A DNA stretch of 64,000 nucleotides from the NCBI GenBank assembly GCA_050084515.1, contig CM114271.1, positions 24,366,001-24,430,000 on the forward strand, given 5' to 3'. Below the pieces are notes generated by a model. That model was not told the origin of the DNA. It searched no databases and worked only from the letters and a program-made list of their open reading frames with translations. Of the stretch, positions 1-64,000 are shown in pieces. The stretch comes from Blasia pusilla (Eukaryota). The translations under genes and the position numbers were made by a program. The stretch's first letter is position 1. Each line of letters opens with the position of its first letter.

Positions 1-673
1 ACCTATTGGATTTTGACGGATAGCATTTTTTAAGGAATGGAAGCTGGCTGCGTGGCCAACAGGTTTTCCTGACATTCTTCTTAGATTCAACCTTCGTCTA
101 TCATGCAACCTGTCGGAATCCGACAGGTTGCATGAAGAGAGGAAGATAGGAGAGAGGTCTACAAGGAAGGACTAAGAGGAAAATGGAAGCAATCAGCATG
201 ACTACATGTCGCATTCTGACCTGTTGCATGGAAGGATGATGCCTTAACTTCATTTCATTCTCTCCATTTGTTTTTTCACTAGCATTTCTAAACTCATGAC
301 GTCTACCAACATGTCGGATTCCGACATGATGAAAGGTTCATTGCCTTTATTTTCCTCGTAGTCCTTCTATGTGGGCCTTAAGGATCGATTTCTTTACCTC
401 AAACATATGTGTTTAAACAAACTTCCCAAATGCCCATCAGCATCATAGACACTTCATGGACCCATTCCTCAGCCAACATAGACGATTGATTTGTGGCCTC
501 CCAGTAGTTTGAGTCATAGTTGGAAATATTGGAACCCTTCAGTTCCTACCAAACTCACCAAATTTGCTATCATCTTTGTCAATCTCTAGGACTCTCGTGG
601 GAGAAAGTAAATCCCATATGTCAAGAAAGTATTGAAAGTATTTGCATATAAGAGTGATTAAGCTATATATAGA

Positions 674-676
<3 letters not shown>

Positions 677-713
<37 letters not shown>
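677..713. repeat. (AT)n microsatellite
   Basis: About 18 AT units seen directly. Confidence 0.95.
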
Positions 714-715
<2 letters not shown>

Positions 716-2065
716 ACGGATTAAGTGGTCTCCTTGTGTCTAGTTTTAGATTCAAGCGTGGAAAAACGAGGTTAGTTTATGACCCAATCTGATCCACTTG
801 TTACTCTCTTATAAAGATTTTTAGCATTTCAAAGAGAAAAACTTATAAAGAAACTAATAAAATTTTAGAAGAGAGGAGGCGGATTCTCTCTTCTCTTTTT
901 AAGAGAGACTCTCATCTCTTCCTCTCTTCCTCTCCTATACCATCAAACTAAAAAACTCTACCGTGTGCCAACCATGTGGCACTCTCTGCACATTCAAGTC
1001 CTCATTCAATCAACCTCATGTCTCATCATATTGATGGGTTAAGGCTCAACCCATTCACATTTTAGTTTGGGTGTCTTGGGCAATGGGCCACTTGAAAATC
1101 CTACTCCTTTAATAGCAATATTCACATAACAAGCCTCTATGTCAACTTGTCGAACTCCATCAACCATCCGAATGTCTGATGGTTGGTGACAAGTGCAAAT
1201 AGACTACCCAACAAGTAGCATATGAAATGCATGTATCATACTCTTGACTACAACTAAGCACGTGCAGTCTTCCTTATACAAGGTCTATCTTGCCTCCACA
1301 ATATTTTTTGAGTGGCTAGCATATGCATATGTCAATCTAAACTCCTTTCCTAACCAATTGGTAAAATATTGCTCCTAGTCCCAACGTGCTCTAGTCGATA
1401 GACAACCGGATCAACTTCCCTTTGATAGATTTCCTCAAAATAGGCATCGACACCAACATGTCTTTCAGCTATTGATCATATTCCCACTACCACTCTGGTC
1501 CATTCTTGCTAGGAAGATAAAATATGTGTATTCATGTCATCCATGTACGTAACATCTCCTCATCATGCCAACAAGCTCCCAATGCATGCGTTTGATTTGG
1601 AGATGGCTTATGACTGATCTCATATACATCTTGGTTGAGTCTAGCTTCTATGTTGATTTATCATATGGAAATAATAGTCTCGCAATGTGAAAGCTCATAT
1701 AGCAAGCTTCCCAATAAGGTTGTTGGACTCCATCAACCAATCACATGGTTGGTAATTTGTAATGAGAGTGAAGGGATTTCTAAACAAGTAAGATTTGAGA
1801 TGTGCCATGTTTTGCACTATAATTAGGCATACTCTCTCATGTGAGTTATACTCCATATTCATAGGCTTGTTTGAATGTGTAGCATATAGGAGTATAAACT
1901 CTCTATCCTTGCCATCATATTGAGTGAGTTCCGCTCCAAGTCCCAACATACTCCGATCCATGAGCAATTAGAAAGGAACCCCCCAAAATAATCTCCTCAA
2001 GATCGGCATAGACATCAATATATTCTCAATAAATTGGAATGCTTTCTCCTATTCATCACTTAGAT

Positions 2066-3375
2066 TGTCATAGATTATCATGTATATACTCCATTGAATA
2101 TATGATGGTCTTGTGTGTTGCGCAAGCTTATGTTGAACAGATCATACTCTCCTTATTGATTTGCATCCACACACTCATATTAGCCATAATTTGGGTCTAC
2201 CAACCTTATGTCTCTTGAATATTGATCTAGTATCATCCTTGAGCTCACTAAATCAAGATGAGACAAGATACCAACCTATCCCCTTACTTCCCTGCATAGA
2301 CAAGTCATTTGAGACTTGAGACAAAATTCCTTAACTCTAAGGACTTGAAACAACAATAGTTTGTTTGGCGGTCCCAATTAACTAAAGTACCTTGAACGAG
2401 TCTCTAACCATAACTCGATATTTGAATCACAAGCAAGGTCCAAGGTTGATATCCATTATTTGACTATTGGGACTTGGCTCGATGTCAAAATCCCCAAGCC
2501 AACCTCTCTATCTATCTCTATGGTTCCCAAGGTTATAGTATTTAGGTTCCAAACACCCTTCAAGACCAACCCCCTTATCTGTAGTTCAAGATATCTCCAT
2601 CCCCCGCTACATTTAGAGAAATTATCTTTGGTCGCTACTTGTGGCTCTTAACCCAACCATCATTAGGATACTCCATGAATGTTTTCTAAATCCCTTTCCG
2701 CATTCATCTAATTTTTAGTGCATCGGAATTAACTTCTCATAAGCTCTCTAACACGTTTTGATTCATCCCAAATACATCTTAGTTCTAGTCATTATGACCT
2801 CAAACATGGAGAAACCCAAATGCTCAATCAAGCTTCAATATAAATTATAGTTCCCTTAGTGCACCCCTCGTGCGAATTGTGTTTCTTCCAAGTTTCATCC
2901 CATGTTTCACCGTGATTATCCAATGCATAATCTGACTTATCTGATATGCTTATCAAAGCTTGCATCCCTCTTCTTCAACTCATGAGACTCCATTCATTTC
3001 TATTGAAGATTGAATTACAGTCAAGCTCATGAGACACATGAAATACTACATTTGGTATGCACACGAAGCAGGGAAGTTAATCTTGGTTAGTCAATTAAGC
3101 ACGATTATCTTAACTAGGATTAGTCAATCACAATTAGTCTAACTTGAGACTATGGTTAAGGGTAGGGTTAGGGTTGCTTGTACATACCCTATATAATTGA
3201 GAAGAGGACCAGCCTCCACTCATTCTCTCATTGCAAATTTCATTCTCCATGGTGGTGTGTGTGTGTGAGAGCCGTTTTCCACCAATTATGCTTGTTTAGC
3301 AGTTTTCTACAATTTCCATCCTAATGTGAGTCCGCTATAGTTTTAATATTCTACATTGGCATATTTTTGGGTATG
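2066..3375. repeat. Interspersed repeat (probable LTR remnant) inserted in gypsy copy B
   Basis: 2430-2660 resembles the reverse complement of ~33640-33910. 33990-34140 resembles 55020-55190. The segment separates gypsy RT from RNaseH. Ends approximate. Confidence 0.5.
3001..3311 (+). mobile_element. Solo LTR of the copia family at 34988-40256
   Basis: Matches 39945-40256 along its length. Termini TATTGAA...TTCTACA. Perfect 5-bp TSD ATTTC (2996-3000 / 3312-3316). Confidence 0.92.
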
Positions 3376-5229
3376 AGATTTCCCACACTTATAGTCCGTC
3401 TATGTCAATAAAGTACGAGGCTTTACAATCATAATCTTTATTCTTTGAGATATTTTCAACAAAATTGTACTAATCCCATGCGTGCAAAAACTCAACTTAC
3501 ATCCATAGGGTGGGGAATGGGTAAGATAGTCTTTAGGTTCACCTTTGAACATCGAGCCTAATTGGGTAGATTTTTCTAATCCAAGTACTTAGTCTAAGTA
3601 GATAATTAATACCTTGCATTGGAATAAGCTTTAGCCCATAGAATTACAATCATCAAAATACATTTGTGGGTTATTGTTGATATTCCTCAATTCACTACTA
3701 CAAAATCCCCCTCCGAATGACTAAAACAAAAGACTGAGTGTTACTCAAATTGAGGCTATGAGACTATGTAATTACTTAACCAGACTATTGTAATAAAAAT
3801 TACTCCTAGTCATATATGTTGTTACTCAAATAAATTCAAGTCATTTTTTAGTCTCATTTTTGTTACTTATTGTAGTCACTAAACACGACTTCACTCGGTC
3901 ATTGTTAATAACTAGGCAAACTCGTAAAAAATGAGTAGAAAAGTCATAAAACTGAATAGAAAAGTCATAAAGAATGACTAGACGAGTTATTCTTTATGTC
4001 TCGTATAGTCATAAAGAGTGACTAGGAAGAGTTATTTTACAAGTTATGACTTAAATAATAATGACTTTTTCTTAGTAATAAAGAATGACTCCTTCTGAGA
4101 AATAAAGAATGACTCCATGCGACACAATAGAATGACTTGTCCATGTCATATTACAATCATATCATATAGCTACAGATAGTCTGCAAAAGATATCTGCAAG
4201 TAACATAATCAACTATATGCAATCATTTATGTATATTATATTGGCGCATAGAGTCTATTGTGTATACATGACTACCATTAAATATGAATGACTCCTTCCT
4301 ACCCTTTGATGGACTTCATGATTGCCTTATGCTACATACCCTCTTATCACTTGTCATACATCAAAAAAAGGGCATGTAAAAGCCATTATGCTATAACTAC
4401 AGTCATAATACTGCCAGTATCATATGAAATTTTACATGCACATTATTATTGTAGCAACTCACATGTGTTCTAGCATATGATCACTTTTCACAATCACGTC
4501 GGAAGTGCTTGTCTATTGAAATCTGAAGCTAACAAATCCTTCTTACATCTAAGTGTGGCCATATCTACAAAGCTACCAAGTATATCCATTCACCCTCAAA
4601 TGAACTGTCTACCTACATGAAAACAATGCCTAGTGAATAGTGAATGATGTTTTATATGAAAAATATGGACTTACATTAAAACAAGGCCCAAATATATTTG
4701 AATTTCCACACTCAAAACTAAAACACAAAGGGAAGGTTCCTCTACTTCTTAGTACAAAACCTCCCTCTGAATGACTACACTACTACAAAGCCCCCCTTTG
4801 AATGACTCAAAATAAAGACTTAAATTTACAAGTACATTTGAATTGCCACACTCAAAACTAAAACACAAAGGGAAGGTTCCTCTACTTCTGATCATAAGAA
4901 GGCATAACAAGATGGGATGGCTATAACACAACACTATTAGGGGCATCTCCAACATAAATATGCAGGAAGAGAAGATAACTCCTCTTCCCAACTAAACATA
5001 ATAGAATAGAGAGTTCACAAAGAAGAGAATAGGAGAGAATAACTCTTCAAAATTGAACTGAATAGTATTGAATAGAACAGAATACAAGCCTCGTGGATGT
5101 GAATAAAGTGATTGAGCCAACAAGCTTACTATTACATTTGTAACAATTTTTTTAAAATTCCAAGCAAATATCCTAACAGAACATGACGCAATGTTCAATT
5201 AAAGCTTTTTGTCAAATGTTTTCTTTAAG

Positions 5230-6060
5230 TTATAATTACATACCCTTTCCAATGTCTTGTATATTCATATAAGACAACACAATATTGTTTCAGTGAAGAA
5301 CTTGCTATCAACTTTAAAGATACTCTTTTCTATTCTCATGAGATATCTTCTAAATTCATAAAACAGGGTCATTGTTTAGGCAGAGGTTTTTCTAAGCAGA
5401 GCCTGTATGTAATAGAATGTCAATCTTGTACTTTACATGCAAAAAGAGTTTTTCTCAATAAAGATGTTGTCTTCAATAAAGATATACCTTTCTCTATTTT
5501 AATGATTAACATTCATTATATTCTCTATTCTTCGATTATTTTCCATTAAAAAAATTTGAACCAAAAGCTAGTCATAAAGCATTACCCTAAACTACACTTT
5601 AGACAGATATTGAACTAGTGGGAGGCCCCCATTCAGACACTGTATCACATAAAATTCTTGAAATAGTGGGAAATCCTTAAGTGTAAATAGATGCTATGGC
5701 TTTAGAAAAAATCCATGGGGCATCTACCCACTTCTTTTCATCTTAGACGATCATATGACAAAAGCCCTCTCTAGACCAGATTCTCATGAATTTGAATACT
5801 TCTATTGAAGATGAAATTTCCTCTCTCCATAAAAATAAAACTTGGATTCTTGTATCCAATCCTCAAAAGCGCAAGTCATCCATGGTATCTACCAACATAA
5901 TCTCTTCCGAGATCTCCTGTAAATGGGTTTTCGAGATCAAACGGTCTTCTTCAGAAATTATTTTCAAGTACAAGACTAAGTTGGTAGCTAAGAGCTATTT
6001 ACAGAATGAAGGGATTGATTACGATGAAACATTCTCTCCTCTCATAAATAGATTATCACA
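5230..6060 (+). pseudogene. Copia pol remnant (RT N-terminus) inside the CACTA element
   Basis: ORF 5786-6079: SLHKNKTWILV...SCKWVFEIK...KYKTKLVAKSYLQNEGIDYDETFSP, typical of a copia RT start. Confidence 0.8.
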
Positions 6061-7691
6061 AAAAGATTTCAGAGATTGAATATCATAAATGAAGAAAAAA
6101 CACACGTTAGAAGCATTGAGTTTGTACATAATACAATTATTTATGCTCTATGTAGCATTTCATTATGATTATGAACAGAAATATTTTACCAACCAGTGCA
6201 AGATCATGATGTCAATGGATTTCCCAAAGACTATCAGATTCCTACCACATCCTATACCTCCTAGTTCCATTGCATTGAAGGATCTATTTCAAGTTTTTAG
6301 AAAAGAAAATAGAAATATGTAGCGTTTAGGCTAATTTTGAGCTTCCATGATAGACAAGGTTGCACGGAAAATAGACAAGTCCGAACATGTCCTCGGACAT
6401 GCCCGACCTATACCCAAGCCCGCCGTTTAGACCCGGGTTGACGAAGCCCGCATCCATGCGCGGCCCATGGCACGCCTGCAACTAGGCCCGCAGAAGGGCT
6501 TGGCCCCCATTTAACAAACTCAGGCCCACGGGCCTACATCACGAACTCGGTGCGAGCTCCTCTGCATGCCGTGCTATGGTTGTGGGATTTGTGAGCCTAG
6601 GTCTATGCGGCGGGCTGGGGTGTGGGCCGTAGGTACCCAAGCCCGCATGGAAATTTCCGTCCATGGGACGAACATAAGTCTACGGACAAGGACATGTTCG
6701 CGAACACAAAATTTGATCATATGTAACCATGGCATCATAACCATGGCATATGATGGTGGATCCAGAGTCCCATTGATGCATCTTGAGGAGATTGAAACAC
6801 GGAAAGGGCGGACCACAAGGGGAACATGATAGGATTGCAAAAGGAGAGTAGACGCCATTGGAACTTTGGGTGAGCGACTAGGTTGGGTACATCGTAATAT
6901 TATGGAATCGCAATTTACACATTTAAAAACCCAAGAAAACCTAAATACCTGCAAATATGTGCATATGTGATAGAGATATTATACTCATATATCTTAACCA
7001 AGAGTTATGATGCGAGACTGCGAAAGGAAGATCGAGGAGGCACACGAACAAACTCAAAAACTATTACAAAAAAACCAATTAGGAAAATTACACAATACTC
7101 CTTAAATAATATGCCTATACACACATCGGCTCCCAAAATTCAATCCAAATGTTGACTCCGAAATCGACTACAATACCTAACATCATTGAAAAACCCTAAA
7201 CGCAGCGTCGTGCTTCCCACTTGCCCCACCATTCCGTTCAACGGAAATTTCTATCCATGTAGACCTATAATAATACAAAGATTAACTTTGCCCTATTCCT
7301 ACACCCCTGCAAATTCAGCTTCCCAACCTCCCATAAGTCTCATCTCAAGATCTAGTGCCCCCCCTTTCCCCCCAAATCGGAAAAATCGATTCAAACTCTC
7401 TGAAGCTGCGAGAGCTCTATCACTTTTGTTGTTGTTTTGTTGTATGGACTGTGCAGTTGAATAACGAACAAGAGTGGAACATCACAATCAAGTTGGAATA
7501 AACAAATAACAAAATTTACAAATATAACAAGTATTCGTGTCCCATGACCTTTAAGTATAATCCTCTATTTCTGATCAACCCTCAACGTTCGATGTTTGGT
7601 ATGCTATAACGCTAACCATGGTCTCATTTGGCATGGGCATCTGCATCGCGCTTGTAGATGACATGATTATGGCTATCTTATTATTGTGTAA

Positions 7692-7941
<250 letters not shown>

Positions 7942-10900
7942 TGCTAGTTCCTGCACGATTGATGAAACCTAAACCCTAAATCGACTAGGAATTCCTTTTG
8001 CAATCCAAGTTCTAAATGCTGCTCCAAAGTTCTCCACTATCAAAATAATGAGAAATTATCAAACTGGGGGGAATAATACTCTTAAAAATCACATTTTGAG
8101 AATGGAGTTACAAAAGATTTAGAAAACCTAAATGCATCATGGTACTTAAAAGAAAGGGAGAGACAAAGGAGCCTAGGCAGCTTCTCTTGCAAATTCTCGC
8201 CCTAGAAGCCTCTCACAAACCCTAAATGCCACATAATTGTGGGCATTACTCTTATAATTTCCATGTCATTATTTCAAAATTCTATGAAATAAAAAATAAT
8301 TTCAATATTTGAAATATTACACGCACTAATTTTGTCTTTGTTATAAGAGTTAGTTCCGCATACTTTAGTGCATGTGACTTCAAAAGGATTTTAGTTTAAG
8401 ACACACCATACTATCTGATTAATTAATATAAAATAAATCTATGTGATATTAAATTATCGGAAGGAAAATAAAAGGACACCGAAATTTTTATAGTCTAGCT
8501 TAGTCATATTTTGTCTCCATCCCGATCCTGAACTCCCCCCTTCTGTGAATTCACAATAGTTAGTGAATGTGACTCCAACATCTTGTAAGTAATTCGATCA
8601 AAAGTCAATTTAGTGGTTTGGGAGTAGCAACGAGTAATTCAAACAAGTTCTAGTAACATAAATTACAAACACTGTGGTTTAAAATGGCCTCTTTTCTACT
8701 AATGATTTTGTTTTTGAAGAGTATGATGTCATCGAAGTATCACCCGAAAAAATCCAAACATGCAAAGATCTCATCCAAGATTCTATAAGACTCTATTGGG
8801 TTATTTTTCAATATAAATGATATAGAAATTTTGAATGGTATAAGCATCTTGAAAATCCAATGAGTTGAAGACCTATGTTTACCCAATAGGATCAAAGAAC
8901 TTCTCATGGATGGGCATCACCTACTTATCAGCCTTAGTTTTCCGATTGATAGGTCGAGAATCTCCACACATTCTTCTATCTATCCAATTTCCATGCACAC
9001 TCTTCTATGCAAGCATGACTGTTGCAAATGTACATTCTTGATATGACATCTGTTATAGCCCTTCCTCAATCAAATTCAACCTCTTATTTGAAAAAGGTCT
9101 CTCTCGATATTATTTTACCTATAGGACCTTTGAAAAATCAACATATCACTAAATAACTTAATACAAATCCATGTATCCTTCAACATACCTAGGTCATACA
9201 TGCTAAATGGAAAATTAGCTCCTACGACTCCTTATAAATAGTTGTATCTGACTAAACCGCTCCTCCTTTGTCAACTTGGATTAGATCTTTGGCTCATAAA
9301 TCTCAATCGTGACCTCTGTAGGAATCTTTAGGATGGGGTTTGGCTATTAATATGCAACCTCAAAAATACCCATGGAGCACGATTCGTCATCTACAACCAA
9401 CTCAAACATCTATACTCTTGTAATTGCTTAGAGATCAAGACGATGCACCACGTCAATTATAGTAGATGCCATCTCTTGGTGTGCTTATATCACTTACTAT
9501 TAATTCTATGTATATCTCTCTCACTCTCCTTTAGTCTTTCAATCTATTCTAGGCTAATCCTTGGACACTTCCTACATTGTCCCAATAGGAAATTAGCTCA
9601 CAAGTATAAGATAAGTGATATGTCTAGACTTGATTCGATGTTGCTCAATTTTGTCTAGATTGATAATCCATGTCAAACTACTTATGCACATTGCATAACA
9701 TAAAACTTGACGTTAAGATTCCTTTGAAAATGATGGGACTTCTCTCATATTTAAAGGAAATCCTATTGAAATCTCTCACTCAGAGGCATTGGGCCCCGCC
9801 AATTAATTGCTATGCTTGATTATCCAAAATCTAGCAAGGTTTGCCTTCCTTGAAAGCATGAGAGGTGGGGAGAATGAAACTAAATATGTTTGGTGTTGCC
9901 TATGACATGCCTACTCTATTCACCACTATCAATCGGGCTCAACCATCAGGCCAAACTTCTTGTGATCTACACCAAGGATCCATAATGGAATCGACCAAAA
10001 ACTGGGAAGGTTGTTGCATCCTTGTATATCCCATTCTCATGATCTCCTATTGCGACGAGTTCATCCATCATAGGCAGAGATGATGTCTTTGCAAACCCAT
10101 ACTCCCTACATCCATAAATCTTTCCCGCCGAATCCACCCGCAAATCTAGGGTATTCTTGTCATCACTTGTATTTAAGAGTCATCCAGATATGGTTCATTT
10201 TTTCACAATGTATGATGATGAGTGAGATAGATGTTGTATAAAATATCGTAATAACTGCATTATTTTCCTAAACAACATGGTTTCCGAGTCTCCAACATCA
10301 ACCCGATGTCTAGATCCTATGCCCCTAGTAGTGAGATAGCCTTAAGCCAAGAACTTTAGTAACCTTCCACATGCATTGTTGTACTCACTAAGAGATCTAG
10401 ATTTTGTAGCCTCGACAATTTAATTTTTTTGTGCTAAATCCTTAAGAAGATTGCAAAAGTTCATAGGGAATCGCTATAAATAAATGCATAATGGCTATTT
10501 AACTAGCATACAATCCTTATTTTTATTCTGTATTTATAAGACTTCTATTCATAAACTCATAATCCATGAATAAAATTCTAGGGGTCGGGATAAATTTAGA
10601 ACATCTTATAGCATGTTCTCTATACAAGTTGCCTAGTTGATCATATTGTGTAAGAATGCCCTAAATGCATGTGGAAGATTTTTTTATATATGAAAATCAC
10701 AACACATAAATGCATCGAAGACTCATACATGTGTCTAAATTTATCAATCTTTCAATCGATAACTGTTACATTTTAATAAAGTATTCAATAGATTGTAAAA
10801 ACAAAACAAACACAAATTCTTCTCATAGACTTATTGTCCTTACATATAGGGAATCATATATGATAATGATCTTTGTTTGAAACATTTATCCTTACTTGAA

Positions 10901-11611
10901 ACATCTTCCATCAATTTTTATTTTCATCTACAAGAAACTAATTACATGCAATTTTTGCATAGTCAGTAAAATTGAGTTGACAACATACATACCAATGATT
11001 GACCATCTAGAGGAAAACTCACTTGTGTGGGATTTTTCCTTGTTCATTGTGTTATATCTAGTCGTCTTAATACTACATGCCAACTTAAATGTTCACCTAC
11101 TATGATTAGAGCTAGTGATAAGAAAGAGCCCCAAATGGGCACTCTTATGATTAAACTAAATCCAAAGTTTTCAAATACCTAGAAAGATTTGATTTGCGCT
11201 CATCTAGAGTAAGCAAACAAAGCTATCTTGCGTATGAAGCTAATCAACAAACCACACTATTACAACTAATCATTTATGGATCATCAAATGGAAAACTATC
11301 TTCGCATCTATAATTAAAGAAATGCAATGTCACAAATATTGTGGTTATATTATTTATTCTAATCCATTATTAAGGATGTCTACAATCCAATATGCCATAT
11401 ATCCACCATATGGATTATGAAATATATCTCTCAAGAAATACATAATACCACGACCTTATCATTTCCGTGTTTGTAATCCATGCATTTCCAACGAGCCAGA
11501 AACATGGCTAAATGTACATATAACACCTTCTCTCTATAATAGCTTCAAGAATATAAATTGATAATTATTTCAATGGTTTTCATAATGACTTCTTCTTCTG
11601 TATGTGTTGCC

Positions 11612-11801
11612 TATTGGATTTTCAACATCCATTCCTCTAAGCACCACTAATCTGATCGGCCCCCTTGTATGAGGAGAAGCCTAGATTGATGGTTCCGACT
11701 TAGACGTCGAAGGAGTCATAGTAATATGACGTAGGTGGTTTACGGAGTAGCGGTACTAGGATTATCTAACCCTATATTGCATCAGGGTGCGGGGCACCCT
11801 G
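11612..11801 (+). mobile_element. 5' half of an LTR (same family as solo LTR 23807-24227)
   Basis: Highly similar to 23807-23996. Confidence 0.85.
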
Positions 11802-12102
11802 ATCCATTGATTTCAATAGGTCTGCTGAAGTAGGATTTAACACTCGTTGTGCTATCTTCCTCGTGTACAAGCGTAAAGTAGTTTATAGGGATTTTATAGT
11901 TAGGAATTATGGGGTCCGATGTTTCAAAGAAGTGATTGCCTTGACACTTCCATTTGTGATACCTATCATGAGAGAATGGAGAGTATACATAATAATTATG
12001 TATTGAAAAATAAGAACTTCTTAGAGAGTTCACCTTGCATCGACCACGTCTGCCGCTGCTAGAAGGCCTGCCCTTACTCGAAGAAAGGCTCTCGATACGA
12101 CA
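11802..12102 (-). mobile_element. Terminal fragment of the LTR family seen at 61929-63205
   Basis: Reverse complement of ~61929-62225. Ends ...ACGACA at 12102 and abuts copia sequence. Confidence 0.85.
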
Positions 12103-14171
12103 ACGCTCCATCTGAGCCTATTCCATCTCTAAATTTTTTTGTTAAGGAAGAGAATATGATAATAAACCAAAAGACTTTGCTTATAAATTTCCCAAGTACT
12201 ATTGCAGGATAAGGAGAGGTTCTAGATTCTTTAGTTAAATTTGTCAATCCATGGCCGGGAAGAGTACGTATTAAGTCTCTTGACACTAGTTAGAGCTAGA
12301 CCAGATGTGAGAGGCATTCACCTCTGAACAACAAATTTGTAGATCAAGTAGCGTCACATACGAGATCACACATCCTATTCATAGATTCATAAATGAAAAA
12401 TTCCTTATAACACATGATGCATATATGATGACTGCCCTTAAAAAATAAAAGGAGCAAAGTTACTTTGAAGAAGTTGCAAGCAAGGTCGAATGGATTGAAG
12501 CTATGGAGGAAGAGCTTGCTGCATTAAAATATCAACAAACCTAGGAGTTGGTTGATATATCTTATGGTAAAGAAGTTATTGGTTGCAAATGGGTTTACAA
12601 AGTCAAGCGCAGTCAAAATGGTATAGTGAACAAATACAAAGCCACATTGGTAGCCAAGGGCTAATAATATGGCATTGATTATGAGGAGATATTTAGCCAT
12701 GTTGCAAATATGGCGAGTACGAGAACATTGGTTGTAGTTGCAGAAAGTTAGAAATGGAGATAACATTACATAAATGTCAAAAATGCCTTCTTGAATGTAG
12801 ATCTACACGAAGAGGTACATATGACTCAACCACCTAGATATGAACATCCAAAGTTTCCATTTCGCATATGCAGGTTGAAGAAAGCTCTCTACGGGCTCAA
12901 ACAAGCTCCAAGAGTTTGGTATGGCAAGATTACATACGTCCTATAAAAGTTTGACTTTAGGGTATGTGATTCTAACTCCTCGTTATACATCTTGAGAGGA
13001 AAACATCATACGGTTATCATTGTGTTGTATGTTGTTAACCTCTTGATAAGTGGGAGTACTAAGGATATGATACAACAAGTTAAGCTAAAGTTACAAACAT
13101 AATTTGATATAAAGGACTTGGGAGAACTCAAGTAATTCCTTGGTGTTGAGTTTATCAAGGTAGGAGAGAGCATGTGGTTATTATAACGACAATATGCTCT
13201 TCACATGCTTTCAAAATATCGTATGATGACTTGTTAGCCAATCTCTACACCGTTGGACCATAGTATGAAGGTAGGAGTGGATGAAGGAGAGTTGCTTGCA
13301 GATTCTAATATGTAGGGGCATATGGTTGGAAGTTTGATCTATTTGACTATAACCAGACCAGACTTGAGCTATACAATTAGCCTAGTGAGCCAATTAATGC
13401 AAGAAGCTCGAAAACCTCACCTTGATGTTATGAGGAGGATTATGCGGTATCTAACATTATCTTTTCAATTCGGGTTTTGACTTGAATCTTCCCCGAGTTT
13501 ACAATTATAGGGATTCACACATGCTGATAGGGTAGGAAGCGTGTCTTATACACACTCCACATCTGGTTATTCATTTACCTTGGGAAGCGTAGCTATAAGT
13601 TGGGCTTTAAAGAAGCGACCTACATTTGCTTTATCTTCAATAGAGGCTGAGTACACAAGAGCAACCAATGCAGCATGTGAGGCGATGTGGCTTCATCGAT
13701 TACTTGTTGAGATTGATGTTATTAACTTAGGACCTAGTGTAATATATGCAGATAATATTAGTAGCATCAAGCTTGCTCATAACCTTGTGTTTCATGCTCG
13801 AACAAAGCAGGTTGAGGTGGAGTATTATTTTATCAGAAAGAAAGCGCTTGCCAGAGAAAATGATCTTGTGTATATATGTACACATCAACAAATTGTTGAT
13901 ATCTTTACAAAGGCATTGTGTAGAGATAAGTTTGAGATGTTTAGAAATGATTTAAGTGTTAGATATATCGGTATGAGTTTGAGGGGGAGTATTGAAGAGA
14001 GAGTTATAGTCAAGCTCATCGGACAATCGAATTGCTATATTTGATACTCATACGAAGTTGGGAAGCTTATTCTTCGTAAGTTTGTTAAGTGCGAATATCT
14101 TGTTCTTCATGGTGGTGTGTAAGTGGGAGAGTCGTATCCCACCAGTTATGCTTGTTTATCAATTTTCTACA
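12103..14171 (+). mobile_element. Truncated Ty1/copia element (INT-RT linker, RT, RNaseH, internally deleted 3' LTR 13990-14171)
   Basis: Homologous to 38065-40256. RNaseH ORF 13541-14044 (STSGYSFTLGSVAISW...FHARTKQVEVEYYFIR). PPT GAGGGGGAG at 13981-13989. Many stop codons. Confidence 0.92.
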
Positions 14172-16769
14172 AGAGGCACATACAATATTTCAATGGAGAA
14201 TTCAAAAGACTTTAGGTAGTTAAGCGAGGTTGAGCATTACAAATTACTGATGAGTTGCCTATACACAACACATAACTACATATTAAAAAAAATTTATTAG
14301 AAAATGGTCCTTTTCTTCTCCTTACCTCCTCTGCCCTTAGCTTAGATCTCTTCTTCTTTGTTAACTTAACTCCCTTCTTCAAAAGGAAACATGTAAATAG
14401 AAAAGGAGTCATTACAGAATATGCGTCTACAATAGGAGGAGGGATTTTGCAAACTCATCTTCTCTTAAAAGTATAGATTCTTTTTCTTGAAGATAATTTG
14501 TTTCCAAAGAAATTACCTTATTCCAATTTTTCGTTGGAAGGAACGCATGAAACTTGTATAATTTTTCTACGATAGTCTCATATTTGTATGTGGAGCCTTG
14601 CTTGCTTAAGAGTTTTTCTTGGTATTAACAAGAAGAATTGTATTACGAGACTCTAAATATTCCTTGAAGAAGCTAAGAACCCTATTGGGAAGGGATGCAA
14701 TTGGAGGCATGAACCCAAAGAGGTTCTTCTATGGTGTTTCCATGGATTCACTTGAGTTAATAAAGATGTGGTGTATGACGTATGTGTAATTGATATACAT
14801 AAAGAAGAAGCATAGACTTTGAGTACACATGGAGATTATACAAAGCAAGGAAGGAAAGGCTTTCATCTTTAGGGGATGATCAATTGAATAACTTGACTTA
14901 GAAGATCTTTATAAGTTTTGGATAAGTTTGTCCTAAGATCTAGAGTCTACTCTATTGTTGAGACAAATTTTTGAAGAAGCGAGGGGAACATTTGGATGGG
15001 TATATAGAAGAAGAAGAAGTGTGAAAAAAAGTTACTAAATGAGATATATGAAGAGAACAACTTTATGAAGAAGTTGTGGTCCTTTTGGATATAGTATTTC
15101 CAAGTTTTCCATAATGAAAAACTCAAATGAGCAGAATTTATATTTTAATTTGTGACAAAAGTCATGATATCCAACTCTTATGTTTCCAATATAATACAAG
15201 TATACAAAGGTTTCCTATTAATCATATTCATATTATGTGAAGATGGTCATGATTCCTATTTGAAGGTAGAACATACTCCGATATCCTGTATTTATGTACA
15301 ACACTCGCTCAACGATCTAATTCTAAAATCATTCTAACAACAATCTTGCATGCAAGACTCATGTATTTACTTGATTGAGCATAGTTTCTTCATCAAGACT
15401 ATGTTATTTCTCCGATGTCATATTCATCCAATAACAAATTAATGCTACTAGAAAATATATAATGTTCACCAAATCCCGAATTAAATCTTGCAATACCAAT
15501 GAGAAAAATCACATATAGGGACTTTAATCAAAGGATTATAGATATTACCTACACACAATGCATTCCCTCTAACCCAATTCACATTTGTTATTAAGTAAAA
15601 CCAACAAAAAAATCACTTTTTCTATTATAGAGTTGAGAATTCCTCATTTCATGTCCTCACCAAATCTTAGGGGAAAAAGATGTTTTCAAGGCTTAACATA
15701 AGAAATATTTTCTTTCTCATACATCATAAGAAAGAATCCAAAAAAACCCTCCAAAGATAACTCTAGGATGGTAACTTATGCGTACGGGCTATCACATGAT
15801 ATGACTCTATGAACATATCATCCAACAAAAAACGAAAAGAAGGGAATCTATCTGAAATTGTAATGTGGAGGCAACAACAATCCAATTGATCAACTTTACA
15901 TTACCACTTGAGAACAAATTTACTTCCAAAAAACATAGTAACTAATTTGATCGGACATATGATACAATTCATACTGTCTACTAGATATGTTATGACATCA
16001 TATGGATTTGTTACGCATAAAAGAATCATAAAATCATATTATTATAATACATAATTTCCATCTTTCCATGATCACTTAATTACCCTTTATATGATGAACC
16101 CGAAATGGATTTGGGGGTCTTGTTACTTCTTATCCTAACACTCTAATTAAAATCATATCGTGTAACTTGCTAAAATTTGGACCCTTTCTTTCAAGACGTG
16201 CTACTACCCTCTCTTCCAAGATAACCAAACTAGTTTACATCTTTCCATACACTCACATAGTTGACATATTTGTGGTGCAAGAAACTTTGAGAATGAGTTT
16301 TCTAAAATATATAAATGAGAAGGGCACTTTAGGACAAAAAAGAGTTGTTTGTATTACGAAATTGACTTAAAAAAGACTCATCATTATTTTCCAACAAAAA
16401 GCTAACACTCATAATTGAGGGGGATAGTTATTGTCGAGCATCAATAGCGTCGCTTGAAAATTACTATCTCTACTCGTTAGCAAGGTTGCACAAATGGACA
16501 AGTCTTTCCATGGTTTTGACATGAACAAACATTAAAAAAATCCTTCTTATCACACATAATGAGAATTCCCATGCTTATCATGGTTTTTTTTGTAATTGAA
16601 TGAAACTTATACTCTCATGTGGCGAAGTGGAAGCCAAAAACTTGACCAAGTCTAGGGACATAGATTTGTTCACATACAACCTTTCTCTTAAGGGACATAT
16701 GAGCTCATGGTCTTTTGAAGGATTGGAGGAATGTTTAGGAGGTAGGGCTATTCTTATAGTGGTTGACGA

Positions 16770-16961
16770 GTAAAAACCCTAGTTTTCCCGAGTAGTCAAA
16801 TAGTCGGGAGCCGCAGCGGTAGCGCATTCTTGTATGTCAAGTTATCTCCCAGTTCAGGTTCCATCGAAGCTCTTTTGTGAGCGCACGGACGGACTAGGCC
16901 ACTTTGTATCTCTAAGTTTTGTAAAGATTTCATTGATTTCGTCACTTTCTGTTTTCTAACA
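16770..16961 (+). mobile_element. 3' half of an LTR (same family as solo LTR 23807-24227)
   Basis: Near-identical to ~24037-24227. Ends ...TTCTAACA. Confidence 0.85.
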
Positions 16962-19907
16962 ATTGTGTCTACCTGTTATGAAATATATTATGTTTTAGGA
17001 AAGAAAATAATTAAGTTTTGAAGTTTTAATAGTTGAATATTCAATGTGATTTTTTATTTCAAAATATCTTCTCTTTCAAGGATATTTCCAAAAGGTGCCC
17101 CTTTCATTTTTGTATTTTCATTTATCTTATTTTATTAATGAATAAGGAAGGATAAATAGATTCTCCAAAAAAAGACCACTTCAAATAATTATGGAAAATA
17201 TGGAAAATAGTACTATGTATACAACACATCTCCCATGAAAGTAATACAAAAAATCAACCCTTCCTTTTTTAATAAATATGCGTGGAACAAATCAGGAATA
17301 TAGATTATGGATTTGTTGCATGCAAGGAGTTGGTAGAGAAAATTCTTAATTGCAAATTCATCAAGATCTTGGTTGAGGCTATGACTTGAGGAAAAGATCA
17401 AAACCTGAAGAAATAGTTTAACATAATTGAATAGTAAAATATTTAATAAAATAAAGAAAGAGTATCCAAAATGCTCTACATTCAATTCAACTAAAGTAAG
17501 ACCACTTACTTTTGACGTTCACGACAAAGAACCTCCGAAATTAAAGCAACCACATAATACTTGCTGAAAAAAAATGGTCCAAAAATTAAATTGTATGTAC
17601 GATTAAAGCGTAGCTAGCAAGCTTTCTCCATAAAAGCGTATTACCCTATTTAAGGTGTTAATCCGATCCACGAAGGTACGTTATAATCCACCCGACCAGG
17701 TTTTACGAGACATTAGGACATTTTATTAACAATTATTTAAGATGGGCGTTTGGTGTCCGTGTTCCATAATTTATAAAAAAAAATGAGTGATAGATAATCC
17801 AGAAAGGACGCATGAGAAGAAACTCCACCAAGAAGAAGAACAAGCGATACGAAGGCAAAACTTAAAAAGGAAATTTCTAACATTTATTGAGGTAATGTTT
17901 GTTTTTTGGAAAAACGGGCAATAATCATGTTGGTAACTCAGATTTAAGAGGTGTCTAGGTGCTTATCTTTCATATTAGCATGGTTAAGGAAAAGAATGTG
18001 AGGGGTACGGGTTCATAATCTTGTGTTTTTCTCGCAACACTTATGGATGAACGTAATGGATGTGGGTACACACCAATGATTTTTGTTTGGGGTAGGGGGA
18101 GGGATCAGGTTCATAATGCCAGATTAAACATGTGTATGTACTAGGTTTACCCACATAGGAAGTCTTAAAACTTCCCTTATCAAGTGGAGGTACGAAGTAT
18201 GTAATATGTTCATGGGCGACAAGCCGCTATGAACGATAGGAAAATTTGGAGGGAGTAGATATATTCACGTCCGAAGTGCAAGATGGATGGAAAACCCATC
18301 GGGGTACAAAGGAGGGTGGGGGGGTATAGAGAGCCGAAAAACCCGTGGGCCAAAACCGGCCCTAAGAGATTGAAGCACTAACTAAGCACTTCCCCACGCC
18401 TCTCTGATGAATTATTATCTTGTTTTTCCTATGTGTTTAAGGTCTTGTGTGTCTTTATGGTAATCAAGTTTTCTTTTTCAAAATTTGCAATTTCTCACCC
18501 CTTCTACATTATTTTTGATCCTTATGTTCCCATAACCTTCCCAATCATATTATCACATAGGATTCCACATAATTTCTTTCCACTTTTATTTTATGAAGCT
18601 ATTTTTGTAATGAACTTCCTTTTTCGTATTTGTCTTTCTAATACACCTCCCCCAAAGTTTTATTTTAATATACTCACATATTCCATAGATGTGAGGGGGT
18701 TTGGCTAAGAGGCTTTTTGACACATGAGGACAACAATAAGTGAGATTGGGGTGGTTTACAATTTAGGTAGTAAGGAGGATAGACTTCCATGAATTCTTGT
18801 CCACAATGGAAGATATACATGCATCCCATGACAATTCATTTTTTGGTGGATGGAGGCGGTAGGTATCTTTTGAGGTGAGTTCCATCTATCTGGTTACCCT
18901 CATATGTTGCTCCTACAATAGATAAAATGGGATCTCTATTCGGAATATGAATTCCATTTATATTGCAAGGACTATTCAATAATAGGTAAAATTTCAAAGG
19001 TATTCATTTGGACAAATATCACAAAAAATCCTTGATATTCTATCAACCATTCAAGAATTTTCCACTTCAAATATCTATTCATGACTTAGAACTATTTTCA
19101 AACATTTGGAAAAGACACGTGGATCTTCTCTCGTTTCTTGTTTGATATTATCCACACATATAGATTAGCTTTAGGCACGATGGCTGATATACATCAATCA
19201 TCATTATATTGCTATCTATTAATCGTTTAAACTTGATCTTGTAGTCTTGATCAAACCTTGTGTATAATTTTGTTTCCTTCATCTTTTTATTTCAATAATC
19301 CACTAGCAATTTCCAAGGTTTCACTTTCTATCACATCTTAAGGGTCAATAAATCCATCAAAATTGATGATATTCTGAGTAAGTGATGTTGTGTGTGCTAG
19401 AGACTTTTTGATTCCTTCCACTTCATTTGTTTCAAAAAGGTGCTTAACTTGTTAAATAAGGTATACACAACTTATCTACCTATCCAACTTATATACCTTA
19501 TCATATTAGATAGGATATAATTTTGATAATAGGACCATCCTATGGTTTATCAATTCATCATAAACATTCACTCACTTTGTTTCTTAATATAATATATTAT
19601 ATATCATCATCTTTGATGAGAACAACTCCATCATTTGTTGGTTTTTGAATGGGAATATAGAAATAGAAATTAAAATTAAAATTATTGACCCAAAAAAATT
19701 GAAGTTCGTGAGCTAAGATAGGTCAAGACAAGGGCACATCTTAATATAAGTCATAGGCGAAAGAATTTGGAGCTAATCATTTCCTAGAGAATAGGGATGA
19801 ACCGAGAAGGGAAAATTTCCTTCAGGTTAGTTTTTGTTGATGGCGAGTGGGTTGCGAGTCATGAATAGTCAAGATAGGATTTGGTGTCAAAAGATTGGTT
19901 ATGGAAT

Positions 19908-20628
19908 CAAGGTTGCATGTGAACAAAGTCTGTGTCTGCAGACATGTCCATATTTGTGCAAGGTTGCATATGGACAAAGTTCGTCTCCACGGTCATGTCC
20001 ATATCCGTGCAAGGTTGCATGTGCACAAAGTTTGTTTCCGCGGACATATCCATGTCTGTAGAGTTATGTTCTTCCTATAGAAGGGTTTGTCCATATGGGC
20101 CCCATCTCCCCTTGTTTCTCGTCCCTCCTCCACTTTCCTCTATGTTCCACACTTTTCCGTTTCTTTCTCCCTACCCTCTATTCCTTCCCTCTTTATTGCC
20201 CCGCCCTCCCTTACCATGCCTTCCACCATGAGCTATAAGTAAAGTTCCCCCCTCTTGCATTAATCCATGTACGTGGTCGTGTTCAAACTTGTCTGTTCAT
20301 GTCCGTCTTAGGGATAAACTTGTCTATTTTTGTGCAACCATGTGTTCGTGGACTAACGTCTGTCCCATGGAAGGACTTGTCCATATAGGCCCCACCTTCC
20401 CCTTCTTTTTCATTCCTCTGACTTGCCTATGTGTTCCACACTTTTCCGTTTCTTTCTTCCTCCATCTCCACTCCCTCCCCCTTATTGTTCCGTCTGCCCC
20501 CACCTTGCTTTCCATCATAAGCTATAAGTATGGGCCCTACCTTGTGCAATCCAAGTTAGTGGACCTATCTAGACTTGTTTGTCTATCTCCCTCACAGGGG
20601 CATACTTGTTTGGTTTTGTGCAACCATG
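19908..20628. mobile_element. hAT-type non-autonomous element (MITE-like)
   Basis: TIR CAAGGTTGCA...TGCAACCATG. 8-bp TSD TATGGAAT/TATAGAAT (7/8). Left 51-bp unit triplicated (19908, 19959, 20010) and right part duplicated. Related ends at ~6355-6731 and ~16481. Confidence 0.7.
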
Positions 20629-23210
20629 TATAGAATCCAGATGACTCAAATTCCAACTACGTAAAGTTAAGGCATGATTCAAGATGGGTACTTAGGCACA
20701 CGACACAAGGAATATGAAGCCTGAGGCCAAAATGAGCTTAGCCAATCAAGAAAGGTTTGAATAGCCACGTGGCTTATCCAAGTAATTATGTTTCAACTAG
20801 CCTAACGTAGGGTTTGGATTTAGGAGTTGTAATCTATGTTTGGGTTGAGGGCCCAAAGTAGTGGCCCAAGGTGGATATTTAGGATGAGGAGGGGGGAAAG
20901 AAATACCCAAATGTGGATAAAATTATGGCGGATGGAACTTGGAGGCTCCATTTTGAGTTTCATTGCTTAGTTATAATAGGAGATTTTGGTGATTATCAAA
21001 TTCCAATTAAGTTAGAAAGGGAGTTGAGGATGAAGAGTATAATGTCAAAACCCAAGTGTGGGAAGCGAAAAGATGCAAAAAAAAAAAAACTTAACTTGTG
21101 TCTAAAGATTTGAGTCTTAAGAAGGGAGACAACTTGTTAAGATCATGATAGTGGGAGCTCCATTTGGATGGGAAACACGAGGAAGCTCTAAGAGACAAAG
21201 CCTTTTGGGGGACAAGATAGCAAGAGATTTCAAACACCGCAAGTGCAAAGTTCCAAGAAAAAAGCAACCTCTAGTGAACCAAGAATAAAAGGGTGTTATG
21301 TATCTAATGACTGTGATCCTTGAGTAGGAGTGTCCTAAAGTAAAGTAGGAAAATATGAAGAAGGATCGAGCACCACCAATACATATGCATTCAATCATCA
21401 AAAAGAAGAACATAGATTGTGTAAGTGAGATAAAAATCTGAAGATCCTGGTGATTTTACATAAGTTTTGGGTAACAAGTTGAGGGAAGGTCATGAAACTT
21501 AAAGAGCCATTAAAGGAGTATAAGGAAAATAAATTTCAAGTTGGGATACTAATAGCACACAAATTTTCAATAGTCAACATAGAGTAATCTCAAGTTGTGA
21601 TCTATGTTTTAGACATTTGAGAATTGCCTCAACCTAGATGATGAATGTCAAGATGGTGATTCTTAAGAGTACAAAATCATGCCAAGTTCAATGGTGGGGA
21701 AAATTTTATAGCTTAGGTGATAGAAATGTGTTTTTTCCATGTAGGTTTTTCTATAGGCATGCCATAGTAATCTAATTACATCATACAAAGGCTTTTTAGA
21801 GGTTTTCTTGTTGATGATACTTCCACGAGGGTTCTTGAAATAAAAGGTGCAAATTTACGTTTGCAAATTTTGAGGGTTAATCAAGTAAATCATTTCGCAC
21901 AATTGATTACAAATTTCAAAAGAAACTATACATGGGGGTTTCCAATTTTGGGTATGGATAGACATAAAGGATGTGCGAATAAGCATATATCGTCTTGATT
22001 TGTAAGAAGAGAAGACATTCTATCTCTTCCCTATTAGATAAAATTTCTTTCACTATCAAAATTATGGATAATGATGTGAAAGCAAAAAGTCCACATCATT
22101 TTGTAGGTAACTATTAAAAGATTACAGAAATTCTCTTTAGAATGAAAATTACCTTAGGATTTGTTTTTCAAGTGAGATACTACAACTTGTTGAAAATAAC
22201 TATGTAGAAGGATATATCCTAAAAATGGCCAATGCTTTGGAAATTTTTTTATCTAAAGAGGTAGTCTTTCTAAATTTTAAGAATGATCTCTAAAACTAAT
22301 GTAAATTTTAAGATATTAAAGTAAATACTGCAAGTAAAAAATAACACAATAGAGGCATATGAGCAATGTTCTACGAGAATACAAGAGAAGTTACCTAGAA
22401 GTGAAAAGAAAATGACAAAAAAGGGTCAAACCCTTCATATTTCGAATGAAGGAGATATGAAATACTTAATTTTAAGGCTATATGCCAAACTTCTTCTCCA
22501 CACTAGTTGCAAAAGTTCCTTTCCACACAAGTAACTTTAATTGATGTACAAGTTATTTGCTTTAAAGATTCCTAGTTGTCATACTAAAACATTCCTTAAC
22601 TTTCTTATTGTCCCATAAAAAAATTCAAAGTCTATGATGAGAAGATGTCTATAATCTAATTGGAATATTCTAACATTATTAAAATATTTAAAGAATAACT
22701 TATAATACCTAACAATGACTAGTCAAGAGATAAGTACTATTACACGTCGAGAAACAAGTATCATTACACATATGGAAGATTTGCTACATATTGATGACCT
22801 CACGAGAATGATGATCCTCAAGCCACTCTTAATATATTCTCCTCTTATTCTTTTAAATATTAGTGATGTCCCATTAGGATTATCTCATTACGTGTCTGAT
22901 GAATCAATTTCTTACAATCATATGATCCCTTGATATAAGAATACAAAAATAATTTAGAGACTTGTTAAAGTTGTTGGGCCATGACTCTTTTGAGTGTACT
23001 AGGCGATGGGTGTTCTAGCCTTGAAAATAAAATCCTTGTAGAGATGTCAGTCTTCTCTAGGAAAAGTTTTAGCATTTGACGTAATGTCTAGCTAGAGATG
23101 AGGAGATAGCCACATATGATATTATGTGGGATTGTATGTTTTCTATTTCTCAAGAGAATGACTTCCATGTTAGATAAATGTGTCATGTATTTTAGGAAAG
23201 ATGGACAAGA

Positions 23211-24409
23211 TCTAGTAGAGAGCCTTCTCGGATAGACGAGAACAGCCTCAAGAGGTCAAGGATGATCTGTTAAGGCCATGAGTAACCCGAGAGAGCAAGT
23301 TTTCCCTTCGTTTCGGCTCATTTGGAGTCATATAGAGAAAATTACTTTTCGAGTAAGTTTTCATATGAAAATAGTTGACTTTTCACTTTGGGAAGTGACT
23401 CTTGATCGGCTACAGCAGGTCAAGAGCCAAGGAGATGACTTGCAACCATAGGTTACCGTGGAGAGAGTTTGGGATAAGGAAGGGGATATACCTCCAAGAG
23501 AGAGAGTTTGACAGTTCATTCTCTATTTGCAAATCAAGTAGATCTCTCCATCAACAAGGTCTCACAAATGTACACAACTCTCTTGAGAGAGGCTTGGATT
23601 ACATACACAAGGCAAGGAGGACCATAGCTCTGCCGCCTTATGCCAATAGGTTCAACAAAGAGAGAATGAGCTCTCGAGCTCTCTCTCTCTCTCTCTTGGA
23701 GGTTTATCCCGTTCCATCTCCCAAGTTCTCTCCACGATAACCTATGCTTGTAGGTCACCTCCTTGGTTTTTAACCTGTTGTAACGGGTGAAGGACCACTC
23801 CCCAAATGTTGGATTCTCAACATCCACTCCTCTGAGCATCATTAATCTGATCGTCCCCCTTGTATGAGGAGAAGCCTAGATTGATGGTTCCGACATAGAC
23901 GTCGAAAGAATCATAGTAATATGATGTAGGTGGTTTTAGGAGTAGCGTTACTAGGTTTATCTAACCCTATATTGCATCAGGGTGCGGGGCATCCTGGTGC
24001 AAAATTTTTCTATTAATAGAAACGAAGAAAAATAGGTAAAAACCCTAGTTTTCCCGAGTAGTCAAATAGTCGGGAGCCGCAGCGGTAGCGCATTCTCGTA
24101 TGTCGAGTTATCTCCCAGTTCAGGTTCCATCGAAGCTATTCTGTGAGCGCACGGACGGACTAGGCCACTTTGTATCTCTAAGTTTTGTAAAGATTTCAGT
24201 GATTTCGTCACTTTCTGTTTTCTCACACCAAAGTGGAAAATCATCTATACTCAATTTGTAAACTTACCTAAATAGTAAGTTTTTATATATGGCTCCAAAT
24301 GAGCCGAAACAAAGGGGAAACCTGATCTCTCAGATGACATGTGGCCTTAGTAGGTCATCCTTGACCTCAAAAGGTTGTCCTCCACTTCTCGAGAAAGCTC
24401 TCTACTAGA
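23211..24409. repeat. Long imperfect inverted repeat (~300-bp arms), right arm interrupted by a solo LTR
   Basis: 23211-23507 is the diverged reverse complement of 23685-23806 plus 24233-24409. Confidence 0.8.
23807..24227 (+). mobile_element. Solo LTR, 421 bp
   Basis: TG...CA termini. Perfect 5-bp TSD CCAAA (23802-23806 / 24228-24232). Partial copies at 11612 and 16770. Confidence 0.9.
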
Positions 24410-26559
24410 AGTTTTCGATTTCAGACTTCACTAAATCCGTGTTAAGAAACTATCTTATACTCCTACTCTTAGTGGTTTTGTATGTAGCCACTTGGCTAAA
24501 ACGATGTTGTAAACTCGCTAAGCTGTGTTGTTTCTCGCTACCATCTCGACTAATATATAGTCTAGGTCTTATATGAGTATAGTTAAGGAAGTTCTTAGTA
24601 AAGTTTATATGCAAATTTATATCGGATCATACATTTCTCATATAATAGCAGGCTATGAGCTTGAATAAGAATCACAATGGTTTTCATATTGGAATTTTGT
24701 AGGGTTCTAGTTGGAAAATGTAAAAGAGTTATGCTTGTAATCTTCTTGTTTGCATGAATTTATGGGGCACAATAATTAAATCCGTAACATTCACACCTCA
24801 AGCATATGTTCATCAATGCACTATACAGCGATAAACTATCCAACAAAGTGAGAAGTTAGAAAATCAAGCTTGGTCTCGAATTTACTTAATTTTGATAGGA
24901 AAACCTTTCGCTTTAATCGAACATCTTAATATAACTCAAGAAGTGTGGGCATGCATATGTCGTACTCATCCAAATACAAGGTTTTTTTTTTCTATGTATG
25001 ATAAACAGACACCAATGTAGAAATCTACTTTTGGGTTTTCAAAATCACCATAAGATTATTACAAATAATCTTGCATCCGCAAGTTTTCCTATTTTTGATA
25101 TATATCTATTCACCTTTGCTATTAGCAAACTTCCGAATGAGTTGAAGTCTACTATTTAAGTGTTGATGCAAAAAGATAAACCGTTTTCCTACAATTTTCA
25201 AACTTTTCAAGGGCTTTTTTGAATTTCAAAGTCTTTCCAACCTCTTGTTTATTCTTCTAAGACAAGACAATTTTTTGAATGTAAAGAAATTGTTAAAGAT
25301 TATAGCGATGCTACCTTATATTCTTAGAATTTGTGTTTCAAACCTATAAAATAAGGTCATTGTTTAGATATGGGATTTTCTATGTATGAGTTATATATAA
25401 TAAAATGTCAATCAACACTCCACAAGCAATTTAGTTAACCGTAAGTTCATCCAATCTCTAGCATCATTACATGGGATATCTCCACAATCAACATCTACAA
25501 TAGCTACATCGACAAACGATGGTTCAAGGTCTAGATGACATTAATAACCATAATTTCTATGCAAGGTATGCTAAATCTAGACTTGTCATGCAATATATCA
25601 TAGTAAATGAAGAAGGTCGTAAGTGAGAAACGCTCTAGATTTGATTCATAGTGATTTGGAAGAACCAATGAAAACACTCAATTTTGGAAACACACCTTAT
25701 TTATGTACTTCTCTTGACAAGTATAAAAATATTCCTTTGCATGTCTATAGCTATCATAAGAAGTCACATTTATTTTTCTGCAATTCAAAAATTCTAAATC
25801 ATGGTTGAAAAGAGAAATTAGTCTCAATATTTTCATTCTCAAAATAGAGAGAGGTGATGAATACATCGACTCTTGTTTTCAAGTTTTTCTTCATTAACAT
25901 AGATGAAGAGATTTTCCTATGCAGACTAAGAATATTGAAGACTTGATTGTACTCTAAAAGAAAAGGCAAGATATATGCTTATTCATATGCTCTCTTTTTT
26001 TCGGAGAGAAGAAACTATTACAACTACCTATCTTTACAGCACCATACTCAAAATATTTTAACAACACCTTCTAAGGCTTGAAGTGGTCTCAAACCTACTC
26101 TCATAAATCTTTGAGTGTATGGTTCGCAATCATTTGCTCTCATTCTAGTTAAAAGAAGAAGACCAAGAGATTCTAAGCGCGAGTGAAGAATATATATTCC
26201 TTGGTTATCCTTTTGGTTTTAAATGCTATAAAATTTACAAATCCCACTTCAAGACACATTTTTCTCAACAAAGATGTTCTCTTCAATGCAAATACTCCTT
26301 GGCCCTCTCATTTTTTCTTTTGCTTCTCATTCTCAGATTCCATTTGATTATAAAACTTTGGACTATTAATTGTTCCTAAAGCAATAATGACACTTCAAGG
26401 AGACATTGAAATATTGGGAGATCCCCAATCAAGCATTTTACTACAAAAATTATTGAAATAGTGAGAGAGTATTTAGTAAAGATAGGTGCTAAAGCTTTGG
26501 AAAACTCATGGGACATCCAACTACTTATTTTCATCCTAGGCGTTATAAGTATCTAAGTA

Positions 26560-27560
26560 TATGGTGCTCATGCTAGGGGGGACTTAGGAAGCAAGTCTTG
26601 ATTGTGGATGGAAGGAGGAAAGACCTTGGTGTGACTCACCAAAATTGAAATTTAGACTAGCTAGGCACGAGACTAGGAATGGTGGTGGAATTGGCCGTAA
26701 AAGTAATGTTAGGTGAGAACCGTGAGACACTCACATGCGCCTTGAGACTCCTTAGACAAGAAAAAGGTGTATAAGGATAAGCGCAAGGCAAGCAAGATGT
26801 GAGAATTTTGAGCCAAACTCTAAGTCAAGGGTGAAAAGCAATGAATACATGAGTATTCAAGATGGGCGAGATGCCCTAAGAGTTGTGAAAAAATGCAGTG
26901 GACGGAAAGAAAACAACGAGAGGCCAAACGATGGGAGACTGGGAATTAAGATGGGCGCTAGCCATTAGACACATGAAATATGGGTCTAAGTTCCAAGATG
27001 CCTTTAGCGAGTCAAGAGTTTCAAAATCTGAAGAAGCCTCCGCCTAACCATCTTGAGAGATAACTAGTCAAATGAAGGTCCACGGATCGCAACCCATGTT
27101 TGGATTGAGGGTCAAATTAAGGGCTCAAGGGAGACAATGGGGAAGGAGGGGTTTCCATGGAGAGCCAAAAAAATACCCATTTGGGGAGGAGGGGGGGAGA
27201 CACTCTCCCTCCCTACTCGCTCAAGATCATGAAGAAGGAATCAACCTTGATGTGTGTTTGGATGTGTTTCAGATTTGAGTTAAGGCACTATTTTGGACAC
27301 ACCTTAAGGGATTAACCAATGGGCTCTGAAGATAGGTAAGAAACTTAAGGATTGGGTTCAAGTCTTGGGAAAGAGGGTTCCTAGGGAGATGGTATACACT
27401 TGGGGAGGCTTGACTTAATTGCCTCTTGACTACGTTAAGAACGCCCAATCTGTTGAGTCTTTGAGACTTAACCTAAGCTTTTCGATCGCAAAGCTCAAGA
27501 TTAATAGTGTTTCAAGGCAAAGCAAGAAGGAGTAGAGGTTGAGATCTATAGGGCTAGGAA
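26560..27560 (+). repeat. Interspersed LTR-like repeat; second copy at ~34200-34987 + 40257-40500, split by the copia element
   Basis: 26790-27330 resembles 34470-34987, and 27330-27530 resembles 40260-40480. Confidence 0.65.
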
Positions 27561-28672
27561 ATCATCACAAAAATCTATACAAGTATACATTTATGACTAT
27601 GCTTGCTCAAATATTCTTATATGTTCTCCAATTCAATATAATCCAATCACTAGGATAGAAGTTCTTTCTAGTGAGTGAATTATGAGTGAATTACATGTAA
27701 GTTTTTCGCCACTCATTTATGAGCACTTAAAGTTGCAAAAAAAATGTGAGTCATTTACAAGCGCCTTGCAAGCCTTTTATGGTTGAATTATGACTCGATT
27801 ATGAGTGTAAGAAAGAGGAAACTTTAAGACATGTAGTTGTTGCAATTTTCAAGTCCAATACTAGTACAACTCTCGCAAATCACAAATCCGCTAAAAATGT
27901 ATATTGATCTAAGTGTCTCAAAATTTTAAAAAAATACCATTGTGAATCATGGTTAATGCATACATAAGCATTTCAACTATCAAAGTATATTGATATTGTT
28001 GAAAATAATATAGGTCGTCACTGGTGGGAGCATATGTGGGCTTGGATAATATTTTTTAAAGCACACATAACGGGTAGACAAATATGTGACAATATTTCGT
28101 ACCAAATTCCACAAGGTTCTCATAGATATACTTTTGTTGATACAATTTTATTTTTTTGGTGTGCCATGTCTCTTATCACATAAAGTCGTAAGATTAATAA
28201 GTGATGAAGCTCTTCCATGTCAACCATTGCAAAAATGGTTTCAATCTGAATTTAAAATTATTCTTTGTGAATGACATTATCCACTAAAATAGCAAGATAA
28301 TCTCATTCACACTTTTTACATTAGTGAAAAGAGGAGCATGAACAAATTAGTTTTTCATGCTCCTCTTTTCACTAATGTCGTGAGCCTTATAACCAAATGC
28401 ATACCAATGTGAAATATCAAAATCTTGTGGGATTTCATTACGATGGAGACACACCAAAGTCTCATGAGTCAGACATAAGTTGCAGAAGGGAGACACAAGC
28501 CTTGATGGACATCTTAGAAGATGGTGGTTGTAACTTGGAAGAACATAATCAAACATTGTGTGAGAAGAGTTCAAGTCCCACAAGAGTTGGACTCCAAGGA
28601 GACTACAAATCAACTTGGAACTCGACAAAGCGTTCAGGGGTTCTCCAAGTTGTAGGTCATAATTGTTAGATA

Positions 28673-29540
28673 CACTCAAAGAAAATGGTGGTTTTTATAA
28701 CTAGGAGTAAAGTGATTGAGGTTCTTTATGACTTGAAGGTTGGACTATAATGTATCTTGATCATATGGAAGCCATGTCATACCGTATAATAGTCAATTTA
28801 TAGTTATATAAAAAATATGACTTAATCATTAAAATTTTGTGGGATATGGCCGGGTCATATTTGAAATAAGTTTGTAACTTTTAAGTCTTTTGTGTAGTTA
28901 TACTATAAATTCATATTGACTCACTTCTGTAAGAATTAAAAAATAAATTAACACCTCAAGCCATGAGCTAATATTAAATCAGGTACACCAACTTAGGTGG
29001 AAAAAAATGACGTGGCTCCCATATTTTTATTTAGCCTACTTAGGTGGTAGATGGCACACATCTCAATCACCAAAAGCTCATGGCGTGCGAGCAAAGAAGG
29101 GTTCGTTGATGAGGAGGGAATGAAAAGAGCTAGAATCCAATAAGGGAATATGAGTGAAAGGATGTGATACAAGGTTGAGGTGAGCTAGGATGGAAGAGGG
29201 TTGAGGGGAGTGAGAGGGATTGATACAAGGGTAAGGTGAATTGGGGTGGAAGAGGGTTGAGGGGAGTGAGGGAGGAAGCAAGTAGGGAAGGCTAGGTTGA
29301 GGGCTGAGCCAAGAGAGGGTCCAATAAATCTTGAGGAAGTTGCAATGAGAGAGACAGAGAGAGCATAGGTGAGAGAGGGCAAAGGAGAGCCAGGGTGGAC
29401 GGAGGAAGAGTGGACAAGGTTGAGCTTGAGAGGGCCAATGGATTTTTGAGAACAAATTTCAGCAAAAGAAGGTGATAGAGATTGCATAACAACCTAAAGC
29501 AACTCCATGACCTAGCCAACCTTATTTGACAACCTCCCGA

Positions 29541-29583
<43 letters not shown>

Positions 29584-32500
29584 AATAGTTGAGATATTGA
29601 TCGAGTGTCAACTTGCAAAACTAAGTCCATTGGCCCTCTTGCTACCCTCTTGCTCAAAATAATTCCTTGACCTTTTTTCACTCTTCTAATGCCTTTAAAA
29701 AAATAGTGATCTTGAATCAAAAGATGTAGAAGATCGATCGTTTCTTTGAATGGCCTCACAAATAATTTCTCTACTTTTTATCCTTACTAATGGACTTAGT
29801 TTTCCACAATATTGTTTGGCTAAGCTTAGGTCTTGACAATATGATGGTCCTGATAAGCAAGGTTAGATCACTACTCATGGGAATGGTGGGATTTGCATCT
29901 TAGTTCATATGCTGGAAGTGTCTTTAAAGGGTTTAGGGTTTAAATAAGTATCTTAATTCAAGAAATATTTTTGACAAGTAAATTTTTCTCTTTCCCATAA
30001 TGGCCTCACTTTTTGAAAAATTTTGTATGATTAATGTAGGGTTGGAAGTGGTACCAAGAGCCGTAGTGTCAGCTTAAAGGCAAAGGCTAAAATTATTTCC
30101 TCTGATATATAGGATGAACTTAAATGTAGTGAATCTTTGTCTTTGCTAGAGTGCCATCTCTTCGTGCACCGCATGTCTATTTGAGCTATGGATAGTTCCC
30201 CACCACACCATGCTTGTGTTTTTTGTCTATGTTCATGAGCTTTCTTGATTGACTTTAATTCTTTTGTCTCTATGCTTCATTTTTTGGGCAATTGGTGTGT
30301 GAATCAATGGGATGTAGTTTTTGTATGTATATATTAGTTATTAGTATTTTTTCAATGTAATATTGTAGTGTTGCCTTATGGAAGTCCCACACATTGTGTA
30401 TTAGGTAAATGTTTTTTTTGGTTAGCAAGCATAGAAAATTGTTGGTTTTTTTTACCTAGATTTGGACTTGATGCATGGTATGTTCATCTACATTTCCTCT
30501 GGCACTTTAGCAGTCGGGCTGGTCAATCCTCTTGCCTCTATATAAACAGAAGACATTGTGCTTAGACTAGTGATGATTGCCAAACTGTCACCATATCCAA
30601 AGAGTGGAAACCGTAGACAAGGGAGTAGTTGGGCCAAATACTTGTGGGCAATACCTATCGATAGGATGGTGAAGAAGTGAATCCCTACAAATCTCATGTA
30701 GAATGGTCGACACCACTACATTTCTTTTTCAAGCTCGTGTTGGGGCATAAAGTAGTAAGTTCTCTAGAGTGAACCCCTTAGTTTCATAAACCCTAAACCC
30801 TATTGAGACTTTTCATTCTTATAAATGCTGGTTGTACCCAAGTAAGCATGTTATCAATTTTAGCTAATGCTTCACCCTATGGACACCACTTTGCTTTAAA
30901 AGTCGGCACGTGAACTTCCTCATAAACTTTCTTGTCTATTCTAAACAAACCAAAGGGAAGTTGAGATCGTCTATTCACACTCAAAAAACCTTTTTTGATG
31001 GAAGGACAACTACTCCAAATTTTAAAAATTAATTTTCTCCTTCAACCACCCTCCCTCTTTAGTTCAAAGGTTTCCATTCTTTTACCCTTGTCTCCATCAA
31101 AACCCTCTTCATCTCTTAATTTTATGGCCTCTTCTGTGATACTTCTCTCTCAGTTTATATTGCCTCGCCTTGGCCGTTGCCATGGTGGCATGAAGTTGCT
31201 TATGGATAGGTCCAAGGCATGTAGGTTCTTTGTCACTCATCTATCTTCTGTTTGGTCTTGTTAACCTTGGCCCTAGAAAGGCACGTGCAACAAACTATCT
31301 TCAACCTATTTCTAAGGGAGAAACTTTATAAGATTACAATTTTTGTTATTTAAAATATCATAAGCATGTTTTCCATAATGCTATTGTCTCCCTTTTCTCT
31401 ATAAGAATGTTTGTAAGCCATTTGGTTAATTTGAATGTATACGATTGTTGTAAGGGTCTAATTCAATGTGCGATTTTCTAACACATATCATTCAATTTGG
31501 TAAATAGAGCACGCTACACAATGGGAATTGAACATGTACATTGGGTATCCACTTTATCACATGGAAAAAAGGGTATTCTATAGTGGGATTTTGGTTTTAT
31601 GTCTAAGGGTAAGTCCAAATTTTCATAGACAGGTGGTCGTGCACGAGGGAGGAATGCCTTATGCAAAGGAGCATGAACATGATCTATCTATTCAACTCCA
31701 CGATAACTTACCATGTAGACCTAGAGTGTAGTCTTTGGTTCAACAAATTGAAATTCTACTCATTAAACTTCAAGTGATCATATGTCATTCTCGTCACCAT
31801 TGGTATTGGTATTGGCATGAACATGTTGAGAACTAGCGCTTTCATACAAAAACTCACAATGAAGATAAATCTAGTTTTTTTAGTAAACTTTTAGGGTGCA
31901 TTAGGTTCATGGCAATATTTCTACATATCTTAAATATTTATAGATTTAGTGTTATAAATGGAGGAATATTTGTACTAGGTGGGATCTTTGAAGCTATCAA
32001 GATTTCTACCTCTCGAAGATTAGACCTTCAACAAGGTAAAATCTCGTTTTGTATTCTATATTATAAGTCATTTTTCGGACTTATCGTGATTAGTGACTCA
32101 CTCGTCTATCTTGTGTTTGTAGCTCCGAGTGGGAGATGAATTCACCTAAAAAAACCCAAAATTAGTAGGAAAATATTGGGAAGTGCTGTGGTTGGGGGTT
32201 TAAGTGGACGAGACAAGTTTCACAAGAGTGAAATTCCTCCAGGACTTATGTGAGTGGAACTTAAGATTATACATATTGTTGTCTTGGATCATAACTATTA
32301 ACTTGTGGTTTCCAAATGAGCATGAATTTCCATCCCAATACACCTTGGCTAATTCTCTTGGGAGTTCCATGCTTTGGCTTGAATTGATGATCGGTTTAGT
32401 AACATTTTTTGATATTTTGTTTCATATGCAATTTGGACAGGGTAGGAATAGTATGTATTCAACTAGATGGAGCAATCTTCACGATATGCGATGGGCCAAT

Positions 32501-33550
32501 TTGTAATTTTTTTTAGCAACACATACGTCCCCATTATTTGTATCTTTTTGTGTTTCTTACATCTTCCCAATATTTTAAATTCTATCTGATCCCTCCTCAC
32601 GTTGTCAATCTTACACTTGTTAGTGGGAGCAAAAACAAAATACTGCATAGAAGGTATTATCTAGTGGGTTTTCATTCTTAGCTTTCCTGATTCAATGATT
32701 TAGATATGGATTTAGTACAAGGAGCATGATTTCCTTCTTAAAGCAGAGACATTTCTTGCATTTAAATTGTATTAAATGCCACTCACTATAAACTACTCGG
32801 AATGTCACCTAATTTTGGTCATATTAATTGGCATGAAGTAATTAAAAATTATCATATGTGATACTTGAGTCATAAAGATAAAATAAAGTCACATACGGAG
32901 CACATGGAGTTTAGTTTAAAAAACACAATAACATTAGAGAGTCACATAAATCCAACTTGGGTCATTTTAGACAAATCAAATTGATCAATCTGACTTAATC
33001 ATATTTCATGACTCATGCACACTCAATCATTTAGACAAATAAAAAATATCAATGTCCCAATTCGATTCAGTCATATTTTATGATTCCGTCATCTATAGTA
33101 ATTTAGACAAATCGTAGTGATTACCATGTCTGGGTCATATTTTATGACTCGGTCATGTACAATCATTTAAACATATCAAAGTGATCTAAATGACGAAGTC
33201 ATACATAATGACTTAGTCATTTAGACCAATCTGAGAGATGAATATGACTCAATCATAAATTTTTTTTGCCATGTGTAAACACGTAACTTGTTTAATTCAT
33301 GTAACTGTAATTTTATAAGCTTACATGGAAATCATAATATAGAACTAGATTCTTGGATTCGTGACTTGTTGATATGTTACTCATTGTAAATAATGGCTAG
33401 GGTTATCCCAAAATGACTCTAGTTATGGCTTGGTACATAACTAGGACTTTATGACTCCATAAGTCACTAGTCATTGTCAATCATTTATGAATATACATGA
33501 CTTGCGTAAGTCCTATGGGCAAGTTATAAAAACCATGATTTTTCCTAGTG
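28673..33550. mobile_element. Non-autonomous CACTA DNA transposon
   Basis: Left CACTCAAAGAAAATGGTGGTTTTTATAACT versus right (reverse complement) CACTAGGAAAAATCATGGTTTTTATAACT. 3-bp TSD ATA on both sides. ATGACT/AGTCAT subterminal arrays at 28730-28920 and 32820-33510. No intact ORF. Confidence 0.8.
29546..29581. repeat. (CT)n microsatellite
   Basis: About 18 units seen directly. Confidence 0.95.
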
Positions 33551-35281
33551 ATATAAGATGGATTTGAGATGAATGGGATGACGTTTGAAAGCTTGTGAGA
33601 AAATAGTTCCAATGTATTGAAGATTTAGAAAAATCTAGAGCAAGATTCCAAAAATAATTATAGAACTATTGAGATGATAGTTGGGTTGAGGGCCACAACG
33701 AGAGGTCCAAAAATATTTCCCTAGATAAAGGGAAGGGGTGGATTTCTCCACAACTATATGTAAAAGAGAGGGTGTCCAAGGATGTTTGGAATGCAAATCG
33801 CTTGGGAATGAGCCAAGGGCACGAAAAATGGATTTAGAGTTTGGTTTTGGAGTTTTGACACCATGCCACGTCTTTGTAGTCGGATGATGGATGTCAATCT
33901 TGGACCTTGATCCATGACCTAGATATTGTGTTCTAGTTAGAGACTCGTTCAAGGTCCATGAGGAAATTGGGATCACCGGGCATGCTAGCTTTATACTTAG
34001 TCCTTAGATTATCAAATCTATCCCAAGTTTTGAATGACTTGCTTGTGTTGGGGAGTGAGGGGTTAGATTGATATCTCACTTATCTAGAGTTGGTGAGATT
34101 GAGGGATGATCCAAAACCTAGACTTGGGAGATGCAAGTTTGGTTGACCCAAACTGTAGCTAATTGAGTGTTTGGATGCAGATCAATAAGGAGAGCACAAT
34201 CTATTGAACGTAATATTTCTCAATCCACAAAACGCCGCGAATAGCTAAGTCTCTAACCCATACACAAGTGGGGGATACAGGAAGCGAGTCATGATTGTGG
34301 ATTCAAGGAGGAAAGATCTACCAAAGTTGTAACCTAGACTAGTTAGTCGTGAGACTAGGAAGGGCGGCAAAACCAATTGTGGGACTAACGCCAGGCAAGA
34401 TATGCAAGTCTTGTGACTAGCTTTAGGTGAGAAATGGACGTAGCTATTCCCAAGGACAAAGCTAAGGAAAGCAAGGTTTGAGACCTTAGAGCCAAATGTC
34501 ATGTCAGGGGCGAGAAAGCAAAGAATACATGAGTAGTTAAGATGGGCGAGACGCCATGTGACTGGTCACAAAACGCAAAGGGCGGAAAGACAACCATGAG
34601 ACCCCAAACAGGGAGTCAAGAGGGACGCTAACCAAGATACTTATGAAATACGGGTTCAACATCCAAGATGCATTTGGAGAGCCGAGATTTTCATAAGTTG
34701 TAAGATGCCTCCTCCAAGCCATCTTGATGAATAATTAGTCCAACGTTGGTTTGCGGACCACGAACGACGTTTGGATTGAGAGCCAAATTCAAGGGCCCAA
34801 GCTCGAGTGGGACATTGGGGAAGGTGGGTTTACCCTGAGAACCCGTGAAGTACCTATAGGGGAGGAAATTATACCTCTCTACTTGCTCAAGCCCTTAAGC
34901 CAAGAATTAATCGTAATGATTGTTTGGTTGTGTTTCAAGTTTCAGATAAGAGACGCACCTTGAGGAATTAACTAACGCGCTCTAGTTTATGGAAGATTGA
35001 GTTACAGTCAACCTCATGAGACACCTGAATTACTATATTTGGTACTCACACAAACTAGGGAAGCTTAATTTTGGTTAGTCAATTAAGCACGATTATCTTA
35101 ACTAGGATTAGTTAATCACAGTTGGTCTAACTCGAGATTATGGTTAAGGTTAGGGTTAGGGTTGCTTGTACATACCCTATATAATTAAGAAGAGGACCAA
35201 CCTCCACTCATTCTCTCATTGCAAATTTCGTTCTCCATCAAGGGTTTTCCACCAGTTATGATCGTTTAGCAGTTTTCCACA

Positions 35282-35293
35282 TGGTATCAAAGC
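35282..35293 (+). promoter_or_regulatory. Primer-binding site (initiator tRNA-Met type)
   Basis: TGGTATCAAAGC directly after the 5' LTR. The canonical form is TGGTATCAGAGC. Confidence 0.9.
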
Positions 35294-35797
35294 GGGAGGA
35301 GAATATCACTTGAAATTCTTGGAATTTGAAGAGAGAAGAGAGGTAAGAGAAGGAACAATTTCAGTTTGGGAGAAGGAAATTTTACTCAAAGCTCAGTGGG
35401 TGCAGATTTCGAGTGGAGCTTTGACGATGATAAAACTTTGGAGGTATTTTTTAGGGCTTTTCCGGTTGATTCAACCGTCTGGATCCGTTTCGGCTAGATT
35501 AACGCCTAAGGCTACTTCTAGCCTTCTTGTAGAGCTCGTCAAGAGATTTCCAACATATCTAAAATCGCTCGATTCTGACACTCTAAGCTCCTGCAGTAGC
35601 AATTTCACTGTAGGAAAGTACAATTAGTGAAGAAAAGGTGTGCAGTTTGCTCTCTAGAGGCCAAGTTCGACTAGTTCTTTCATACACTTCATCAATTTTG
35701 GCAAATTTTGGGTCGATTTCTGTGTAGGAGTGGTCTATGCTTCACTTAGAGCAGTAGAAAGCCTGAAATTACATTTTTGTGAGTGAAATCGTTTATC

Positions 35798-38700
35798 ATG
35801 GAGTATTCCTCAACAACAATCACATGCGAGAAGCTAGACAAGCATAATTACAATGTCTGGAAGTTTCGCATGATACAATTTCTCATGGGTCAAGAGCTAT
35901 GGGAGCTTGTCACAAGTGATGAGGCCAAGCCAGAAGGTGACTCAACATACTTGAATGTTCGCGCTTGGAACAAACGCGCAAGGCAAGTAATCCACTACAT
36001 TTCAATAACGATCAATTCGCCAATGATAGGTCACGTCCAAGATGTTGATACTCCGAAGGAGACTTGGGATGCATTGGAAAAGTTGTTCCAGACATCTACA
36101 AAGGCCAGAAAGCTTCAATTGAAACAAAAATTGAACGAAGTGAGGAAAGGATCGCAGAGCATCAATGATTATATTTTAATTATCAGACGTATTGTTGATC
36201 AGTTGAATAACATTGGAGTGACAATAGAAGATGATGATCTGATTTTATTCACTCTTCAAGGCCTTCCAAAGGATTACAAGTCCTTTGAGACCTCTTTCTC
36301 TGTGAGAGAGAAGTATCCAACCTTTTAAGAGTTAGTCCCTCTGATAATCAGTCAAGAGATGCGTCTAGTAGGCAGCGGTAGCTAGTCTAGTCTGCAAGAG
36401 AGTGGGCTATTTGCACGTTATGGATCAAAAAGAGACAAGGGTCATGGCAAAAACTTCCGTGGTCGTGGTGGATATCAAGCATATGGAGGAAGAGACACTT
36501 AATATAACGTCACTCAATCAACTACGAACCAGTACCAGACATGATCACAAGGTGATGATAATGGAAACCATTGCGTTCGAGGTCAACAGTAGAGGGTCCT
36601 TGGATCTTGCAATTACTGTGGGATAAAGGGTCACTATGCAAAGTTTTGCTTCAAGAAGAAGACATATATGAGAACATAAGCCTTACAACAAAAAAACTAT
36701 GTGGAACAACAATACCAAGAGCAGTACCAAGAACAAAAACATTCACAAACATATCATATCTTGGTCATGACTCATTATATGGGAGCCATGGTCAAGAAAG
36801 ACTCGACAGCAGATTGATACATTGACTCTAGAGCATCAAATCACATAACCTCACAAGCTAAATGGTTAAATAGTTTGCAGTCGGTGAAAGATCTTGCAAT
36901 TATGCTCATAGGAAATGACACTCAACATCATATCACTCATACCAGTAAAGTTCCAATAGCATCAAATAGTCTTCGTGCTTTTGGAAATATTCTTTATGTT
37001 CCTACCATTGCAAAAAACCTAATCTGTGTAGGACAGATAGTAGAACAGGATTATCAAGTGAAGTTTAACGTAGATGGTTGTTTCATTGAAATAATGGAGG
37101 ACCAGATTACGATAGCCACAGGAACTAGATCTGGCAGAATGTTCAAATTAGATGTTTCTATGCCAGAGATTCAAACATAAATGTATGGTCAAACCGGCCA
37201 ACAAGTCACAAATCTAAATATGTGGCATAAAAGAATTGGACATATGAATCTTCAAAGATTACAGAATCTTTCATCATCTAATATAGTAATAGGACTTCCT
37301 AAATTAGCAAGTCTCGCTATGTTAGAGGTATGTCCTGCTTGCCAATTTGGAAAACAAGCTAGATTTCCTTTTCCACAGCAAAGTAGAAGAGCATCCAGGA
37401 TATTGGAGTTGATGCACAGTTATGTGTGGACAACATCACAACATAACCTTAGTGGTTTCCAATACTTTGTTTCATTTATTGATGACTTCTCTAGATATAT
37501 ATGGGTATACTCTCTGAAAGCCAAGTAAGAGGTATTCTCAGTGTTCCAAATATTTAGAGTTCTAGTAGAGAAACAGATTGGAGAACACATTTTGAAATTG
37601 CGTTATCATGGAGGAGGAGAGTATCTTTCAACAGAGTTTGATGACTATTTACATCAAAATGACATCCAACGTCAAGTGACTTGTTGTTACAATCCACAAC
37701 AAAATGGAGTGGCTGAGAGGAATAATTGACATATTGCTGAAGCGGCACGAGCTATGCTGATTGAGAAGAACATGCCTAAGGTGTATTGAGCAGAGGATAT
37801 AGCATGTGCACACTTATTAATCAACCCAACTCCAACAACAAGAGTTCATGATAAAACTTCATTCGAAGTCTTCACAGGAAGTATTTGGCTGTATTTGTTA
37901 TGCTCATGTTCCTTCTGAGAGACGTCAGAAATTAGATCCCAAGTCTGAAAGATGTATCTGCATTGGCTATGCTCATGGAACTAAGGGATATAAGTGCTAC
38001 ATTCCATCCTCTAGGCAGCTTATTATTAGTCGGGATGTTGTCTTTGATGAGCTAAAGTCATGGTATGCTCCAACTGAGCCTATTCCACCTCTAAACTCAT
38101 TTGTTGAGGGGGAGAATATGATTGTAAACCAACAGACATTATCTTCAACTTCCCCAAGTACTAGTGCAGGATGAGGAGATGTCCTAAATTCATCAGTTAA
38201 ATCTGTGAGTCCCTCGATGGGAAGAGTACGTAATCAATATGTTGACACTAGTCAGAGCTCGGATCAAGTGTCAAAGGCATCTACCTTTGAACAATAACTT
38301 CGTAGATCAAGTAGAGTTATACATCCAATTCATAGATTCATAAATGAAGGTTTCCTTGCGACACATCATGCATATATGATGACTACCCTTCAAGAACAGG
38401 AGCCGAGTTGTTTTAAAGAAGCTGCAAGTAAAGTCGAATGGATTGAAGCTATGGAGGAAGAGCTTGTTGCATTAAGACATCAACAGACATGGGAGCCGGT
38501 TGATATACCTTTCGGTAAGGAAGCTATTAGTTATAAATGGGTTTATTAAATCAAGCGTAATCAAGATGGTACAATTAACAAATACAAAGCGAGGTTGGTG
38601 GCTAAGGGCTATCCACAACAATATGGCATCGATTACGAGGAAAAATTTTAGCCCTGTTGCAAAGATGGCAACTACGAGAAAAGTGGTTGCAATTGCAGTA

Positions 38701-39957
38701 AGTAAGAAGCGGAGATTCTATCACATAGACGTCAAGAATATCTTCTTCAATGGAGATCTATACGAGGAGATGTATATTACTCAACCACCTGGATACGAGC
38801 ATACCAAGTTTCCATTTTGCATATGCAAGTCGAAGAAATATCTATACGGGCTCAAACAAGCTCCAAAAACTTGGTATGGCAAGATTACATATCTCATACA
38901 AGAATTGGGTTTTAGGGTATGTGATTCTGACTCCTCGTTATATGTCTTGAGAGGACAAGATCATACGATTCTCACTGTGTTGTATGTTCACAATCTCTTG
39001 ATTACTTGGAGTACTAAAGAAATTGTATAACAAGTCAAGCTTAAGTTACAAGCAGAATTTGATATGAAGGACTTGGGAGAACTCAAGTACTTCCTTGGTA
39101 TTGAGTTTATCAAGGTTGGAGAGAGCATGTGGTTACTACAACGACAATATGCTCTTCCTATGATTTCAAAATATGGTATGACGGCTTGTAAGCCAATCTC
39201 TACACCTTTGGACGAGAGTGTGAAGCTAAGAGTGGATGAAGGAGAATTGCTTGCAGATTCTTATATGTACACGCACATGGTTGGAAGTTTGATCTATCTA
39301 AGTATAACCATACCAGCTTTGAGTTATGTTGTTGGCCTAGTGAGCCAATTTATGCAAGCACCTCAAAAACCTCACCTTGATGCTGTAAGGAGGATTATGC
39401 GGTATGTGAAATTCTCTATTCAATTCGGGCTTCAATTCGAACCTTCTACGAGTCTTCAATTACAGGGATTCACATATGCTGATTGGATAGAAAGCGTGTT
39501 TGATCGACATTCCACATCCGGTTATTCATTTACCTTGGGAAGCGTAGCTATAAGTTGGGCTTCAAAGAAGCAACCTACAGTTGCTTTATCTTCATTAGAG
39601 GCTGAGTATAGAGGAGCAACCAATGCAACATGTGAGGCAGTGTGGCTTTATCAATTACTTGTTGAGATTGGTGTTGGTAACTTAGGACCTAGTGTAATAT
39701 ATGCAGACAATATTAGTAGCATCAAACTTGCTAATAATCCTCTGTTTCATGCTCGTACAAAGTATGTTGAGGTGCACTATCATTTTATCAGAGAGAAAGT
39801 GCTTGCAGGAGAAATTGATCTTGTGTATATAGGTATAGATCAGCAAATTGCTCACATCTTTACAAAGGCATTGTCTAGAGATAAGTTTGAGATGTTTAGA
39901 AATGATTTAGGCATTAGAGATATCGATATGAGTTTGAGGGATAATATTGAAGATTGA
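35798..39957 (+). pseudogene. gag-pol: Copia gag-pol, disrupted by stops and frameshifts
   Basis: Gag (KLDKHNYNVWKFRM). Zn knuckle CNYCGIKGHYAKFC at ~36608. PR IDSRASNHIT at ~36821. INT (WHKRIGH...CPACQFGK, FIDDFSR, PQQNGVAER). RT ([22 protein letters not shown]). RNaseH (STSGY...FHARTKYVEVHYHFIRE). Confidence 0.93.
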
Positions 39958-42900
39958 GTTACAGTCAATCTCATGAGACACATGAATTGCTATATTTGGT
40001 ACTCATACGAAGTAGGGAAGCTTAATCTTGGTTAGTCAGTTACGCACGATTATCTTAACTAGGGTTAGTTAATCATATTTAGTCTAACTCGAGACTATGG
40101 TTAAGCTTAGGGTTAGGGTTACTTGTACATACCCTATATAATTGAGAAGGGGACCAGCCTCCACTGATTCTCTCCTTGCAAATTTTGTTCTCCATGGTGG
40201 TGTGTGAGTGTGAGAGCCGTTTCCCACCAATTATGTTTGTTTAGTAGTTTTCTACATGGTTTAGGTGAGAAACTTGGGAAGAATGGTCAACTCTTAGGGA
40301 AGAGGCTTATTAGGGAGATGCTATGCATTTGAGAAGACTCAACCTTATTAGTGCTTGACGGCGTCTCGGCTACCTATGGAATGTGCAACCGGTTGAGTCT
40401 TTGGGACTCGAACTAAGTCTTCCCCTTGCAAAGTTCAAGGTCAAGGGAGCTTCAAGGTGAAGCTAGGGAAAGTGGAGGAAGGAATCTACAATGCAAGGCT
40501 AGTGTTCAAGGGAGTGTATGCATGAAAACTAAATTTAGAGTAGATTTTGGAGCAATAAAATACTTTTTGAGGTGGGATTTGGCTCTTTCCAATCATTCAT
40601 TAAGGAAGACTTTGTTTTCTTTTTTTTTCTCAATTATTTCTTTTTGTTTAGAACTTCTTCTTAAGGGAAAACAAATAGAATACTCTAGACCTTACTCATC
40701 TAAATGTTATTCAATAGAGAAACAGTGTTCATACCCCGAAATTATACAGACTTTGCTCCACTACAAAGATAAACTAGTTGCAAAGTGAGGAGAAGACTCT
40801 TGGAAAGTTGGGAGGAAAAGTGAAAAGAGCGGTGTGGAGATGAGAGGGGAATTTATGGTTGATCGAGGTTCCATTTTATGCAAGTCTTATACAAGTGCCT
40901 TGCGAGTGACTTTGAGTATACTTAAACTTATGAGTTGTATGAGTTTTCTGAGTCTGTTGTGTCTCTTAGCAGTTGGAAGTTACAATACACATGACTCGCA
41001 CTTTGCAAGTAATTTATAAGGCACAATTACAAATCTCAATGTGAGTCTCTTGCATCTAGCGGAGCTTGCAAATATGTAGGATCCACAACTTATTTGCAAC
41101 TGACTAGAAACGTTCAGAATAATTGCAAAATAGATTTGACTTGTATTGGACACGAAAATGTCTCAAAGATTGGCAAAGTTGTTATGCATGTATTACGGTA
41201 CTAGAAGAGGTTGTTGAGAATGGGTATCATCTTTGATAGTTCCGCCCATGATTTTACTCCTCTAGCCTATGCACATGCCAATTTCGCTCCTTCTAAAGAT
41301 TATGGACAATATATTCGAGGATTTGCTCGTATCATGGTAGGAGGTGCAATACATTGGGCCTCAAGGAAGTTCATAGTCAATCCATAATCTGCTATACAGT
41401 CTACTATAAAAGTTGAATATACAACTCTTAGTGAGGCTACCAAAGAAATACTTTGGATTCAATAATTACTTGAGGAGATTAGTTTTCTGCAACAATATTT
41501 GAAAATAATTTATGAAGACAATCAAGTTGCTATTCAACTACCAAATAATTTGTACTCCAATTCCAAGATCCAAAATTTAAAACTTAAATTTTCTTCATAT
41601 CAAAACACATTGAACAAAAAAATACTCATCTTTAAGAATGTAGATCGTCAATTTAGGCCATTTATTTTTTAAGTTGAAGTCTTTCTAAAGCTCAATATTA
41701 TTCTTTAATCCAAATATTAGGATGCAGGAAAAGCAATTGAGTGGGAGATAGGACACTTTCCTAGTAGAAATCAGGAAGTTTTTTTCTCATTTTTCCAAGT
41801 ATATTATTATAGTGTCATGGGAAAGTTAGATAAACCTATTGTAGATAAAGGTTTCAAGATTGACTAAATGTTGGTTTAGCAACTATCTAATGTTGCTACT
41901 CTTAGTGGTTCTCTATCTAGCCACTAGGTTGAAGTGGGGTAGTATATTTTCAAGAAAGGTTTTAGGCTCAACTAAATGTTTTGTTAAGGAACTATCTAAC
42001 ATTGCTACACTTAGTGGATCTCTATCTAGACACTTGGCCATAAAATAGCGTTGTAAAATCAAAAGATTAGCTTTTCTCTAGCCACCATCCAAACTAGTAT
42101 ACAATATGGGGCTTAGATAAGTATACTCTACAAACTTATTGATTTCTCAAACATTAACATACTACGTGTAGAGAGGGCATTACTATTCCCAACAAGATTT
42201 TCTCCTTTGGAGAAACAAAAAAATCATCCGAATAAGACAATCCAAATATATGACATATGTTGGTGATATCGGATGTCATTTATTTCTCCAAATGAGAGAA
42301 TGAAAAAATAAAAATAAGAAAAATAAAAAGAAGCAACGACAAGGAAGAATATTCAAATCTATAATTTTCTCATAGAGGACATGGATTGCTCAATTGGCTA
42401 TTTAGATTTAGGCAAGCATCATTGAGAGGTTTGATTTTTTTTTCTTAATGTGCCCATGTGTGTTCAAGGAATGGTTTTCTTTTGCTTTTGTACCCTTAAA
42501 ATGTAGACATAAGTCATGTATGGTTTATAACATGCTCAAGCCAATGGACTTTTTTAGGCTCCCTCAAACCATGGGAGACATTAGTTTTAGACAACCCTTG
42601 TCGATAGTCATATTTATGTAAGTGTTGTTGGTATCATTTTTTCAAAATTTGAAACTAGATGTAGGAAGTTTCCCCCTTTCCTTCTCCCTTTAACTAGTCA
42701 TGGCCTTAGGAATTCATAAACTCTTAAAATCCCTGTACGTACTTTGGTTGGATGGATTCTCCGATCCACTTGTATTCCAACTAATAAGCTGCCCATGCAA
42801 CTGGGACTCGTGTCCGAGTCCACTGCCTTAGGATTCAGTCAAGGATGTGAAGACCCTACACTCATATGGATGCAAGTTTGCATCGCCATGAGGAAGAGGT

Positions 42901-45900
42901 CCGAGTTGGTAGGAGGACAAGGCCATCTTGAAATGGCGCACATTTCGAGGAAAAGTCCTCCAACGCCATAGAAATCCATAGACCTGTAATGGAAAGGTTT
43001 CTACTCTCGATGTCACTTCAAAACCTGGTCTCATCCAAATGATCTACAACGGAAAGAGCAACAATGCACGACAATCGAGCACCCACGACGTTGATTAGGT
43101 CCTCCAAGGAATCCTAGGAAATTCTTAGTTTGAGCATTTTATGAAGAGCTCAAAAATGTAAAGAATGGAACTGATCTTACATGTTCGTTAATATAGCTCA
43201 ACATGGAACCTTTGATCGAACGCCTAGAGCGCAAGCAAACCCCAACTTCTTAAGAGATAGGACAATCCACAAAAAGATTGCTATGGGATGACGTAATCAA
43301 ATTTGAAAATTCACCTTGAGCTTGTCCTATGCCAAAACTCCAACTTTCCTTCCGCCCAGAGCTCAAACTCTCCCTCCTCCCACAATTCCAGCTCCCTTGA
43401 GAGGCTGTGGAAACTATTGCAAGCTTCGGACTTATAAAAAAGTTAATATTGTAACTATAATACACATATGTGTGGATACAATAGTACTCGCCCTCTTAGA
43501 ATGACATATGTAACTAAAAGGCACATAACCAATGCCACACAAACATTCTTATAGCCTCTTTGAACCAACAATGAAAACACGACACGAAGTATGCTCGCTT
43601 CAGATTTGATCCCATAGCAAAAGGAAAAATAGTCACATGAAATCATACATTTTTTTATATAGCTTCACGTTCTATAGCTTCTTGTTTGCATTTAGTAACC
43701 TCCCTATGTTTGGAAGATAGTCTAGATTTTATTTTCAGTTCCTCAAGAGACCCTCGTGCACATGGCATTTCCATGTAACCCTACCCTTAAATCATAATAA
43801 CCCGTCGTAGAGAATAACATTTGGAATCAGAATTTGAAAAGAAAGTGTTAGATAAAGGGCAAGAAATCTAACTTAGTCTTATGAGCTCTTCTCGATACTA
43901 ATGAATACTAATTTCTATCAACAAAATGGAAATGATGAATATACACTTTAATAGAAACTGGGATGGAAACCCATCGGGATACTAAGAAAGGGGGAACAGA
44001 GAGAGAAAAAAAAAACCGGCCCGGAGAGAATCCCAGTAGCGTTGTTTATTTATGGTTTCCCCGCTCCCAATTCCCCCCTTACCTTTTCCAAAAGTTCTTG
44101 TATGACAAGTGTGGCCACTGTGGCGAGCTCCATACTAGAACGTACGTGAACCGCTCTGGCACTGTGCGTGCTGTTAAATCGGAAGTTGAGTCCTCGATAC
44201 TAGAACGCCACGAAAAGGGATGGCGCAGTGCGCGCGGGATTACGACGGCGGGAACACCCTCTGAACCGGCCCGGCCACCTTCCCGCTCTACCGGTTTCCG
44301 AAGCACAGCACAGGAGGAAAAGGAGGAGGTTTCCTTCCCGCACACAGACAAGAAGGTGATGCCGTGGCGGAACTTGGAAGTTACACCCCGTCCATGTGCT
44401 CGATCTCTCCTTCCTTGTTTGCAAGAATCTTGCGAGTTCCGGATGGCGTTCTCATTTAGTTCGCGGCCACAAGCCCGTGCCTTGCACGTGCTTTTATGAG
44501 AGGCTCTGCCGGTTTTGAAATAAGAATAAAAAAGTGGTCTTGTACATGATGATCGATGGCCAAAAGGAAAGTCGGGGTTTGAAATTTTGACGAGTTTCGT
44601 GTTCCGTTGGTGTGAAGCTCGCTCTCGTCCTTAGCTACCTGGTGCTGTTGTTACTAGCGTCGTTTGTGCAGTTGCTGTTAGGATCTGGAGGGGTCACAGC
44701 CTAGGGATCCAAGGCGGAGGGAGTGAATTAGTGCGCGGATCCAGATTGGAACGGATGTGCGCAGGCTGGGGCCTACGTCCTTTTTACAGGGAAGTAAGGA
44801 ACAGAAAAGGTGTGCACACAGCGTTTCGAACTGGGACGGGTAGTGAACTGCTTCTCAAGGAGTCTCTCCCCCTCAGAGGTGAAGGGAACCTCTCTGTTCG
44901 GTTCGCCTCACATCAAGAGAGCGGGAGTTTGGCCGGCGGGGATGGGGGGGGGTGGGGGGGGTGGGAAAGATGATGCCCGACGGCAAACGGAGACCTACGG
45001 CGAGTCTTCGCGAAAGTTCTGGACGTCTGGGATACGTTGTCAGATGAGGGCATCTTAATCGGACTGGACAGGGACTTCATGGACTGCCGAAGTTTTATTC
45101 TCTGGAGTGATCGCCAGACTCCGTACTTCTGCACTCGAGCTTCCTGAATGGACGTGCCATCCCTGCAAGAGTTCGTTTTGTACACGCACTTGGGGTTTTG
45201 TCAGTTAAAGGTTGCTTTCCTTCACTAACAACTACAGCCACCATTTGCGGCTCATAGCTAGTCCTGGGATGGTCTTTGCGAACTGTAGGCTTGCTTCTCG
45301 TCTTGAATCGGGACGTAAAGTCTATCCAATTCCTTTTTAACGATAAACATTCTTTCGGTTCCGGCCATTATTGGAGCACACTTCTCGCCGTCAACCGGGA
45401 AAATTTTAGCACGCTTCTTGTCGTGAATCGACCCTCATGTGCAGGTAGGTACCATGTGTTGTGTACGTAGAGTTGAGTCCTGCTCTGCGTTGGGCACAAG
45501 TTCACAGACATACAACGTGTTCCAGTCGCAGTGTACGACCGAAAAAACCGTCCAAACTTTACCACTGATTGGTGTACACAAAAATATTGACGGCTCAGGG
45601 ACACACAGCTGCGCCGAAACCACAATTCAGGTTGCAAGTTGATCGTTTCGAGAGAGCTATTAAGCTTGTGAACTTCATGTAGGTTACTTTTCAATAACTC
45701 ACCTGGAATTCAGCAATCAGACGGTAAGTCTCGACGTTGTAGTGTGTGTTCCTGCCTCGAGTCATCGAGAGATTCGTTTCAAGGACGGAGGCATGATGAC
45801 TCTGTTGTTTCCCTATCCTTTTCTATTTACTCGTACACCAACGTCTCGGGAAAAGTGAGATTTCAGAGCTTTCGTTCATCCGAGACTGGTGCTCACACAT

Positions 45901-47274
45901 GATAACCGAAAGTAATCTCCGCTTTATAGTCTACGCCCCAACAAAAGACATATAGAGTGTGAGATTCACTATCAGTCAAACCTGTGTGCATCCCACAAGC
46001 TGATCCACCAGAATCATTACTTTCCATGACCTGATGTGACAAACTATGGCGCAGTGTATATATATCTTTGGCCGGTGGATGCGTTGCTCGGAAGGAGATT
46101 CAAGAAAATCCTCAAACCAACGGTGCTCACTCCCATTTGCACGCAGACACACAGCTACCATCTTAGATATTTATTGCAAAAGTTATAAAGCTAACATTTT
46201 GGTCCATCTGTGAGTCGAGAATGCATGACGATCAAGGTCTTTACGGCATCCTCTGAGACGAAAGAAATCAATTGTTTTGAACCTCATGATATTCCCGGCT
46301 AAAGTGCGTAAAACAGAATCAAGTTCCTGAACCAGAAAATTCACAAGCAAGGAATCTTCGGAGATGAAAGAAATAAGCTCATGATTTTTTATCCGTTGCT
46401 GGGGTCGCCCAGTGACGGGAAAAATATCATGAGCATTCAAAGCCTCGGAAATTGTAGCACCCGAATGACAAACATGCTTTCACCTCGCCAGGTGCACACA
46501 TGAGAAGAGCATTAAAAACGTATTATCCTGATTAGTGGGCACAGAGCAATAGAGAGTAAATCTGACTTCCATAATGCCTCAAACAATTATGTGCAGCAAC
46601 TACTTTAGAAGGCAGAACAGACTTAAGTATGGTGCCAATTGGCAAGGAGGGGTCCGAATCATTGAGAGCACCGGTAGACAAAGAAGAGTGTCTATGTGCA
46701 GGAAGCAGACATGAACATCACAGTAAAACTCAGGAAACATTGAAGTCAATGCATCTTGTGAATGCAGGTTTCGAAACGAGCACCAAAATAAGGCGATCTG
46801 ACAGACATCCGAAAAAGACCAATTTAGATGTTCTCGAACATTTTTCACTACTCTTCATTGGCTTTCTACTCATCTGCTATCTTCATCGGCATTACAAGTA
46901 CAGGGTGATTTGTCTATTTAGGTGACCTAAAGGTCTTCAGTTCAATGGACAGCAGTTATAAAAGAGAAAATTTTCTGCTGGTCACCCGGATCCTAGAGAT
47001 CCAAATGTGGGATGGCTTGATACAGGCAAACACCCGAATATTGGACTTCACTGTGGAAGTTTGAAGATACCGGGTGATCACTCACAACCATATGCACCGC
47101 CCTGTGGAGAAAAGACTGACTGCAACGAAGGAATGCTCACCACAAGGGCAGAAACTGATCCCAGTCGGTCATAATATCAAGTCAAGTGCTAGTATTATGG
47201 CTGCAAATCACATGCGACTTCAGGTGCCGAATGGATCAAAAATACAATCTGCAACAATAATACATTGGCTTCAT

Positions 47275-48948
47275 TTACTTCCCTGAATCCAGTGCACCTA
47301 AAGTGTCGTCAAGCATTCTCATCTCCTCTTGATGCAATTTGCACTGCTCTTGCAAGTGCTGCAGTCTTTGAGACATTAGACCAAGCTCAACATAACGGTG
47401 CTTTAGCCACTTCTTCTGCATCTCTTCCTTTGCTGACCTACTGGCTGCGCTGGTATGACTTGGTCCTGCAATCCCGGGTACCAAGCCCTGAAATCTCCAC
47501 AGCTCCGATGCGCCAGGAATGCCTCCAAACCTATGCTCCTCAGCTGCAAGGAACTTGGCTTTCATTTCCTCCATTACTTCCAGACAGCTGGCCTTCAGAG
47601 AATTCAAGAAGTCTACTTTCCAGGGGTTCCCATCTCCTTGAAACTCCTCCACCGTCGGTGCGCTCCCCCCACCGTGCTCGTCCCTGGACCCCTCTTCTCC
47701 TTTCTTCCCTGGTTTCTGCTTCTCATCTTTAGGAAGGTGAGGAGTGAACTCCAGCAGGGGCTTCGAAACAAATGGAGACACTACTGCGCTTTGGAACGCC
47801 TTTTTACCCTCAGTTTTTCCGAGGTTGTTGTTGTTCAACGCGCCGGTCTTCCCTTTCGCGTTTTCTTCTTCATCTTCCTCCTCTTCGGAACTGGAGTATT
47901 CATCTTCCTTCTTCGTTGGCGCCGCTGTCCCAACTGTGATTTTAGTCTGCTTACTCGGAGGTGTGGCCGCTTCGTCATCCGACTCTCCTTCCTCATCTTC
48001 CTCTTCCTCTTCGGGCAACGACGAGCTCACGGCTCGAACTCCATAATTTTCCGGCCCGGAACCCCAAACAACCTCCCAGAGTTTGTAAATTTTCTCCTCG
48101 TGTACGTTCCTGAATGGATTTGGTAGTTCCGCTTGTAACTTACCCGCCAGAACAGCATATCTCGACTTCATGCGCCTAACCTTTTCACTGAGCTGCTGCT
48201 CAGTGACTTCAAATGGTATCGCCTTTGACTGTAGCAAGGTTCGCCAGTAACTATCATTCTTGGTGTTGGCGATTTTCAATCCAGCCCTCTTGTCTTTAGA
48301 AAGCTTCGTAGCAAGCGCAATCTCCGAATCCGCTGTCCAATGCGCCACTTTCTTTACCTTCACTGGAGACTTCTCGCTTTCCCCTTTAGTTAATACAGGC
48401 TTCGCATTTCCATTCGGCGACGGTGACGATGCTTTCCGCTTCCTGTTTGCCGCCGCAGCTTTGGCAACCTCCCCTTTCACACCCGGCATGGGTTTCGCCT
48501 TCTCTACTTTCGGTGCTGGTCCTTTGCCTCCTTTCGGCGCCACTTCAGCCTTCGGTGCTTTGGTATCTGCTCTCACGGGAGATGCAGGCTTCAAAGGTTG
48601 GATGCGTGCTTTCTCCACAACCTTCGTCTCTCTCTTCTTCTTATTCGCAGGCTCCTCCGCCAAAGCTTCCTTTCCACCATTGGCATCTCTGTTCCTCTTT
48701 CCCGCAGGATTATCCAAGACATCAACCTTCCCTGCTGCACTCAAATTCCCCTCCCTCCGCACTGTCGTGAACCCTTCCCCCTCATCGTCGCTCTCCGACT
48801 CTTCCTCCTCCCCTTCCTCGGACTCCTCCTCGTCCTCGTCCTCCTGGACCTTCGGCTGCACCGGCTGCACACTGCTTCTCGTTTCCTCTTCGTCCGACTC
48901 GCTCCCGGACTCCTCACTACTCGATACTCGCTTCGACTGGCTAGACAT
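47275..48948 (-). CDS. GeBP-like: GeBP/STOREKEEPER-like (DUF573) transcription factor, 557 aa, intronless CDS
   Basis: Long intact GC-rich ORF, first ATG at 48948 (MSSQSKR). Acidic Ser/Glu N-terminus. DUF573-like core WTADSEIALA...EQQLSEKVRRMKSRY...FRNVHEEKIYKLWEVVWG. C-terminal helix KKWLKHRYVELGLMSQRLQHLQEQCKL, as in GeBP proteins. Confidence 0.88.
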   Translation of the reverse strand: MSSQSKRVSSSEESGSESDEEETRSSVQPVQPKVQEDEDEEESEEGEEEESESDDEGEGFTTVRREGNLSAAGKVDVLDNPAGKRNRDANGGKEALAEEPANKKKRETKVVEKARIQPLKPASPVRADTKAPKAEVAPKGGKGPAPKVEKAKPMPGVKGEVAKAAAANRKRKASSPSPNGNAKPVLTKGESEKSPVKVKKVAHWTADSEIALATKLSKDKRAGLKIANTKNDSYWRTLLQSKAIPFEVTEQQLSEKVRRMKSRYAVLAGKLQAELPNPFRNVHEEKIYKLWEVVWGSGPENYGVRAVSSSLPEEEEEDEEGESDDEAATPPSKQTKITVGTAAPTKKEDEYSSSEEEEDEEENAKGKTGALNNNNLGKTEGKKAFQSAVVSPFVSKPLLEFTPHLPKDEKQKPGKKGEEGSRDEHGGGSAPTVEEFQGDGNPWKVDFLNSLKASCLEVMEEMKAKFLAAEEHRFGGIPGASELWRFQGLVPGIAGPSHTSAASRSAKEEMQKKWLKHRYVELGLMSQRLQHLQEQCKLHQEEMRMLDDTLGALDSGK

Positions 48949-51096
48949 CTTCGAAGAATAGACCAACGTCCAGATATCCTACCGCGAAAATGTCCGCTCC
49001 GCTCCGCCCCAAATCACAACGACCAAGAACGCAATTGATCGCAAACAGGCGAAACGTCAGTGCATTTTTCCTTCCAACGTAGACTCTGCTCCCCGCAACC
49101 CTATCGGCCGAGGAACCACACGCGCTCCTCGTCTCTCCCCACTCCGCGAAATCACCCTCGAAACGCCCTCGCCTTCGACTTTCAAAAACCCTGGACAGAG
49201 ATCGTGACATAAGTCCCTTCCCCTTCGTGCGTGGAGCGGGGGCGCGGGTAGCGGACCTCAAGCATGGCGTCCCGAGACGTGTTTTCATCCTCGGCAGCAT
49301 TCCGTCTATCCATCCGTCCTTCCGTCCGTCCGATTGTCAGTCAGTCAGCATTTCATACGAGTTACCGTTGGCCAGAAGGGATTTATTTGGAAACCCGGCC
49401 GGGAAACTTTTAAGATTTCTGAAGCTTACCGGACCTTCTGACAATGTTCCCGGCGCTAATTTCTTTACTGAATTGTATACCCGATCAAATCTCCAGGAAA
49501 GACCCGACCGTTAGTGACGGTCGTCGCCGGAGGCCCACCCACTTGCGAAATCCTCCCGACCAGGTCGTTCCGAAAATTTCACCTCTGTCGCTACCTACTG
49601 TAGGATCTTCCCTGCGCATTCCGTCACGTTCACAGCTCCTGTGGCCGACTGTTCCGTCCCGCCCCGCCCGTTAAGGGCGCAAGGTGCTTGCAGTTACACT
49701 CTCCCGCTGGACAATCATGAACGTTCACGCCGCCAGGTACCAGAGGCGACTACGGACGGCACCCTGGAGGACCCCCTGTTTGTGTAAGGCCTGCGACCGC
49801 GCAACTACGCTGTACATGGAAATTCAGCTTTCCTTTCCTTTCCTTTCATCGAACACACTCACGTCTTGTACTCGCTACTTCGCTACTCCGCCACCGTCCC
49901 TGGCACCTGGGACGACTATTCTGTCGGTCTGCCATCAACTGCAACGGCTCTGAAAAATTTCGGGTTGGGACATGAGAATCCATCCATGTGTCGATCCGAG
50001 GCGACCGCTTCCGTTTTTGAAATGCCGAAGGCGGCTCCATTGCTTGCTTTACAGGCGGGTGGCAGTTGTGGCCCAAGGGGTCAAGGTTGTTGCCGGTCAT
50101 GTTCAGGTGGTAACCGAAGTTAGCTTGATGGATTTGCTGGCCACTCCAATCGTAGGCGGCTTGTGGGCTCCAACAAACCCACCGATGCACTTCATTTTCT
50201 TTTCCACACAAATTACGCATTCCAAATTCATTTGATTTTTGAGAGCCATTGTATGGATTAGGGAAGGGACCATGGAAGGAGGAGGACTATGGCGTAGATG
50301 GAGGGACGTCTAGAATTTTGTTTATAACTATTTCCATGATGACCCAATCTTTTCAATCTAAAACCCAATGTGTTCATCTTCTCGAGCTTGAACTTTGGGG
50401 TCTTCTTTTTTCCATTTAAGATTGAGTTTTCCAAAGTTCTTGGGATCTTTGGACCTCCTTCTCTCCTAAATGTGCTCGTAGATTCCTATACGCAATTTCA
50501 CACATAGAGTGATATTGGGTTACCATCGATTTGAGGGATTCCTGTGGCTTTTCTGGATCTTTTGATATGGGCTGGGCCCAACATTACGAAATCATTCTCT
50601 CATAGCAATCATTGGTGGGTGGCTCACTTACTCCTCACATCCTCTTTTTGGGTGTTTACAATTTCTTTCATAACTTTCTTCTGGTGTTTGGACTTGTTTC
50701 GATCATCTTGATGAGCTCGTTCTTTTCATATCAAATAGGTTTGCTAGTTGTTCTTCCTTCTCCGTAGGCGCCTATTTTTTAGTTCAGGTTTATTTTAGAT
50801 CAATTCCTCCCAAAAAATTTCCTTGTTCTTTCAACTCCTTACCTTACTATTTCGCCCCTACATACGTTTGCCATCTCCTTAAGGACATAAGAAATTCTTA
50901 TTCTTGAGCCACCTCTTCTGATACCATATAGATCACTTTTCCTATTCAATTGTTTTTTATATTTTTCTTATAATAACTTTCAATCATAAATTCAGTATTG
51001 TCTAATCTTCTTCTCTCCATCTAAATTTCTTTTGGACGGATTCCACTACTTTTGTTTTTCTAGTTATCCTCATGCTTTCTCCAAACCACGTTTCAT

Positions 51097-54000
51097 ATGT
51101 CTGCCCTTGTCTTCGATGACTTTCCTACCTTTGCTTCTATGTCATCAGAGATGGAGTTGGATTCTCCATCTACTCGCTTATCTGGTTTTACACGCCCTCC
51201 TACAACCGTAACATCTCCCCCTTGTTCACCTCCTCATCGTAGATCTCGTCATTTTCCTCCAAATGCTAATACACCCGTTACACTCGCTGCATTTCTTCCG
51301 GATTCTCTTCTTCTCCCCTCTTTATCTTGTCCTATTGAGCCTAATCTTGATCCATTATTACCAAATCCTTCTATTTTGCCATCCCCACATATCTCTCTAT
51401 GCTCTTGCTTCCAACTCCCATCTATTCTACCCGAATATCCCCTCTTCCTCCTCCTCCTTCCCCAACCTACTTAGCCCCTCATCATCATCCATCACCACCT
51501 CTTGCACCTCCCACCTCCTCTCCTTGTAACCCTTCCACTTCTCTATTTGTACCAAAGGTTCGTAGCATACCTTGTGGTAAGGAGTTTGCTCCTAATGGGA
51601 TCAAAAGACATCAGCGGTAGTGTCGATCCATGCATGGGCCTTCAATCCCTAACCCGATACCACCTCCTAATGCACTCCCCACAACAACTACTTGGACTTG
51701 GTTAAGCCAAATTGATCTCCTTCGCTCCTCCATTTAGGTCTTCCTCGTCTTAGACTCTACACTCACATTCCTATTGCTCTTCGCCCATCACCCAACAAGC
51801 TTTGCTTTTCCCATTAGAAAGGTTAGCGCGTGATCCCACAAATATCAATGCTTGGTATCTCCTATTATTCTTCCCAAAATGGATTTTAGTCCTCCCCTCC
51901 AAGGGGTGATGTGACAGGTCATCGTGAAACCTCCACACGTATTCAATGCTTTATGTCAGGGGATTGGGAGAATCTTCAGAATGAGCGTGTACTTCGAGCA
52001 GAGGCCTTAACTACGGCTCATCTGTCTTAGCATGCCAATAATGGGAGGCCATCAATACAACAACGCCTTCGAAAAAGTCTACTTTTGGGGCAGGTTGGTG
52101 AGTTTTCACGTGTAGCTTGAGCATTGGGTCCTCTTTCTCCGGCGGTTCCAAGTGCAAAAACAATGGCTCTCTTAGAAGCTCTTCACCCTCCTTCAAGTGG
52201 CCATGCTCCACCTTTTGTGGAAGAGTATACAACAGAGCTTGACTTGGAGGTTTTCACAAGGGCTTTTTTGCATATTCCTTGCTTATCAGCAAGCGGACTA
52301 TCATGGATGGTTTTTGAGCATCTTCGCGATTGCTTTATCCCGACAGATTCAACAAGTGGCTTTGTCTCTCTATATAAGGTGTGTGCATATATGGCGGCAT
52401 GCCGTCTCCCGTTCTCTATCTCTAGGCTCTTAGGGGTTTGTCGTTTGTTGGCTATGGATAAGCCTCCTTCAAGTGTGCGCCCATTGGCTATTGGAGAGGT
52501 TTTATACTGCTTGGTTAGTCGATCCCTATGCTTGCAATTTTGTCCTCACTTTAGTGCCCACTTATTTCCTCATCAATTTGGAGTGACAACTCCTAGAGGT
52601 TGTGAGGCTGTGGTGCATGGGATCCGTTCCACTCTTGATATTCATCCAGATTGGGTGGCAATTCAAGTCAATGTGGCTAACGCATTCAATTCAGTTTCTT
52701 GTGCGGCCATCTTTGAGGAGTTACGTTGTGCAGGAGGACAACTTGCGATCCTCATTCCATTTTTTTGCTCCTTCTATGCCTATGATACGCCCATTATCTA
52801 TTCTCATCCTTCCGGAGAATATAATATTCTACAATCGGCTTGTGGCCCACTCTTTGCCATTGCCCACTTTCGTGCCCTTCGAGCATCAATGCAAGCATTT
52901 CCATCTTTTCTTTTCTCTTCTATTGTTGATGACACTCATATTATAGGTCCTCCTTGTGAAGTGGTTCCTGCTTATACCCATTTTGTGGAGCAACTCTCTT
53001 TCTTAAACCTTAAAGTCCAACCTAGTAAATGTTGAGTATGGTCTCCTTCATGCCTTCCCTCAACATTCATCCCCCCTACTCCTGATTTTCCCATCTATAT
53101 TGAAGGGATTAGGGTTCTTGGGGTCCCAATACGCTTCATCGACTATGTCTCAAAGTTCTTGGATGAGGCCTTTTTGGAAGACGTAGAATGGCTTCATTTC
53201 TTACCTTATCTAGGGGATCCCCAAGTGGCTTATGGGATTCTCTCCCAATATTTTCTACGACGTCCTTCCTACCTTCTTTGCACTTGTCCTCCCACTTCAA
53301 GGTTCTTACATTAGTTGGCCTCTTTTGACGCTTCTATATTGGCAACTTTTTGTCAAATTCTTGGCCCGAATACATTTGAGGGAGAGGATGGTGTCTTTGC
53401 TTCAAGACAAGCTATCTTGCCTATTTGTTTTGGAGGAGTGGGACTTTCCTCCACAATCGCATCTGCTCCCGCAGCCTTTTTGGGGACTTGGGCGTTGGTA
53501 GCACTGATTATGGCTTCAAGGTTTCTCCAAGGAAACACACCTATCTTGATGGATCATATCGCCCATGTAGAGGAGGGGGACTTGTTATTTCAACAACAAC
53601 TGAGATATGCACGAGCTCTTCTTCCTCTTGCTACACAAGAAATTCTACCCCCTTTCAATCAATTGATTACGGAAGGGCTTCATCAACTTCAAGAGCATAT
53701 ATCCGAGAATCTGCATCAAATCAACTTTTTGAGCATTCTTTCCAAGGCATCCTCTGACGCTCATCGAGCTCGTATGCAATCATGTGCGGGTACCAGAGCG
53801 GAGGCGTGGCTTACTGCAAATCCTCTTATTCTTCCATTTTTTCTTCCTCGAAGTATATTCTCGATAACTTTGCGGTTACGTCTTGGCCTTTCCCATCCTT
53901 CTCTATTAGGTGTGCCGAATTGTATATGCGGGGATCCCATTGATGCCAAGGGTATCTATATTCTCCGCTGTGCATATGGTGGAGAACGAACGCGCACACA

Positions 54001-54589
54001 TAATGTCATTAGAGAGGCAGTAGCATCGGTAGCTTGTACTGTAGGATACACCGTTGGGCAAGAGCAACTCCATGTCCTAACTTCAACCATACAAGCAACC
54101 TCTCGTCGGAGAGTGGATCTTGTTATGTCTCGAGGTGGATTCCGGATACTAGGTGATGTGGTGGTTACTGATCCAACACGTTCTGAATTGGTATGTCAAG
54201 CCGCACATACCAAAGGTTTGGCGGCTGAAGCTACAGCAAGAATCAAGGAGTTAAGTTATAATGTGAGATATGCGACTGATGGATTTATTCCTTTTGCAGT
54301 GGAAGTATTCGGTCATTTATATGTGTCTTTTGATACTTTCCTGAAAACATGTGCTCACCACTCCCTTGAGAATCACCACCTTGCCCCTTCCCGTAGTCCT
54401 TCTCTCTCTGTAGTTACTACTTATTTTTGGCAATGCATCTCAGTGGCCTTACAACGTGCATAAGCATTGGCATTGATACGTCGTGTGGAGGTGGTGGGGG
54501 GTCGCTCGCCTCGTCGTCCATTCACGTTTGACCAACCACTCGTATTCTTGTCATATTTGTTTCACGCTATCAATCGCGTAGCTCGTTGA
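51097..54589 (+). mobile_element. CRE-like non-LTR retrotransposon (Zn finger-RT-CCHC-RLE single ORF), pseudogenised
   Basis: N-terminal Zn finger SIPCGKEFAPNGIKRHQR*C at ~51564-51623. RT motifs RPLAIGE, PHQFGV...GCEAVVH, NVANAFNSV, IVDD (the QGDP segment is deleted). C-terminus CICG...YILRC, RTHNVIR, RRVDLV...GDVVV, KELSY, FIPFAVEVFG. Terminal stop at 54589. Confidence 0.85.
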
Positions 54590-55296
54590 GTTGGTGTTTA
54601 CGTTGGCTAGTTGCCATTTTCTTTTATGCACTTTTTGACTCCTCTTTTGAGATGTTCTTACCTTTCTTTGTCCTCTTTTGAGGTTTATTTTATAATAAAG
54701 AGGATATATCACTTAAATTCATATCAAAGTTCTATTTTGATAAGCCTATTAACATGATTTAAGTGGTTAGTTTTCAAGACATGTGAAGCGTTGCATGAGC
54801 ATAATATAAATTTTTTTGGTTAACCTTAATTTATATTGCCAATTTCTCATGTTCTTTTTCCCATGGAAGATTTGTTTTTTTAAATTTCTCATTTTATCCC
54901 CTCCAAGACTGTCATACCACTCTATATGGTAGAAGTTCCCACTAATATTGACATGAAGCACATATGTTGAATTTTGATTGGAGATTCATTTGAGGTATAT
55001 CCGCACCCATGATTGTCAAATGCGATCAGGCAATCTTAAATCCTTAGACTATCAAGGAAGTCTTGTCCAAGTTTTGAATGACTTATTTATATTGGGGAGT
55101 GAAGGATCAAGTTATTATCTGACCTTGCTTAGGATTTTTTTGCGTTAGAAGTGACCCAAGATCCAGACTCAAGAGATGTGATGCTAGTTGATTGTAAACT
55201 GGACAAATATATGAGTACGTTTTGCAATTGAGTGAGTGGTCTACTAAATGCTAGCTTTCGCAACACCAATGTTCAAGAGAGTAGGTACACAATCAT

Positions 55297-56304
55297 TGTA
55301 TAAAATTTCTAAAGAAGCATAACTGGTGGGATACGACTCTCACACTCACACACCACCATGGAGAACGAAATTTTGCAATGAGATAATGAGTGGAGGCTGG
55401 TCCCTTTCTCAATTAAATAGGATATGTATAAGCTTTCCTAATCCTAATCCTAACCATAGTTAAAATAATTGCACTTAATTGACTAACCAAGATTAAGCTT
55501 CCCTACTTTGTGTGAGTACCAAATGTAGCAGTTCGAGTGTCTGATGAGCTTGACTATAACTAAGTCTTCAATACTCCCCCTTAAACTCATATCGATATCT
55601 CTAACATCTAAACCCTTTCTAAACATCTCAAACTTATTTCTAGACAATGTCTTGTAAAGATATCATCAATTTTCTGATCTGTACCTATATACACAAGATC
55701 AATTTCTCTTACAAGCGCTTTCTCTATGATAAAATGATAGTACATCTCAACATGCTTTGTTCAAACATGAAACATAGTGTTATTAATAAGTTTGATGCTA
55801 CTAATATTGTCAGCATATATTACACTAGGTCCTAAGTTACAAACACCAATCTCAACAAGTAATCAATGAAGCTACACTTCCTCACACGCTATATTGGTTG
55901 CTCCTTTGTACTCAGCCTCTGTTGAAGGAAAAGAAATACTTTTATGTTGCTTCCTTGAAGCCCAACTTACAACTGCGCTCCCTAAGGTAAATGAATAGCT
56001 AGATGTGGAGTGTCTATTAGACACGCTTCCCGGCCAAACATAATCTGTAAATCCCTATAATTGTAAACTCGATCAAGGAAGGTTCAAATTGAAGCCCCAA
56101 TGGAACGGAGAATTTCTCATACCGCATAATCCTCCTCACATCATCAAGGTAAGTTTTTCGAGATCCTTGCATAAATTGGTTCATTGGGCCAACTACGTAG
56201 CTCAAATGTAGCCTAGTTACAGTCACATAGATCAAACTTCCAACCATGCACCTATACATATTAGAATCTGCAAGCAACTCTCCTTCATCCACTCTTAGCT
56301 TCAC
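55297..56304 (-). mobile_element. Truncated copia (RT end, RNaseH, 3' LTR 55297-55573), cut by the gypsy element
   Basis: VKLRVDEGELLADSNMYRCMVGSLIY matches 39220-39300. The LTR is the reverse complement of the 39945 LTR. PPT AAGGGGGAG on the minus strand. Confidence 0.9.
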
Positions 56305-56618
56305 TGTCGTGCGCATACATATCGCTACACAATATACATCATTGTCATCGAATATACACACAAATACGCGCGATCCCATGCTAACTCATGACATCCAAAC
56401 AATGAGACAAGAAGTACCAAAATATCTCCTATCGCCCCTCTAGCTGGCGGTTAGGTCCCTCTAATTCTAGATAGCCATCTATCCCTACCTACCATGATAT
56501 ACATCTCTCGGATGCTAAGAGCAAAAAGATCGGATGCTCATATGGGCCCATCGTTAGTCGCCTTCTTGTCATCCATGTCACAGACACAAGTCAGAATCTA
56601 GAACTACCTACTCTATGT

Positions 56619-56757
56619 ACATCTGGGACACATCGATGCATCATCCCTGAGGAACCCTAGTGAGAGATGACGTCAAACATGCCATATGCCATCCCCTCAA
56701 ACATCCATCATAAACTAGCATAGTGGTTGCAACACGGGCATAACCACATAACATACA
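56619..56757 (-). pseudogene. PHD finger (C4-H-C3) at integrase C-terminus
   Basis: CMLC...MLVYDGC LRGWHMAC LTSSLTRVPQG, then a frameshift, then CPRC. One Cys has become Tyr. Confidence 0.85.
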
Positions 56758-56999
56758 TCGCAAGTCTCCAGGAACTACTGCTAAGCTCAGATCAACTCTG
56801 CCATCAATGTTAGGAAGGTGAAATGGCACACAGTTACGCACATGGTCCTTCCAAACCATACCATCGCGTCCCTCCAATAAGAGAACACGAAATGGCAAAA
56901 TCTCATGCACTCTCAAGATGGTGCGCCCTGTAGTCACATCCAACGTCGTGGCTGCCATTTTCTACAAGTAGACATAGTCTCCCCAATGAAACCTCCGAA

Positions 57000-58203
57000 T
57001 AGTCAGTCGATAACCACCTCCCCAAATAGTCGCATACCTCAACGTATCCCAATGTTGCGCAATTGCCAAGTTCTTAAACGTCATGGGCATCACTCTCTGA
57101 AACAACTCAACCCTCTAAGACCATCCTCGCATCCATACATCAAGGTAATCAAGGTTCAACATCTCGCTAACATCTTGACGAATGGCCGTAGGTAAATCCG
57201 GCTCTCAACCTTAAAGTAGCAAGTACAGTGAGAAAGACCCTGAGGATGCATGCGTGCTGAATCTGTATCCCATTGCCAACCAAGGCAATTGGAGATCCCA
57301 ATCTTGTAAGTGACCTCTATGCAAGCCATACTTGCGCAATCCTCTCTTCACCATCTCCACAACCCTCTCCGCTACTCCATCTGCCTCAAGATGATCTTGC
57401 GAAGTGGAACGGTGGTCAATGTATGCATGATCACACGAGGCTGAAACTCCCCATGAAACTATATATCCAAGTTTTTCAACACCTCAGTAGGTGCACCGCA
57501 ATGACTCAGCACTCGATCTAGGAAGGCATACGCTACTCCCTCACTTGCTCTGTCAAGCAATGCAACCAACTCTAGAAGTCGTGAACTCTAGAACTCTAGA
57601 AGCGGTGATGGTCGAGCACTTCGAGAAGTGCTCGACCATCACCAACATATAACGAATATAGCGCTCTGTCAAAGATAAAGGTCTTGCAAAATCCAAACTC
57701 CATATATAACTTAAATCCATGATCGAAAGTGGATGCAACTGTGGAGTTGGAGCATTGAACGATGCCCTGACCCGATCACAAACTATGTACCTGGCAATAA
57801 ACTATTGAACGTCAGTCTGCATGCCTCGCCACCAATACGGCATCTGGAGCAAGCTATACATCCGCTTCACTCCAAAATTCCCCAACTCCTTGTGGGCATG
57901 ACGCACCAAACGTGCTCTCTATGAAGGATGAGGCACTACTCGTACTCTACCATCCTCCCAAACTTGCAACACATGTGTCCCCTCCCACCAGAATCTTTTA
58001 GCTCGATGTAGGATCTGATCCCGCTCTCTAGCACCCACTATGCTCGCGACGGTGCCAGTACGCAGATACTCCAAGACCACTCCATCGTCGTGAATATCTC
58101 GGCCACCTGTTGTCTCCTCACCAACCCCTGGATCTAAGGACTGTTCATCAGATCTCGCCCTCGAAGTCTCAACACTCAGATTCTGTAAAGCCAACAAGCC
58201 CAA
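57000..58203 (-). pseudogene. Gypsy integrase (HHCC + core), disrupted
   Basis: AHKELGNFGVKRMYSLLQMPYWWRGMQTDV...CDRVRASF...LHPLSIMDLSYIWSLDFARPL...MLVMVEHFSK. Confidence 0.85.
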
Positions 58204-58377
58204 ATAGGCTGACGCGTGCTATCCTGGCACCAACTCCTCATCACTCTCACCATTCCAACGAGCTCGAGTCGCATCTCGCTCACTCAAGCATGAGTTACGG
58301 CTCAAACCATCTGCATCCTGGTTGAGCGTCTCAAATCTATGCACCACCTGGAAATCATACTCCTACAACAACATGGC

Positions 58378-59719
58378 TCACCTCGCAAACTTCCATGTAA
58401 GCTTGTCGGACTCCATCAACCACTTAAGTGGTCGATGATCAGTAATACTGGTAAAGAGGTTGCCGAATAAATGACACCTGAAATGTGCAACATCCCACAT
58501 TGCAGCCAAGCACTCACCCTCATATGAGCTATACTTTGTCTCTGCAACGTTGTTCGAGTGACTAGCGTAAGCCACCATGAGCTCTCTACCCTCATCGTCA
58601 TGTTGGGTGAGCACGGCTTCAAGCCCCAACATTCTCCAATCTGTATGCAACAGGAAAGGACACCCCCTGATTGGTCTCCTCAATATGGGCACAGATGTCA
58701 ATCTGTCCTTGACCAGCAGAAATGCTATCTCTTGCTCATCCCCCTAGGGCCACTCCCGACCCACCTTGGCCAGCAAGGTCAGCGGCTTTGCAATCAAAGT
58801 GAAACCCTTGACGTACTATCGATAGAAGTTTGCCAATCCCATGAATGCACAAACTCGACTCACATCTGTAGGGCGTGGAATGCGTGAAATAGCCTCTACC
58901 TTTGTCTGTTGCACACCAAGGACCCTTTGGGTATATCGTATGATCCCCGTACTCAATTTGGTTGTAGAAGAACTTGCACTTGCCTAGATGTAGCTTTAGC
59001 CCATGTAACTGCAATCGTCGAAATACCTCCTCTAGATGTTGCTCATGCTCCTCAACTGTGGCGCTAAAGACTATGATATCATCAATATAACACCTCGCAG
59101 AATCCAAACCTGCCAAGATCCTATCCATAACCCTATGAAACTCAGCCGAGGCATTCTTTAACCCATATGGTAAGAACCGCCACTGGTACAATGAATCCTT
59201 CTTGTGAGGATCGATGTCCCAAAATTCCGTCTTCTGCCTCTCCTCCAATCTGATAGGCTGCTGATGGTATTTGGCTCAAAGATCTAAAGAATTGAAGACC
59301 TTTGCATGCCCAATAGCATCAAAGATCTCCTCAGGGATGGGCATGGCATACCTATGGGACTTCGTATGCGGATTGATAGGTCGGTATTCTCCATACATCC
59401 ACCTATGCGTCCAGTTGCCATGCATATCCTTCTTGGCGGGCATGATAGTGGCAGATGCATACTCTCCATGCGACATCTCTACTAGTCCTACTCCAACCAA
59501 GTCCTGGCTCCTACTTTGAATTAGAGCCCTCTCCATGTCACTGTACTTGTAGGGTCGTCGGAAGATTGGCGTGTCACTCGACAACTCAATGTGGATCCCT
59601 GGATCCTTCAGCGTACCCAAATCATGCATGCTAAATGCAAAACAACTCCTATAACTCTTAAGGAACTCATATATCCGGCGCCGCTTTCCTCTTGTCAACT
59701 TGGGCTCCCAAGTCTCCAT
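58378..59719 (-). pseudogene. pol: Gypsy RT and RNaseH, disrupted
   Basis: PIFRRPYKYS, YRPIN...YAMP...FNSLDL, LPYGLKNASAEF...YIDDIIVFS. RNaseH LHTDW...VAYAS...YEGECLA...ITDHRPLKWL. Confidence 0.93.
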
Positions 59720-60059
59720 TGTGACTATGGTAGGACTCTCCGATGTGGGTGTCGGTGGTTGCTATGATGCAACCTCGTCTCGAACAATAGAACTCGATTG
59801 CTCCCCTGCAACCATTTGCAAACTTTGATCTCCACATGTAGTACTCGGAACCATGCTCAATGTTGTGGCTATCATCTCCCGACGTACCCGCAAAACATCC
59901 CAAGAAGTCCAAGGGTGTCTCTCCCAATCACCCTTGGTGTATCGATCACCTCGGGTCTCACCCCCTTCCATTGCCTTCACCGTCTTGGTAAGCATGGGCT
60001 CACCAACGCAACAACTGTAATCTGTCGCAACCTCAAACAACATTGCTCAGCCACTCCTA

Positions 60060-60930
60060 AGCTGAAAATCCATGTCCAGGAGTTCAGGTCTATCGCCTGA
60101 CCCAAGACATGACATCGTGACGCCTCTAAGAGTGATATATTGTTGTCAGTCTTGTGGGGAATCCCATCGCTTGCTCTCGCTCATTGGCGTTAGGCTCCAC
60201 CAACAGCTGTACCTGGTCATCCCAAACTAAGCCAGGTCCGGCTTCCTTGAATGCATAGGAAGCGGGAAAACTCACCAATGTGGGAAAGGCTGCTCTTTGC
60301 ATGCCAATCCTGTTGACCACAGTCAACGACGGTCGATCATCGTGCATCACTACATGTGATTGACGACCTGGATCCAGAATAGGATCCACCAACAAATCGG
60401 AGGGGCGCTCCACTCTTGCATACGCCCTCCACAAAACCTCATGTGGCACCAAGTTGGTCCACCAAAGACACGGGCGATGCGCTCGTGAACCTACACTCGC
60501 CGCATCCAAAAACATTGCTAAGCCGATCCATGCGCGTACTTTGAGACTGATGCTCATGTAAGTGTCGCAAGATCCGCATCATCTCCCAAAACAACCTAGA
60601 CCGAGAGTCAGCTAATCCACTACCCAATCCAGCACTAGACTGGCCCTGACACGGCCAACCAGCAATGACCAAGTCCATGATCCCTACCCACTCCAAGTCC
60701 TTCACCCCCAACAATGAAATGTCCCTCGGTAGGGAACTCTAGTATCCCTGAATTTTGGACGTAGATAACAAGGTGGGAAATCAGAGGCGTAAGTGCGCCA
60801 TATGCTGACATGAAGCACATCTGGCAACCTCATCAACCTCCACGTGTAGGTATTGCAGCACATGCACTTCTGCCTGCAAAACAATAGCTAAACCAGTGTT
60901 AATCTCTCCAAAGAGACCTAGCATGCGAAT
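60060..60930 (-). pseudogene. C5 cytosine DNA methyltransferase domain, DNMT3-like, inside gypsy pol
   Basis: Motif I IRMLGLFGEINTG. Motif II YLHVEVD. Motif IV DLVIAGWPCQ (catalytic PC). Motif VIII LDAASVGSRAHRPCLWWTNL. Motif IX EREQAMGFP. Motif X VLGQAIDLN at ~60105-60080. Motif VI (ENV) is lost in a deletion at ~60545. Confidence 0.9.
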
Positions 60931-61270
60931 ATCCTCCTCTAGGATGCACCAGACAATCGGGGTGGTGTTTAAAGGGGTCATAGTAGCACTCCTGGCTACC
61001 TCGGGTTCCTCTGATCCGTCACGCTCCATGCGGTCTGCATATGCTCAGCGGCTAGCGTCAAAGCTCCTTAGTCGAGCCCCAAACCGGCACCTCTCCTCCA
61101 CGGACTAATGGGCCTACCATGAGACTCCTCTCCATAGAAATGTCAAGAACGAGAGTCTCCTCTGCCTGGACATATCCCTCAATCAAATCACTAGGCCAAA
61201 TGATGGCACTGCTAGATGCTGCTAAGGTCGCCATCTCTCCTGGTCGTCGCTCGATCACTCCACCAATGAA

Positions 61271-61798
61271 TCAAATGGGTAATGAGCTAAGGCACCCATC
61301 ACCTAACTGCCATCCTGGTATGTAGGACGTTGACTCCTCCCAATAATCCAGGGAAAACCCCATCATGTACAATACTGCTCTACCAACCAAGACGTCGTAC
61401 GACTCGGCATCGGTTGCTATCGCCTTGGGTCGCACCACAGACTCATCAGTAGGATATCCCGGGCGAATCCTCACCACAACCTCCTGTTGGATGATATACT
61501 GTGTGGTACTCGCTCCACCCAAGGATGTATGTATTCGGAATGGAAAATGCTCCATATCGGCTCTTGTCAAGCCCAATCCTCTGAATGCCGCTTTTCCCAA
61601 CATCAGGGGTTGCACTCATGAATCCAACAAGACGCGCTGCGGTCTAAAAACTCTACCTCTTAGACTCACCAACTGGAAAACCTCTCCTTGGTTATCCAGT
61701 AATACAACACCAGGAGAAGCCATGGCACGCTCTATCGCGGGTCTAGCAGGCATCTCCGCCATCCTAGCAGCCGCAGCTTGCCATGAATCTGAAGCCAA
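61271..61798 (-). pseudogene. Gypsy aspartic protease region
   Basis: RVLLDS*VQPLMLGK (DSG with GGA>TGA) ... YDVLVGRAVL. Confidence 0.85.
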
Positions 61799-61928
61799 GC
61801 ATAGGCTCCAAGAGCATGTCCATCACCTCCTCTGCAATCACCCTTAAGTGTGAAGCAGGAACACCAACTCCATGCTCACATAGCGTAGCGGTCAGCTAGA
61901 AAACCTTGGCCGGCATACCTCCCAACGT

Positions 61929-63205
61929 TGTCGTGTCGAGAGCCTTTCTTCAAGTAAGGGCAGGCCTTCTAGCTACGGCAGACACGGTCGATGCAAGATG
62001 AATTCTCTGAGAAGACCTCCTTTTTCAATATAAAATTATTATGTATACTCTCCATTCTCTCACGACAGGTATCACAAATGGAAGTGCCAAGGCGATCACT
62101 TCTTCGTAACATTGAACCCCGAAATTCCTAACTATAAAATCCCTATAAACTATTTTACGCTTGTATACGAGGAAGATAGCACAACTAGTATTAAACCCTA
62201 CTTGAGCAGGCCTATTGACGTCCATGGATTGTTATATAAGGACATACAAAGTACAATCCCATGTCCTTTCATATGTGACGATAGGAAGGATCACCGGAGT
62301 TGGAGATTGAATGATCTGGTTCATGAACGCCTCCCCAAAGTGATAAACTACATAGCGAGTGAACCTGTGCCTATCTACAAAGAGTATCTTGACATGATAT
62401 GGATTAAGGAAAGGAAAGTCGGACACAACTCGTGCTCCACCCCTATCCATGCTTGACAGACATTTTCTACTCTCCTCAACAATGGGTTTTGGCGGAGTTA
62501 TTCTCCGAAGAGGGGTAATCCACTCTCATTGGGAAAGTAACAAGCCAAAACATTCACTATTTTAATATGACTAAACTCCTCTAAGGTGACAACCCTCTCA
62601 TCTCCACACACACATCACACTCTAGAAACCTCTCGAATAATAGACCATGGTCAAGTTACTCTCCCAAGAGGGGCGATCCGTTCTCATTGGAAGAGCAAGC
62701 AATCCCAAAGTCATACACTCAAGAGTGACACGAAAGACTCAAGATGTGGAATAGAAGGTGATGAACCCTTGAAGGTCCCTCCTCTTTATATACTCACAAG
62801 AGATCCACAAGAGTACGAAATAGAGCTAATCGTATCTTGTGCCACATGGCTTCCTCTCAAGGCTTAGCCAATCGCATTTTGACACAAATAGATTTCCTCT
62901 TATCTCTTCCAAAATATCCTCTTTTACCCACTTGATATTTTCCAAATTACCCCAACTAACCTAGCCACCAACCAAGCCTACTTTTGCTTTTCATTAAAGC
63001 ACCGACCTCACTACTTTACTTTTATAAAGTCATCTTTTATTTATTACCTCTTTTCTAAAGTTAGGCCCGCATAAAAGAGGCACCATAAAGAGGTTTAAAC
63101 ATGGGGATTTATTTTTCCTAAGCTAATTTACTTAATACTAATAAAACTCTATCTAACACTTAACGAGGAAGGAGTTTACACACTGGCTGATTTTACTATA
63201 CGACA
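61929..63205. mobile_element. Solo LTR (~1277 bp) nested between gag and PR of the gypsy element
   Basis: Inverted termini TGTCGT...ACGACA. Flanks ACGT/AGGT. A partial second copy lies at 11802-12102. Confidence 0.8.
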
Positions 63206-64000
63206 AGGTCATAACATTGGAAGCAGAAAATAAAGGAGTGGGGCATACAACAGTGGTTGCCCCGAACAACGTGCTCGACACATGCTCCTCCTGAACATCA
63301 GCAATAGGAGTCATCGCACTTGCTTCTCCCATCGCCCTCCGTGCATGCACACCAACAATATCACCAACACTCCGGGAACTCTGATCAGGACCCATCGATG
63401 GGGTCCTCATCGCCTCGGACAATGTGAAAGACTGAGGAAGCCTTGTCTGTTTCCTAGCTTCCCCTCGCTGTGGATCCAACTATGCGGCTACTCCATACGT
63501 AACAACTGCGGTGGCCTCCATCTGGGCAACCCCGCACATCCAACCAGGATCCTCCATATCTCTAGCTGCTCCATAACACGTTGATGCCACGGATCCGACA
63601 TCGAGTAACCTAAATGCCATGTCGGAAATCTACTGTTGTAGTTGTTGTATCTGAGCAACTATCCCAACCTCACGCCCGACGTCTCTCTCAACGCGTCTAG
63701 GTGGTGGAACTCTACCTCCTCCACGGGCAACTCAAGTTCTTTGTTCCCCAACGGGACCACTGGGTGCACGACCTCTAGGCCCACCCAGACCGGCAACTTG
63801 CTCTAGTGTCCTCTTTGGCCCTCATTCTGGACATACCTCACGGTGCAAGCTGAAACACGTGTCACGTGTGTGACTGTACCTCTGAAAATAGTCACACTGA
63901 TAACCTCCTGGTGCAGCACCATCTCCTCCTTCATGTTAAGGCACGCGTCCATGACCCTCACAAGTGCAATGATGCTGGTGATAGGCTCCACCACATGCCC
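63206..64000 (-). pseudogene. gag: Gypsy gag C-terminal region with zinc knuckle
   Basis: Minus-strand frame YQCDYFQRYSHTRDTCFSLH at ~63903-63844, a CX2CX4HX4C knuckle with one Cys changed to Phe. Confidence 0.75.

What the first reader, a model, noticed from the sequence alone, without database searches (positions are those of the whole stretch)
8705..10350. Second, ancient copy shows the MTase-RT fusion is a family trait and retains the missing motif VI
Seen: the minus-strand frame 10290-10056 reads DSETMLFRKIMQLLRYFIQHLSHSSSYIVKNEPYLDDS*IQVMTRIP*ICGWIRRERFMDVGSMGLQRHHLCL*WMNS. It aligns with DSRSRLFWEMMRILRHLHEHQSQS[deletion]VRAWIGLAMFLDAASVGSRAHRPCLWWTNL in copy A. YIVKNEP lies where motif VI (YxxENVP) is expected. 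GPNASE*EISIGF (~9795-9760) matches EPNANEREQAMGF, and RT follows downstream. Inference: two highly diverged copies in 64 kb suggest a long-lived, probably abundant family whose ancestor had all catalytic motifs. The ORF track does not reveal this copy.
Basis: partly seen in the sequence, partly recalled or inferred. Interest (0 to 1): 0.75.

Follow-up and report, generated by a model that had tools for sequence, protein, structure and literature searches.

The report
Plant retrotransposon carrying a DNA methyltransferase
This is a long-dead copy of a plant jumping gene that carries its own DNA methyltransferase; in intact relatives from seed-free plants the enzyme ends the capsid-protein reading frame just before a conserved, probably leaky, stop codon, so it would be made far more abundantly than reverse transcriptase.

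Summary
The homology is real. Window 10382-8716 (minus strand, copy B) is a decayed fragment of the same Ty3/Gypsy element as copy A (63995-56305). The details need correcting: B's motif VI is degenerate and split by a frameshift, and B itself has lost catalytic motif IV. Intact natural relatives settle the family question. Marchantia, Calypogeia, Riccia, Sphagnum and metagenome copies carry a DNMT3-type domain with the PCQ and ENV motifs, under purifying selection (omega 0.13-0.17). It is not a plain MTase-RT fusion. The layout is gag-PR-DNMT3, an in-frame stop, then RT-RH-IN-PHD. The stop stands in 39 of 42 readable junctions among 64 loci, and at the same column in both window copies. Across unalignable subfamilies it is followed by CAR-YYA-type codons (CCA, CTA, TTA, TCA), the plant-virus type I readthrough signal. 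Inferred: the DNMT is made at Gag level, packaged, and methylates the element's cDNA; RT comes by readthrough. The closest known system is Klebsormidium KnitGypsy-Dnmt3, which shares the split repeats but is described as one ORF. My literature searches found no land-plant members and no such stop. Readthrough and enzyme activity are untested, and so is abundance in this genome.

The parts
10308..10382 (-). Copy B: remnant of DNMT motif II-III region; upstream limit of detectable homology
   Evidence: tblastx HSP, 52% over 25 aa, to copy A 60765-60691
10291..10307 (-). Copy B: site of a deletion of about 64 nt that removed motif IV (PCQ)
   Evidence: 17 nt here against 81 nt in copy A
10191..10212 (-). 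Copy B: degenerate motif VI, split by a frameshift in an A run, Lys at the Glu position
   Evidence: codon print-out and tblastn against P0014 and P0007; three-way alignment
9572..10202 (-). Copy B: DNMT motifs VIII-X, many stops, further frameshifts
   Evidence: profile hits 53.6 and 45.6 bits
9341..9349 (-). Copy B: DNMT/RT junction, TAA TAG CCA, aligned with TAG CAA CCA of copy A and of L004
8716..9343 (-). Copy B: N-terminal part of RT down to the catalytic-aspartate region, with an internal deletion; truncated
   Evidence: tblastx HSPs 50-55%; alignment gap
63168..63995 (-). Copy A: zinc-knuckle end of gag (the rest of gag and the 5' repeat lie beyond the window)
   Evidence: tblastn with P0014 and L004
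61061..61786 (-). Copy A: aspartic protease region
   Evidence: 46% to P0014; Pfam Asp_protease_2 in relatives, below the curated cut-off
59998..60987 (-). Copy A: DNMT3-type domain with PCQ (60657-60646), motif VI deleted at about 60540
   Evidence: PF00145 E 3.7e-8; 57-59% to P0014, whose residues 1012-1034 are missing
59756..59764 (-). Copy A: conserved in-frame stop and readthrough-type context, TAG CAA CCA
56625..59755 (-). Copy A: RT, RNase H, integrase and C-terminal PHD finger (decayed)
   Evidence: RVT_1, RT_RNaseH, Integrase_H2C2; collinear with L029 ORF2 and P0017
56305..56461 (-). Copy A: polypurine tract and 3' 'B' repeat ending in GACA; the natural 3' end, abutting a Copia RT fragment
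   Evidence: 87% over 30 nt and 76% over 58 nt to L045

Best explanation
Copy B is an old, truncated, methylation-decayed insertion of a Ty3/Gypsy lineage of seed-free land plants that captured a DNMT3-type C5 methyltransferase; copy A is a younger dead insertion of the same subfamily. In intact members ORF1 encodes Gag-protease-DNMT3 and ends at a conserved UAG; RT-RNase H-integrase-PHD follows in the same frame (shown). The hexamer after the stop fits the type I readthrough signal CAR-YYA, so a minority of ribosomes would read through to give the full polyprotein (inferred). The DNMT would thus be made at Gag level, in excess over RT, be carried into the particle on Gag, and most likely methylate the new cDNA before or around integration (inferred; neither activity nor substrate shown).
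For: Intact locus L029: ORF1 of 1369 codons, one TAG CAG TTA, ORF2 of 1047 codons, with Pfam DNA_methylase, RVT_1, RNase H, rve and PHD. Junction: 39 stop, 3 sense (2 TAC, 1 GAG), 22 unreadable of 64 loci. In the largest subfamily 29 of 32 copies have TAG/TAA and none CAG/CAA at that column; the next most stop-rich of 701 columns reaches 29%. Contexts by lineage: L003-type TAG CAA CCC, L004/L042 TAG CAA CCA/CTA, L029/L030 TAG CAG TTA, L053 and L061 TAG CAA TCA, L038 TAA CAA TCA, L036 TAG TAG CCA, copy A TAG CAA CCA, copy B TAA TAG CCA. The second codon gives Pro, Leu or Ser but keeps YYA in 8 of these 9; CAR-YYA makes up 0.28% of 4567 in-frame codon pairs. CARYYA after UAG is the type I signal (PMC5382211, PMC2194720). 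8 of 9 further gene calls (P0188-P0196) and Marchantia/Calypogeia proteins P0003, P0005, P0014, P0016, P0030 end at the same point. DNMT3 type: best PDB sequence and fold matches are DNMT3A/B/C (model pLDDT 95.7). Purifying selection: omega 0.13 for L029/L030 (RT N-part 0.06, protease 0.11) and 0.16-0.17 for L004 against the L003-type. DNMT and RT-RH trees agree.
Against: No experiment, and no RNA or ribosome data. The commonest subfamily has CAA CCC, not a perfect CAR-YYA, and an ATG at codon +3. Three copies have a sense codon at the junction and 22 of 64 loci could not be read. Many loci are near-identical copies from related samples, so only about nine lineage-level contexts count, and these share ancestry. 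Marchantia P0011 and Riccia P0006 gene models join DNMT to RT by skipping the junction. A sister lineage (P0034, P0062, P0210) has DNMT and RT in one ORF, so the stop is not needed by all relatives. The KnitGypsy DNMT showed no activity in yeast, which the authors call inconclusive (PMC5890265). In Tca2 the local sequence around a gag-pol stop did not direct readthrough in a yeast reporter (PMC2194720). DNA for the named Marchantia and Calypogeia proteins was not seen. Both trees are quick searches and copy B is a long branch.
Confidence: 0.7

Rival explanations
1. Same element and same conserved stop, but RT-RH-IN is made from a spliced RNA that removes the stop (Ogre-like; Ogre splicing is recalled), possibly using the UAG as the acceptor AG.
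For: Gene models P0011 (Marchantia) and P0006 (Riccia) jump the junction. The DNMT tail and the first 30 post-stop codons are only weakly constrained (omega 0.54 and 0.50). The L003-type has a short T run before the TAG.
Against: T content of the 30 nt before the stop is only 0.23-0.33 in six contexts. An acceptor would not require CAR-YYA after it, and no CAG variant occurs in 32 copies. The two gene models skip different amounts and their support is unknown.
Confidence: 0.13
2. ORF2 is translated by reinitiation or from an internal promoter after the stop; the CAR-YY context is coincidental protein constraint.
For: In-frame ATG at codon +3 in 31 of 32 L003-type copies and at +5 in L030 and L036; a junction promoter was found in Tca2 (PMC2194720).
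Against: L029 and L004 have no ATG in the first 40 codons after the stop; in L029 the first Met of ORF2 lies well inside RT. The second codon changes amino acid while keeping YYA.
Confidence: 0.07
3. The expression scheme is as proposed, but the DNMT acts non-catalytically or on another substrate (binds element RNA or DNA in the particle, or methylates host chromatin at the insertion site) and does not mark the cDNA.
For: KnitGypsy-Dnmt3 DNMT was inactive in yeast. Many sister-group proteins have E-C-Q in place of P-C-Q. Gag-level abundance suits a structural role.
Against: Motifs I, IV, VI, VIII, IX and X are kept and align with DNMT3A; the catalytic C-Q, E-N and R positions are at least 90% conserved in 48 sequences.
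Confidence: 0.25
4. The stop in the window copies is ordinary decay (C-to-T change of a Gln codon) in a plain DNMT-RT fusion.
For: Both window copies are full of decay stops; CAR columns turn into stops in 81 of 793 cells among decayed relatives.
Against: The junction column has 29 of 32 stops and no Gln codon; it is the only stop in the intact L029 coding region and is unchanged in a contig of an independent study (run X2, whose four differences all lie elsewhere).
Confidence: 0.02

Closest known systems
KnitGypsy-Dnmt3 of Klebsormidium nitens (de Mendoza et al. 2018, PMC5890265)
   Same: Ty3/Gypsy element with an intronless, non-rearranged Dnmt3-related domain under purifying selection, and DIRS-like split repeats (A-coding-B-A-B).
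   Different: Published as DNMT within the Pol ORF, in the same ORF as RT and RNase H, from an alga, inactive in yeast. Here DNMT closes the Gag-PR ORF before a conserved stop, and members occur in liverworts, mosses and this plant. The K. nitens sequence was not retrieved, so direct orthology is untested.
Type I stop-codon readthrough (UAG-CAR-YYA) of tobamo-, beny- and pomoviruses; stop-separated ORFs of SIRE1, MuLV and Tca2
   Same: In-frame UAG with CAR-YYA-type hexamer between two coding regions (signal as described in PMC5382211 and PMC2194720).
   Different: SIRE1 uses suppression between pol and env, MuLV between gag and protease. Here the stop lies after protease and an accessory enzyme and before RT. 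That SIRE1's signal is CARYYA is recalled; the paper was seen only as a citation.
PHD-bearing Gypsy elements of Chlamydomonas (Gypsy-7a_cRei, REM1; PMC9940879)
   Same: PHD finger and LTRs made of subparts.
   Different: No methyltransferase is listed for Gypsy-7a_cRei in the passages read; relation by RT phylogeny was not tested.
SymbioDIRS-Dnmt3 and EpiLTRs (PMC5890265; bioRxiv 10.64898/2026.05.21.726589)
   Same: Retroelement-borne cytosine methyltransferase; SymbioDIRS-Dnmt3 methylates CG in yeast.
   Different: DIRS elements use a tyrosine recombinase; EpiLTR DNMTs are sister to DNMT4 and come with DAM and chromodomain.
Host plant DNMT3 (PpDNMT3a/b; PMC6453930)
   Same: DNMT3-type catalytic domain.
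   Different: Host genes carry a C-terminal DUF3444; none was found in L029 ORF1, which is embedded in a retrotransposon.

Membership tests
Ty3/Gypsy LTR retrotransposon | Domain order gag-PR-RT-RH-IN | tested here: met
   Copy A and L029; copy B keeps only DNMT and part of RT
Ty3/Gypsy LTR retrotransposon | TG...CA ends, polypurine tract, 4-5 bp target-site duplication | tested here: met
   Of 5 loci with both ends matched (L005, L006, L020, L032, L045), 3 have an exact 4-bp duplication, L005 has 3 of 4 and L020 (internally shortened) none. Copy A has the tract and 3' end; its 5' end is outside the window
Ty3/Gypsy LTR retrotransposon | Two identical full LTRs | tested here: not met
   Ends are A-internal-B-A-B (L005, L045) or A-internal-B (L006, L032)
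KnitGypsy-Dnmt3 | Dnmt3-related, non-rearranged, intronless DNMT with catalytic residues | tested here: met
   PDB and Foldseek best matches DNMT3A/B/C, ahead of DRM2 and bacterial enzymes. No tree with host plant DNMT3 was built
KnitGypsy-Dnmt3 | DIRS-like split direct repeats with Gypsy domains | tested here: met
   L005, L045, and 3' B-A-B in L016, L019, L058
KnitGypsy-Dnmt3 | DNMT under purifying selection | tested here: met
   omega 0.13-0.17 between active-lineage pairs; 0.5-0.9 among decayed copies of one subfamily
KnitGypsy-Dnmt3 | DNMT in the same ORF as RT and RNase H | tested here: not met
   Conserved in-frame stop; met only by the sister lineage P0034/P0062/P0210
KnitGypsy-Dnmt3 | Monophyly with the K. 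nitens sequences | not testable with these tools
   No Klebsormidium-named protein came up; the main supplement was too large to read
Type I readthrough site | UAG followed by CAR-YYA, downstream ORF in frame | tested here: met
   Exact in L004, L042, L029, L030, L053, L061 and copy A; CAR-CCC in the L003-type; one change away in L036 and L038, two in copy B
Type I readthrough site | Measured readthrough by ribosomes | not testable with these tools
   Needs a reporter assay or ribosome profiling
REXdb plant Ty3 lineages (Phygy, Selgy, Chlamyvir, Tcn1 and others) | Placement by RT-RH-INT phylogeny against reference elements | not testable with these tools
   No reference library; 'PHD' and 'methyltransferase' occur 0 times in the main text of PMC6317226

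The most novel reading that the evidence does not exclude
An old green-plant Ty3 lineage, present in liverworts, mosses and probably vascular seed-free plants, uses a virus-type leaky stop to load an active DNMT3 into its particle at Gag stoichiometry and so integrates pre-methylated DNA. The same DNMT module sits at a second position (between RNase H and integrase) in a larger sister group, so DNMT3-bearing Ty3 elements would be a widespread, long-retained class and a possible extra source of de novo methylation in these genomes.
Probability: 0.3. Interest if true: 0.82.

Novelty: new variant of a known kind. Interest (0 to 1): 0.62.

Why it matters
Retrotransposon-borne DNMT3 was described from one alga and from dinoflagellates, and what it does is open. 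If this holds, the family reaches land plants, including the model liverwort Marchantia polymorpha (P0014, named Mp_4g09160 by NCBI), where it can be tested directly. The position of the stop gives a concrete prediction: methyltransferase at capsid-protein level, RT at a few percent, which points to methylation of the element's own cDNA in the particle. It also warns that DNMT counts in seed-free plant annotations include transposon-derived genes. The decayed window copy alone is only a fossil witness.

Tried and rejected
Whole-genome copy count: no genome held. Viral contigs: 62 pattern matches, none a relative. Pfam on copy B, three frames each of two regions: no family; it is detectable only through relatives. 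Host identity: the GeBP-like gene gave 2 weak hits, one from Physcomitrium at 22% identity; host not established, and 'fern or lycophyte' is only my impression. Sequencing runs for L029: no RNA holder listed, which is no evidence on expression. Laying 4 runs (contigs only): no GT..AG skip across the stop among the 15 of 16 joints shown, but none of the runs is on record as RNA, so this does not test splicing. RNA structure after the stop: z from -3.7 to +0.1 in six contexts, not consistent. dS is saturated for most between-subfamily pairs. The careful DNMT tree did not finish; the quick tree was used. Other Ty3 RNase H fragments at 941-2054 have no DNMT signal and were not counted as a third copy. 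Three look-ups of earlier scan findings returned nothing.

Full report
Observation. The window is repeat-rich plant DNA (GC 40%, Copia fragments, a GeBP-like gene). The stretch 10382-8716 on the minus strand (copy B) aligns collinearly with 60765-59066 of copy A in nine tblastx HSPs, combined E 1.5e-52. For 9750-10300 alone the best HSP scores 72.5 bits against a maximum of 26.3 in 100 shuffles. So the second copy is real. It does lie where intact relatives have YILENVP. A keeps motif IV and lacks motif VI. No whole genome is held, so copy number was not tested.

Age of the two copies. In a three-way alignment with L004 (1525 columns), B has 303 private changes spread evenly over codon positions (110/101/92), with C>T/G>A 132 against 44 reverse changes. 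A has 155, enriched at third positions (43/36/76). Two other references gave the same pattern. B therefore decayed neutrally for much longer than A. A and B group together in the DNMT tree (SH-aLRT 91; B is a long branch).

The family. The C-terminal DNMT frame of copy A found 16 proteins among 249 candidates, named from Sphagnum troendelagicum, Calypogeia fissa, Riccia sorocarpa and Marchantia polymorpha at 53-65% identity. A profile found 64 metagenome loci and 509 clusters at E up to 1e-30. Of the 166 proteins then held, 89 have the DNMT between RNase H and integrase, 19 end after protease-DNMT, 5 join DNMT to RT, 52 show DNMT only and 1 protease only. Closterium proteins are among them. 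Locus L029 is intact: ORF1 of 1369 codons (gag, protease, DNMT), one stop, ORF2 of 1047 codons (RT, RNase H, integrase, PHD). Its DNMT matches DNMT3A/B/C best by sequence (E 5e-8; profile 8e-26) and by fold (model pLDDT 95.7; Foldseek E 4.5e-20, TM 0.71), ahead of DRM2 and bacterial enzymes. Of 28 proteins that I picked from this clade, 25 have E-N-V/I at motif VI. Nei-Gojobori omega for the DNMT is 0.13 between L029 and L030 (RT N-part 0.06, protease 0.11) and 0.16-0.17 between L004 and the L003-type; most deeper pairs are saturated, and decayed copies of one subfamily give 0.5-0.9. Quick DNMT and RT-RNase H trees agree: a clade with the stop (RT support 99), a sister clade with DNMT and RT in one ORF, and a distant group with the RNase H-DNMT-integrase layout (22 of 103 proteins of that group were sampled for the DNMT tree).

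Ends. L005 and L045 read A (about 330 nt), internal region, polypurine tract, B (115 nt), A, B; L006 and L032 end at the first B. Three of the five loci with both ends matched have an exact 4-bp target-site duplication. The shorter form is most simply a recombination between the two B repeats (inference). Copy A ends in the same tract and B repeat at 56305. Copy B has no recognisable ends.

The junction. Both window copies have a stop between the DNMT tail and RT at the same alignment column: TAG CAA CCA at 59764-59756 and TAA TAG CCA at 9349-9341. Among the 64 loci, 39 have TAG or TAA there, 3 a sense codon, and 22 could not be read (14 without an ORF2-start hit, 7 too decayed, 1 of the other layout). 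Many loci are near-identical copies from related samples. Within the largest subfamily 29 of 32 have a stop and none a Gln codon, while the next of 701 columns reaches 29%. Across lineages whose tails cannot be aligned, the next codon is CAR in 7 of 9 contexts (TAG in the other two, one C>T away) and the second is CCA, CTA, TTA or TCA in 8 of 9 (CCC in the L003-type). CAR-YYA makes up 0.28% of in-frame codon pairs in these ORFs. Eight of nine further gene calls and five Marchantia or Calypogeia proteins end at the same point; their DNA was not seen. A contig from an independent study spans the L029 junction with four differences, none at the stop.

Mechanism. Shown: layout, conserved stop, its context, DNMT3 fold, purifying selection. 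From established knowledge: UAG-CAR-YYA is the type I readthrough signal of plant viruses (PMC5382211 and PMC2194720, passages read), and stop-separated ORFs set Gag to Pol ratios in MuLV. Inferred: Gag-PR-DNMT is the main product, readthrough gives the RT-bearing polyprotein (about 0.75 given the stop), and the DNMT is packaged at Gag level and methylates the cDNA (about 0.45). Against: the largest subfamily has an imperfect hexamer and an ATG at +3; two gene models skip the junction; a sister lineage has no stop; the K. nitens enzyme was inactive in yeast; Tca2 shows that a conserved stop need not be read through by local sequence. No RNA data were available.

Comparison with what is known. 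KnitGypsy-Dnmt3 (PMC5890265: parts 1, 3 and 4 of 7 of the main text, passages, and a term search of three supplementary files; the main supplementary PDF was too large to read) shares the DNMT3 type, Gypsy domains, split repeats and purifying selection. It is described with DNMT in the same ORF as RT, a feature not met here, and its sequence was not retrieved. I therefore call this a related variant, not a member. Two later papers from that group mention Gypsy-DNMT3 only as 'streptophytes', citing 2018 (passages of bioRxiv 10.64898/2026.05.21.726589 and PMC12344493); their supplements were not seen and might list land-plant sequences. Eight searches (listings only) and passage searches in PMC6317226, PMC6453930, PMC11982613, PMC9940879, PMC2829016, PMC9477723, PMC8594673 and bioRxiv 10.1101/363937 found no report of land-plant members, of the stop, or of the RNase H-DNMT-integrase layout. 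The library lacks most subscription papers, and repeat databases were not searched. The SIRE1 and REM1 papers were seen only as citations; Ogre splicing and the motif numbering of C5 methyltransferases are recalled.

Verdict. New variant of a known kind; interest 0.62, carried by the land-plant range and the testable readthrough junction, not by the decayed copy itself.

Noticed in passing
P0017, P0022, P0032 and others; L051:2-4729: A large sister group has the same DNMT between RNase H and integrase, with a C-terminal PHD and no stop; 89 of 166 proteins held. Many have E-C-Q in place of P-C-Q. Hosts unnamed.
   Followed up: partly
P0034, P0062, P0210; Closterium P0050, P0064, P0116, P0212: A sister clade with protease-DNMT-RT in one ORF; the Closterium gene models either end after the DNMT or join it to RT, so the state of the junction there is unclear.
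   Followed up: partly
L005, L006, L032, L045: Two integrated forms, A-internal-B-A-B and A-internal-B, both with 4-bp target-site duplications; the short form has no terminal direct repeat and would be missed by LTR finders.
   Followed up: partly
window 47275-48945 (-): Uninterrupted ORF with a GeBP-like DNA-binding domain (PF04504, E 1.3e-10), probably a host gene; only two weak database relatives.
   Followed up: partly
window 52121-54463 (+): Non-LTR retroelement-like ORFs: weak RVT_1 hit, followed by a region that looks by eye like a restriction-like endonuclease (no Pfam hit).
   Followed up: no
window 12105-14101, 35783-36328, 38067-40256, 55297-56304: Copia gag and RT fragments, 81-83% alike; copy A's 3' end abuts one of them in mid-RT.
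   Followed up: no
window 61926-62229 and 11802-12105: An insertion between gag and protease of copy A (about 63160-61980) includes 300 nt that are 88% like 11802-12105.
   Followed up: no
window 941-2054 (-): Two further decayed Ty3 RNase H fragments, about 49% like L004 ORF2, with no DNMT signal nearby.
   Followed up: partly
window about 7690-7940: Long GA dinucleotide run about 770 nt beyond the end of copy B.
   Followed up: no
run X6 laid on L029:3600-6200: Very high summed contig depth (up to about 59,000) with many diverged variants, suggesting a high-copy related family in that unnamed organism; run type not on record.
   Followed up: no

Follow-up and report, generated by a model that had tools for sequence, protein, structure and literature searches.

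Positions 56619–56757 of the minus strand, in the 64,000-nucleotide stretch of Blasia pusilla DNA that we analysed (hereafter the window), are a decayed PHD finger that forms the last part encoded by the pol region of a retrotransposon and lies in frame after the SH3-like region of the integrase. The element is a dead Ty3/gypsy copy with the order gag, protease (PR), DNMT3-like C5 cytosine methyltransferase (DNMT), reverse transcriptase (RT), RNase H (RH), integrase (INT) and PHD. Judging from protein sequences, the combination of an integrase–PHD fusion with a DNMT3-like domain is a conserved architecture of this family and is widespread in the green lineage. We lean, if only slightly, towards a model in which the finger would tether the intasome to histone H3 tails unmethylated at K4, biasing insertion to silent chromatin. 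Chromoviruses are the standard case of a retrotransposon reading histone marks to pick its landing sites, and an integrase-fused PHD finger points to a second, independent solution for histone-guided landing. The interest lies in the family architecture, the window copy itself being an ordinary dead relic: the family is large and still transcribed, its range takes in green algae, liverworts and mosses, and a DNMT3-like enzyme is among the proteins that it encodes. Marchantia and similar plants, with their good genetics and epigenome maps, offer a testable system for chromatin-guided integration and for methylation enzymes borne by transposable elements (TEs).

Frame 2 of the minus strand reads through the finger as ...RCMLCGYARVATTMLVYDGCLRGWHMACLTSSLTRVPQG and then runs into a TGA. 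The motif string quoted in the earlier note is present on this strand, with the first two ligands (C1 and C2) in CMLC, C4 in DGC, and the histidine and C6 in WHMAC. Seven of the eight zinc-ligand codons survive, and the eight ligands do not share one frame: ligand 3 is Tyr (TAT, 56710–56712) in place of Cys, and the TGA (56641–56643) cuts the last pair, C7 and C8 (CPRC), off from the rest of the finger. MCPRCT, followed by a TAG, sits in a different frame, with the C8 codon at 56619–56621 (Table 1); the related proteins P0004, P0005 and P0009 end 1–3 residues past their last Cys in the alignment. The interval that had been assigned to the PHD finger, 56619–56958, proved too wide, since its greater part (56758–56958) is the SH3-like end of the integrase and only the part given above is the PHD proper. 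Its placement in frame at the integrase C-terminus held up: 58920–56644, covering RNase H, integrase and PHD, aligns to P0009 in a single frame over 761 columns at 54% identity (tblastn). An HMM search with PF00628 matched the 106-aa window ORF with an E-value of 0.0051 over profile positions 1–34 of 47, but at 17.2 bits the relic scores below the Pfam gathering threshold of 24 bits. The window PHD is a relic, not a working finger.

Table 1. Features of the PHD-bearing element and of its 3′ flank, listed in the direction of the element
Feature	Coordinates in the window	Strand	Basis
Gag fragment; element runs beyond the window end	63387–63995	minus	tblastn to P0027 residues 305–490
About 1.4 kb without family homology, between gag and protease	61983–63386		tblastn gap, P0027 residues 490 to 522
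Aspartic protease region	61061–61786	minus	tblastn to P0027 residues 584–828, and to P0020
DNMT3-like C5 cytosine methyltransferase, frame-broken	60144–60987	minus	PF00145, E 4.1e-9; tblastn
Reverse transcriptase	58922–59755	minus	PF00078, E 1.9e-19; tblastn to P0009 residues 2–287
RNase H	58378–58743	minus	PF17917, E 2.2e-23; PF17919, E 4.2e-22
Integrase, interrupted by in-frame stops: zinc-binding region, catalytic core, SH3-like C-terminal domain	56761–57990	minus	tblastn to P0009 and P0004
Relic PHD finger (C4HC3)	56619–56757	minus	translation, Pfam, alignment to intact relatives
TAG stop two codons past the last Cys, making the PHD the end of the pol frame	56613–56615	minus	translation; relatives
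Family sequence 3′ of the stop codon	56305–56612	minus	read depth
Flanking copia fragment (pol end and 3′ LTR), outside the PHD element	55297–56304	minus	self-BLAST

By Pfam and tblastn, protease, RT, RNase H and integrase follow one another in the order of a Ty3/gypsy pol. With X written at the stops, the window integrase is 65% identical to that of P0005, while the window DNMT is 57–59% identical to Marchantia Mp_4g09160 (P0027) by tblastn. The alignments of pol and gag to relatives revealed 26 in-frame stops in the window copy, together with seven frame changes between gag and the last Cys pair. Family sequence does not end with the pol stop codon: over 56400–56713 the depth of the same-species reads described below (~2400–2800 for DNA and ~140–275 for RNA) is unbroken past it. 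The copia fragment that follows is 81% identical to 39220–40256 (self-BLAST). We found no direct or inverted repeats of at least 40 nt in 50000–64000, the 5′ end of the element lying beyond the window and its 3′ side being cut by copia at 56304. The proposal that this copy sits inside another TE is at best partly right: a copia fragment adjoins the 3′ side, and the 5′ end is beyond the window. Between gag and protease, a foreign piece of ~1.4 kb interrupts the element. The end of this piece, a 304-nt repeat end at 61926–62229, recurs in the opposite orientation at 11802–12105 (88% identity, self-BLAST). One of the two adjoins the gypsy element and the other a copia fragment, and they probably represent the terminus of a third TE with two insertions. 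The ORF at 62034–62453 had no Pfam match.

As query for relatives of the finger we used the 186-aa stretch encoded in one frame by 57198–56641 of the minus strand, with its three stops, two of them TAG, written as X. Against longer proteins it gave 13 matches (E 2.9e-75 to 2e-30), the named ones coming from Marchantia polymorpha, Calypogeia fissa and Sphagnum fallax. In 12 of these 13 closest proteins PF00628 follows PF00665 (rve) as an intact terminal PHD; the remaining one is a fragment that breaks off within the finger at a contig end. The identity of the domain as a PHD is settled by these intact fingers, in which the alignment reads, for example, C-MLC-G...MLVC-NSC-SRGW-H-MSC-L...IPDGQWFC-PRC. 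Intact members score 31.4–44.6 bits with Pfam (P0004, P0009, P0010, P0030, P0039, P0044, P0046, P0082 and P0125), and P0104, P0124 and P0159 are matched by the family profile and not by Pfam at E 1e-4. The family-finger profile located the domain in 195 of the 295 proteins gathered, and all eight zinc ligands are complete in 180 of the 195, most of the others being cut at an end; as this set was collected with finger-containing queries, the counts speak of conservation and not of frequency. In the bryophyte-type relatives the finger is the last domain, with 3–28 residues beyond it. A PHD match, a finger in frame with the integrase and fingers in intact copies were all found, the three points on which the earlier note had staked its reading. 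In one annotated Marchantia gene, P0002 (MARPO_0060s0038), the end of an integrase with a truncated PHD is fused to part of the DNMT; it is a gene model spanning decayed TE fragments.

Reads carrying the species label of the window (one DNA run and three RNA runs) were aligned to 56400–61100 at a likeness of at least 80%. With ~1.97 billion letters read, DNA depth was 1500–3600 over the part from RT to PHD and 500–2500 over the DNMT part. Since a single-copy locus in a plant-sized genome would be expected to show a depth of 20 or less, the family must be very high in copy number; 83220 of the 97689 DNA reads were less than 90% alike. For reads whose first mate lies on the plus strand, RNA depth was ~85–275 over RT to PHD and ~12–90 over the DNMT part, against 0–17 for those whose first mate lies on the minus strand, which suggests, by the usual library convention only, sense transcripts of the minus-strand element.

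The same reads also bear on the lesions of the window copy. Four window letters at 56635 are missing from 1284 of 1603 DNA reads (~80%) and from 86 of 103, 97 of 142 and 87 of 107 reads in the three RNA runs (68–83%). By letter count, copies without these four letters have the CPRC codons in frame with the rest of the finger. With CPRC in frame in most copies, the frame break is a lesion peculiar to the window copy or confined to a minority of the family. For transitions, the window has A/T where the reads have G/C at 359 of the 720 places listed, and the reverse holds at 136, a bias that fits decay by C-to-T change; deamination of methylated C may lie behind such decay. An instance is the Ser codon at 56670, with 1231 of 1294 first-mate-plus DNA reads carrying the letter that gives Pro, like the LTPP of relatives. 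Over 57574–57617, in the integrase core, about half of the DNA reads and many RNA reads skip 42–44 letters and carry 2–4 others, a place at which the window copy differs in length from much of the family.

The co-occurrence of PHD and C5-DNA methyltransferase across family members, suggested in the earlier note as a check, was borne out both in the window and beyond it. Using P0009 (RT-RH-INT-PHD) as query against 1.84 billion representatives, we analysed the best 150 with custom profiles and detected the finger in 70, the DNMT in 57 and both in one protein in 49. The finger is C-terminal in 64 of the 70, and 49 of these 64 have the DNMT in the same protein. Among the best 150, the order RT-RH-DNMT-INT-PHD was the most frequent (38 representatives plus 6 partial), followed by RT-RH-INT-PHD (12), RT-RH-PHD-INT (6) and the window's own order DNMT-RT-RH-INT-PHD (5); the remaining representatives were PHD-less fusions, with several pol copies each. 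Pfam confirmed the domain orders on 24 representatives, where two RT-RH-PHD-INT proteins were found to carry a Dam adenine methyltransferase. A C5 methyltransferase domain inside the gag-pol coding region is thus seen in the window, in Marchantia gag-PR-DNMT proteins and in those 57 representatives, and the RT-RH-INT-PHD type may have its DNMT in an upstream ORF, as the Marchantia proteins illustrate. When the DNMT-INT-PHD part of P0046 served as query, PF00628 was present in 116 of the 120 relatives listed, the query itself including the PHD; the named matches were Haematococcus lacustris, Monoraphidium neglectum and Chromochloris zofingiensis. Our labels ‘chlorophyte’ and ‘bryophyte’ for the types rest on these few named matches. 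The solved chains nearest to the relatives' DNMT are DNMT3A, DNMT3B and DNMT3C (E 6.5e-7 to 1e-4), with M.HhaI behind, and the PCQ and ENV motifs are kept in intact relatives. Two gypsy polyproteins among the representatives, P0154 and P0170, have PR, Dam (PF05869), RT, RNase H, PHD and integrase in that order, a pairing of a PHD reader with an adenine methyltransferase. The window also holds a second, more diverged DNMT-bearing gypsy fragment on the minus strand at 8710–10202 (DNMT 9587–10202, RT 8710–9219), with RNase H pieces at 1032–2048 (minus); its integrase–PHD end would precede the window start.

An integrase tree of 102 rows was built by a quick method with the PHD columns left out; it contains no reference chromovirus and calls for caution on stars. 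In this tree a single group (SH-aLRT 95) takes in 81 of the 84 rows that bear a DNMT or a C-terminal PHD, so the C-terminal finger is a trait common to the clade. The window falls in a 23-row sub-clade (SH-aLRT 96) together with the bryophyte-named proteins and the order that has DNMT before RT; the chlorophyte-named proteins, and with them the order RH-DNMT-INT, are found in a 51-row clade (SH-aLRT 89). Rows that lack a PHD, or have it before the integrase, are on the other side of the tree. The DNMT occupies two places in the clade, and the tree would fit either one capture followed by a move or two captures.

From the architecture of the family, in which an intact C4HC3 finger lies past the SH3-like domain of the integrase at the end of a flexible linker of ~20 residues, we propose that in live copies the finger would tether the integrase, and with it the intasome, to the N-terminal histone H3 tail. 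The H3 target would most likely be unmethylated at K4, and the tethering would favour insertion in silent, gene-poor chromatin, the effect that chromoviruses obtain with their chromodomain. A second accessory, placed separately, would be the DNMT3-like domain: in the bryophyte type, to which the window belongs, it is encoded upstream of RT, ~3.4 kb from the PHD, and because RT, RNase H and integrase lie between the two, finger and DNMT would probably end up on different mature proteins in this sub-lineage.

An AlphaFold model of P0003 (mean pLDDT 76.5) comprises the catalytic core, a long helix, the SH3-like barrel, the linker and a compact PHD. Its pLDDT is ~86 in the barrel, ~54 in the linker of ~20 residues and 74–87 in the PHD, and in this predicted structure the finger looks like a module on a tether. 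The solved structures that best match a family PHD are those of CHD4, PHF12, PHF21A/BHC80, DPF2/3, KDM5 PHD1, KAT6A/B, ATXR5, UHRF1, BAZ2A/B and AIRE (E 2e-16 to 1e-8), with KMT2D, WSTF and ORC1b also among the best matches. We take these solved PHDs to be readers of the unmodified H3 N-terminal tail; H3K4me3 cage readers of the ING/BPTF type were absent from the 60 solved matches listed. With such readers (PHF21A/BHC80, AIRE, CHD4, KDM5 PHD1, BAZ2A/B, UHRF1 and ATXR5) the family finger shares C-D-x-C, G-[WYF]-H and P-x-G-x-W, whereas they are host chromatin proteins and not parts of an integrase. Across the family PHDs the Asp after C3 is kept in 175 of 195, and G-[WYF]-H and the P-x-G-x-W loop are conserved. 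An acidic loop before C3 (D/D/E, three columns) is common in the chlorophyte type and in the alignment is mostly replaced in the bryophyte sub-clade, for example by SARDAAR or EKKGAAT, which weakens the case for a K4me0-specific finger there. Both DNMT-gypsy copies in the window sit among other TEs, as is to be expected in any repeat-rich region.

In chromoviruses, Ty3/gypsy elements such as Tf1 and MAGGY, the integrase ends in a chromodomain (Gao et al. 2008, cited by the texts of PMC6673714 and 10.64898/2026.05.21.726589). The present family resembles them in having a small histone-reader module past the integrase SH3-like domain, with the same proposed job of steering insertion by chromatin state. 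It differs in that the module is a zinc-binding PHD finger, with no chromodomain in the relatives scanned, and in that the mark read by chromoviruses is H3K9me, while the likely one here is the unmodified H3 tail. KnitGypsy-Dnmt3 of the streptophyte Klebsormidium nitens, by its description in PMC5890265 (de Mendoza et al. 2018), likewise has an unrearranged DNMT3-like domain embedded within its Gypsy pol; compared by that description only, our family differs in occurring in bryophytes and chlorophytes and in having two DNMT positions. The text, legends and three supplements of that paper make no mention of a PHD, the terms ‘PF00628’ and ‘KnitGypsy’ are absent from the three supplements, and no K. 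nitens sequence was among the named matches of our protein searches.

The available text of a 2026 preprint (10.64898/2026.05.21.726589) names ‘streptophytes (Gypsy-DNMT3)’. The EpiLTRs or DAM-LTRs that it describes are, like the present elements, LTR retrotransposons with chromatin-reader and DNA methyltransferase domains, but the domains there are a chromodomain, Dam and a DNMT4-like enzyme in place of PHD and DNMT3-like; that text makes no mention of PHD. PHD fingers in retrotransposons are in print for CR1 LINEs and for Chlamydomonas REM1 and Gypsy-7a_cRei, and the text of PMC8557442 calls the PHD a common accessory domain. Gypsy-7a_cRei and REM1 are, as far as these sources describe them, green-lineage Gypsy elements with a PHD finger in pol, as here, but with the finger before the integrase (RT-RH-PHD-INT); a legend in PMC9940879 gives the order PROT, RT, RH, PHD, INT. 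Of our six representatives of this order, the two that were scanned both carry Dam and not DNMT, and the order falls outside the clade with a C-terminal PHD. Retrotransposon PHDs and Gypsy-DNMT3 are thus each already in print, while the literature searched yielded no text that joins an integrase PHD to a Gypsy DNMT3, and none that reports the family from either bryophytes or chlorophytes.

A different role for the finger, following the coupling idea of the earlier note, would be to act in concert with the DNMT of its own element, much as the ADD domain serves animal DNMT3, such that the cDNA or the insertion site is methylated in H3K4-unmethylated chromatin only; we consider this speculative and unlikely. 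It draws on the sharing of one protein by DNMT and C-terminal PHD in 49 of 64 representatives, on the high PF00628 count among the relatives of the PHD-containing P0046 query, and on a DNMT that is closest to solved DNMT3A/3B and keeps its PCQ and ENV motifs. The chlorophyte order RH-DNMT-INT-PHD, moreover, makes a single mature DNMT-integrase-PHD protein conceivable. Taken to its full extent, the proposal is that an old Ty3/gypsy clade spanning chlorophytes to bryophytes, with a DNMT3-type writer and an H3-tail PHD reader, rebuilds the ADD-plus-methyltransferase logic of animal DNMT3 within a mobile element. In the chlorophyte type the one mature protein would land in chromatin unmethylated at H3K4 and immediately methylate either the new copy or the sequence around it. 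We give this version, too, a low probability; if true, insertion and methylation by one protein would amount to a self-concealing strategy. Against a coupling of this kind, the window type has its DNMT before RT, with three domains intervening before the PHD, and related elements pair the PHD with Dam or with no enzyme, so the PHD does not need the DNMT. Furthermore, according to the text of PMC5890265, among the domains tested in yeast only SymbioDIRS-Dnmt3 gave de novo methylation. For the sub-lineage of the window a functional PHD–DNMT link is possible, but less likely than tethering.

It is similarly improbable that the PHD-type finger has a non-histone role, be it in integrase multimerisation, nucleic-acid binding, nuclear import or the binding of a host factor. 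The evidence for histone reading covers fold and ligands, and the acidic loop is largely gone from the bryophyte sub-clade, both of which leave room for such a role. Against it, every one of the best solved matches is, on the assumption made above, a reader of the histone H3 tail, and the family conserves both the Asp that follows C3 and the P-x-G-x-W loop.

The wording of the earlier note, in which the PHD finger ‘replaces’ the chromodomain, is apt as an analogy of position, since the finger occupies the place that the chromodomain has in chromoviruses (as described in the text of PMC6673714). Taken literally, as a chromovirus whose chromodomain was swapped for a PHD finger, we rate it as doubtful, and a little more so than the two readings just discussed. 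Pfam detected no chromodomain (PF00385) in the window ORFs or in 35 relatives (11 + 24, from the best 150 representatives), 12 of them PHD-less, and none in P0063 and P0089, the PHD-less integrases that adjoin the clade in the tree. Finally, the ideas that the Cys and His pattern arose by chance, or that the window copy alone caught a host exon, can be dismissed with near certainty: the window copy taken alone does score under the Pfam threshold, but homologous intact fingers are present in 12 of the 13 closest proteins and in 195 proteins overall, and same-species read depth over the finger is high.

A further 57 ORFs of the window gave Pfam matches to copia, LINE-like and gypsy fragments and to one host gene only. 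This one apparent host gene is a 567-aa open frame on the minus strand at 47278–48978 with a GeBP-like DNA-binding domain (PF04504, E 1.3e-10), which points to the genome of a land plant or of a close relative. A near-complete copia element at 34988–40260 has LTRs of ~300 nt (34988–35285 and 39945–40260) and matches to gag, protease, integrase and RT, and further copies of the copia LTR are located at 3001–3311 and 55295–55573. On the plus strand, 52121–54460 contains long open frames with a weak RVT_1 match (E 1.9e-4) beside a copia fragment, and is probably a LINE-like element.

Follow-up and report, generated by a model that had tools for sequence, protein, structure and literature searches.

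The window analysed here, a stretch of 64,000 nucleotides of Blasia pusilla DNA, very probably holds the cytosine methyltransferase (DNMT) domain of a Ty3/gypsy LTR retrotransposon copy that is dead and truncated, from a family in which a DNMT3-like enzyme is a fixed and selected part. What appears to be new, from comparison with relatives, is the arrangement: the DNMT ends a first ORF (gag-protease-DNMT) ahead of a conserved in-frame stop, and a sister form with the order reverse transcriptase-RNase H-DNMT-integrase-PHD occurs in chlorophytes. In the window's species, the family is present in high copy number (roughly a thousand or more) and is transcribed in the sense direction. The domain and its motifs, the latter read from the minus-strand translation, lie as follows:

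59986-60987, minus strand: DNMT3-like C5 cytosine methyltransferase domain, decayed (PF00145 match and homologue alignment)
60892-60915, minus strand: motif I, LFGEINTG
60646-60660, minus strand: motif IV, GWPCQ
60450-60485, minus strand: motif VIII, RAHRPCLWWTNL
60156-60182, minus strand: motif IX, EREQAMGFP
60082-60105, minus strand: motif X, LGQAIDLN

A first-pass annotation, made from the letters of the DNA, had placed the domain at 60060-60930 and quoted these five motif strings in canonical order on the pol strand. All five are present in the minus-strand translation, and the domain does lie in that range, although its full extent is slightly wider. The Pfam search which that annotation had proposed as a check matched DNA_methylase (PF00145) on the piece bearing motif IV (60439-60738, minus strand) with E = 4.1e-9 and 36.7 bits, above the curated cut-off of 22 bits; relatives of the window element score 28-51 bits. 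The remaining DNMT pieces, each scanned alone, gave no Pfam match, and the pieces of the window share 56-65% identity with intact homologues. The full catalytic set (motifs I, IV with PCQ, VI with ENV, VIII with RxR, IX and X) is incomplete in the window copy, whereas all six are found in intact relatives: in the alignment with these, motif VI is absent, with a gap of ~27 residues and a frame change near 60541. Two further frame changes lie near 60140 and 59990, and two in-frame stops fall inside the domain, at 60781-60783 and 60739-60741. The copy is dead, as had been claimed on the same grounds, and by its sequence the window DNMT is a pseudogene of a PF00145 family member.

The other parts of the host element, and a second copy, were located as follows:

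63387-64000, minus strand: gag fragment, broken by five stops and running to the end of the window (tblastn of residues 305-490 of the Marchantia protein P0013 onto 63995-63387)
61926-63208, no strand assigned: insertion of ~1.3 kb, foreign to the family, that separates gag from protease (read joints and an inverted copy)
61061-61813, minus strand: protease (PR) region, VLLDS*VQPLMLG (P0013 residues 584-828, 47% identity)
59762-59764, minus strand: in-frame TAG at the boundary between DNMT and reverse transcriptase, followed by CAA CCA (homologous to the ORF1 stop codon of relatives)
58736-59761, minus strand: reverse transcriptase (RT), two same-frame ORFs split by a stop (RVT_1, E = 1.9e-19 on 58736-59275)
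58378-58743, minus strand: RNase H (RT_RNaseH, E = 2.2e-23; RT_RNaseH_2, E = 4.2e-22)
56644-58119, minus strand: decayed integrase (57.2-58.1k) with C-terminal PHD finger (~56656-56757), from tblastn
1035-10409, minus strand: second, far more decayed DNMT-bearing copy (tblastn of P0010, P0013, P0002, P0019, P0018 and P0027)

The Ty3/gypsy order of protease, RT, RNase H and integrase is thus satisfied on the minus strand, and the DNMT lies on the same strand between protease and RT, where it had first been put. The N-terminus of gag and the 5' LTR of this copy fall outside the window. The insertion at 61926-63208 is recognisable because ~94 residues of P0013 are spread over 1.6 kb, because DNA reads of other copies jump from 61842, 61891 or 61926 to 63204/63208 (99, 25 and 63 reads), and from an inverted copy of the insert at 11802-12105 (88% identical). 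The protease active-site DSG is found at ~61616-61630, with a stop (61616-61618) falling on its G; the Pfam scan of the window's protease piece gave no match, and relatives match Asp_protease_2 or gag-asp_proteas. Identity of the window RT to RTs of bryophyte and metagenome origin is 66-73%. Residues 559-1036 of P0016 and 320-1048 of P0027 align to the integrase region at 35%, and the PHD finger of this copy is weak (E = 0.0051, under the Pfam cut-off). The 3' end lies near 56305-56430, as indicated by loose read ends at 56305, 56340 and 56429, and abuts a copia fragment (similarity at 56002-56304) where the 3' LTR would be expected. With the 5' end beyond the window and the 3' end cut, a search for direct repeats (LTRs) in 50000-64000 returned none. 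In the second copy, DNMT (~9575-10409) and RT (~8692-9213) are separated from RNase H and integrase pieces (~1035-2060) by ~6.6 kb of other DNA, and its RT shares 70% DNA identity with that of the first. Elsewhere in the window, a GeBP-like ORF matched only Physcomitrium patens (27% identity) and one metagenome protein.

Relatives of the element were found well beyond the window. A 150-residue C-terminal DNMT piece retrieved 16 proteins (E = 5.7e-49 to 6.9e-24; 9 of the 16 precomputed as PF00145) from Sphagnum, Calypogeia, Riccia, Marchantia and metagenomes. Intact relatives from each of these four genera and from Closterium, as well as metagenome contigs, show the gag-PR-DNMT order. The Marchantia protein P0013 (1278 aa) reads gag-CCHC-PR-DNMT and carries all six motifs. 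In locus L042, an ORF1 of 1369 aa with protease and DNA_methylase (E = 1.8e-13) is followed by a TAG and an ORF2 of 1047 aa with RVT_1, RNase H, integrase and PHD, while the Closterium proteins P0091 and P0200 and the metagenome protein P0057 (2188 aa) have the layout CCHC-PR-DNMT(-RT-RNase H-integrase). Colinear gag-PR-DNMT-RT order is shared by Marchantia, Sphagnum, Calypogeia, Closterium and 77 metagenome loci, with frames open across the junctions in L042, L021 and P0057. Most copies everywhere are dead, and an ORF of at least 400 aa is present in only 10 of the 77 metagenome loci. LTR pairs of 307-344 nt, 90-94% alike and ~8.7 kb apart, flank three of the 20 long loci (L003, L049 and L052); no flanking repeat pair was found in the other 17, nor in L042, L031 and L022. 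From these relatives, we infer an intact layout of ~9 kb: LTR, gag (CCHC), protease, DNMT, in-frame stop, RT, RNase H, integrase, PHD, LTR. The expectation that the domain would be intronless and in frame with pol is borne out in intact relatives, where an intronless DNMT is in frame with gag-PR (L042, P0013, P0057). The earlier description of a DNMT built into the polyprotein between protease and RT was right as to position; the domain is more exactly the C-terminal part of a gag-PR-DNMT ORF closed by a stop.

The abundance of the family was assessed in a whole-genome shotgun run whose species label is shared with the five listed runs, none of them RNA, that contain part of the stretch (word shares 0.08-0.11), with reads mapped at a similarity limit of 85%. 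Depth was 986-1305 over the DNMT bins, 1915 over RT and ~0.7 over single-copy flanks, which makes the DNMT segment ~1,400-1,900 times deeper than single-copy DNA. DNMT bins reach 51-68% of the RT depth, so that some members may lack the domain or may diverge there beyond the 85% likeness limit; joints skipping the DNMT were absent from the 15 of 145 DNA joints listed, and variants without it may still exist. RNA depth over the DNMT bins (first mate) was 25-39 on the plus strand and 0.2-3.8 on the minus strand, the same polarity as for a minus-strand host gene at 47-49 kb, which identifies the RNA as sense. Most RNA reads are less than 95% alike to the window copy, so transcription is established for the family, not for this copy nor for an intact one.

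These depths also bear on whether the DNMT reached this single gypsy copy by a one-off capture, as a fragment of a host DNMT3 gene or as a DNMT-bearing mobile element. The copy is full of other insertions (the 1.3 kb at 61926-63208 and the copia fragment at the 3' end), and the shallower DNMT bins would fit such an origin. It is nevertheless a highly improbable one, given the contrast in depth with single-copy DNA, the second window copy with DNMT then RT, the colinear order and open junctions in relatives from Marchantia to the metagenomes, and the lack of a DNMT-skipping joint among those listed. The domain is a feature of the family, as had been proposed.

The relatives fall into two architectures. 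Type A, to which the window element belongs, has the DNMT between protease and RT. Type B has a single ORF with the order RT-RNase H-DNMT-integrase-PHD, the DNMT lying between RNase H and integrase, and is found in a 'pol' of Scenedesmus sp. PABB004, in Cymbomonas tetramitiformis and in many metagenome proteins. One branch parts the two types in the DNMT tree, with a support of 100 in the full tree (152 rows besides the window) and 99 in a reduced tree. The latter comprised 32 of the 35 A-clan rows (without P0145, a duplicate of P0139, and the near-identical Marchantia P0009 and P0026) and 10 hand-picked rows of the 118 in the B clan. A profile search retrieved 506 protein clusters at E <=1e-30, and the best 150 library matches of the DNMT profile were all members of the retroelement family. 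A lookup in the Protein Atlas returned generic PF00145 clusters only, one of them streptophyte and two viral.

The resemblance to DNMT3 first noticed in the window copy extends to its relatives. When a profile of 13 relatives was searched against solved structures, DNMT3A (E = 6.7e-18), DNMT3C (2.7e-14) and DNMT3B (4.6e-14) ranked ahead of DRM (1.9e-10 to 6e-7) and of DNMT2, M.HaeIII and M.HhaI (~2e-4); DNMT1 and CMT were absent from the matches listed. The alignment to DNMT3A is colinear over profile positions 296-480, whereas the DRM match is confined to positions 290-424 and, on the DRM chains, to the C-terminal portion with motifs I-IV. An AlphaFold model of an intact relative (pLDDT 84.9, pTM 0.80) gave the same picture in Foldseek, where 31 of the 31 matches listed were DNMT3A/B/C (E ~3e-19), and it superposed on isolated DNMT3 catalytic-domain chains with TM-scores of 0.79-0.84 over 323-335 columns at ~20% identity. 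By profile and predicted fold, then, the domain appears nearest to DNMT3 among characterised enzymes. The motif order I-IV-(VI)-VIII-IX-X on the minus strand, together with colinearity with DNMT3A, bears out the view that it is not permuted as in DRM2.

The enzyme also seems to be maintained. Conservation across 48 relatives reaches 90% or more at the catalytic Cys, the Glu of ENV and the RxR residues, and dN/dS is 0.14-0.25 between lineages, as against 0.77 between two decaying sister copies; the pairs L042/L043 versus L041 yield no value, dS being saturated. These ratios indicate purifying selection on the DNMT between lineages. At motif IV, ECQ replaces PCQ in many type-B and some type-A members (Closterium, P0057). 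PWWP and ADD, the N-terminal chromatin readers of animal DNMT3, were not detected by Pfam in P0013, L042 ORF1, P0057 or P0091; the domain's neighbours in the element are the protease and the RT.

The stop at the DNMT/RT boundary is conserved in position. Of the 60 metagenome loci examined, 44 have TAG or TAA followed by CAA or CAG at this codon, as does the window copy, and four further loci of a diverged lineage have TAG GTGACT there. The ORF1 proteins of Marchantia and Calypogeia terminate at this stop, and where gene models fuse DNMT with RT, the segment containing the stop has been left out as a modelled intron. Since the DNMT ORF is closed by a conserved in-frame stop, RT-RNase H-integrase-PHD would need readthrough. 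UAG-CAR-YYA is a consensus for programmed stop-codon readthrough. CAR follows the boundary stop in all 45 cases (45/45) and the full CAR-YYA in six of the 45 (the window, L021, L022, L042, L043 and L068); CAA CCC stands in 37 of the 45 and is the context of the large near-clonal cluster. A conserved RNA structure 3' of the stop was considered and rejected: single-sequence folds varied, and RNAalifold on nine sequences yielded -3.29 kcal/mol, the covariation term being positive and only one of ten pairs covarying.

It is possible, though rather unlikely, that the stop is not read through, and that RT-RNase H-integrase-PHD is made by reinitiation, from a separate transcript or by splicing, or that the stop is decay shared by descent. 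The small number of full CAR-YYA contexts, the failure to find a conserved downstream structure, the absence of the boundary stop from one type-A lineage (P0057) and the intron that annotators placed over it would all be in keeping with this. Yet the stop occupies one codon position across four or more diverged lineages, with DNMTs that show 39-65% identity to the query; wherever both ORFs are open (L042, L021, L003, L017, L043 and L068), ORF2 lies in frame 0 relative to ORF1; and the YYA pattern is kept while the residue after Gln varies between Pro, Leu and Ser (L021, window, L042, L068). Nor did any RNA joint among those listed span 59762.

A mechanism in five steps can be put forward for intact members, tentatively and at rather less than even confidence. 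The DNMT would be translated at the level of Gag, as Gag-PR-DNMT. A minority of ribosomes would read through the leaky UAG, adding RT-RNase H-integrase-PHD. Carried by Gag into the virus-like particle and freed there by the protease, the DNMT would then methylate newly made element cDNA de novo, before or at integration. Finally, the PHD finger of the integrase would tether integration to a histone H3 tail state; the nearest solved relatives of the element's PHD are those of CHD4, PHF12, PHF21A, KDM5, ATXR5 and UHRF1. The window copy itself must be incapable of this, since its protease site, DNMT and RT all have stops or frame changes and motif VI and the 3' end are missing.

Two other accounts accept the DNMT as a fixed part of the family and differ on what it does. 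In one, which we hold to be unlikely, its target is something other than element cDNA: it would methylate RNA, work on host chromatin in trans, or do no more than bind DNA or other nucleic acids. In its favour is the substitution of ECQ for PCQ. KnitGypsy-Dnmt3, the one Gypsy DNMT3 to have been assayed in print, moreover produced no methylation in yeast, in a trial that was called inconclusive, and RNA methylation is raised for a LINE-borne DNMT in the same paper (de Mendoza et al., 2018; PMC5890265). Against it stand the conservation of the catalytic residues, the superposition of the fold on DNA-bound DNMT3 catalytic domains (~325-335 columns), the low dN/dS between lineages and the de novo methylation of CG in yeast by the DNMT3 domains of SymbioDIRS-Dnmt3 from Symbiodinium (PMC5890265).

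The other account, which de Mendoza et al. (2018; PMC5890265) propose, sees the enzyme as self-limiting: it would silence new insertions, lessen harm to the host and so let the family persist, and would be no shield against host defences. We consider this improbable for the present family. Most copies are dead, as it would lead one to expect, and CpG observed/expected is 0.28 in L021, 0.55 in L042 and 0.61-0.64 in the window copy against 0.84 in a neighbouring host gene; ordinary host methylation of any transposon also lowers CpG, however, and the ratio here is 0.55 for a LINE and 0.44 for bulk intergenic DNA. Strong self-silencing, moreover, predicts otherwise than about a thousand or more copies that are still transcribed in sense. 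The purpose given in the first-pass annotation, methylation of the element's cDNA or of its insertion site, is putative. A wider history can be offered as a conjecture, and one that we think doubtful in its entirety: Ty3/gypsy elements with a PHD-bearing integrase would form an ancient clade spanning the green lineage, its DNMT3-like enzyme occurring in two arrangements. In the streptophyte one, the DNMT would have been put into the Gag-PR frame before a leaky stop, with synthesis and packaging at the level of capsid protein as the result. That form would survive in land plants, transcribed and in at least a thousand copies, as an active element pre-methylating its own cDNA.

Cytosine methylation is the main weapon of hosts against transposons, so a transposon with a de novo methyltransferase of its own would reverse the usual picture. 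Marchantia polymorpha, which serves as a genetic model, has open gag-PR-DNMT copies, and this makes the role of a transposon-borne DNMT accessible to experiment. If the proposed mechanism is true, land plants would hold an active transposon-borne de novo methylation system that is directly testable in Marchantia. There is also a warning for annotation: a bryophyte gene model labelled 'DNMT3-like' can be a transposon ORF whose introns have been invented.

In print, as far as the accessible portions of the literature go, retrotransposon-borne DNMTs are those of Symbiodinium and of one charophyte alga. According to an opinion paper of 2019 (PMC6338049), land plants have no transposons that encode DNA methylases, and the literature searched, which did not extend to subscription papers, held no report of a Gypsy-DNMT3 from a land plant or bryophyte. 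The first-pass annotation likewise took such elements not to be standard in land-plant LTR lineages; the family is present in liverworts and mosses. Contrary to the stated absence, our comparisons point to a Gypsy-DNMT3 kind that is widespread in the green lineage, liverworts and mosses included.

Several known systems invite comparison. Cellular DNMT3 (animal DNMT3A/B/C and the DNMT3 of plants and charophytes) shares the motif order I-IV-VI-VIII-IX-X and a short target-recognition region with the element domain, which differs in lacking PWWP and ADD, in being embedded in a retroelement polyprotein, in its motif X (GQAMD) and in the ~20% identity. Plant DRM is DNMT3-related too and came second in the profile search, but DRM is circularly permuted, with motifs VI-X before I-IV, whereas the element domain keeps the canonical order. 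Chromoviruses are Ty3/gypsy elements with an integrase chromodomain; here too a chromatin reader is fused to the C-terminus of the integrase, the reader being a PHD finger instead. The type-B chlorophyte elements have a homologous DNMT (46% identity to P0016 over the C-terminal piece) and the same C-terminal PHD on the integrase, and differ in carrying the DNMT after RNase H, whereas type A has it between protease and RT. SymbioDIRS-Dnmt3 and the DAM-LTR/EpiLTR elements, as their accessible descriptions have it, are likewise retroelements with a DNA methyltransferase inside pol (PMC5890265; bioRxiv 10.64898/2026.05.21.726589), but with a DIRS backbone and tyrosine recombinase, or with other enzymes (adenine methylase, DNMT4-like), and represent independent acquisitions.

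The closest published counterpart appears to be KnitGypsy-Dnmt3 of Klebsormidium nitens, a Gypsy polyprotein with an intronless, non-permuted DNMT3-related domain, conserved catalytic residues and Ka/Ks <0.2 (de Mendoza et al., 2018; PMC5890265). The window family resembles it in having a DNMT3-related, intronless domain within a Gypsy polyprotein under purifying selection. The accessible text describes KnitGypsy-Dnmt3 as having a DIRS-like repeat arrangement (Fig. 4 legend) and few copies, its DNMT having been acquired 'in the K. nitens lineage' (PMC5890265). Set against that published description, relatives of the window element have plain direct-repeat pairs of LTRs, and the family stands far above single-copy depth in the window's species and occurs in liverworts, mosses and Closterium.

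Copy 1, the decayed minus-strand Ty3/gypsy element whose methyltransferase (DNMT) domain occupies 59986-60987, is an ordinary dead member of a DNMT-bearing gypsy family. The minus strand of 59500-61800 was translated and its stop-to-stop frames listed, and all five motif strings named in the first-pass annotation were present in canonical order. Domains were found on both flanks, all on the minus strand, which places the DNMT between protease and reverse transcriptase (RT) as had been proposed.

DNMT motifs and neighbouring domains of copy 1, and the more decayed copy 2 (window positions)
60892-60915, minus strand: motif I, LFGEINTG
60646-60660, minus strand: motif IV, GWPCQ
60450-60485, minus strand: motif VIII, RAHRPCLWWTNL
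60156-60182, minus strand: motif IX, EREQAMGFP
60082-60105, minus strand: motif X, LGQAIDLN
Upstream of DNMT, minus strand: protease, VLLDS*VQPLMLG, with a stop at 61616-61618 on the G of DSG
Downstream of DNMT, minus strand: RVT_1 (E 1.9e-19)
Downstream of DNMT, minus strand: RNase H (E 2.2e-23)
Downstream of DNMT, minus strand: integrase, then a weak PHD finger (E 0.005)
1035-10409, minus strand: copy 2, with DNMT at ~9575-10409, RT at ~8692-9213 and RNase H/integrase at ~1035-2060

The DNA_methylase profile (PF00145) matched the motif-IV piece (E 4.1e-9, 36.7 bits, cut-off 22); the remaining pieces are too short or diverged for Pfam alone and are 56-65% identical to intact homologues. The copy is dead, as first judged, its DNMT broken by two stops and three frame changes, and the reported loss of motif VI corresponds to a gap of ~27 residues. 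Similarity to gag reaches the last bases of the window, so the 5' LTR of copy 1 lies outside it, and no LTR pair for copy 1 was found in 50000-64000. At its 3' end copy 1 breaks off near 56305-56430, where it meets a copia fragment in the place that the 3' LTR would take in relatives. Ty1/copia fragments, 80-81% alike, lie at 13266-14044, 35783-39957 and 55000-56385, and the stretch 56002-56304 abuts the cut-off end. Between gag and protease is a foreign insertion of ~1.3 kb (61926-63208), which DNA reads from other family copies jump and whose first 304 nt have an inverted, 88% identical copy at 11802-12105, near copy 2. This insertion is itself high-copy (depth ~1,100) and strongly transcribed, many RNA molecules starting at 62950. 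The integrase region contains a 40-nt near-perfect palindrome (57604-57643); most family DNA and RNA reads skip 42-44 nt there, carrying 2-4 other letters, so the palindrome is private to copy 1. Copy 2 is far more decayed and AT-rich (CpG observed/expected 0.43), with ~6.6 kb of other DNA separating RT and RNase H; its RT has 70% DNA identity to that of copy 1. Elsewhere in the window, an intronless 567-aa ORF in a GC-rich island (47275-48978, minus strand) encodes a DNA-binding domain of GeBP-like type (PF04504, E 1.3e-10). The ORF is expressed, with RNA at a depth of 17-45 whose polarity fits the minus strand, and its nearest named relative, from Physcomitrium patens, is just 27% identical. 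A LINE-like element (50004-54672, plus strand) matches RVT_1 weakly (52121-53035) and shows DNA depth climbing from 70 to 580 as well as plus-strand RNA.

That the DNMT is a feature of the family was borne out by relatives carrying it, by high DNA depth over it and by the second copy in the window. A 150-aa C-terminal DNMT piece retrieved 16 longer proteins (E 5.7e-49 to 6.9e-24) from Sphagnum troendelagicum, Calypogeia fissa, Riccia sorocarpa, Marchantia polymorpha and metagenomes, and an N-terminal RT piece retrieved 12, from Sphagnum fallax, Calypogeia, Marchantia and metagenomes. The Marchantia protein P0013 (1278 aa) runs from a gag bearing CCHC knuckles through protease to a DNMT in which all six motifs are present. 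Relatives are encoded on 77 metagenome contigs, only 10 of which have any ORF of at least 400 aa. Locus L042 is intact: ORF1 (1369 aa) encodes protease and DNA_methylase (E 1.8e-13) and, after a single in-frame TAG, ORF2 (1047 aa) encodes RVT_1, RNase H, integrase and PHD. Locus L021 has the same layout. In 3 of 20 long loci the element is flanked by ordinary LTRs, which are direct repeats of 307-344 nt that lie ~8.7 kb apart and are 90-94% alike.

Read depth was taken from runs sharing a species label with runs holding part of the window, both mate orientations being summed for DNA. Eight bins of single-copy flank within 44.0-50.0 kb had a depth of ~0.7, against 1915 over the RT of copy 1 and 1305 and 986 in its two DNMT bins; for the DNMT segment this is of the order of 1,400-1,900 copy equivalents (reads at ≥85% likeness). 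A one-off capture of the domain by copy 1 is thus refuted by protein relatives, metagenome loci and read depth. RNA depth over the DNMT bins in three RNA runs was 25-39 with the first mate on the plus strand versus 0.2-3.8 on the minus, the polarity also shown by the host gene expressed from the minus strand at 47-49 kb. These RNA reads are mostly <95% alike to copy 1, so the sense transcription is that of the family and not specifically of copy 1. At 58815-58852, RNA reads (6, 11 and 7 in the three runs) show a 36-nt skip that was not found in the DNA run. On both strands its ends differ from GT..AG, and the skip may reflect an expressed variant copy.

A profile built from 13 relatives and searched against all solved chains placed DNMT3A at the top (E 6.7e-18), ahead of DNMT3C and 3B (~3-5e-14); DRM followed (1.9e-10 to 6e-7), only through the part that is C-terminal in DRM, and then DNMT2, M.HaeIII and M.HhaI (~2e-4), while DNMT1 and chromomethylases were absent from these matches. 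The intact L021 domain, modelled with AlphaFold (48-row alignment, pLDDT 84.9, pTM 0.80), retrieved DNMT3A/B/C catalytic domains in 31 of 31 rows among the Foldseek matches listed (E ~3e-19, TM 0.79-0.84 to isolated catalytic-domain chains, identity 20-21%). Among 48 relatives, conservation is ≥90% for the catalytic Cys, the Glu of ENV and the arginines of RxR. Over the DNMT-bearing ORF segment, dN/dS was 0.23 for loci L042/L043 (dS 0.22), 0.14-0.17 in comparisons against L068 and 0.22-0.25 for L003 or L017 against L021, versus 0.77 between two decaying sister copies. Judged by profile rank, modelled fold, residue conservation and dN/dS, the initial description of the domain as DNMT3-like and not permuted holds, and the domain is under selection.

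When 1.84 billion representatives were searched by profile, 6485 proteins matched at E ≤0.001, 1590 at 1e-10 and 506 at 1e-30; the best 150 of the 6485 all belong to the retroelement family. PR, DNMT, RT, RH, IN and PHD were mapped onto 153 proteins whose DNMT segment spans 250 aa or more.

Domain architecture of the 153 proteins
Type B, RT-RH-DNMT-IN-PHD: 89
Type A, gag-PR-DNMT(-RT): 17
Too short for an architecture call: 46
Full-length type B, flagged ambiguous by the typing rule: 1

The DNMT tree separates a 35-row clan (17 type A, 18 untyped) from a 118-row clan (89 type B, 28 untyped and the ambiguous row), with local support of 100 in FastTree (153 rows) and 99 in IQ-TREE (32 A-clan and 10 B-clan rows). 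Named type A members are from Marchantia, Calypogeia, Sphagnum, Riccia and four Closterium strains; named type B members are from Scenedesmus sp. PABB004 and Cymbomonas tetramitiformis. The DNMT of copy 1, translated across its breaks with an X marking each, clustered in a group of 11 rows (support 100) alongside Marchantia, Calypogeia, Sphagnum and three metagenome sequences, its best identity there being 62%, to a Sphagnum protein. Taken with the GeBP-like gene, these affinities of the element point to a bryophyte or some other non-seed land plant as the probable host. Type B (L058, P0089 from Scenedesmus, P0153 and P0169 from Cymbomonas, P0016 and ~85 further proteins) is encoded by a single ORF, up to 3456 aa long, in which the DNMT follows RNase H and precedes integrase; it dominates the best 150 of the 6485 matches, and many members have ECQ in place of PCQ at motif IV.

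In 60 loci and in copies 1 and 2, sequence was followed back from the RT match to the DNMT/RT boundary. In copy 1 and 44 of the 60 loci, the codon exactly preceding the RT-bearing frame is a TAG or TAA stop whose next codon is CAA or CAG, and the DNMT-bearing and RT-bearing frames share one phase. In a more distant lineage (four loci) the TAG at this codon is followed by GTGACT. Both flanking frames are long wherever they have stayed open (L042, L021, L003, L017, L043, L068), and the ORF1 proteins of Marchantia and Calypogeia terminate at this position. Three public gene models that run on into RT (P0010 and P0026 from Marchantia, P0019 from Sphagnum fallax) skip 60-70 residues holding the stop; their introns look invented, across a transposon ORF boundary.

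Context of the boundary stop
TAG CAA CCA: window (59762-59764 and the next six bases), L021, L022
CAG TTA after the stop: L042, L043
CAA TCA after the stop: L068
CAA CCC after the stop: 37 loci, one near-clonal cluster
CAA CCT or CAA CTC after the stop: one locus each

UAG-CAR-YYA is the leaky-stop context of tobamovirus type. It is matched in full at 6 of 45 boundary stops; the amino acid of the second codon varies (Pro, Leu, Ser) and YYA is kept. No conserved RNA structure was found downstream of the stop, and one type A lineage lacks the stop (P0057, a single ORF of 2188 aa). Taken together, this sequence pattern makes programmed readthrough fairly probable, in which case the DNMT, like the protease, would be made at the Gag level.

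From the observed anatomy, conservation, selection, copy number and sense transcription of the family, a mode of working can be proposed. The main translation product would be Gag-PR-DNMT and the minor one Gag-PR-DNMT-RT-RH-IN-PHD; both would assemble into particles, protease would then release the DNMT, the enzyme would methylate new double-stranded cDNA, and the PHD finger of the integrase would direct integration. The nearest solved relatives of the PHD finger at the integrase C-terminus of L042 (7963-8226) are those of CHD4, PHF12, PHF21A, KDM5A/B, ATXR5, KAT6A and UHRF1 (E 2e-16 to 1e-9). Several of these PHDs read the unmodified H3 tail, which would hint at integration targeted to H3K4-unmethylated chromatin. 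CpG observed/expected is 0.28-0.64 in the elements versus 0.84 in the host gene, with 0.55 in the LINE and 0.44 in bulk intergenic DNA; this depletion is compatible with cDNA self-methylation, yet not specific to that reading. Self-methylation of cDNA was put forward by De Mendoza et al. (PMC5890265), who showed CG methylation in yeast by Symbiodinium DIRS enzymes; their yeast test of KnitGypsy-Dnmt3 was negative and inconclusive.

K. nitens is already known to carry a Gypsy element whose polyprotein includes a DNMT3-related domain, described as acquired 'in the K. nitens lineage', with few copies and repeats in a DIRS-like arrangement (PMC5890265). Later texts on 'streptophytes' cite only that paper, and a 2019 opinion paper describes such transposons as not present in land plants (PMC6338049). 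No bryophyte report of Gypsy-DNMT3 was found in the literature covered; subscription papers and supplements beyond it might hold one. We rate the family as new over the known kind because of its land-plant lineage, its plain LTRs, its high copy number with sense transcription and the position of its enzyme, which closes the Gag-PR frame and directly precedes the conserved stop.
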